Notes: generated from the letters alone by a model not told the origin. Numbered from the stretch's first letter, positions 1 through 32,000 are shown. The stretch is DNA of 32,000 nt from Xanthomonas campestris pv. campestris str. ATCC 33913 (GCF_000007145.1 NC_003902.1:3176497-3208496), one strand, 5' to 3'. Program-made: numbers and translations.

Positions 1-685
1 TGAGCTGCGAGGCCACGCCCAGCTCGAAACTGCGCTGCTGCAAGCGGTAGCTGTCGCTTTGGCTGGTCAGCGTGGATTGCGCTAGCTGCAGCAGCTCCTG
101 GTCAGCGGCCAGGGTGAGATACGCGGTGGCCACATCGGCGACCAGACTGATGTGCGTGCTACGGCGGGCTTCGGCAGTGGAGAGAAATTGCTGCAGCGCC
201 TGTTCCTTGAGGCTGCGCACGCGCCCGAACAAATCCAGCTCGTACGCGCTCACGCCCACATTGGCGCTGTAGGTGCGGAACACCGGCGGCTGCCCGGGCA
301 CCGCCAGTTCGCTCGGGGTACGCGCGTTGTTGGCAGTGCCGGTGGCATCCACGCCGGGCACCAGCGCTGCACGCTCCACCCGGTATTGCGCGCGTGCCAC
401 TTCGATATTGAGCGCGGCCACACGCAGGTCGCGGTTATTGTCCAGCGCCAGCTGGATCACCTGTTGCAGCGCCGGGTCGGTGAACACCTCCCGCCAGCCG
501 ATATCGGCGATGACGGGAGTTTCTGCGCTCGCTGCCGCTTCGCTGGCAACGGTCGCCGCCGCGGTGGCACCGGCAAACTGCGCCGGCACCGGTGCGTCGG
601 GCCGCGCATAACGCGGCATCAGCGTGCAGCCAGACAACACGCTGGTCACCGCGAGTGCGGCAAGCGTCATTCGGATCGGTGTCAT
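1..685 (-). CDS. Outer-membrane factor lipoprotein of the RND efflux system (OprM/NodT family); 5' part only, gene runs off the window
   Basis: Not in the ORF track because no stop lies in the window. My minus-strand translation from ATG 685-683 gives [20 protein letters not shown] (lipobox LSGC), then [17 protein letters not shown] and later [65 protein letters not shown], typical of OprM-type channels. The ATG lies 1 nt after the RND permease stop (687-689). Confidence 0.85.
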
Positions 686-686
686 G

Positions 687-3600
687 TCAGTGCCCTGCAT
701 GTTGCGGAACGGAGGCATCAGGCTGCGCGCGGCGTTCGAACAGCCCACGCACCAGTACGAAGAACAACGGCACGAAGAAGATGGCCAGCACCGTGCCGGA
801 GATCATGCCGCCGATCACCGCAGTGCCCAGCGCGTGCTGCGCGCCGGCGCCCGCGCCACTGGTCAGCACCAGCGGCACCACACCCAGGATGAAGGCCAGC
901 GATGTCATCAGAATCGGCCGCAAGCGCATACGCGCCGCTTCCAGCGCCGCCGCCACCAGGCTCTTGCCGCCTTCGTGCAATTCCTTGGCGAACTCCACGA
1001 TCAGGATCGCGTTCTTCGAGGCAAGGCCAATGGTGGTGAGCAGGCCCACCTGGAAGTACACATCGTTCATTTTCCAGGTCAGCACGGCGGCCACCAGCGT
1101 GCCGAACACGCCCAACGGCACCACCAGAATCACCGAGAACGGAATCGACCAGCTCTCATACAACGCGGCCAGACACAGGAACACGATCAGGATCGACAAC
1201 CCGTACAACAACCCGGTCTGCCCGGTCGAGGCTTTTTCCTGCCGCGACAACCCGGTCCACTCGAAGCCAATGCCGGCCGGCAACTTGGCCGCTGCCGCCT
1301 CCACGATCTGCATCGCCTGGCCGCTGGACGCCGCACCTGGCAGCGCCATGCCCAGAATCTCCACCGACGGCAGGCTGTTGTAGCGCTCCAGACGTGGCGA
1401 GCCCTGGGTCCAGCGTGCGGTGGCGAAGGCGTTGAACGGCACCATCGTGCCGGCGCTGTTACGCACGAACCAGCGGTCGATGTCCTGCGGGTTCATGCGG
1501 TACGGCGCATCGGCCTGCAGCATCACTTTCTTGACGCGGCCCTTGTCGATGAAGTCGTTGACATAGGTACTGCCCCACGCGCTGGAGAAAGTGTTGTTGA
1601 TGTCGGCAATCGACACCCCCATCGCTTCGGCCTTGTGCGGGTCGATCTCCAGCTTGAACTCCGGCGTGTCTTCCTGCCCGTTGGGACGCACCGCCACCAG
1701 CCGCTTGTCCTGCGAAAGCTCGGCCAGCAACTGGTTGCGTGCCTGCATCAGCGCGGCATGCCCCAGGTTGGCGCGGTCCTGAAGCATCAGATCGAAGCCG
1801 GTGGCGTTGCCCAATTCCGACACGGCCGGCGGCGCCACCGCAAACACCTGCGCATCGCGCAAGGTGGCGAAGAACGCGCCCGCCTTGGCCGCCACATCGG
1901 TCACGCTCTGGCCCTTGCCGGTGCGCTCGTCCCATGGCCGCAGCTTGACGAAGGCAAAGCCCACGTTCTGCCCGGTACCGGCAAAGCTGAAACCGGAAAC
2001 CGCAAAGATGCCGGCCACCGAGTCCTTCTGGTCGACCAGGAAGTGATGTTCCACCTGCTTGAGCACCGCACCGGTGCGCGCGTCGGTGGCACCGGGCGGC
2101 AACTGCACCAGCACGAACAAGGTGCCCTGGTCTTCGTCCGGCAAGAAGCCCACCGGCGTTTTCATGAAGCCCACCACCACCAGCGCCACGATCACCACAT
2201 ACGCAATCATGTAGCGCCAGCCCTTGCCGAGCATGTGCCGCACCACGCCCTGGTAGCGGCCATTACTGCGGTCGAACACCCGGTTGAACCAGCCGAAGAA
2301 CCCGGTGGTGGCCATGCCATGACCGGGCTTGAGCAAGGTGGCGCACAGCGCCGGCGTCAGCACCATTGCCACCAGCACCGACAACGTCATCGCAGAGACA
2401 ATCGTGATCGAGAACTGCCGGTAGATCACACCGGTGGAACCGCCAAAAAACGCCATCGGCACGAACACCGCGGCCAGCACCAAGGCCACGCCCACCAGTG
2501 CGCCGGTGATCTGGTCCATCGATTTGCGCGTGGCCTCCTTGGGCGAGAGCTGCTCTTCGGCCATCACCCGCTCGACGTTTTCCACCACCACGATGGCGTC
2601 ATCCACCAGCAAGCCGATCGCCAGCACCATCGCGAACATGGTCAGCGTATTGATGGTGAAGCCGAACACCGCCAGCACGCCAAAGGTGCCCAGCAATACC
2701 ACCGGCACGGCGATGGTGGGAATCAGCGTGGCGCGGAAATTCTGCAAGAACAGGTACATCACCAAAAACACCAGCACCACCGCTTCGACCAGCGTATGCA
2801 CCACCTGCTCGATGGAGATGCGCACGAACGGTGTGGTGTCGTAGGGCTTTTGCACCTTCATGCCGGGCGGGAAGAACTTCTCCTGCTCTTCCAGGCTCTT
2901 GTCGATGGCGCGCACGGTATCCAGCGCGTTCGCCCCGGTGGCCAGCTTGATCGCCAGCCCCGCGGCCGGCTTGCCGTTGTAGCGGCCCACCGTGTTGTAG
3001 CTCTCGCTGCCCAGCTCGATGCGCGCCACATCGCGCAGACGCACCTGCGAACCATCGGTGCGGGTACGCAGCAAAATGTTCTCGAACTCTTCGGCTGTCT
3101 TGAGCCGCGTCTGCGCGGTGATGGTGGCATTGAGCTGCTGGTTGGCCACCGCCGGCAACGCACCAAGCTGGCCGGCCGACACCTGCGCGTTTTGCGCCTG
3201 GATCGCGGCGCGTACATCCACGGGGGTGAGGTTGAAGTTGTTGAGCTTGTCCGGATCCAGCCAGATGCGCATCGAATACTGCGAGCCGAACAACGTGGTG
3301 TCGCCCACACCCTGCACGCGGCTGATGGTTTCCTGCACGTTGGCGGCAACGTAATCGGACAGATCCGAATCGCTCATGCTGCCGTCTTCGGAGGTGAAGG
3401 CCAGCACGTTGAGGAAGTTGGTGGCCGACTTGGTGACCGTGACGCCCTGCTGCTGCACTTCTTGCGGCAACAACGCGGTGGCCAGCGACAACTTGTTCTG
3501 CACCTGCACCTGCGCGGTGTCCGGGTCGGTGCCGTTTTCGAAGGTCAGCGTAATGGTCACCGCACCGCTGGATTCGCTGGTGGAGGCCATGTAGCTGAGG

Positions 3601-3821
3601 TTGTCCAGGCCCTTCATCTTCTGCTCGATGACCTGGGTGACGGTGTCTTCCAGGGTCTGCGCAGACGCGCCGGGATAGTTGGCGGTGATCGCCACGGCGG
3701 GCGGCGCGATGCTGGGGTATTGCGCGATCGGCAAGGTGGCGATGGACAGGATGCCGGCCAGCATCACGATGATGGCCAGCACCCAGGCGAAGATCGGGCG
3801 GTCGATGAAGAAGCGTGCCAT
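687..3821 (-). CDS. RND multidrug efflux permease (AcrB/MexB/SmeE-like, hydrophobe/amphiphile efflux-1 family)
   Basis: 1044-aa ORF starting [55 protein letters not shown]. Length and N-terminus are canonical for AcrB-type pumps. It sits between an MFP gene and an OMF gene. Confidence 0.95.
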
Positions 3822-3836
3822 GAGCTGGAGTCCGCC

Positions 3837-5036
3837 TTAGTTGGCCGCACGCGGTGCGGCTGGGGCGGAGGGGCTGCCGGCAACGGACGCCGACGTCGGT
3901 TGCCACGGCACGGTCTTGACCTGGACACCGTCGCGGGCGCGCGACAGGCCATCCACCACCAGTTGGTCACCGGTCTTCAGGCCACTGCGCACCAGCCACT
4001 GGTCACCCACCGCACGGTCGGTCTCCAGCACGCGCAGCTGCAATTTATTGTCGGCACCGACTACGAAGGCGGTCGGCTTGCCGGCGCCATTGCGCGTCAC
4101 CGCCTGTTGCGGCACCAGCACACCCTGCGCCTTGACGCCTTCCTGCAGCACCGCGCGCACGTACATGCCCGGCAGCAGATCGGCATCCGGGTTGGGGAAC
4201 ACCGCACGCAGGCTGATCGAGCCGGTGTTCTGGTCCACGGTCACATCGGAGAACGCCAGCCGGCCCTGCAGCGGATAGGTGCTGCCGTCTTCCAGCACCA
4301 GGCTCACCTGCGCGGCACCGTCGCCGGCACGCGCCAGATCGCCACGGGCCATCGCCTTCTTCAGCCGCAGCACGGCGGCGCTGGGCTGGGTCACGTCCAC
4401 GTAGATCGGATCCAGTTGCTGGATGGTGGTCAATGCCGTGGCCTGGTTGGCGGTGACCAGCGCGCCGGGCGTCACGCTGGAGCGGCCGATCCGGCCGGAG
4501 ATCGGCGCATCCATGCGGGCGAACGCCAGATTGATGCGCGCGGTCTCCACGCTGGCCTTGCCGGCCGCCACATCCGCTTCGGCCTGGCCGAGCGTGGCGG
4601 CGGTGTCGTCGCCCTCCTGCTGGCTGATCGCCTTGATCTGCACCAGTTCCTTGTAGCGGTCGGCCTTGAGCCGTGCGGTGCGCAGGTTGGCCTGCGCCTT
4701 GGCCAGGGTGGCCTGGGCGCTGGCGTAGCTGGCGCGGTAGGTGGCCGGGTCGATCTGGTACAGGGTCTGCCCTGCCTTCACGTCGCCGCCCTCGGTGAAC
4801 TGCCGCGTCTGCACGATGCCGCCCACCTGGGGCCGTACTTCGGCGATCAGGTACGGCACGGTGCGGCCGGGCAACTGGGTGGTCAGGGTGACCGGCTGGG
4901 GCCGGACGGTGATGACGCCGACCACCGGCGTGCCCTGCTGCGGGGGCGGCCCGCCCGGCGGGCTACCGCAGGCGCTGATCAGGACGGAGGCGGCAACGGC
5001 GAGGAGCGGCAGGCGAAGCGAGGGGACAGGACGCAC
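3837..5036 (-). CDS. RND efflux membrane-fusion (periplasmic adaptor) lipoprotein (AcrA/MexA/SmeD-like)
   Basis: 399-aa ORF with a GTG start at 5036 and GGAG about 10 nt upstream. Signal peptide plus lipobox (LISAC). The motifs YQIDPATYRA and ARINLAFARMDAPISGRIG are typical of MFPs. There is a 15-nt gap to the RND gene. Confidence 0.93.
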   Translation of the reverse strand: MRPVPSLRLPLLAVAASVLISACGSPPGGPPPQQGTPVVGVITVRPQPVTLTTQLPGRTVPYLIAEVRPQVGGIVQTRQFTEGGDVKAGQTLYQIDPATYRASYASAQATLAKAQANLRTARLKADRYKELVQIKAISQQEGDDTAATLGQAEADVAAGKASVETARINLAFARMDAPISGRIGRSSVTPGALVTANQATALTTIQQLDPIYVDVTQPSAAVLRLKKAMARGDLARAGDGAAQVSLVLEDGSTYPLQGRLAFSDVTVDQNTGSISLRAVFPNPDADLLPGMYVRAVLQEGVKAQGVLVPQQAVTRNGAGKPTAFVVGADNKLQLRVLETDRAVGDQWLVRSGLKTGDQLVVDGLSRARDGVQVKTVPWQPTSASVAGSPSAPAAPRAAN

Positions 5037-5090
5037 GGGGAAGGTCTCCGGGAAAACCGCGATGGATAAATCTAAACGGTACGGTTCGGT

Positions 5091-5119
5091 ATCCTAATAA
5101 GCTCATCCGTGGGCGTCAA
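5091..5119 (-). promoter_or_regulatory. Candidate sigma70 promoter of the efflux operon (TTGACG-17 nt-TAGGAT)
   Basis: Minus-strand reading: TTGACG (5119-5114), a 17-nt spacer, TAGGAT (5096-5091), about 55 nt upstream of the MFP GTG. On the other strand a TATACT -10-like hexamer (5138-5143) precedes the TetR gene. Motif match only. Confidence 0.4.
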
Positions 5120-5166
5120 GCATTTCTGCCCAGTTGGTATACTTAAGAGCCCCTAGGAGCACCGCG

Positions 5167-5784
5167 ATGCGGGTCAGAACCGAAGAAAAGCGCGACACCA
5201 TCGTTCAGGCGGCCAGCGAGGTCTTCCTCGAGCTGGGCTTCGAAGGCGCGTCGATGTCGCAGATCGCTGCCCGTGTCGGCGGCTCAAAGCGCACGCTGTA
5301 CGGCTATTTCGGCTCGAAGGAAGAGCTGTTTGTGGCGGTGGCCAAGGACATGTCCGACCGCTATTTCGATCCGCTACTGGATGCACTTTCGCGGAGCAGC
5401 GGCCCCATTGCCGACGCCCTGCAGCGCTTCGGAGAGGACGTCCTCACCTTCCTGTGCGCACCGCCCAATATCACCAGTTGGCAGACCATCATCGGGGTAT
5501 CCGGCAGATCAGACGTCGGCGCGCTGTTTTTCAGCGCAGGTCAAGAAGAAGGCCTGAAGCGCTTCGCCGAATACCTGCAGACACAGGTGGACTGCGGCCA
5601 GCTCCGTTGCGACGACACTATGCTTGCCGCCCAACAGTTCGCCGCCCTAGTCGAAGCCGAAACCCTGATGCCCTGCCTGTTCGGCGCACTCAAGAACCCA
5701 TCGCCGGAGTATCTGCGCGACGCTACCCGGCGCGCGGTGGAACTGTTTCTGGTTGGGTATGCGTGTAAGCCAGCGGCGGCTTGA
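5167..5784 (+). CDS. TetR/AcrR-family transcriptional repressor, divergent from the efflux operon
   Basis: N-terminal HTH signature RDTIVQAASEVFLELGFEGASMSQIAARVGGSKRTLYGYFGSKEELF. I chose ATG 5167 (AGGAG at 5155-5159) rather than the TTG 5134 of the ORF track. The divergent position matches the acrR/smeT/mexR-type arrangement. Confidence 0.9.
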   Translation: MRVRTEEKRDTIVQAASEVFLELGFEGASMSQIAARVGGSKRTLYGYFGSKEELFVAVAKDMSDRYFDPLLDALSRSSGPIADALQRFGEDVLTFLCAPPNITSWQTIIGVSGRSDVGALFFSAGQEEGLKRFAEYLQTQVDCGQLRCDDTMLAAQQFAALVEAETLMPCLFGALKNPSPEYLRDATRRAVELFLVGYACKPAAA

Positions 5785-6181
5785 ATGTGGTTGCGGATGC
5801 GGGGAGGTGGTGTGGTGACTGACGTGCTGCGGTGATGAGCGGCTTCGCAGGTGTTGGAACGCCCGACCACTGAAGTGCGCTGGGCGGCGTCACTTGATCG
5901 AGCGCATCAACGACGGGTCGGTTCCGAGTTAGAGGTGCGCACTCTTAGGTGCGTCATGCGCGCGCGAACGACGCAGCGTGCGCGCAAACAGCGCAAACAA
6001 TTTCGAGCAAACCGCGCGTGTTGGCAGTGTGTCGCATTAGCTGAAAGAGGCGGAGCCGCACGCGTCGCTCAATGCAATGCCATGTGTGCTGCTGGCAGAG
6101 CTTCGCTGCATTGCTGACGCACTACCGGAAGCGGTCGTTCGGGAACGAACGGCTGTGCGCTGTGACATTGGCGCGCTACGT

Positions 6182-6205
6182 GGCAAGCCTTGTCGCGGCC
6201 AAGGC
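6182..6205. repeat. REP-like palindromic element (GTCGCGGCC-AA-GGCCGCTCCTAC)
   Basis: GCGGCC/GGCCGC inverted repeat around a 2-nt centre, followed by TCCTAC. The same core recurs at 6321-6340 and 6471-6489. Confidence 0.7.
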
Positions 6206-6316
6206 CGCTCCTACGAGGAGCTCGCAGTCCCTGCGGACACTGAGTGGCGGCGCATGACGTATGTGCGAGTGAGTGCGCGCTATACGTACGAGCGCCGAAA
6301 TAACATCGGGAACGCC

Positions 6317-6420
6317 CCATCGCGGCCTAGGCCGCTCCTACGGTGAATCGCGATTGTTTAGCGTCTTGCGCGGGCAACTGGAGCCACTAGCAGCGGCTCG
6401 ATTCACGCAATCAAGCCGCC
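6317..6420. repeat. Intergenic repeat unit, copy A (REP core plus flanking 10-bp inverted repeat)
   Basis: The 57-nt core CCATCGCGGCCTAGGCCGCTCCTACGGTGAATCGCGATTGTTTAGCGTCTTGCGCGGG (6317-6373) recurs at 6466-6522 with a single difference (T/G). A second shared block AGCAGCGGCTCGATTCACGCAATCAAGCCGCC lies at 6389-6420. GTGAATCGCG (6343-6352) pairs with CTCGATTCAC (6397-6406). Confidence 0.8.
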
Positions 6421-6465
6421 GTGTTGCATTTGCGATGCACAACCGCCGACGTCAGTCGGGAAAGT

Positions 6466-6593
6466 CCATCGCGGCCGAGGCCGCTCCTACGGTGAATCGC
6501 GATTGTTTAGCGTCTTGCGCGGGGCGATTGACCCGAACCGCTTGCGTGCTAGGAGACGGGAGCAGCGGCGCGATTCACACCAATCAACCCGCA
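6466..6593. repeat. Intergenic repeat unit, copy B (149 nt downstream of copy A); its end overlaps the zur stop codon
   Basis: Core at 6466-6522. The second block AGCAGCGGCGCGATTCACACCAATCAACCCGC starts at 6561, about 23 nt further from the core than in copy A. GTGAATCGCG (6492-6501) is a perfect inverted repeat of CGCGATTCAC (6569-6578). Confidence 0.8.
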
Positions 6594-7102
6594 GCCGCGC
6601 ACTTGGCACACAGGCCGTGCACTTCCAGTGTCTGTGCCTGCGGTTGGAAGCCCAGCGCCTTGGCGCGGGCTTCCAGTTGCGAGACCACATCGCGGTCTTC
6701 CAGCTCCACCGCGCTATGGCAGCGGTCGCAGATCAGGAACGGCACCGAGTGCTGGGCGCTGTTGGGGTGATGGCAGGCGACGAAGGCATTGACCGATTCG
6801 AGCTTGTGCACGAAGCCATTGGCCATCAAAAAATCCAGCGCGCGGTACACCGTTGGCGGGGCGTCGGCGCCCACACCCTTGCCTTCGCGCACCCAGTCCA
6901 GCAGCTCGTAGGCCTTGACCGGTTTGCCGGCATCGGCGATCAGCCGCAGTACGTTGGCGCGGATCGGCGTCAGCCGCAGGCCGCGTTCGCTGCAAGCGCG
7001 CTCTACCGCACGTACGAAGCTGTTGGCATCGTCCACGTGGTGGTGCGGGGCCGTGCAGGCGTGTTCCTGGTCGTGCGTTTGGGTGTGCGTGTGCTTGGTC
7101 AT
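6584..7102 (-). CDS. zur: Zinc uptake regulator, Fur family
   Basis: RLTPIRANVLRLIADAGKPVKAYELLDWV...PPTVYRALDFLMANGFVHKLESVNAFVACHH...FLICDRCHSAVE...VHGLCAKC aligns by eye with E. coli Zur (RLTPQRLEVLRL, PPTVYRALDFLLEQGFVHKVES, FICDRCG, HGLCAAC). Start chosen at ATG 7102 (MTKHTHTQTH...) with GGAG 7 nt upstream, not the ORF-track 7147, which would overlap gltX. Confidence 0.85.
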   Translation of the reverse strand: MTKHTHTQTHDQEHACTAPHHHVDDANSFVRAVERACSERGLRLTPIRANVLRLIADAGKPVKAYELLDWVREGKGVGADAPPTVYRALDFLMANGFVHKLESVNAFVACHHPNSAQHSVPFLICDRCHSAVELEDRDVVSQLEARAKALGFQPQAQTLEVHGLCAKCAAAG

Positions 7103-7115
7103 ACAGGCTCCGGCG

Positions 7116-8519
7116 TCAGGCCGCTCCAATCTTGATGAGTGCCGCATCGATGCGTTTCAAGGCACCCTCGCGCCCGGCCAGGTACACCGTCTGCGAAATG
7201 TCCGGGCTGACCTGGGTGCCGGTGATGGCCACCCGCAGCGGCTGGGCCACCTTGCCCATGCCCAGTTCCAGCGCCGCGGCAGCGGCATGCAGCGCCGCCG
7301 ATACGTTCTCCACGCTCCACTCGTTCAGCGCAGCGAGCATCTCGCGCGCCTTGCCCAGCGGCACTTCCGCGCCCAGTTTCAGGTGCTTGATCACCGCGGC
7401 TTCGTCGTAGGTTTCCAGCGGCTGGTACCAGACCACGGCTTTTTCGGCCATTTCCTTGAGCGTCTGCACGCGCTCGCGCAGCGCCACCACCACATCGGCA
7501 GCGGCCGGGCCGGCGGCCACATCAATGCCCAGCTTGCGGAGCTGGTATTCCAGCTGCGGCGCGATGCTGGCCGGGTCGTCGGTCTTCAAGTAATGCTGAT
7601 TCACCCAGCCGAGCTTGGCCATGTCCAGGCGCGCGGCCTTGGAATTGACGTCCTTGACGTCGAACAGGTCCAGCAACTCCTGCTGGCTGAACAGCTCCTG
7701 GTCGCCATGCGACCAACCTAGGCGGGCCAGGTAATTGATCAGCGCATGCGGCAGGTAGCCGGCGTCCTTGTACTGCATGACATCGGCCGCGCCAGTGCGC
7801 TTGGAGAGCTTGGCGCCCTGCTCGTCCAGGATCATCGGCATGTGCGCGAACTTGGGTACCGGTGCGCCCAGCGCTTCGTAGATGTTGATCTGGCGCGGGG
7901 TGTTGTTGATGTGGTCGTCGCCGCGGATCACCTCGGTGATGCCCATGTCCCAGTCGTCCACCACCACCGCGAAGTTGTAGGTGGGGTAGCCATCCGGGCG
8001 GAAGATCACCATGTCGTCGAGCTCGCTGTTGGCGATCTCGATGCGGCCCTTGATCAGGTCGTCGAACACCACCGTGCCCGCGAGCGGGTTCTTGAAGCGG
8101 ATCACCCGGTTCGGGTCGTCGCGATACGGCAGCTGCTGCTCGCGCGCGGCGCCGTTGTAGCGCGGCTTTTCCTGCTTGGCCATCGCGGCCTCGCGCATCG
8201 CGTCGAGCTCCTCACGGGTCTCGTAGGCGTAATAGGCCTTGCCCTGCGCCAGCAGCTGCTCGGCCACCTCCTGGTAACGGGCGATGCGCTGGGTCTGGTA
8301 GATCGGGCCTTCGTCGTAGCCCAGGCCCAGCCACTCCATGGCTTCCAGGATGGCGTCGATGGCGACCTGGGTGCTGCGCTCACGGTCGGTGTCTTCGATG
8401 CGCAGCACGAACTGCCCGCCGCGGTGACGTGCCTCCAGCCAGCAGTACAGGGCGGTGCGTGCGCCGCCGATGTGCAGGTAACCGGTGGGGCTGGGGGCAA
8501 AACGGGTGCGGCAGGTCAT
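7116..8519 (-). CDS. gltX: Glutamyl-tRNA synthetase
   Basis: 467 aa. N-terminus [25 protein letters not shown] contains the class I HIGH motif, and KLSKR is the KMSKS equivalent. Length is typical. Confidence 0.97.
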
Positions 8520-8588
8520 GGAGCGCTCGGCGGAACGGGAGTGGCCCGATTTTACCTTGCGCAGCCGTGCCCTGCCCGGCCCGCCCGC

Positions 8589-9680
8589 TCAGGTGTTGCG
8601 CAACAGGTCGCCGTAAACCACGCAATCGCCGCCGCTGCGCTTGGCGCCGGGGGCGTCGTAGAGCACCAGCCAGCTTGGCGTGTTGCCGGCCAACTGGCGC
8701 GGCAGGTTGCAGATGGCTTCGGCGCGGTCGCTGTCTTCGCCGTGCGGCAGCACCACCGACGTGAGCAGCTCGCGCTGGAAGCGCACCGGCGCCTGGTTGG
8801 CGGCCAGCACGCTGCGCGCATCCGGCCACTTGAACAGGCGGATCTCGCCATTGAGCACCATGGTGGGCCCGGCCAGCAGATACAGGTCGTCACCGGAATA
8901 GTGCAGGTCACGCACGCCCAGCCCGCCCAGTTGCAGGAAGTGCTTGCGCAGCAGCGTGCCCTCTTCATCCAGCGGGGCAAGGCGCAGATGATCGCCATGC
9001 GCTTCCACCTGGATCTCCAGCAGCGCCGACCACCCACGCAACACCGGGCCACGCAGGCCCAGTAGCAGGCGCTGGCCGTCCACCACGATGCCTTCGATGT
9101 CGAAGCCGTTGTCCTTGCCGGGAATCTTCAAAAACGGCCCGAAATGCGGGTCGTCTTCCAGCAGCGCGGTGAGCTGGTTGTGCTTGGCGTCGCCCTTGAG
9201 CCGCAGCGCGCGGCGGCCGTCGGCGGCTTCGCGCACCAGCGTGGGCGTGCCATCGGCAGCGCGCTCGATCGGCAGGCAGGCCAGCAGGCGGCGGTTGGCA
9301 TCGAGCTTGAGCTTGGTCAGCCGCTTGGCATTTTCGGCATCGTCGCGGCCAGGCTTGGCGTTCTTGCGCTTGAGCCCATGCGAGCCGATCACCCACAAAA
9401 AGCCGTCGGAAAGTGCCAGGCCTTCCAGGTCGGCTTCCTCGGCTGCTTCGCCGGGCAGATCCAGCAACTCCGCCAGCGGAAAGCTCTGGCCTTCGCCAAA
9501 GCGCAGCGTCTCGCGCTGCAGCGGGGCGAGCGTGCGCAGGCGGTCCACCGCACAGGCTTCATCGCCGGCCACCCACAGCCAATCGTCGGTGAAGGCAGCG
9601 CCGGAAAGATTGCTGTGCACCAGCGCGCCAGGCGCAAATTCCAGGCGGACGCTATGCGGGATCAAGGTTTTCTTGGACAT
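8589..9680 (-). CDS. Conserved hypothetical protein, soluble, no signal peptide (possibly the DUF3616-type family; not verified)
   Basis: 363-aa ORF with genome-typical codon usage. It is the only long frame here whose residue composition is not shadow-like. Motifs WLWVAGDE, GFLWVIGSHG, GFDIEGIVV, LGLRGPV. No family assignment possible without an HMM search. Confidence 0.75.
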   Translation of the reverse strand: MSKKTLIPHSVRLEFAPGALVHSNLSGAAFTDDWLWVAGDEACAVDRLRTLAPLQRETLRFGEGQSFPLAELLDLPGEAAEEADLEGLALSDGFLWVIGSHGLKRKNAKPGRDDAENAKRLTKLKLDANRRLLACLPIERAADGTPTLVREAADGRRALRLKGDAKHNQLTALLEDDPHFGPFLKIPGKDNGFDIEGIVVDGQRLLLGLRGPVLRGWSALLEIQVEAHGDHLRLAPLDEEGTLLRKHFLQLGGLGVRDLHYSGDDLYLLAGPTMVLNGEIRLFKWPDARSVLAANQAPVRFQRELLTSVVLPHGEDSDRAEAICNLPRQLAGNTPSWLVLYDAPGAKRSGGDCVVYGDLLRNT

Positions 9681-9816
9681 GGGTGACCTGGTCGGTGGCG
9701 GGCGGGAGTTGCCAGGCGGCTGACTCCCACGGGCGCGTGGCCGGTGGCGCGGCGCGCATGGGAAGCGCTACGCATCCACCGGCCGGCAGCGCCCGGGGGC
9801 TATCGGTCGTCTTGGA

Positions 9817-10701
9817 TCAATCGAACCCAACCAGCTTCGCACGCGTCACGTGAGCAGCCAATTGACCGGGCCAATCGCGGTCATTGGCCACCTGGGCCTG
9901 CGCACGGCTGCCCGCGAACGCGTCAAAATCCAGCTCCGCATACGCCCACACCTGCGCGCCCTGGGTCTGCGCCAGCACGCCATCGGCCGGAAAGCCCACA
10001 TCCATCGGCGCGAACACCGCAGCCTCGCCGGTATTGACGTCCAGCGCCGGGCTCCACGGCGCCTCACCGGCGGTGACCGACTGCGCAACGAACACGCGGT
10101 TTTCCAGCGCACGCGCCAGGCAACCCACGCGCACGCGCATCGCACCGGCGGCAGTGTCGGTGCAGCTGGGCACGATCAGCAAACGCGCACCGGCCTCGTA
10201 CTGCGCGCGCACCGGCAACGGGAATTCGCTGTCGTAGCAGATGGCGATCGCCGCACGCACGCCATCCAGCTCGAACACCTTCAGCGCATCGCCTGGGTCG
10301 ATCACGCCGGTGGCCTTTTCGAACCCGGTGAGCTGCAACTTGTCCTGCCAGCCATGCGTGCCGTCGGGGGTGAACCAATCGCTGCGGTTGCGGTAACGGC
10401 CGCTGCCAACCTCCAACAGGAAACTGCCGGCGATCAAATGCACCGCATGCTGTCGGGCCAGCCCGGCGAACAACGCCATCCACTGCGGGCGCAGCGCCTG
10501 GATCGCTGCCAGCGACTCCGGCAAACCGGCCGAAATCTGCGTACCGAACGTGGCGCCCAGCTCCAGCGACAGATATTCCGGCAGCACCAGCACGCGTGCA
10601 CCGGCTGCCGCGGCCTCGCCCACCAACGCTGTCTGGCCTGCAGCGAAGGCAGCGAAATCGGCCGGCTTGCCGATCGGGTATTTGGCAACGGCAATCTTCA
10701 T
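9817..10701 (-). CDS. Carbon-nitrogen hydrolase (nitrilase superfamily amidohydrolase)
   Basis: MKIAVAKYPIG...RVLVLPEY (catalytic Glu context) and AIAICYDSEFP (catalytic Cys context). Start moved to ATG 10701, because the ORF-track start 10830 would overlap the upstream GNAT gene. Confidence 0.85.
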   Translation of the reverse strand: MKIAVAKYPIGKPADFAAFAAGQTALVGEAAAAGARVLVLPEYLSLELGATFGTQISAGLPESLAAIQALRPQWMALFAGLARQHAVHLIAGSFLLEVGSGRYRNRSDWFTPDGTHGWQDKLQLTGFEKATGVIDPGDALKVFELDGVRAAIAICYDSEFPLPVRAQYEAGARLLIVPSCTDTAAGAMRVRVGCLARALENRVFVAQSVTAGEAPWSPALDVNTGEAAVFAPMDVGFPADGVLAQTQGAQVWAYAELDFDAFAGSRAQAQVANDRDWPGQLAAHVTRAKLVGFD

Positions 10702-10760
10702 CGGGTGAGCGTCCTGCGATGCGTACGTGGGGTGGGTGATGCGGAGGTGGCGCAGCAGCC

Positions 10761-11357
10761 TTACGCCTGCAGCGCGCGCGTCCACACCTCCAAACTGTGG
10801 TCGATCTCCCCGTGTTGCAACTCCGCCCACTCCAGCCGCACCTGCATGCCGGGCTGCGGCGCATAGCCGCGCTTGCGCCAGAACGCATCGTTGGGCCGGT
10901 AATCGGCCGGGCGGCGCGTGTCGTGCGGGTCGCGCTGGACCGAGCAGAACGCGGTCAGGGCAAACCGCCCAAGCGCACGCGCGTGCGCTTCACGCTGGTC
11001 GAAAAAGGCGTGCCCGATGCCCTGCCCACGATAGTCCGGCAGCAGCACCGATTCGCCGAAATAGAACACGCTGGCCGCGTCGATGCCTGCCGCGCGGAAC
11101 GGCGCATGGAAGGCCGCGCTATCGTCCAGCAAAGGTAGGCCGGTGGAGGCGCCGATCACCGCATCGCCATCGCGCGCCAGCACGAACACGCTGTCTGGCG
11201 AGGCCGCATAGGCGGCCAGGTAGTCGCGCTCGTAGGCGGGGTCGCCGTCGTAGAGATACGGCCAGGCGCCGAAGACCACACTGCGCAGCCGCGCCAGGTC
11301 GTCCAGAAACGGCGTGATGGCGTTGCCGCGCAGTGCCGTGATGGTAGGAGTAGGCAT
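10761..11357 (-). CDS. GNAT-family N-acetyltransferase
   Basis: 198 aa. The motif LLPDYRGQGIGHAFF is the acetyl-CoA binding Q/RxxGxG/A-like signature. Same strand as the nitrilase-family gene, 59 nt upstream of it. Confidence 0.85.
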   Translation of the reverse strand: MPTPTITALRGNAITPFLDDLARLRSVVFGAWPYLYDGDPAYERDYLAAYAASPDSVFVLARDGDAVIGASTGLPLLDDSAAFHAPFRAAGIDAASVFYFGESVLLPDYRGQGIGHAFFDQREAHARALGRFALTAFCSVQRDPHDTRRPADYRPNDAFWRKRGYAPQPGMQVRLEWAELQHGEIDHSLEVWTRALQA

Positions 11358-11391
11358 GGGTGCATTCTAGCCATGGCTGCAGCGCGTGCGC

Positions 11392-11724
11392 TCAGCCGGC
11401 CGTGCCGGCTCCACGCGCGGCCTGCCACGCCAGCATGCGCCGGCCCAACAGTCCCAGGGGCGCTGCCAGGAGGCACGCGGCGTCCGCTGCCAACTGCAGG
11501 CAAATCGCAGCTTCCACCGCCACTGCCAACGCGAACGCATCCTGCCCGGCGCCGGGCTGCAGCATCAAGGTGCCGAACAACAACACCGGCAAGAGCAGGC
11601 AGACACAGGCGACGCACCCACCGAACACCCGCCAGCTGGCGCTGGCCACCAACGCCAGCGTCAGCACCGCAACCACAAAGATCACTACGGCCGCCCAGAT
11701 CACCGCAGGCGTCCTGTGACGCAT
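11392..11724 (-). CDS. Hypothetical small membrane protein (about 110 aa, 3 hydrophobic segments)
   Basis: I kept only the part of ORF 11392..11910 that starts at ATG 11724: MRHRTPAVIWAAVVIFVVAVLTLALVASASW...CLLLPVLLFGTLML...AVAVEAAICLQLAADAACLLAAPL. GC-rich third positions. No recognisable family. Confidence 0.45.
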   Translation of the reverse strand: MRHRTPAVIWAAVVIFVVAVLTLALVASASWRVFGGCVACVCLLLPVLLFGTLMLQPGAGQDAFALAVAVEAAICLQLAADAACLLAAPLGLLGRRMLAWQAARGAGTAG

Positions 11725-11809
11725 GTGCCGCTGCACTGTAAGCGGGCGACACAGTGCGCTGCCTGCTGCAGCCGCGCGTAACAGACAACTCGCCTGCAAA
11801 CCGCGCCGC

Positions 11810-12220
11810 TCATCGCAGCCAGCTCTGTGTGCAGGCCGCAGCGGCGGGCTGCTGCCACAGCAACCAAACGGCCGCATCTTCCACCGCCAACAGCGCGCCG
11901 AGTAATGCATCGCTACTGCGGGCCCAGTAGCTGCCGTTGCTCAGCCGCTGCCATGGCAGGTACTGGCGCAGTGGCGGCCGTGGCGCAGCGCACTGCAGCT
12001 GCTGTAGTGCGTTGGCGCCATCGCGGCGCACATCCTCGGCGGTGCGGGCGTGCAGCGCCATGCCGATCCATCCGCGCCGCCCCGCTGCAGGCAGCGGCAA
12101 GGCGGACAGCGGTGAGCATTCCCACTGGTGGGGTGGCGCTGCGGATAGCAGCGCCACCGTTTCGATCCCGGCGGGCAGCAACCGCTGCGCCCGCCGGTGT
12201 AGCTGAGAGCGCATCAGCAT
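11810..12220 (-). CDS. Hypothetical protein (136 aa) immediately downstream of creD
   Basis: Start taken at ATG 12220 (MLMRSQLHRR...), 8 nt after the creD stop (12228-12230). Genome-typical codon usage. The C-terminal stretch SYWARSSDALLGALLAVEDAAVWLLW loosely recalls the barstar YYGENLDALWDCL...LVLEW motif. That is a weak, by-eye resemblance only. Confidence 0.5.
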   Translation of the reverse strand: MLMRSQLHRRAQRLLPAGIETVALLSAAPPHQWECSPLSALPLPAAGRRGWIGMALHARTAEDVRRDGANALQQLQCAAPRPPLRQYLPWQRLSNGSYWARSSDALLGALLAVEDAAVWLLWQQPAAAACTQSWLR

Positions 12221-12227
12221 GCCGACC

Positions 12228-13547
12228 TCAGCGCAGGCTGTTGCCAAGCTCGTACCAATCGAGCTTGCGGGTTACCCACATGATGCAGGCCAGGATGCCG
12301 AACAGCAGCAACGATCCCATCAGCAACGCGTTGTCTTCGGAGATCAGAAGGCTGTAAAGCACCCCGTACAGCGCGGTGAGCATCACCGAAAACCCGCCGG
12401 CCCGCGCCCAGCTGCGCAACACACCAGACAGGTACACGCACTGCAGCCCGATACACGCCACCGCCGAGACCAGGTACGCCTGCCAGAAGGCGATGCGCTC
12501 GGACAGGCTGAGCAGCAGCAGGAAGAAAATCGCCAGCGCCAGGCCCACCAGCAGGTATTGCACCGGGTGGATCGGCAACCGCTTGATCAGCTCGAACAAC
12601 ACAAACGCCACGAAGGTCAGCACCACGAACAGGATGCCGTACTTGCTGGCGCGATCGGCCTGGGTATACACGTCCACCGGGTCGACCAGCCGCACTTCCA
12701 GCATGTCCAGCGCGCTCGCATCCGACTGCAGCTGCGTCTGTGCGCCGGTGGCCAGCGCCGACAACGACCAGGTGGCATCGAAGCCCTTCGGCCCGATGCT
12801 CGGCGCATTCGGCAGGAACTGCCCGCCGAAGGACGGGTGCTGCCAGCCCGAGCGCAGCGCGATGTCGTTGGTGTCGCCGATCGGCGCGATCGCCAGCCGG
12901 CGCGTGCCATCCAGCACGAACTGCATGTCCACCACATTGCCGTCCTGCAGCGTCCCGGCAGTTGCATCGCTCACCGGCTTGAGCGCGGCATGGATGCCCG
13001 AGGTCCGCCCGGCCAGCGTGCCTGCACCGCCTTCCAGCGTCAGCGCCCGGCCATCCACGCGCAGGCTGGGCGTACCCACCAGCCCACGCACATCGGAAAT
13101 GCCCACCGTCAGATACGGTTGGCCATACACGCGGGTAGGCGCGGCGGCGTACTCGAACGGGTCGTATTCGGCGTGCAGCGTTGCCTTCCACGAATACACC
13201 TGCACGCGGTAGATCCCCACCTCGCGCACCGAAGGCACCATCTCGCCGCTGATCTTGAGCGTGCGCGGCGTCTGCAGCAGCGCCCCCTCCTGCGCGCGCC
13301 ACACCTTGCGCTGGTTGCCCTGCTCGTCCGGCTCGTTCACCTGCACCTGCTCGGTGTAGGGCAGCACACGCACCGGCGCGATGAATTGCTGCTCGCCGGC
13401 CTTGCTTTTGGACACCCGCTCCACCGCCTCGTCGCGGTAGCGCGCGCGGTCCTGCACCGCGCCGCGGATCAACAACAACGGGATCAGCAACAGCAGGATC
13501 AACCCACCAACGGTGGCGAAGCGCAACAGCAGTTTCAGGGATTTCAT
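12228..13547 (-). CDS. creD: Inner-membrane protein CreD (cell envelope integrity protein)
   Basis: 439 aa. MKSLKLLLRFATVGGLILLLLIPLLLIRGAVQDRARYRDEA parallels E. coli CreD LLLLIPIMLIRQVIVERADYRSD. WQHPSFGGQFLP vs NWPHPSFLGDFLP, DRASKYGILFVVLTF vs DRATKYAILLIALTF, and IHPVQYLLVGL vs LHPMQYLLVGL also match. Confidence 0.9.
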   Translation of the reverse strand: MKSLKLLLRFATVGGLILLLLIPLLLIRGAVQDRARYRDEAVERVSKSKAGEQQFIAPVRVLPYTEQVQVNEPDEQGNQRKVWRAQEGALLQTPRTLKISGEMVPSVREVGIYRVQVYSWKATLHAEYDPFEYAAAPTRVYGQPYLTVGISDVRGLVGTPSLRVDGRALTLEGGAGTLAGRTSGIHAALKPVSDATAGTLQDGNVVDMQFVLDGTRRLAIAPIGDTNDIALRSGWQHPSFGGQFLPNAPSIGPKGFDATWSLSALATGAQTQLQSDASALDMLEVRLVDPVDVYTQADRASKYGILFVVLTFVAFVLFELIKRLPIHPVQYLLVGLALAIFFLLLLSLSERIAFWQAYLVSAVACIGLQCVYLSGVLRSWARAGGFSVMLTALYGVLYSLLISEDNALLMGSLLLFGILACIMWVTRKLDWYELGNSLR

Positions 13548-13601
13548 CGACCATCCTCAGTCTGGGAGGTGGTCAGGGTGAGCGCCCTCGGTGTCCAGGG
13601 T

Positions 13602-13628
13602 TTGAGGCGAATTTGAAGCGAAGGTGAA
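13602..13628 (-). promoter_or_regulatory. Candidate CreB binding site (cre tag) upstream of creD
   Basis: The minus strand reads TTCAC-CTTCGC-TTCAA-ATTCGC-CTCAA, 55-81 nt upstream of the creD ATG. The first two half-sites match the E. coli cre tag TTCACnnnnnnTTCAC at 9/10 positions with the exact 6-nt spacing. Confidence 0.5.
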
Positions 13629-13983
13629 GTGGGTGGCCCGCACGGCCAACGAGTGCCACTGTGACGTGCTGTGGAAATACAGGGTTCACTCTGGAAAAGT
13701 GCAACGCAGGCCCAGCAAGAGCTTCTGTTTCATCGACGGCACTTCGCATCACTGCCACGCACTTCGGCGCCAAGCGCAACGATGCGCAGGCAGTTGCGTA
13801 CGACAGGACCATCGTTTCGTTTTCGGTCATGTTTTGAACACGGCTTTCCGCTCCGTCGTTCTTCGCCGTCTTTCTTCCATCTTCCGCGCGCCGTCGTGGC
13901 GCCGTTCTACACGCCTGCCCGCTTGGCCGACCGTGGGTCAACCGTGCGCCCGACTGCATCCCTCTTGCCTGGAGTCTGCCTTC

Positions 13984-14796
13984 ATGAACACGCAACGTTC
14001 GCTGACGCTCTGCCTGCTCGCTGCCCTGAGCCTGTCCTCCGCTGCCGCACAGGCGGCAATGCATGGAATGGGTTTGAAACCGTCGGCGTTGATGCAGCCG
14101 GTGACCCCGCTGTTCGGCACCGCAAGTGCCGCCAAACCGCTCCCCGCCACAGTGGACCTGACCGCCTGGGCGATCACGCCAGGCGACCAGGGTCAGGTGG
14201 GGTCCTGTGCCTCGTGGGCAACCGCCCACACCCTCACCGGCTGGTATGCCAATGCCGCCAAACAGGCGCAGACCCGCTTTGCGCCGATGTATCTCTATAG
14301 CCAGGTCAACGGTGGCGTCGATGGCGGCTCCACCCTGGAAGCCCCACTGGACGTGGCTTTGGCCCAGGGCATCGACACCGCGCAGCATTATTCATGGGGC
14401 GATTACAACTGGAAGAACCCGCCCACCGCTGCCGACCGCGCCAACGCCGCCAAGCACCCCACGCCGTACCGCAAGTACACCGTGCTGTATGCCGGCGACG
14501 GGAATGGCGGGCGGGCATTGGTCGAACAGATCAAGCTTGCGCTGGCCGCGTCCACGCCGGTGGCCATCGGCTTCTATGTCCGGCAAGGCTTCGAAGACCT
14601 CACCCCATCGAATCAGGTCGACTACGACATCAAGACGCCGATTCTGGGCGGCCACGCGGTGATCGCACTGGGGTACGACAGCGAAGGCTTGATCGTTGAA
14701 AACAGCTAGGGAACCGAGTGGGGCAACAAGGGCTTTGGCAAGCTGTCCTGGTCGGTCGTGGCAAAGGACGTGATCGGCGCTGACGTAGTGCACTGA
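13984..14796 (+). pseudogene. Secreted papain-like (C1 family) cysteine protease interrupted by an in-frame TAG at 14707-14709
   Basis: ATG 13984 gives MNTQRSLTLCLLAALSLSSAAAQA (signal peptide). Catalytic contexts are QGQVGSCASWA (Cys), GGHAVIALGY (His) and IVENS (Asn). The frame reads ENS-TAG-GTEWGNKGFGKLSWSVVAKDVIGADVVH-TGA (stop 14794-14796). The TAG sits where the family has the conserved Trp of the NSWG motif, so TGG to TAG is a single transition. Confidence 0.8.
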
Positions 14797-14832
14797 CCAC
14801 GACGATTGCGCGCGATAAGGCGTCGCTGACAC

Positions 14833-14866
14833 GGATGCGGCATGTGCTCCGGCACCTGCCGCATCC
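14833..14866. terminator. Hairpin between the convergent protease gene and creC (terminator-like, no U tract)
   Basis: GGATGCGGCA (14833-14842) pairs perfectly with TGCCGCATCC (14857-14866). An inner GTGC/GCAC stem surrounds a TCCG loop. It lies between the two stop codons at 14796 and 14924. Confidence 0.4.
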
Positions 14867-14923
14867 ACGCGGCAGCCAGCCGCCGCAAGTTGCCAGCAGG
14901 TCGCACCTGGCCTGCAGCGGGAT

Positions 14924-16372
14924 TTACGCGATGGGCAATCGCAAGGTGGCGATCGCACCGCCGCCGTCGCGATTGCGCAGGCGCACGTCGCCGCCGTGCA
15001 GGCGGGCCACCTCACGCACGAACGGCAAGCCCAGGCCGGAACTGCGTTGCCCGGTCTGCGGGCGCGCCAGCGAATAGAACCGCTCGAACACGCGTTCGAT
15101 CGCGTAATCGGGCACGCCACTGCCGCGGTCTTCGACCAACAGCTGCACCTGCCCGTCCTCCAGCTGCGTGCGCAGCTGCACGGTGCCGCCGTCCGGCGAG
15201 AAGGCGATGGCGTTTTCCAGCAGGTTGATCACGGCCTGCCGCAGCAGGAAGGCATCGCCGAGCACGGCCTGGTCGCTGGCGGCCATGCTTGCCGCATCGA
15301 GCTCCACCAGCACGCCGGCGCCAGCGGCGCGCAGCAATACCGCGTCCACCGCAGCCTGCAACACGCCAGGCACGGCCACACGCACACGGGTCTGCAGCCA
15401 GCCGTGTTGTTCAACCTCGGCCAGGGCGAGCAGCTTGTCGATGGTTTCGGTCAGGCGCTGCTCCTGGGCGCGGATGCTGGCCACAAAATGCTGGCGGTCG
15501 CACTCCGGCAATGGCTCGGTCAACAGCTCCGAGGCGCCACGAATGGCCGCCAGCGGGCTTTTCATCTCGTGCGTCAGCGATTGCACGTAGTGCTCGACGT
15601 AGGCCTTGCCCTCCAGCTTGCGGCGCATGGTTTCCAGCGCCTGGCCCAGGTCGCCGATTTCATCGCCGCGCGGCTTGGGCGGCGGCACCGGGATGCCCGC
15701 GCTCACCGCCTGCGCATAGCGATTCAACCGGCCGATGCCGCGCATCAGCCACCAGGTCATGCCGATGCCGATCAATGCGGAAATGCCGATCAACCAGGCG
15801 CCACGTTGCAGGATGTTGCGCTGGCTGGCTTCGATGAAGGGGTCGATGCTGCGATTGGGCTGCGCCAGCGTGAGCACGCCGATCAGTGTGCCCGGTGCGT
15901 CAGGCGCATAGATCGGTGCGGCCACATGCATCACCGTGGCGCCGGGGGTGCCATCCAGCTCCGGACTGGAGCGCGCGCCGTATTCGCCGCGCAAGGTGCG
16001 GTAGACATCGTTCCAGCGCGAGTTGTCGCGGCCGACGTCGCGGCCCAGCGAATCGAACACCACCACACCACGCGCATCGGTCACGGTGACGCGGTAATCC
16101 ACGTTGTTCTTGCGGAAGCGCCACACCCAGGCCTTGGGGTCGCGCTGCTGGGCCTGTGCCAGGTGGCGCGCAAAGCGGCCGGTGGCGATCTGCCCGGCCG
16201 CAAGCTCGGGGCTGGCCATCTCGGCCAGCACGTTGGCCGCGTCCACCAACGTGGATTCCATCGCCTGGCGCACGCCCGGCTTGACCTCGTTGACGAACAC
16301 CCGCATCACGAAGAAGGCGGCCAGCCCGACGATCAGAAAAAACCCGAGAAACAGCTTGAGGCCGAGCCGCAT
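14924..16372 (-). CDS. creC: Sensor histidine kinase CreC
   Basis: 482 aa. MRLGLKLFLGFFLIVGLAAFFVMRVFVNEVKPGVRQAMESTLVDAANVLAEMA parallels E. coli CreC MRIGMRLLLGYFLLVAVAAWFVLAIFVKEVKPGVRRATEGTLIDTA. H box LTHEMKSPLAAIRGA. Kinase boxes DRGSGVP and SGLGLPFV. Confidence 0.88.
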   Translation of the reverse strand: MRLGLKLFLGFFLIVGLAAFFVMRVFVNEVKPGVRQAMESTLVDAANVLAEMASPELAAGQIATGRFARHLAQAQQRDPKAWVWRFRKNNVDYRVTVTDARGVVVFDSLGRDVGRDNSRWNDVYRTLRGEYGARSSPELDGTPGATVMHVAAPIYAPDAPGTLIGVLTLAQPNRSIDPFIEASQRNILQRGAWLIGISALIGIGMTWWLMRGIGRLNRYAQAVSAGIPVPPPKPRGDEIGDLGQALETMRRKLEGKAYVEHYVQSLTHEMKSPLAAIRGASELLTEPLPECDRQHFVASIRAQEQRLTETIDKLLALAEVEQHGWLQTRVRVAVPGVLQAAVDAVLLRAAGAGVLVELDAASMAASDQAVLGDAFLLRQAVINLLENAIAFSPDGGTVQLRTQLEDGQVQLLVEDRGSGVPDYAIERVFERFYSLARPQTGQRSSGLGLPFVREVARLHGGDVRLRNRDGGGAIATLRLPIA

Positions 16373-16373
16373 G

Positions 16374-16727
16374 TCAGCACCGAATCCCGTTGGCCGCGCA
16401 CGCAGGTGTGTGGTCGTTGGTCGACCACCGCGTGGTCAAGTAGCCGTCAGCAGCCGGCGCATTTGGCATGGATGCGGCCAGCGCCGTTTGCGTCTGTGCC
16501 AGGAGCGACGAACGCAAGGTGGGCGTGCATAGGGATCGCGCAATTGCGGCACTGCGGGGGCACGCAACGTCGATCTCCTCCGCACGCGCCTGATGATGGC
16601 CGACGCAAGCCAGCGCGAACACATCGCGCCCACCCGCCAGGCCGTCCACTTCAGTCAGCCCACGCCGACCATGCAAACCGGCACGCTCGACCACCCCAAC
16701 CGCCGGCGGCTGAAACACGGCATCCAT
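16374..16727 (-). CDS. Candidate small ORF (117 aa) filling the creB-creC gap; no recognisable family
   Basis: ATG 16727 lies 2 nt after the creB stop (16730-16732), with GGAGG (16739-16735) 7 nt upstream. Its TGA (16376-16374) lies 1 nt before the creC ATG (16372). Product: MDAVFQPPAVGVVERAGLHGRRGLTEVDGLAGGRDVFALACVGHHQARAEEIDVACPRSAAIARSLCTPT...HTPACAANGIRC. About 72 percent of third positions are G/C by my count, apparently lower than in neighbouring genes, so coding status is uncertain. Confidence 0.3.
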   Translation of the reverse strand: MDAVFQPPAVGVVERAGLHGRRGLTEVDGLAGGRDVFALACVGHHQARAEEIDVACPRSAAIARSLCTPTLRSSLLAQTQTALAASMPNAPAADGYLTTRWSTNDHTPACAANGIRC

Positions 16728-16729
16728 CC

Positions 16730-17425
16730 TCAGACCTCCAGCGCGTAGCCAAGGCCACGGTGGGTGCGGATCGGGTCGGCCGGCACGCCGGCCTGGCGCA
16801 GCTTGGCGCGCAGCGTCTTGATATGGGTATCCACGGTGCGGTCGGCGCTGTCGGCACTGGCATCCCAGCCGCGGTCCATCAGCTGGCTGCGGCTGAGGAT
16901 GGCGCCGGGCCGCTGCAGCAGCGCGGCCAGCAGCGCATATTCGTAGCGCGTCAGCGGCAACAGCGTCTCGCCGTAGCGGATGCGGCTGCCGTCGCGATCG
17001 ATCGCGAACGCGCCGTGCGGCTGCCAGCCCGGTTCGGCCTGGGCCACGGCCACGCTGCGCCGGCGCAGCCGTGCGCGCACCCGCGCCACCAGCTCGCGTG
17101 GCGAAAACGGCTTGGCCATGTAGTCGTCGGCACCGAGTTCCAGGCCCAGCACGCGGTCGATCTCGTCGTTGCGTGCGGTCAGGAAGATCACCGGTACCTC
17201 GCTGAAACCGCGCAGCGTGCGGCAGACCTCGAAGCCATTGATATCCGGCAGGCCCACGTCCAGCACCACCAGGTCGGCGGGATCGTTGCGCAGCCGCTCC
17301 AGCGCCTCGCGCCCCAGCAGGCAGTGCTCGGGCACGTAGCCCTCGCTGCGCAGGGCGTACAGCACGGTGTCGGCAATGGCGGTTTCGTCCTCGACGACAA
17401 GGACACGGGCGGGGGTCTCGGACAT
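16730..17425 (-). CDS. creB: OmpR-family response regulator CreB
   Basis: Start chosen at ATG 17425 (MSETPARVLVVEDETAIADTV...), not the ORF-track 17635. Receiver motifs DLVVLDVGLPDINGF and VIFLTARNDEIDRV. Winged-helix tail RTVDTHIKTLRAKL...IRTHRGLGYALEV. Named from its linkage to creC and creD. Confidence 0.88.
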   Translation of the reverse strand: MSETPARVLVVEDETAIADTVLYALRSEGYVPEHCLLGREALERLRNDPADLVVLDVGLPDINGFEVCRTLRGFSEVPVIFLTARNDEIDRVLGLELGADDYMAKPFSPRELVARVRARLRRRSVAVAQAEPGWQPHGAFAIDRDGSRIRYGETLLPLTRYEYALLAALLQRPGAILSRSQLMDRGWDASADSADRTVDTHIKTLRAKLRQAGVPADPIRTHRGLGYALEV

Positions 17426-17651
17426 GGCGCGCAGCATAGCCGCATGCCGGCGCGGCCAATAGCACGCGGGCAACCGTGCACGGCCGCCGCGGGCCATCAT
17501 CGACCACACCACGCTGGCTGCACCTTGCGGCGCCGGCGCGTCGCAGACGCGCGCAGCCCGGTGCCCGGCCGCCTTGCTGCGCCCCACCCGGCGTAAACCG
17601 CCACCGCACCTGGCACAGCGCAAACCACCGCGCACCCTCTACACTGCCGCG

Positions 17652-18560
17652 ATGAACTATCGCCACGCCTTCCATGCCGGCAACCACGCCGACGTGCTCA
17701 AGCACATCGCCTTGCTGGCGCTGATCGACACCCTCAAGCGCAAGGACACCCCGTTCTTCGTGCTGGACACCCACGCAGGCCGTGGCCGCTACCAGCTCGG
17801 TGGCGAAGAGAGCCGCAAGACCAACGAAGCCGATGCCGGCGTCATGCGGTTGATGGCCGAAGCCACGCTGCCGGAGGTGGTGGAGCGCTACCTGCGCGCG
17901 GTGCAGGCCGACAACGCCGCCGTCGCACGCCCCGCCGTGCCCGGCCAGAAAGCGGCCCGGCCCACTGCCGGCATCCAGATCAATCACTACCCCGGCTCGC
18001 CGTTGCTGGCGGCGCAGGCGCTGCGCGCGCAGGACCGCATGGCGTTCTGCGAACTGCAGCCCGACGAAGCCCAGGCGCTGAAGACCCTGTTCGCCAACGA
18101 CAGCCGCGTGCGTGTGCATGCGGGCGATGGCTATGCGGCGATCCGCGCCTTCCTGCCGCCGCGGGCCGGCGAGGTCAAGATCGGCCGCGGCCTGGTCCTG
18201 ATCGACCCGCCCTATGAATCACAGGGTGCCGAATACCCGCAGGTGATCGCCAGCGTGCGCGAAGCGCTGGCGCGTTGGCCGCAGGCGATCTGCATGGTGT
18301 GGTACCCGATCAAGCTGCGCCGCAGCCTGCAGCCCTTCATGCGCAAGGCCGCTGCGCTGCCGGCCAAGTCGGTGCTGATGGCCGAACTGCAGGTGCATCC
18401 GGACGATTCACCGCTGCGCCTGACCGGCAGCGGCCTGTTGATCGTCAATGCACCCTGGCAGTTCGACCAGGTGCTGGCCCCGGCGCTGCCCGCGCTCAAG
18501 GCGCACCTTGGCGAAGCCGGTGCCTCGACCCGGCTGGAGTGGCTGCGCCAGGAGGGCTAG
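17652..18560 (+). CDS. rlmJ: 23S rRNA (adenine2030-N6)-methyltransferase RlmJ
   Basis: MNYRHAFHAGNHADVLKHIALLALIDTLKRKDTPFFVLDTHAGRGRYQL parallels E. coli RlmJ MLSYRHSFHAGNHADVLKHTVQ...LDTHAGAGRYQL. YPGSPL, LIDPPYE and WYPI motifs are present. Start at ATG 17652, not the ORF-track 17574. Confidence 0.88.
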   Translation: MNYRHAFHAGNHADVLKHIALLALIDTLKRKDTPFFVLDTHAGRGRYQLGGEESRKTNEADAGVMRLMAEATLPEVVERYLRAVQADNAAVARPAVPGQKAARPTAGIQINHYPGSPLLAAQALRAQDRMAFCELQPDEAQALKTLFANDSRVRVHAGDGYAAIRAFLPPRAGEVKIGRGLVLIDPPYESQGAEYPQVIASVREALARWPQAICMVWYPIKLRRSLQPFMRKAAALPAKSVLMAELQVHPDDSPLRLTGSGLLIVNAPWQFDQVLAPALPALKAHLGEAGASTRLEWLRQEG

Positions 18561-18726
18561 GCCGCGTTGGCGCCCGGCGTCACGACTGGCTCACGGCATC
18601 GCTCGGTAGAGTGCCGTGGGAAGCACTGCCACCCCCGCATACGGCCCCCAGCGGCGCACCGGAATCATTCACGGTTGTGCGCTGGGCTGGTGCCAGAATC
18701 TTCCGATCTTCAAGGAACACCCGGTC

Positions 18727-19269
18727 ATGGCCATCCGCAATCGCATGCCTCCCTGGCATGAAAATTTCAGTCTGCCCAATGGCCGCACGCTTCTGCTTCG
18801 CCCGATCCGTCCCGAGGACGGCCCGCCGCTGCAGGGAGCCTTCAGCCTGTTGGGCCCGGAAGAGATCCGCGCCCGTTTCGTGCGCTCCTCGGCCGAAATC
18901 ACCCCCGAAATGGTGCAACGCCTCACCCACCCCAACCCCAAGAGCGAGATCGTGTTGGTGGCGGCCGAGCAGTTGCCGCCCGGCGAAGCGCTGGTGGGCG
19001 CCGTCGCACGTGCCGCGCTGGTGCCAGGCACCCGCCAGGCCGAATACACCATCCTGGTCAGCAGCTTTGTGGCCGGCCAGGGCCTGGGCCGCCAACTGAT
19101 GCGCAAACTGGTGAAGTGGGCGCGCCGCAAATACCTCGATTGCCTGTACGGCGACGTGCTGCAAAGCAACCTGCCGATGCTGCAGCTGGCCGAATCGCTG
19201 GGCTTCAAACCGCAGCCCCACCCGGATTCCCCGGAACTGGTGCGCATGGTGCTGGAGTTGGATGCTTGA
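18727..19269 (+). CDS. GNAT-family N-acetyltransferase
   Basis: Start chosen at ATG 18727 (MAIRNRMPPWHENFSLPNGRTLLLRPIRPED). The motif VSSFVAGQGLGRQLMRKLVKWAR is the acetyl-CoA pocket signature. Confidence 0.8.
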   Translation: MAIRNRMPPWHENFSLPNGRTLLLRPIRPEDGPPLQGAFSLLGPEEIRARFVRSSAEITPEMVQRLTHPNPKSEIVLVAAEQLPPGEALVGAVARAALVPGTRQAEYTILVSSFVAGQGLGRQLMRKLVKWARRKYLDCLYGDVLQSNLPMLQLAESLGFKPQPHPDSPELVRMVLELDA

Positions 19270-19303
19270 GGGGCGGGGATTGGGGATTCGGGAGTTGGGA
19301 TTC
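19270..19303 (+). repeat. G-tract heptamer repeats (GGGGATT-like x4) directly after the GNAT stop; G-quadruplex-capable
   Basis: GGGGCGGGGATTGGGGATTCGGGAGTTGGGATTCG has five G3-4 tracts separated by 1-4 nt. The heptads are GGGGATT (19275), GGGGATT (19282), CGGGAGT (19289) and TGGGATT (19296). Confidence 0.65.
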
Positions 19304-19474
19304 GTTTTGAAGCGGTTGCTGTGCGTGCTGGGTGTTCGCATGGCATGCCCTGTATTGCGGGACAGCACGTGAGTTCCCCCCGCCGGCCTGAGCGCCGCCC
19401 AAGGTTTCGCAAAGGCGCCGCCACAAGCCCCGATAACAGGTGACTTAGCGGGGCTAACAAAACGTAGCGAGCGG

Positions 19475-19561
19475 CCGTCAGGTGGGTGCGGCCGGCGTGG
19501 AGGAACCGGAATGTACGTGGGTAGATGCCGATTCCGAGCACCGGCCGCGCCCGCCTGGCGG
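19475..19561 (+). repeat. Long imperfect palindrome A (23-bp arms plus a 6-bp inner stem)
   Basis: 19475-19497 pairs with 19539-19561: 19 Watson-Crick pairs, 3 G-U pairs if read as plus-strand RNA, 1 C/A mismatch. The inner stem is CGGAAT (19507-19512) with ATTCCG (19531-19536). Confidence 0.65.
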
Positions 19562-19626
19562 ATGCGCAGTCGTTTTGATAGCTGCTCTTCGCCTGGCATC
19601 CCCAAAAAGCTGCCTGTACACCGTCA

Positions 19627-19735
19627 GGCGCGGTGTCCTCGCCGCTTGCGGGACCATGTGGCGGCATGGATGCCGCCACTGAGCTTCCATGGACGGATTC
19701 ACGGCGTGTCCCGCAAGCGGTGAGGGCACCGCGCC
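19627..19735 (+). repeat. Long imperfect palindrome B (27-bp arms plus a nested 10-bp palindrome)
   Basis: GGCGCGGTGTCCTCGCCGCTTGCGGGA (19627-19653) pairs with TCCCGCAAGCGGTGAGGGCACCGCGCC (19709-19735): 25 Watson-Crick pairs plus 2 G-U pairs in the plus sense. The nested palindrome is GTGGCGGCAT-GG-ATGCCGCCAC (19658-19679). Confidence 0.65.
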
Positions 19736-19970
19736 CTCGACCAACTAGGCTGTTGACTGCCAAGACGAGCAATCCCGCATACCTTGAAGCGCACTAGAGA
19801 ATGCGGATAGCCCAGTCGCAGCCCGCCTAAATCTGAAACGTCGCTGCAAGGCCCTTGCCAGCCATACCCATCGCACGACGCCGAAGCCCGGCAGGCTAAG
19901 CAGGCCAGGCCGGCAGCTTTCACGCCAGATGGACCGGCCCCCGGCGGCGCTCTGATAAAATCGCCGGCTG

Positions 19971-22900
19971 ATGCCGTCGCCTACCTTCCCTTCTCCGCCG
20001 CTGCCCAAGTCCGGCCAGCTCCGCGCCTACTGGCGCGCTCCGTCGTCTCCGACGGCCCTGGCCTGGTCGATTGCACGCGCTGCCGAAGCGCATGCCGGCC
20101 CGGTGCTGGTGATTGCCCGCGACAACCAGAGCGCGCATCAGATCGAAGCCGATCTGCACGCCCTGCTGGGTGACGCGTCCGCGCTGCCGGTGGTGCCGTT
20201 TCCCGATTGGGAAACCCTGCCCTACGACCAGTTCAGCCCGCACCCGGAGATCATCAGCCAGCGCCTGGCGGCCCTGCATCGCTTGCCCGGTTTGACCCGT
20301 GGCGTGGTGACCGTGCCGGTGCAGACCTTGCTGCAGCAGCTCGCGCCGCTGAGCTACATCGTCGGTGGCAGCTTCGATCTCACGGTTGGCCAGCGCCTGG
20401 ATCTGGACGCGGAAAAACGCTGCCTGGAAAGCGCCGGCTACCGCAACGTGCCGCAGGTGATGGACCCGGGCGATTTCGCGGTGCGCGGCGGCCTGCTGGA
20501 TGTATTTCCGATGGGCGCCGACACCCCGTTGCGCATCGAGCTGCTGGACGAGGATATCGATTCCATCCGCGCCTTCGACCCGGAATCGCAGCGCTCGCTG
20601 GACAAGGTGGACGCGGTCAAGATGCTGCCCGGCCGCGAAGTGCCGATGGACGATGCCAGCGTGGAGCGTGTGCTCGCCTGCCTGCGCGAACGCTTCGACG
20701 TGGATACGCGGCGCAGCGCGCTGTATCAGGATCTGAAGTCCGGCATCGCACCGTCGGGCGTCGAGTATTACCTGCCGATGTTCTTCAGCAAGACCGCCAC
20801 GCTGTTCGATTATCTGGACACGCGCGTGCTGCCGCTGATCGCCACCGGCGTCTCCAATGCCGCCGATGCCTTCTGGCTGCAGGCGCAAAACCGCTACGAG
20901 CAGCGCCGCCACGATGTGGAACGCCCGCTGCTGCCGCCCGATGAGCTGTACCAGTCACCGGATGCCTTGCGCGAGCGGCTCAACAAGCTGGCGCGCATCG
21001 AAGTGTGGCCGGCCGACCATCCGCGTATCGACGAGGCCGCGCCGCTGGGCGACCAGCCGTTGCCGCCGCTACCGGTCGCCGCCAAGGATGCGCCCGCCGG
21101 GCAGGCCCTGGCCTCGTTCCTGGGCCACTACCCGGGCCGGGTGCTGGTAGCCGCCGATTCGGCCGGCCGCCGTGAAGCCTTGATGGAAGTACTGGCCGCC
21201 GCGCAGTTGAAGCCGGACGTCGTGGCCGACCTGCCCGCGTTCCTGGCCGCGACCAAACTGCGCTTCGGCATCACCGTGGCGCCGCTGGAAGACGGCTTTG
21301 CATTGGACACGCCGCAGATTGCGGTGCTGACCGAGCGCCAGTTGTTCCCGGAGCGGGCCAACCAACCGCGCCGCACGCGCCGCGTGGGCCGCGAGCCGGA
21401 AGCGATCATCCGCGACCTGGGCGAGCTCTCCGAAGGCGCGCCGATCGTGCATGAAGACCACGGCGTGGGCCGCTACCGCGGCCTCATCGTGCTCGACGCC
21501 GGCGGCATGCCTGGCGAGTTTCTGGAAATCGAATACGCCAAGGGCGACCGGCTGTATGTGCCGGTGGCGCAGCTGCACTTGATCAGCCGCTATTCCGGTG
21601 CCTCGGCCGACACAGCGCCGCTGCATTCGCTGGGTGGCGAGCAGTGGACCAAGGCCAAGCGCAAGGCCGCCGAAAAAGTGCGCGATGTCGCCGCCGAATT
21701 GCTGGAAATCCAGGCGCGCCGCCGCGCGCGCGCAGGCCTGGCCCTGCAGGTGGACCGCGCGATGTACGAACCATTCGCGGCGGGCTTTCCGTTCGAGGAA
21801 ACCACCGACCAGTTGGCCGCGATCGATGCCACCTTGCGCGATCTGGGCAGCAGCCAGCCGATGGACCGCGTGGTCTGCGGCGATGTCGGCTTCGGCAAGA
21901 CCGAGGTCGCGGTGCGCGCCGCGTTCGCCGCGGCCAGTGCCGGCAAGCAGGTCGCCGTGCTGGTGCCGACCACGCTGCTGGCCGAACAGCATTACCGCAA
22001 CTTCCGCGACCGCTTCGCCGACTACCCGATGAAGGTGGAAGTGCTGTCGCGCTTCAAGAGCACCAAGGAGATCAAGGCCGAGCTGGAAAAAGTGGCCAGC
22101 GGCGATATCGACGTGATCATCGGCACGCACCGACTGCTGCAGCCGGACGTGAAGTTCAAGGATCTCGGCCTGGTCGTGGTCGACGAAGAACAGCGCTTCG
22201 GCGTGCGTCAGAAAGAAGCGCTCAAGGCGATGCGCGCCAACGTGCATCTACTCACGCTCACCGCCACGCCGATCCCGCGCACGCTCAACATGGCCATGGC
22301 CGGGCTGCGCGATCTGTCCATCATCGCTACGCCGCCGCCGAACCGGCTCGCGGTGCAGACCTTCATCACCGCCTGGGACAACACCCTGCTGCGCGAGGCG
22401 TTCCAGCGCGAACTCAGTCGCGGTGGCCAGCTGTATTTCCTGCACAACGATGTGGAAAGCATCGTGCGCATGCAGCGCGACCTCTCCGAGCTGGTGCCGG
22501 AAGCGCGCATCGGCATCGCGCATGGGCAGATGCCCGAGCGCGAGCTGGAACGGGTGATGCTGGATTTCCAGAAGCAGCGCTTCAACGTGCTGCTGTCGAC
22601 CACGATCATCGAATCGGGCATCGACATTCCCAACGCCAACACCATCATCATCAATCGTGCCGATCGCTTTGGCTTGGCACAGTTGCATCAGTTGCGTGGC
22701 CGCGTCGGTCGCTCGCATCACCGCGCCTACGCATATCTGGTGGTGCCGGACCGCCGCTCGATGACCTCCGATGCAGAAAAGCGCCTGGAAGCGATTGCCT
22801 CCATGGACGAACTGGGCGCCGGCTTCACCCTGGCCACGCACGATCTGGAGATTCGTGGTGCCGGCGAGCTGCTGGGCGAGGACCAGAGCGGGCAGATGGC

Positions 22901-23438
22901 CGAGGTGGGTTTCAGCCTGTACACCGAACTGCTGGAACGCGCGGTGCGCAGCATCCGCCAGGGCAAGCTGCCCGACCTGGATGCCGGCGAAGAAGTGCGC
23001 GGCGCCGAGGTGGAACTGCACGTGGCCTCGCTGATTCCCGAGGACTACCTGCCGGATGTACACACGCGCCTGACGCTGTACAAGCGCATTTCCAGTGCCC
23101 GCGACAGCGATGCCTTGCGCGAGTTGCAGGTGGAAATGATCGACCGCTTCGGCCTGCTGCCGGACCCGGTCAAGCACCTGTTCGCGATCGCCGAGCTCAA
23201 GTTGCAGGCCAATGCCTTGGGCGTGCGCAAGCTGGATCTTGGCGAGAATGGCGGCCGGCTGGTGTTCGAGGCAAAGCCGTCGATCGACCCGATGACCGTG
23301 ATCCAGATGATCCAGAAGCAGCCGAAGATCTACACCATGGACGGCCCGGACAAACTGCGCATCAAGCTGCCGTTGCCCGAGGCTGCCGACCGCTTCAAGG
23401 CGGCACGTGGGCTGTTGACGGCCCTGGCACCGCGCTGA
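19971..23438 (+). CDS. mfd: Transcription-repair coupling factor
   Basis: 1155 aa. Superfamily-2 helicase motifs GDVGFGKTEVA (Walker A), VVDEEQRFG (DEEQ box) and LTLTATPIPRTL. The C-terminal TRCF domain and the length match Mfd. Confidence 0.97.
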   Translation: MPSPTFPSPPLPKSGQLRAYWRAPSSPTALAWSIARAAEAHAGPVLVIARDNQSAHQIEADLHALLGDASALPVVPFPDWETLPYDQFSPHPEIISQRLAALHRLPGLTRGVVTVPVQTLLQQLAPLSYIVGGSFDLTVGQRLDLDAEKRCLESAGYRNVPQVMDPGDFAVRGGLLDVFPMGADTPLRIELLDEDIDSIRAFDPESQRSLDKVDAVKMLPGREVPMDDASVERVLACLRERFDVDTRRSALYQDLKSGIAPSGVEYYLPMFFSKTATLFDYLDTRVLPLIATGVSNAADAFWLQAQNRYEQRRHDVERPLLPPDELYQSPDALRERLNKLARIEVWPADHPRIDEAAPLGDQPLPPLPVAAKDAPAGQALASFLGHYPGRVLVAADSAGRREALMEVLAAAQLKPDVVADLPAFLAATKLRFGITVAPLEDGFALDTPQIAVLTERQLFPERANQPRRTRRVGREPEAIIRDLGELSEGAPIVHEDHGVGRYRGLIVLDAGGMPGEFLEIEYAKGDRLYVPVAQLHLISRYSGASADTAPLHSLGGEQWTKAKRKAAEKVRDVAAELLEIQARRRARAGLALQVDRAMYEPFAAGFPFEETTDQLAAIDATLRDLGSSQPMDRVVCGDVGFGKTEVAVRAAFAAASAGKQVAVLVPTTLLAEQHYRNFRDRFADYPMKVEVLSRFKSTKEIKAELEKVASGDIDVIIGTHRLLQPDVKFKDLGLVVVDEEQRFGVRQKEALKAMRANVHLLTLTATPIPRTLNMAMAGLRDLSIIATPPPNRLAVQTFITAWDNTLLREAFQRELSRGGQLYFLHNDVESIVRMQRDLSELVPEARIGIAHGQMPERELERVMLDFQKQRFNVLLSTTIIESGIDIPNANTIIINRADRFGLAQLHQLRGRVGRSHHRAYAYLVVPDRRSMTSDAEKRLEAIASMDELGAGFTLATHDLEIRGAGELLGEDQSGQMAEVGFSLYTELLERAVRSIRQGKLPDLDAGEEVRGAEVELHVASLIPEDYLPDVHTRLTLYKRISSARDSDALRELQVEMIDRFGLLPDPVKHLFAIAELKLQANALGVRKLDLGENGGRLVFEAKPSIDPMTVIQMIQKQPKIYTMDGPDKLRIKLPLPEAADRFKAARGLLTALAPR

Positions 23439-23448
23439 GGGGTTGCAC

Positions 23449-23479
23449 CGTGCAATGCGCCCTGCTGGGGCGCACTGCA
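23449..23479 (+). terminator. Hairpin 11 nt after the mfd stop (terminator-like, no U tract)
   Basis: GTGCAATGCGCCC (23449-23461) pairs with GGGCGCACTGCAC (23467-23479): a 13-bp stem with one mismatch and a 5-nt loop. Confidence 0.4.
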
Positions 23480-24053
23480 CGGGCACGCTGCAGCTGTGGT
23501 GTTGAAGGCCGCGCACGCACTGTGCAACGCGCCGACGGTAATCAGCGATCTACCTTGGCCTGTTTTGGCGCATTGAATGCCCAGTGCAAGGCACTGCCCG
23601 CCAGCATCGCAGGCACAAACCACGATTGAACCCAGCGCCTGATCGCGGTGCATCTGTACTGCGCGATCATGAAAGCGTGCAGCGGCAATCGCCTGCAGCA
23701 GAGCAGCGCAACCGAGCAAGCTGCGTTTCGCAAAACCGCGCTGCGCGTTGGCCGCACTCTATACAGACGCAGACATGGGCAATGAGTGCTGCTCGCCGCG
23801 GAACCTTGTGTCAGACATCCATGTCAGCCATCACTAGCGTGCTCAACAGGCAGGCTTTTCGCATGCACAGCAATCACGCATGCCTTGAAACTGCATGCGC
23901 CTTTGATGGCAACCAAAACACCATGCCGTCGCAGCGCTCGCTTAAAAGCAGACTCAGCCGACAAGCAGCACGAATCACGTCATCGCAAACCTGAGCGGTT
24001 AACGCCCACGCAGTGATGCGCATCGCAAATCGGCCGCTTGGCTGAATTCGGCC

Positions 24054-24079
24054 TAAATATTTCTGTCACGCGCCGATAC
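24054..24079 (+). promoter_or_regulatory. Candidate sigma28 (FliA)-type promoter upstream of the chemosensory operon
   Basis: TAAA (24054-24057), a 14-nt spacer, GCCGATAC (24072-24079). The enterobacterial consensus is TAAA-N15-GCCGATAA. It lies about 110 nt upstream of the STAS ATG (24190). Motif match only. Confidence 0.4.
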
Positions 24080-24189
24080 CTGCATAGACCGACACGACTT
24101 GGGCTTACTTGGTAGCGCGTGAAGCCGATGTCGAGGTGAGAACTTCTCCGCGTCATGCCACGCACGTGTCATCGCTTCACGAGGCCGCA

Positions 24190-24519
24190 ATGGACATCTT
24201 TTCGTTGGATCTACCCGCCCCGCTCACGCTTGCCCTCGAAGGCGAGATGACCATCCGTCGCGCTGCCGAGCTCAAGCCATTGCTGCAGCCGGCGCTGGCG
24301 CATCCGGGTGGCGTGCGTCTGGACCTGGCTGCGGTCAGCGAGATCGACACCACTGGCCTGCAGCTGCTGCTCGCCACCAAGCAGGCGGTGCAGGCTGACG
24401 GACGCCCGTTTGTGTTGACCGACTCAAGCCGCGCCGTGGTCGATGTGATCGAACTGCTGGGCCTGCTGGAAGCGCTGTACCCGCACGCCGCCACCGGTCT
24501 GGGCGAACGAATTCATTAA
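24190..24519 (+). CDS. STAS-domain protein (anti-sigma-factor-antagonist / MlaB-like fold), first gene of the chemosensory operon
   Basis: Start chosen at ATG 24190 (GAGG at 24181-24184): MDIFSLDLPAPLTLALEGEMTIRRAAELKPLL...VRLDLAAVSEIDTTGLQLLLATKQAV. The motif DLxxVxxIDttGLqLLL is the STAS signature, with Thr-Thr where SpoIIAA/RsbV have the phosphorylatable Ser. 109 aa. Confidence 0.8.
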   Translation: MDIFSLDLPAPLTLALEGEMTIRRAAELKPLLQPALAHPGGVRLDLAAVSEIDTTGLQLLLATKQAVQADGRPFVLTDSSRAVVDVIELLGLLEALYPHAATGLGERIH

Positions 24520-24528
24520 CACGGACAG

Positions 24529-26550
24529 GTGACGCGCATGGACATGAACCAGCTGATGCAGACCTTCCTGGCCGAGAGCCGGGATCTGCTCGAAGACATG
24601 GAACGTCACCTGTTACAGGCCGAGCGTGGCGAGTCCTCGCCGGATGCGGTGAACGCGATCTTCCGTGCGGCGCACACCATCAAGGGCTCCGGCGGTCTGT
24701 TCGATCTGCCGCAGCTGGTGGGCTTCACCCATTTGGTGGAAAGCGTGCTGGATCTGGTGCGCGAAGAATCGGTGGCGCTGCAGTCGGAACTGATCGCCTT
24801 GCTGCTGGTGTGCTGCGACCACATCCATGCATTGGTGGAGACCGCCGCCGACCCCAGCCATGCCGATCCCGCTGCATTGGCCGCCGAAGCCGAGCCCCTG
24901 CTGGCGCAATTGCAAACCTACCTGCAAGGCAGCGTTTGCGGCGCAACTGTCAGCGACGCGCAGCGCAGCACGCCGGAAAAACAAAGCGGTTACTGGCGCG
25001 TCAACCTGACCCTGTTTGCCGATGCGCTGCGTTTTGGCAACTCGCCGTTGAAGCTGATCCGCAACCTGCGCGGGCTCGGTTCCGTCGAGTCGATCAGCAC
25101 CGACTACAGCAAATTGCCGGTGTTCGAGGAGCTCGACCCGGAAGCCAACTACCTTGGATTCCAGATCCTGCTGCGCAGCGATGCAGACCGCGCGGCGATT
25201 GAAGACGTGTTCGAATTCGTGCGCGAAGACTGCGACCTGGAGATCGTCGCGGTGCCGGCGCCACTGGACACCACGCTCAGCGCCGCGACCGCCATCGTCA
25301 CTGCGGAACCGGTGCACGCACCGGCACCGGCCATTGCCGCGGTACCGCCACCGCGCGCCGCTGCAACGACTGCCGAGACTGCGCCGCGTTCCAATGAAGC
25401 GCGCTCCATCCGCGTGGACGCCGACAAGCTCGATCGCATGATCGACCTGGTGGGCGAGTTGATCATCGCGGTGGCCAGCACCGGCACCAATGCACAGCGC
25501 ACCGGTGATGCGCAGCTGCTCGAATCCACCTCGATCCTGGCGGGCCTGGTTGAAGAGGTACGCGAAAGTGCACTGCAACTGCGCATGGTCAAGATCGGCG
25601 GCACTTTCAGCCGCTTCCAGCGCGTGGTGCACGATGTGGCGCGCGAGCTGGGCAAGGACATCGCGCTGGTCGTCGCCGGCGAAGACACTGAACTGGACAA
25701 GTCGGTGGTGGAAAAGATCGGCGACCCGCTCACCCACCTGGTACGCAATGCGATGGACCACGGCATCGAGCCGGCAGACGTGCGCGTGGCCAACGGCAAG
25801 CCGGCGCGTGGCACCGTCGGCCTGAATGCCTTCCACGACTCCGGCAGCATCGTCATCCAGATCACCGATGACGGTGGCGGCCTGAATCGCGACAAGATCC
25901 TGGCCAAGGCGCTGGAGCGCGGCCTGGTCGAACCCGGCCGCCAGCTCAGTGATCGCGAAGTGTTCGCGATGATCTTCGAGCCCGGGTTTTCCACTGCCGA
26001 GAAAGTCACCAACCTGTCCGGCCGCGGTGTGGGCATGGATGTGGTCAAGCGCAACATCACCGCGCTGCGCGGCTGCGTGGACATCGACAGCACCGCCGGC
26101 GTGGGCACCACCATTTCGGTGCGGCTGCCGCTGACGCTGGCGATCATCAACGGCTTCCAGGTGGGCATTGGCAAGTCGGTGTTCGTGGTGCCGCTGGATG
26201 TGGTGGAAGAGTGCGTGGAATTCACGCCCGACTACACCAGCGACTACATCGACCTGCGCGGCAGCGTGCTGCCGTACGTACGCCTGCGCGAATTGTTCGC
26301 GCTGGGCGGCAAGCGGCCGGCCCGCGAAAGCATCGTGGTCATTCGCCAGGGCGCGCAGCGGTTCGGGTTGGTCGTGGACACCTTGTTGGGCGAATGGCAG
26401 ACCGTGATCAAGCCATTGTCCAAGGTGTTTGCGCAGGTCAAGGGCATCAGTGGTTCGAGCATTCTCGGCAGCGGCGAGGTCGCGCTGATTCTCGATGTGC
26501 CCAGTCTGATCCAGCAATTGCATCCGGGCCAGGACGCGCTGGCCGCCTGA
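24529..26550 (+). CDS. cheA: Chemotaxis histidine kinase CheA (no fused receiver domain)
   Basis: Hpt site FRAAHTIKGSGG. Kinase boxes HLVRNAMDHGIE (N), DDGGGL (G1), IFEPGFST (F) and GRGVGMDVV (G2). CheW-like C-terminus. GTG 24529 is the ORF-track start; ATG 24538 (MDMNQLMQTF) is equally plausible. Confidence 0.93.
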   Translation: MTRMDMNQLMQTFLAESRDLLEDMERHLLQAERGESSPDAVNAIFRAAHTIKGSGGLFDLPQLVGFTHLVESVLDLVREESVALQSELIALLLVCCDHIHALVETAADPSHADPAALAAEAEPLLAQLQTYLQGSVCGATVSDAQRSTPEKQSGYWRVNLTLFADALRFGNSPLKLIRNLRGLGSVESISTDYSKLPVFEELDPEANYLGFQILLRSDADRAAIEDVFEFVREDCDLEIVAVPAPLDTTLSAATAIVTAEPVHAPAPAIAAVPPPRAAATTAETAPRSNEARSIRVDADKLDRMIDLVGELIIAVASTGTNAQRTGDAQLLESTSILAGLVEEVRESALQLRMVKIGGTFSRFQRVVHDVARELGKDIALVVAGEDTELDKSVVEKIGDPLTHLVRNAMDHGIEPADVRVANGKPARGTVGLNAFHDSGSIVIQITDDGGGLNRDKILAKALERGLVEPGRQLSDREVFAMIFEPGFSTAEKVTNLSGRGVGMDVVKRNITALRGCVDIDSTAGVGTTISVRLPLTLAIINGFQVGIGKSVFVVPLDVVEECVEFTPDYTSDYIDLRGSVLPYVRLRELFALGGKRPARESIVVIRQGAQRFGLVVDTLLGEWQTVIKPLSKVFAQVKGISGSSILGSGEVALILDVPSLIQQLHPGQDALAA

Positions 26551-26621
26551 CCGTTCAAACCGTCGCTCGTCTTCCCACGCCGCCGTTCTACGTCGTTCCC
26601 TGACTCCAGGAAGCTGCCACC

Positions 26622-28757
26622 ATGTCGCACCGTCTCCCGATCGCCACCCAACTGTGGTTCACCGCCGCTTTCGCCATTGCCCTGCCGGTTGTGGTGGTGG
26701 TTGCCGGCTTCGCACTCACGCTGTCGCATGCTGCACTGCTGGCGGCGAGCGTGCTGGCCGCACTCGCCAGCGGTGTGCTGCTGGCCTGGTCGATCCGCAC
26801 CGCTACCGGCTCGCTGGAGATCGCCACCACCACGCTGGACGCCTTCGCCCGCGGCAACTTCGATGTCGCCCTGCCGCAGGTGCGCGACGAGCAGGCCTGT
26901 GAAGTGCTGCGCGGCCTGCGCAAGGTGCAGAGCGGCATCCGCCACGTCAACGACGAAATCAACCGTGTCTCGCACGAACACGACGCCGGCGAGATCGATG
27001 CGCGCATCGATGTGGCACGGTTTGATGGTGACTTCCGCGCCATGGGCGACGGCATCAACCGCATGGTCGCCAGCCATATCGCGGTAAAGAAGCAGGCCAT
27101 GGCCTGCGTGGCCGAATTCGCCCGCGGCAATTTTTCCGCCGAGCTGGAACGCCTGCCCGGCAAGAAGGCCTTCATCAACGAGGTCGTGGACCAGATCCGC
27201 GGCAACCTCACCGGCCTGGTCGCCGAAGTCAACCGCATGGCAGTCGAACACGATGCCGGCGATATCGACGTCGTGATCGACACGCAGCGCTTCACCGGCG
27301 ATTTCCGTCGCATGGCCGAAGGCATCAATGCGATGGTGGCAGGACATATCGCGGTCAAGAAGCAGGCCATCGCCTGCGTGGCCGAGTTCGGCCGCGGCAA
27401 CTTCACCGCACAACTGCCGCAGCTGCCGGGCAAGAAGCGCTTCATCAACGAGACCATCGATCAGGTGCGCGGCAACCTCACCGGCTTGATCCGCGAGATC
27501 AACCACATGTCGGCCGAACACGAAGCCGGCGACATCGATGTGGTGATCGATACCGCGCGCTTCGACGGTGACTTCCGCAGCATGGCCACCGGCATCAACG
27601 AAATGGTGGGTGCGCATATCGCGGTCAAGAAGCTGGCAATGGGCGTGGTGGCAGAGTTCGGCCGCGGCAACTTCGACGCGCCGCTGGCGCAGCTGCCCGG
27701 CAAGAAGGCCTTCATCAACGACACCGTAGAGCGTGCACGCGGCAACCTGCGCAGCATCTCCGAGGTGATCCAGGTAATGGGCGCGATGGCCGAGGGCGAC
27801 CTCACGCACACCGTGGAAGGCCGCTATGAAGGCGCGTTTGCCGACATGCAGCGCTACGTCAACACCACCATGAGCCGCCTCACCGAGATCGTCGATGAGG
27901 TCAACCGCAACGCCGAGAACCTAGCCAGCGCATCGGAACAAGTCAGTGCCACCGCGCAGGCACTGGCCCAGGCCGCCAGCGAACAGGCGGCCGGCGTGGA
28001 AGAAACCAGCGCCTCGCTTGAGCAGATGACTGCTTCCATTGCACAGAACACCGAAAACGCCCGCGTCACCGACAGCATGGCCGCCAAGGCTGCCAGCGAG
28101 GCGGCCGACGGTGGCGACACCGTGCGCGCCACGGTGGTGGCGATGAAGGACATCGCCAAGAAGATCGGCATCATCGACGACATCGCCTACCAGACCAATC
28201 TGCTGGCGCTCAATGCCGCGATCGAAGCCGCACGCGCCGGCGAACACGGCAAGGGCTTTGCGGTGGTGGCCGCAGAGGTACGCAAGCTGGCCGAGCGCAG
28301 CCAGATCGCCGCGCAGGAAATCGGCGAAGTGGCTGGGTCCAGCGTGGAACTGGCCGAAAGCGCCGGCCGCGTGCTGGGCGAGATGGTGCCTTCGATCCGC
28401 CGCACCTCCGATCTGGTGCAGGAGATTGCCGCAGCGTCCGAAGAACAGACCGCCGGCGTCAGCCAGATCAACACCGCGGTGGGCCAGTTGAACCAGACCA
28501 CCCAATCCGCCGCGGCCAATGCCGAAGAACTGGCCGCCACCTCGGAAGAGATGAGCGCGCAGGCCGAGCAGTTGCAGCAGTTGATGGGCTTCTTCCGGCT
28601 GGGCAACGGTGGGCGTGGCAATGTGCCGGCGGCCAAGCCGGTGCAACGTCGGGTTGCGCCTGCCGCCAGCCTGCCGCTGCGCCGTGCCAACGTGCGTCCG
28701 ATCAGCGCGGCGGTCGCCGCCGATGTGATCGACGAATCCCAGTTCGCCAGCTTCTGA
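26622..28757 (+). CDS. Methyl-accepting chemotaxis protein: N-terminal transmembrane hairpin, about 8 HAMP-like modules, MCP signalling domain
   Basis: 711 aa. Highly conserved hairpin-tip region [40 protein letters not shown]. Two hydrophobic segments sit at the N-terminus with almost no loop between them. See the repeat feature 26976-27785. Confidence 0.93.
26976..27785 (+). repeat. Three tandem 270-bp (90-codon) in-frame repeats inside the MCP gene, each encoding two HAMP-like modules
   Basis: Units start at 26976, 27246 and 27516 (each begins GAACACGA). They encode [180 protein letters not shown] and [90 protein letters not shown]. Confidence 0.9.
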
Positions 28758-28767
28758 GGAATCGACG

Positions 28768-29283
28768 ATGCAACAGCGCAGCGTAGAGACCGGTGGCGCG
28801 CCCGCCATGCCCGCACCCCAGCAATACCTCACCTTCCTGCTGGGCGGTGAGATGTTCGGCCTGGGCATCCTGGGCATCAAGGAAATCATTGAATACCGAA
28901 TTCCAACCGAAGTGCCGATGATGCCGCCGGCGCTGCGTGGAGTGATCAACCTGCGTGGTGCGGTGGTGCCGGTGATGGACGTACAGCTGCGCTTTGGCCG
29001 CAGTGCGAGCGCCATCACCAAACGCAGCTGCATCGTGATCGTGGAGATCGCACGCGCCGGTGAGCAGCAGGTGTTGGGCTTGCTGGTGGACGCGGTCAGC
29101 GAAGTGGTGGAGATCGCGCCCGCCGACATTGCCGATGCGCCCAGCTTCGGCGCCGGCATCCATCGCGATTTCATCCACGGCATGGCCAAGCGCGACGAGC
29201 GCTTCGTGATCCTGCTGGATGCCGACGCCGTGCTGGCCAACGACGCGCCGGCGCAGCTGCCCGACGCCGCGCTGGCGGCCTGA
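28768..29283 (+). CDS. cheW: Chemotaxis coupling protein CheW
   Basis: 171 aa. YLTFLLGGEMFGLGILGIKEIIEY...LRGVINLRGAVVPVMDV is the canonical CheW core. GAGGA lies 7 nt upstream of the ATG. Confidence 0.92.
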   Translation: MQQRSVETGGAPAMPAPQQYLTFLLGGEMFGLGILGIKEIIEYRIPTEVPMMPPALRGVINLRGAVVPVMDVQLRFGRSASAITKRSCIVIVEIARAGEQQVLGLLVDAVSEVVEIAPADIADAPSFGAGIHRDFIHGMAKRDERFVILLDADAVLANDAPAQLPDAALAA

Positions 29284-29291
29284 CTCTTTCC

Positions 29292-30593
29292 GTGCACGCC
29301 AGGACTCTCATGCACTCTCCACTCCTTTCCTGCAACTGCGCACTGGCCGGCCCGGTCCTGGTGGTCGACGACAGCGTGGTCCAGCGCGAACACGCCATGG
29401 CGCTGTGCCGCCAATTGGGCGCCAGCGTGGTGGAAGGTGCCGGCGACGGCCATGCCGCGCTCGACTGGCTGAGCCGCGCCAGCGCACCATCGCTGCTGTT
29501 GATCGACCTGGAAATGCCGGGAATGGACGGCGTGCAGCTGCTCGATGCGCTGGCACGCGGCCAGCACAGCGTGCCGGTGGTGGTGGTCTCGCAGCGCGGC
29601 GGCGCGCTGATCGATGCGGTGATGCAACTCAGCCGCAGCGCCGGTGTGCGCGTGCTCGCCGGCCTGGAAAAACCGCTGCGCCTGCAGGACCTGGCCACCA
29701 CGCTGGACTGCATTCCCGAACCGCTCGCCGAGACCACCACCGCGCTGTCCACGCCGCTCTCGCCGCTGCTCTCCAGTGGCGGCGCGGCGGCCTCGCGGCT
29801 GGATCGCGCCATGCGGCGCGGCGAAATCCGCGTGGCTTATCAGCCCAAGCTGGACCTGCGCGACGGCCGCCTGCGCGGCGTTGAGGCCCTGGCGCGCTGG
29901 CGCCGCCCGCAAGGCGACATGATCGGCCCGGACCGCTTCATTCCCTTGGCCGAGCGCGAAGGTTTGATCCACGCACTCACCCAGCAGGTGATCGACAAGG
30001 CGGTTGCGCAACTGGTCGACTGGCGCGCCGAAGGCCTGCAACTCACGCTGGCCTTGAACCTGTCGCCCAATCTGCTGGGCGAGCAGGATTTTCTCGAACA
30101 CCTGTGCGCCAAGCTGGCCGACAACGGCCTGGCACCGGCCGACCTGGTGCTGGAACTCACCGAAAGCGCCATCGTGGAGCCGGCCAATGCGCTGAGCATG
30201 CTGGCGCGGCTGCGCCTGCATGGGTTCGGCCTGTCCATCGACGATTACGGCACCGGCTTTTCCTCGTTGCAGCGGCTGGCCAGCATCCCGTTTACCGAGC
30301 TCAAACTCGACCGCAGCTTCGTGCATGCCGCGCACCGCAGCCGCAGCCAGCGCACCGTGCTGGAATCCACGCTGGAGCTGGCCCACCGGCTGGAACTCAC
30401 TGCCGTGGCCGAGGGCGTGGAAACCCCGGAGGACTGGCGCCTGCTCCGCGAACTCGGCTGCGACCTGGCCCAGGGCTACCTGATGGCCTCCCCGATGCCG
30501 GGCCCGATGTTGTCGGAGTGGTGGCGCGAACACGCCAGCCGCATCGCCCGTCTCTGCAGCAGCGAGCTTCCCACTGATGCCGACCTTGTCTGA
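29292..30593 (+). CDS. Response regulator with receiver plus EAL domain (predicted c-di-GMP phosphodiesterase)
   Basis: Receiver: VLVVDDS, LLLIDLEMPGMDG (phospho-acceptor Asp), VVVVSQRG, LEKP. EAL domain: YQPK, GVEALARW, LALNLS, LELTES, SIDDYGTGFSS, ELKLDRSF, VAEGVE, AQGY, which are all the usual catalytic and metal-binding positions. GTG 29292 or ATG 29310 is the start. Confidence 0.9.
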   Translation: MHARTLMHSPLLSCNCALAGPVLVVDDSVVQREHAMALCRQLGASVVEGAGDGHAALDWLSRASAPSLLLIDLEMPGMDGVQLLDALARGQHSVPVVVVSQRGGALIDAVMQLSRSAGVRVLAGLEKPLRLQDLATTLDCIPEPLAETTTALSTPLSPLLSSGGAAASRLDRAMRRGEIRVAYQPKLDLRDGRLRGVEALARWRRPQGDMIGPDRFIPLAEREGLIHALTQQVIDKAVAQLVDWRAEGLQLTLALNLSPNLLGEQDFLEHLCAKLADNGLAPADLVLELTESAIVEPANALSMLARLRLHGFGLSIDDYGTGFSSLQRLASIPFTELKLDRSFVHAAHRSRSQRTVLESTLELAHRLELTAVAEGVETPEDWRLLRELGCDLAQGYLMASPMPGPMLSEWWREHASRIARLCSSELPTDADLV

Positions 30594-31404
30594 GCCCATG
30601 AGCACGTCGACCGCGATCACCGAACAGGAATTCGGGCGCTTTCAGCGCTTCATTTTCGAAGCCGCCGGCATCAGCATTTCTTCCGGCAAGAAGGCCATGT
30701 TGTGCGGACGGCTGGGCAAGCGCCTGCGCGAGCATCAGTTCGACAACTACACCCAATACCTGCAATTGCTGGAAAGCCGGCAGGATCGCGACGAGATCCA
30801 GACCGCGATCGACCTGCTGACCACCAACGAAACCTATTTCTTCCGCGAGCCCAAGCACTTCGACCTGCTGCGCCGCCTGGCTGACGACCACCGTGGTGGG
30901 CTGCCGCTGCGCTGCTGGAGCGCGGCCAGTTCCACCGGCGAAGAGGCCTACAGCATGGCGATGGTGCTCGACGACGCGCTGCAAGGCCGTGCGTTCGAGG
31001 TGGTCGGCACCGACATCAGCAGCCGCGTGGTGGCCAAGGCCCGCACCGGCCACTACGCCCTGCAGCGCATCGACGGCATTCCACAGGCGTATCTCAAGCG
31101 CTACTGCCTGCGCGGCCAGGGCGAGTACGCCGGCACCTTGCTGGTGGAGCGCCGCCTGCGTGACCGGGTCAAGTTCGTGCATGCCAATCTCAACGCCGCC
31201 TTGCCGATGCTGGGCAGCTTCGATGTGATCTTCCTGCGCAACGTGATGATTTATTTCAATGGCCAGACCAAGCGCGAAGTGATCCTGCGCGTGCTGGCCA
31301 ACCTCAAACCGGGCGGGCACTTCTGCATCGGCCATTCGGAAAGCCTGAGCGAGCTCGACATCGATCTCATCCAGGTGGCACCGTCGATCTTCCGTAAAGC
31401 CTGA
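30577..31404 (+). CDS. cheR: Chemotaxis protein-glutamate O-methyltransferase CheR
   Basis: 275 aa. [31 protein letters not shown] and [10 protein letters not shown] are CheR SAM-methyltransferase motifs. ATG 30577 overlaps the REC-EAL gene by 17 nt. The alternative ATG 30598 lies 4 nt after its stop. Confidence 0.92.
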
Positions 31405-31418
31405 GCCAGGGATCCACC

Positions 31419-32000
31419 GTGTCCACAGCGTTCAACCGCCCCATCCCGCAGTCCCAGACCATCAAGGCAATGGTGGTCGATGATTCGGCGGTGGTACGCC
31501 AGGTGCTGGTGGGCGTGCTCAACGAAGCGCCCGGCATCGAGGTCATCGCCACCGCCGCCGACCCGTTGCTGGCCATCGAAAAAATGCGCCAGCAGTGGCC
31601 GGACGTGATCGTGCTGGATGTGGAAATGCCGCGCATGGATGGCATCACCTTCCTGCGCAAGATCATGAGCGAGCGCCCCACCCCGGTGGTGATCTGCTCC
31701 ACGCTCACCGAAAAAGGCGCGCGCGTCACCATGGATGCACTGGCCGCCGGCGCAGTGGCCGTGGTCACCAAACCGCGGCTGGGACTCAAGCAGTTCCTCA
31801 CCGACTCGGCCGACGAGCTGGTGGCCACCGTGCGCAGCGCCGCGCGCGCCAACGTCAAACGCCTGGCCGCACGCGTCACTGCCGCGCCGCTGGAGGCCGA
31901 GGTCAAGCACACCGCCGATGTGATCCTGCCTGCGCAAACCGGCCGTGCGTTGGCGCAGACCACCGAGCGGATCGTGGCCATCGGCACCTCCACCGGCGGC
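31419..32000 (+). CDS. cheB: Chemotaxis response regulator protein-glutamate methylesterase CheB, N-terminal part (runs off the window)
   Basis: Not in the ORF track because no stop lies in the window. My translation from GTG 31419 gives [94 protein letters not shown]...[11 protein letters not shown]. That is a receiver domain followed by the start of the methylesterase domain (IGxSTGG). An alternative ATG lies at 31470. Confidence 0.9.

Follow-up and report, generated by a model that had tools for sequence, protein, structure and literature searches.

The Xanthomonas campestris pv. campestris (Xcc) DNA analysed here (32,000 nt, referred to as the window) contains a real and conserved chemoreceptor operon, which corresponds to XC_1415 to XC_1409 of Xcc 8004. 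On balance, we lean towards the reading that this operon encodes an F8 chemosensory system, expressed from a sigma-28-type promoter, in which phosphorylated CheA (CheA~P) passes its phosphoryl group to a REC-EAL response regulator and thereby turns the receptor state into a c-di-GMP change. According to this model, a membrane-anchored 34H receptor, with a poly-HAMP array and without periplasmic sensor, would form arrays with CheW and CheA, whereby CheR and CheB would provide methylation-based adaptation. CheA~P would serve two receivers encoded by the operon, that of CheB (feedback) and that of the RocR-type REC-EAL protein, and phosphorylation of the latter at D66 is proposed to alter the c-di-GMP phosphodiesterase (PDE) activity of its EAL domain. 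Instead of a signal for flagellar switching, the outcome would be a transient, adapting and possibly array-local c-di-GMP change; how strongly and in which direction PDE activity shifts, and which c-di-GMP targets lie downstream, are presumed parts of this scheme.

Organisation of the operon and its promoter

ORF calling and domain assignment with Pfam and NCBIfam revealed seven ORFs on the + strand in the order STAS, CheA, MCP, CheW, REC-EAL, CheR and CheB (Table 1), which bears out the co-directional gene order and the domains described in the initial annotation, some of the start codons being ambiguous. In a 99%-identical genome, CheA starts with the ATG at 24544 (668 aa), the REC-EAL protein with the ATG at 29310 (427 aa), CheR at 30598 (268 aa), 4 nt past the EAL stop, and CheB at 31401, with a 4-nt overlap with cheR. 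As this genome starts cheR at 30598, the overlap earlier suspected between the REC-EAL gene and cheR depends on the cheR start chosen: it exists with the start at 30577 but disappears with the one at 30598, and the annotation of strain ATCC 33913 uses the 275-aa form. The CheR accessions are labelled 'response regulator for chemotaxis' as product, and XC_1410 bears this name in the literature as well (PMC6430473).

Table 1. Features of the operon and its upstream region (positions in the window).
Feature	Position	Strand	Basis or remark
Non-coding leader (~750 nt) separating mfd from the STAS gene	23439..24189	+	no family-supported ORF
Predicted sigma-28 (FliA)-type promoter motif, TAAATATT-N10-GCCGATAC	24054..24079	+	111 nt 5´ of the STAS ATG
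Stand-alone STAS protein, anti-sigma-antagonist type, 109 aa; presumably XC_1415	24190..24519	+	Pfam STAS_2
CheA histidine kinase, P1-(P2-like)-P3-P4-P5, XC_1414	24544..26550; alternative GTG start 24529	+	Pfam
34H-class methyl-accepting receptor, XC_1413	26622..28757	+	Pfam HAMP_N3 x3, McpB_HAMP_2, HAMP_2, MCPsignal
Tandem 270-nt repeats (2.9 copies) coding for receptor HAMP units	26975..27748	+	Tandem Repeats Finder
CheW coupling protein, 171 aa, XC_1412	28768..29283	+	Pfam CheW, E 3.8e-36
RocR-type REC-EAL response regulator, predicted c-di-GMP phosphodiesterase, 427 aa; presumably XC_1411 / XCC2703	29310..30593; alternative GTG 29292	+	Pfam
CheR methyltransferase, XC_1410 / XCC2704	30598..31404; alternative ATG 30577 (275 aa)	+	Pfam CheR_N + CheR
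CheB methylesterase, truncated at the window edge so that only the N-terminal receiver is visible; presumably XC_1409	31401..32000; alternative start 31419	+	NCBIfam

The visible part of CheB matches an NCBIfam CheB subfamily (E 4.1e-56), and a complete cheB including the CheB_methylest domain was found in locus L001; full-length CheB comprises 375 aa and its gene is expected to end ~528 nt beyond the window. In the 99%-identical genome convergent PLD and M13-peptidase genes lie 3´ of cheB, and since these come next in the complete genome, cheB is the end of the operon. It had been proposed to inspect the sequence past position 32000, and in the complete genome CheY, GGDEF and PP2C genes were not found downstream of cheB. 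The statement that no CheY, CheZ or flagellar gene is visible likewise stands for the entire 32-kb window. GGDEF domains are absent from the seven cluster genes and from 15 other window ORFs (Pfam), and the gene calls of the 99%-identical genome include no GGDEF gene over the following 10 kb. Outside the operon, the sole receiver in the 32 kb belongs to an OmpR-type regulator (16730-17635, - strand), which adjoins a dCache-HAMP histidine kinase. No internal terminator stands out, with six terminator-like sites as compared to 5.6 expected by chance.

The leader upstream of the STAS gene matches no Rfam family, and its last ~200 nt contain blocks conserved among Xanthomonas species. Here, the sigma-28 pattern of a -35 TAAA and a -10 GCCGATAA about 15 nt apart was found 5´ of the first gene with a spacing of 14 nt, and TAAA-N14-GCCGATA occurs as a single match in the 32 kb, with 0.00 expected from 100 shuffles. 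Measured against the E. coli sigma-28 consensus, this spacing is one base under the canonical one and the last base is C, not A, two deviations that count against the preferred reading. Footprinting revealed both promoter boxes to be conserved in 10 Xanthomonas species and Pseudoxanthomonas (11 species), while spacer and flanks diverge. Transcription of the operon is predicted to start from this conserved promoter of the sigma-28 (FliA) type, which would be FliA-dependent and place the operon within the flagellar regulon; co-regulation with flagellar genes in pilG, pilH and hpaR1 mutants supports this indirectly.

Chemosensory class and related systems

The receptor possesses a TM hairpin, the poly-HAMP array and a signalling domain and ends in the tail DESQFASF, whereby a periplasmic domain is absent and the hydrophobic stretches locate to aa ~7-58. 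Five matches to the methylation consensus were identified, and the repeats within its gene (period 270, 76% matches, score 835) are visible in the protein as three ~92-aa repeats. Comparison with Tsr (36H; 6S1K, 3ZX6, 1QU7) revealed exactly two 7-residue deletions, symmetric on both hairpin arms; when aligned with the Xcc 34H receptor, all in-cluster receptors of the orthologous loci are gap-free, as opposed to 14 additional residues in three receptors from outside the clusters. A DE-x-x-F-x-x-[FY] terminus is found in the in-cluster receptors of nearly all lineages. The 34H class is the published F8 marker (PMC11253619; PMC7184735), and because the receptor is of this class the system is assigned by sequence to F8 and not to Wsp/ACF, an assignment which is based on this marker and on the orthologous clusters, whose receptors belong to the same class. 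Consistently, CheA, CheW, CheR and CheB are encoded in one cluster, whilst CheZ, CheC, CheX and CheV are absent from it (Pfam/NCBIfam, all cluster ORFs). CheA possesses Hpt, H-kinase_dim, HATPase_c and CheW domains but no Response_reg match in Pfam, hence no receiver; it scores 457 bits against the NCBIfam CheA equivalog, under the cut-off of 793, and its kinase core is 54-95% identical over 43 orthologous clusters.

The STAS protein (Pfam STAS_2 E 1.7e-16; TIGR00377 E 1.8e-11, under the TIGR00377 cut-off) resembles the SpoIIAA/RsbV type in being a single STAS domain with a D-S/T-x-G motif, whereby DTTG occupies the position of the phospho-site, at which all 33 of 33 orthologous clusters retain a hydroxyl residue. 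A cognate anti-sigma kinase or PP2C phosphatase was found neither in the cluster nor in the 10 kb downstream nor in the upstream window ORFs examined. Clusters of the F7 and F8 classes headed by anti-sigma antagonists were described by Ortega et al. 2020 (PMC7184735) and appear in the gene-order diagrams of PMC9239204, and for this reason the STAS gene at the head of the operon, to which the initial annotation had drawn attention, is not novel; it is a conserved accessory of F7/F8 clusters.

A described example of the same class is P. syringae pv. tomato che1/cluster II (PSPTO_09xx, F8), which like the Xcc operon encodes a 34H receptor within the cluster along with CheA, CheW, CheR and CheB and without CheZ. 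For P. syringae a C-terminal pentapeptide-type tether and a matching CheR were reported (PSPTO_0912/0910), and the tail of the Xcc receptor is a candidate for such a tether; in both systems, the kinase has little or no role in plate motility. The P. syringae cluster nominally signals via CheY1, whereas the Xcc cluster lacks CheY and CheD and its receptor, unlike that of P. syringae, combines a poly-HAMP array with the lack of a periplasmic domain. No orthologue of the Xcc REC-EAL protein turned up in P. syringae, for which the F8 output 'remains a mystery' (PMC5088630; PMC11253619). Ancestral F7 'stage 1/2' systems (V. cholerae cluster III; P. aeruginosa Che2 with Aer2/McpB) share with Xcc the STAS head, a poly-HAMP receptor and CheR plus CheB and, as a further likeness, do not control the motor, a role in stress or stationary phase being suspected (PMC7184735). 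Unlike in Xcc, their receptors are 36H with a PAS-haem sensor and their clusters encode CheY and CheD, in many cases together with a PP2C phosphatase; an EAL protein has been described for none of them.

The initial annotation asked whether the operon is a mirror image of Wsp (Pseudomonas, ACF), and this holds for the proposed logic, in which a response regulator with c-di-GMP enzyme function would in both cases be driven by a chemoreceptor and a CheA-type kinase, with adaptation via CheR and CheB. As a relationship it fails, since the Xcc system is F8 with a 34H receptor, one CheW and a receiver-less CheA. Wsp forms c-di-GMP via the REC-GGDEF protein WspR, whereas the Xcc enzyme is predicted to degrade it; WspE is a CheA-receiver hybrid, Wsp comprises two CheW-like proteins, and its receptor belongs to another length class with a periplasmic 4HB-type domain in place of the bare TM hairpin of Xcc. 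Membership in the Wsp type was consequently rejected, as neither a WspE-like hybrid, a WspR-like GGDEF protein, a second CheW nor a periplasmic domain is present.

The REC-EAL protein as candidate output

The REC-EAL protein (Response_reg E 1.1e-16, EAL E 3.3e-73; Pfam) aligns over its full length with RocR (3SY8, E 5.1e-54). Its receiver possesses the acidic pocket, the phospho-acceptor Asp, a Ser/Thr and a Lys, with K121-P122 aligned to RocR, and D20, D21, D66, S94 and K121 are invariant among 18 homologues of 46-93% identity. Within the EAL domain the catalytic set is complete, comprising the EAL Glu, Asn, ExxE, the loop 6 DD (D311-D312 in DDYGTGFSS), Lys, EGVE and Q, and E192-A-L194, N250, E282, E285, D311, D312, K332, E368, E371 and Q388 are invariant in the same 18 homologues; by its residues the domain is predicted to be a competent phosphodiesterase. 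Like RocR and PvrR of P. aeruginosa, the protein shows the two-domain architecture with catalytic and receiver residues, and the phosphoryl group of RocR/PvrR comes from an Hpt domain, as CheA P1 would provide in Xcc, but RocR/PvrR receive it from sensor kinases of the classical or hybrid type (RocS1, PvrS) and not from a CheA array. Orthology to PvrR (NCBIfam NF052596) was rejected, as 290.9 bits were obtained with a cut-off of 580, the architecture being the same but the clade different.

A survey of 80 species-level loci, in which a gene was counted as in-cluster when two or more types of che gene accompany it on its strand, placed the REC-EAL clade inside a che cluster in 51 loci. Where a full CheA is present (43 loci), the gene resides between cheW and cheR in 20 and after cheB in 23; its insertion recurs in about 28 genera, and Pseudoxanthomonas (L008, separate from the survey) shows the same layout as Xanthomonas. 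REC-EAL homologues below ~45% identity locate mostly outside che clusters, and the Xcc clade is distinct from them. This embedding (51/80) and the invariant residues strengthen the idea that CheA~P would feed the REC-EAL protein. Against it count the CheA P2 docking domain, which is only weakly recognisable (E 0.11, aa 172-231), and the faster divergence of the REC-EAL protein as compared to the core: a comparison of Xcc with Paracidovorax gave 44.5% identity for its receiver and 82% for that of CheB. Within Xanthomonas the REC-EAL identity amounts to 85-93% in most species and ~60% in X. translucens and the X. sacchari group.

Alternatively, the REC-EAL protein could be a constitutive PDE set by its expression level, supplied together with the flagella by the sigma-28 promoter like E. 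coli PdeH, with a receiver that is no meaningful target of CheA and a core acting via something else or via CheB only; we regard this as unlikely. The E. coli pdeH gene is a FliA-dependent class 3 flagellar gene, and the PDE activity of V. cholerae VieA is reportedly phosphorylation-independent, both of which would fit such an enzyme, as would the conserved sigma-28 motif and the co-expression of the cluster with flagellar genes. A precedent is BsmR of Stenotrophomonas maltophilia, a paralogous REC-EAL protein from the same bacterial family and of the same domain architecture, which acts as a PDE, stimulating swimming and repressing biofilm formation, both controlled by its expression level and regardless of its own phosphorylation state (PMC5498567), a finding that also counts against the CheA-fed reading. 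The bsmR gene belongs to a two-component operon of four genes (bsmT, HK, bsmR, HK) that is no che cluster (PMC5498567). Retention of the Xcc-type gene in che clusters, at two positions, would be hard to explain by co-expression alone, and both the invariance of the phospho-acceptor set and the separation from the homologues outside che clusters speak against a constitutive enzyme. Pch/DipA (P. aeruginosa) and PdeH likewise tie a c-di-GMP phosphodiesterase to the chemotaxis machinery or the flagellar regulon, and Pch is described as partitioned with CheA and creating c-di-GMP heterogeneity (PMC3861689); unlike the Xcc protein, they lack a receiver and are encoded outside che operons, coupling being by protein interaction or co-expression in place of the phosphotransfer predicted for Xcc.

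Published phenotypes, CheY and biological meaning

The operon has been studied before: the cheA of XC_1409-XC_1415 has been deleted and the genes appear in several transcriptomes. Expression of XC_1410, XC_1413 and XC_1414 decreases upon mutation of pilG and increases upon mutation of pilH, alongside flagellar and che genes (PMC7029496), and XC_1410 is up with flagellar genes in an hpaR1 mutant (PMC6430473). In-frame deletion of XC_1414 left swimming and swarming on plates unchanged, whereas deletion of cheY XC_2302 abolished 80% of swimming; the XC_1414 deletion altered the capillary responses to CaCl2, serine and arginine (PMC7029496), which could reflect cross-talk to the motor pathway and counts against the preferred reading, as does the presence of other CheYs encoded elsewhere in Xcc, e.g., XC_2302.

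The claim that the REC-EAL protein is the only visible response-regulator output is correct in so far as the Xcc cluster encodes no CheY, but a single-domain CheY coexists in 26 of the 43 full-CheA loci, just upstream of STAS-CheA, so that the main output of this class is not necessarily the EAL protein. The 17 loci without single-domain CheY include all nine surveyed Xanthomonas species, Andreprevotia, Iodobacter, Chitiniphilus and Uliginosibacterium. Lack of CheY is a derived state, yet recurrent in several lineages, and ancestrally the EAL protein was probably a second branch and not 'the' output. A further reading, which we likewise regard as unlikely, is that the REC-EAL protein is a modulator of the pathway (phosphate sink or c-di-GMP-sensing element), whereby the true outputs would be CheYs, encoded elsewhere in Xanthomonas (e.g., in the main F6 flagellar cluster) and reached via cross-talk. 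The dedicated CheY kept in the majority of orthologous clusters and the capillary phenotype fit this; kinase-to-regulator cross-talk between chemosensory systems is documented for P. syringae and Comamonas (PMC11253619; PMC6391922), and phosphate-sink CheYs are established in Sinorhizobium, as cited in PMC11253619. Against this reading, the dedicated CheY is missing from several separate lineages whilst the REC-EAL protein was kept, a pure sink could do without an intact EAL domain, whereas none of the catalytic residues varies, and plate swimming is unchanged upon XC_1414 deletion. That what is left here is a second chemotaxis system in decay or fallen silent, with the EAL gene inserted by chance, appears highly improbable: CheY and CheD are missing as compared to beta-proteobacterial clusters, the receptor is without sensor domain and the cheA deletion phenotype is only mild, but seven of seven genes are intact with invariant catalytic residues and a conserved promoter motif, the REC-EAL protein and the CheA kinase core (>90%) are well conserved within Xanthomonas, the genes respond in transcriptomes, and the same insertion recurs across genera.

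As for CheA~P signalling to the REC-EAL protein, a literature search found no experimental dissection of a Che-to-EAL pathway, in agreement with the initial annotation, and a 2022 review lists only the ACF and Tfp classes as c-di-GMP-modulating chemosensory systems. The parts of the operon are familiar; what would be new is the wiring of an F8 chemosensory array to a predicted EAL output. As a regulator predicted to degrade c-di-GMP here stands in place of a motor-binding CheY, receptor signals would probably lower the second messenger instead of steering the flagellum.

Gene content and transcription of the operon

Within 22000-32000, ORF listing gave seven co-directional reading frames, for which each domain assignment of the initial annotation was borne out by Pfam and NCBIfam (see table); they are separated by gaps of 4-71 nt or joined by small overlaps, whereby the choice of start codon decides. 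For the REC-EAL gene, exact look-up of the 433-aa product starting at GTG gave no match, the annotated start being the ATG listed in the table. An X. campestris protein of 99% identity to REC-EAL led to the che locus of a complete X. campestris genome (L001). There, the same gene arrangement lies directly 3' of mfd, the full-length cheB encodes 375 aa and the next genes, which are convergent, encode a PLD-family protein and an M13 peptidase; a cheY, GGDEF, PP2C or anti-sigma gene, which the initial annotation had considered for the region past position 32000, does not follow cheB. Whole-window tblastn with receiver queries returned one further receiver only, that of an OmpR-type regulator on the opposite strand. 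The regulator and the adjoining sensor kinase form a conventional two-component pair, which is not related to the che operon. A P2 (RR-docking) domain in CheA is at most putative, as the Pfam match was sub-threshold only.

Features of the window; the operon runs on the + strand from 24190 to the window edge
Feature	Position	Strand	Assignment	Basis
Long ORF	624-5069	+	1481 aa, overlaps the following ORF	no Pfam match
Long ORF	687-3821	-	1044 aa
Sensor kinase	14924-16372	-	dCache-HAMP-HisKA-HATPase
OmpR-type regulator	16730-17635	-	sole other receiver in the window	tblastn
Leader blocks	23900-24053		CTGAGC..TTAA, CAAATC, TGAATT
Sigma-28-like motif	24054-24079		TAAATATT-N10-GCCGATAC
STAS protein		+	single-domain	Pfam/NCBIfam
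STAS stop to annotated cheA ATG	24519-24544		spacer of 24 nt
CheA		+	Hpt, dimerisation, ATPase and CheW-like domains, without receiver	Pfam/NCBIfam
MCP		+	methyl-accepting protein, several HAMP units	Pfam/NCBIfam
Tandem repeat in MCP gene	26975-27748		270-nt unit, 2.9 copies, 76% matches
MCP C-terminal tail	28734-28757		DESQFASF
CheW		+		Pfam/NCBIfam
REC-EAL	annotated start ATG 29310	+	Response_reg and EAL	Pfam/NCBIfam
CheR		+		Pfam/NCBIfam
CheB		+	receiver half inside the window	Pfam/NCBIfam

In L001 the STAS-cheA spacer measures 18 nt (5216-5235), which documents a 6-nt strain-level indel between otherwise near-identical strains. Terminator-like sites showed no excess (6 observed vs 5.6 in shuffled sequence). 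The G+C content of the window is ~65%, and spurious long ORFs as in the overlapping pair of the table are typical of such DNA; as its + strand member is without Pfam match, the real gene is probably located on the - strand.

With 750 nt, the leader that separates mfd from the STAS gene is unusually long, and no ORF in it has support. No Rfam family was identified within it, hence the idea of an RNA element was dropped, and a generic sigma-70 promoter scan returned nothing in the region. A sigma-28-like motif is positioned 111 nt 5' of the STAS ATG; TAAA-N14-GCCGATA is matched a single time on the two strands of the 32 kb and in none of 100 dinucleotide-preserving shuffles. Both boxes are kept at the same distance to the STAS gene in ten Xanthomonas species, among them X. 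translucens with a REC-EAL of only 61% identity, and in Pseudoxanthomonas, and spacer and flanks diverge; a sigma-28 (FliA) promoter should leave such a footprint. The operon hence would be FliA-dependent. The leader blocks 5' of the motif are likewise conserved among Xanthomonas species and may serve a further regulator as binding sites.

Published transcriptomes agree with the sigma-28 reading once locus tags are mapped. Accessions of the cluster CheR carry the product name 'response regulator for chemotaxis', as does XC_1410 (XCC2704; PMC6430473), so that the cluster corresponds to XC_1409 (cheB) to XC_1415 (STAS), with XC_1411 being the EAL gene. Like flagellar and chemotaxis genes, XC_1410, XC_1413 and XC_1414 were reported to be down in a pilG mutant and up in a pilH mutant (PMC7029496); XC_1410 was reported to be up alongside flagellar genes in an hpaR1 mutant (PMC6430473), and XC_1412-1414 to be affected by hpaS deletion (PMC7036368).

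Chemosensory class and conservation of the cluster

Comparison with the solved cytoplasmic domain of Tsr (36 heptads, 36H) revealed exactly two 7-residue deletions in the receptor signalling domain, one per hairpin arm, which identifies the receptor as 34H, a minor class assigned to F8 systems (PMC11253619; PMC7184735). The receptor possesses two hydrophobic segments within its first ~58 residues, no periplasmic domain, five sites fitting the methylation consensus and three ~92-residue HAMP-containing repeats, which are encoded by the tandem repeat listed in the table; orthologous receptors were found to be duplicated as whole genes instead (three in X. translucens, two in Pseudoxanthomonas). 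A DE-x-x-F-x-x-[FY] tail closes the in-cluster 34H receptors of nearly all surveyed lineages (L003-L083) and resembles the NWETF-type CheR/CheB tether with F in place of W; the small receptor preceding CheY in beta-proteobacterial clusters has E-[IV]-T-F-F at its end instead. Considering receptor class, gene content and orthology, the X. campestris pv. campestris (Xcc) cluster is assigned to F8 by prediction. A domain search of the cluster found none of three features that define Wsp, i.e., a hybrid CheA-REC, a REC-GGDEF protein and two CheW-like proteins, and the system thus is not of the Wsp (ACF) class. The initial picture of a mirror image of Wsp therefore holds for the logic of the pathway but not for its class.

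Four distant REC-EAL homologues were looked up singly and all four locate to che clusters, with the order MCP-CheY-STAS-CheA-MCP-CheW-REC-EAL-CheR-CheD-CheB in Paracidovorax avenae and one metagenome-assembled genome, a REC-EAL gene 3' of cheB in Andreprevotia and the Xcc layout in Pseudoxanthomonas composti. A survey of species-representative genomes covered 80 REC-EAL loci (36-88% identity), whose stop-to-stop ORFs were annotated with domain-level tblastn queries. On the strand of REC-EAL, 51 of the 80 loci carry two or more che gene types, and a complete CheA was found in 43; in these 43 clusters the REC-EAL gene lies either between cheW and cheR (20) or after cheB (23), and 20 of them have CheD. 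Homologues below ~45% identity mostly locate outside che clusters, REC-EAL hence representing a distinct che-associated clade. For all in-cluster receptors the alignment to the Xcc 34H receptor was free of indels (zero gaps in 63 of 76 HSPs, 55-84% identity); three out-of-cluster receptors showed the +14-residue pattern of 36H, so the gap test for 34H discriminates. As the CheA kinase cores of the 43 clusters are in addition 54-95% identical, these were reasoned to be orthologous F8-type systems, distributed over ~28 genera of Beta- and Gammaproteobacteria. Such conservation speaks against the cluster being a decaying remnant, an explanation that is essentially excluded.

The genomic neighbourhood varies. 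The Paracidovorax cluster (L003, 11715-17233) lies near type IV pilus genes, with a ribD-like gene in between, followed by a minor pilin and PilY1, and the P. syringae F8 (che1) cluster likewise adjoins pilus genes (PMC5088630); the neighbours of the Xcc cluster are mfd and the PLD-family gene instead. In an uncultured Deefgea sp. (L053), one CheA cluster is followed by a tandem of two REC-EAL and two cheB genes, which points to a local duplication of the cheB-REC-EAL pair.

A STAS gene is located directly 5' of cheA in 33 of the 43 orthologous clusters. All 33 keep the hydroxyl residue in the D-[ST]-x-G motif, which in SpoIIAA/RsbV-type antagonists is the phosphorylation site; among the downstream genes in L001 and the window ORFs, no partner kinase or PP2C phosphatase gene was found near STAS. 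The novelty initially ascribed to the STAS component was not sustained, as STAS-headed clusters are already covered by Ortega et al. (PMC7184735), who used F8 systems as sister group.

REC-EAL protein and proposed output of the F8 array

The alignment of REC-EAL to P. aeruginosa RocR (3SY8) spans both domains (E 5.1e-54); the protein is not a PvrR orthologue according to NCBIfam (290.9 bits vs a cut-off of 580). In 18 homologues (46-93% identity) the receiver residues D20/D21, the phospho-acceptor D66, S94 and K121-P122 are invariant, and so are E192 of the EAL motif, N250, E282, E285, D311-D312 of DDYGTGFSS, K332, E368, E371 and Q388, by which REC-EAL is predicted to be an active enzyme with a receiver that can be phosphorylated. 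With 33-36% identity, this receiver is about as far from the Paracidovorax cluster CheY as from CheB receivers, ruling out a recent CheY-EAL fusion. Between Xcc and Paracidovorax the identities amount to 82% for the CheB receiver, ~80% for the receptor signalling domain and ~69% for the CheA kinase core, compared with ~50% for REC-EAL overall and 44.5% for its receiver; the putative output module is evolving much faster than the chemosensory core. In X. oryzae (Xoo), knockout of the EAL protein VieAxoo (PXO_04753) affects biofilm formation as well as the non-host hypersensitive response, according to a review. As Xoo possesses a REC-EAL orthologue and the review lists only one REC-containing EAL-only protein, VieAxoo probably is this orthologue. 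Stenotrophomonas BsmR was ruled out as orthologue since it is encoded in a two-component operon; for this paralogue control by expression only was shown, and REC-EAL may likewise be a constitutive c-di-GMP phosphodiesterase (PDE) controlled in this way.

The lack of CheY described initially is real and recurs in 17 of 43 clusters (nine Xanthomonas species, Andreprevotia, Iodobacter, Chitiniphilus and Uliginosibacterium). A single-domain CheY is encoded 5' of STAS-cheA in the other 26, and the CheY-less state is probably the derived one. Genetics and cryo-tomography have been applied to one F8 system only, that of P. syringae, which nominally signals via CheY1; no REC-EAL orthologue turned up in this species when the Stutzerimonas orthologue served as search seed, and the named pseudomonad matches comprised only Stutzerimonas, Ectopseudomonas, Zestomonas and a few Pseudomonas sp. 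Together with the survey clusters this points to three forms of F8 cluster, i.e., CheY-only, CheY plus EAL and EAL-only. An overlooked REC-EAL as the explanation for CheA1/CheY1 non-cooperation in P. syringae was dropped, with no orthologue among these matches.

With CheY present in most orthologous clusters, REC-EAL may also serve a CheY-based output as phosphate sink or c-di-GMP sensor, whereby in Xcc CheY could be reached by cross-talk. In-frame deletion of XC_1414, the cluster cheA, left swimming and swarming plates unchanged and altered capillary responses to CaCl2, serine and arginine; deletion of the cheY XC_2302 abolished ~80% of swimming (PMC7029496). These phenotypes agree with an indirect modulation of behaviour rather than a drive of the flagellar switch, and they are compatible with a c-di-GMP route and with cross-talk alike. 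The PilG-CheA interaction in Xcc provides no link to the cluster, as the partner is XC_2284, not XC_1414. Weighed against both the sink or sensor role and control by expression only, the best-supported reading is that CheA modulates c-di-GMP hydrolysis through REC-EAL, on comparative evidence: the REC-EAL gene stays syntenic in two positions, acceptor and catalytic residues are invariant and a cluster CheY is absent in several separate lineages. An F8 array of 34H receptor, CheW and CheA would thus be co-expressed with late flagellar genes, with CheR and CheB providing adaptation, and phosphoryl groups from CheA would pass to REC-EAL, thereby modulating c-di-GMP hydrolysis.

All component families are known, annotation of the genes is routine in hundreds of genomes and the logic has its parallel in Wsp; the cluster hence is a useful, testable candidate F8 output, whose key step from CheA to the EAL protein we infer, and not a new system category. 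A full-text literature search found neither a description of a che-cluster REC-EAL nor a test of CheA-to-EAL phosphotransfer, and in line with the initial annotation no publication that dissects a Che pathway with EAL output experimentally. Two apparent precedents were discarded: the Comamonas 'Flm' pathway is of the Tfp class, with FlmD being a PilH orthologue, and has no EAL protein, and the cyanobacterial 'CheY-EAL' is a domain-table entry only, devoid of che context. F8 was termed 'experimentally unexplored' in Vibrionales (2026 preprint), and the function of the F8 pathway was called a mystery by those working on P. syringae.

The wider reading, put forward tentatively and at somewhat less than even chance, is that F8 arrays in many Beta- and Gammaproteobacteria are second-messenger machines, in which CheA signals to a dedicated REC-EAL PDE under full methylation-based adaptation, with the ancestral CheY branch lost in Xanthomonas, Iodobacter and Chitiniphilus and the system wired to FliA in Xanthomonas. 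Temporal changes of the stimulus would then be read as transient dips or rises of c-di-GMP, possibly local to the pole, and the three genera would keep c-di-GMP degradation as sole dedicated output. The known chemosensory pathways acting on c-di-GMP are restricted to ACF (Wsp) and Tfp, both of which make the messenger; if true, a 'flagellar-type' F8 array with intact adaptation would govern its breakdown, which would give a concrete, testable output to a class whose function counts as a mystery in the one plant pathogen investigated and would document the swap of a pathway's output (CheY only, CheY plus EAL, EAL only) with the core being kept. Xcc is tractable in this respect, as XC_1414 mutants exist already. 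Virulence, motility and biofilm formation of Xanthomonas are under c-di-GMP control through Clp and PilZ proteins, which renders a receptor-gated PDE within the flagellar regulon a plausible new control point.
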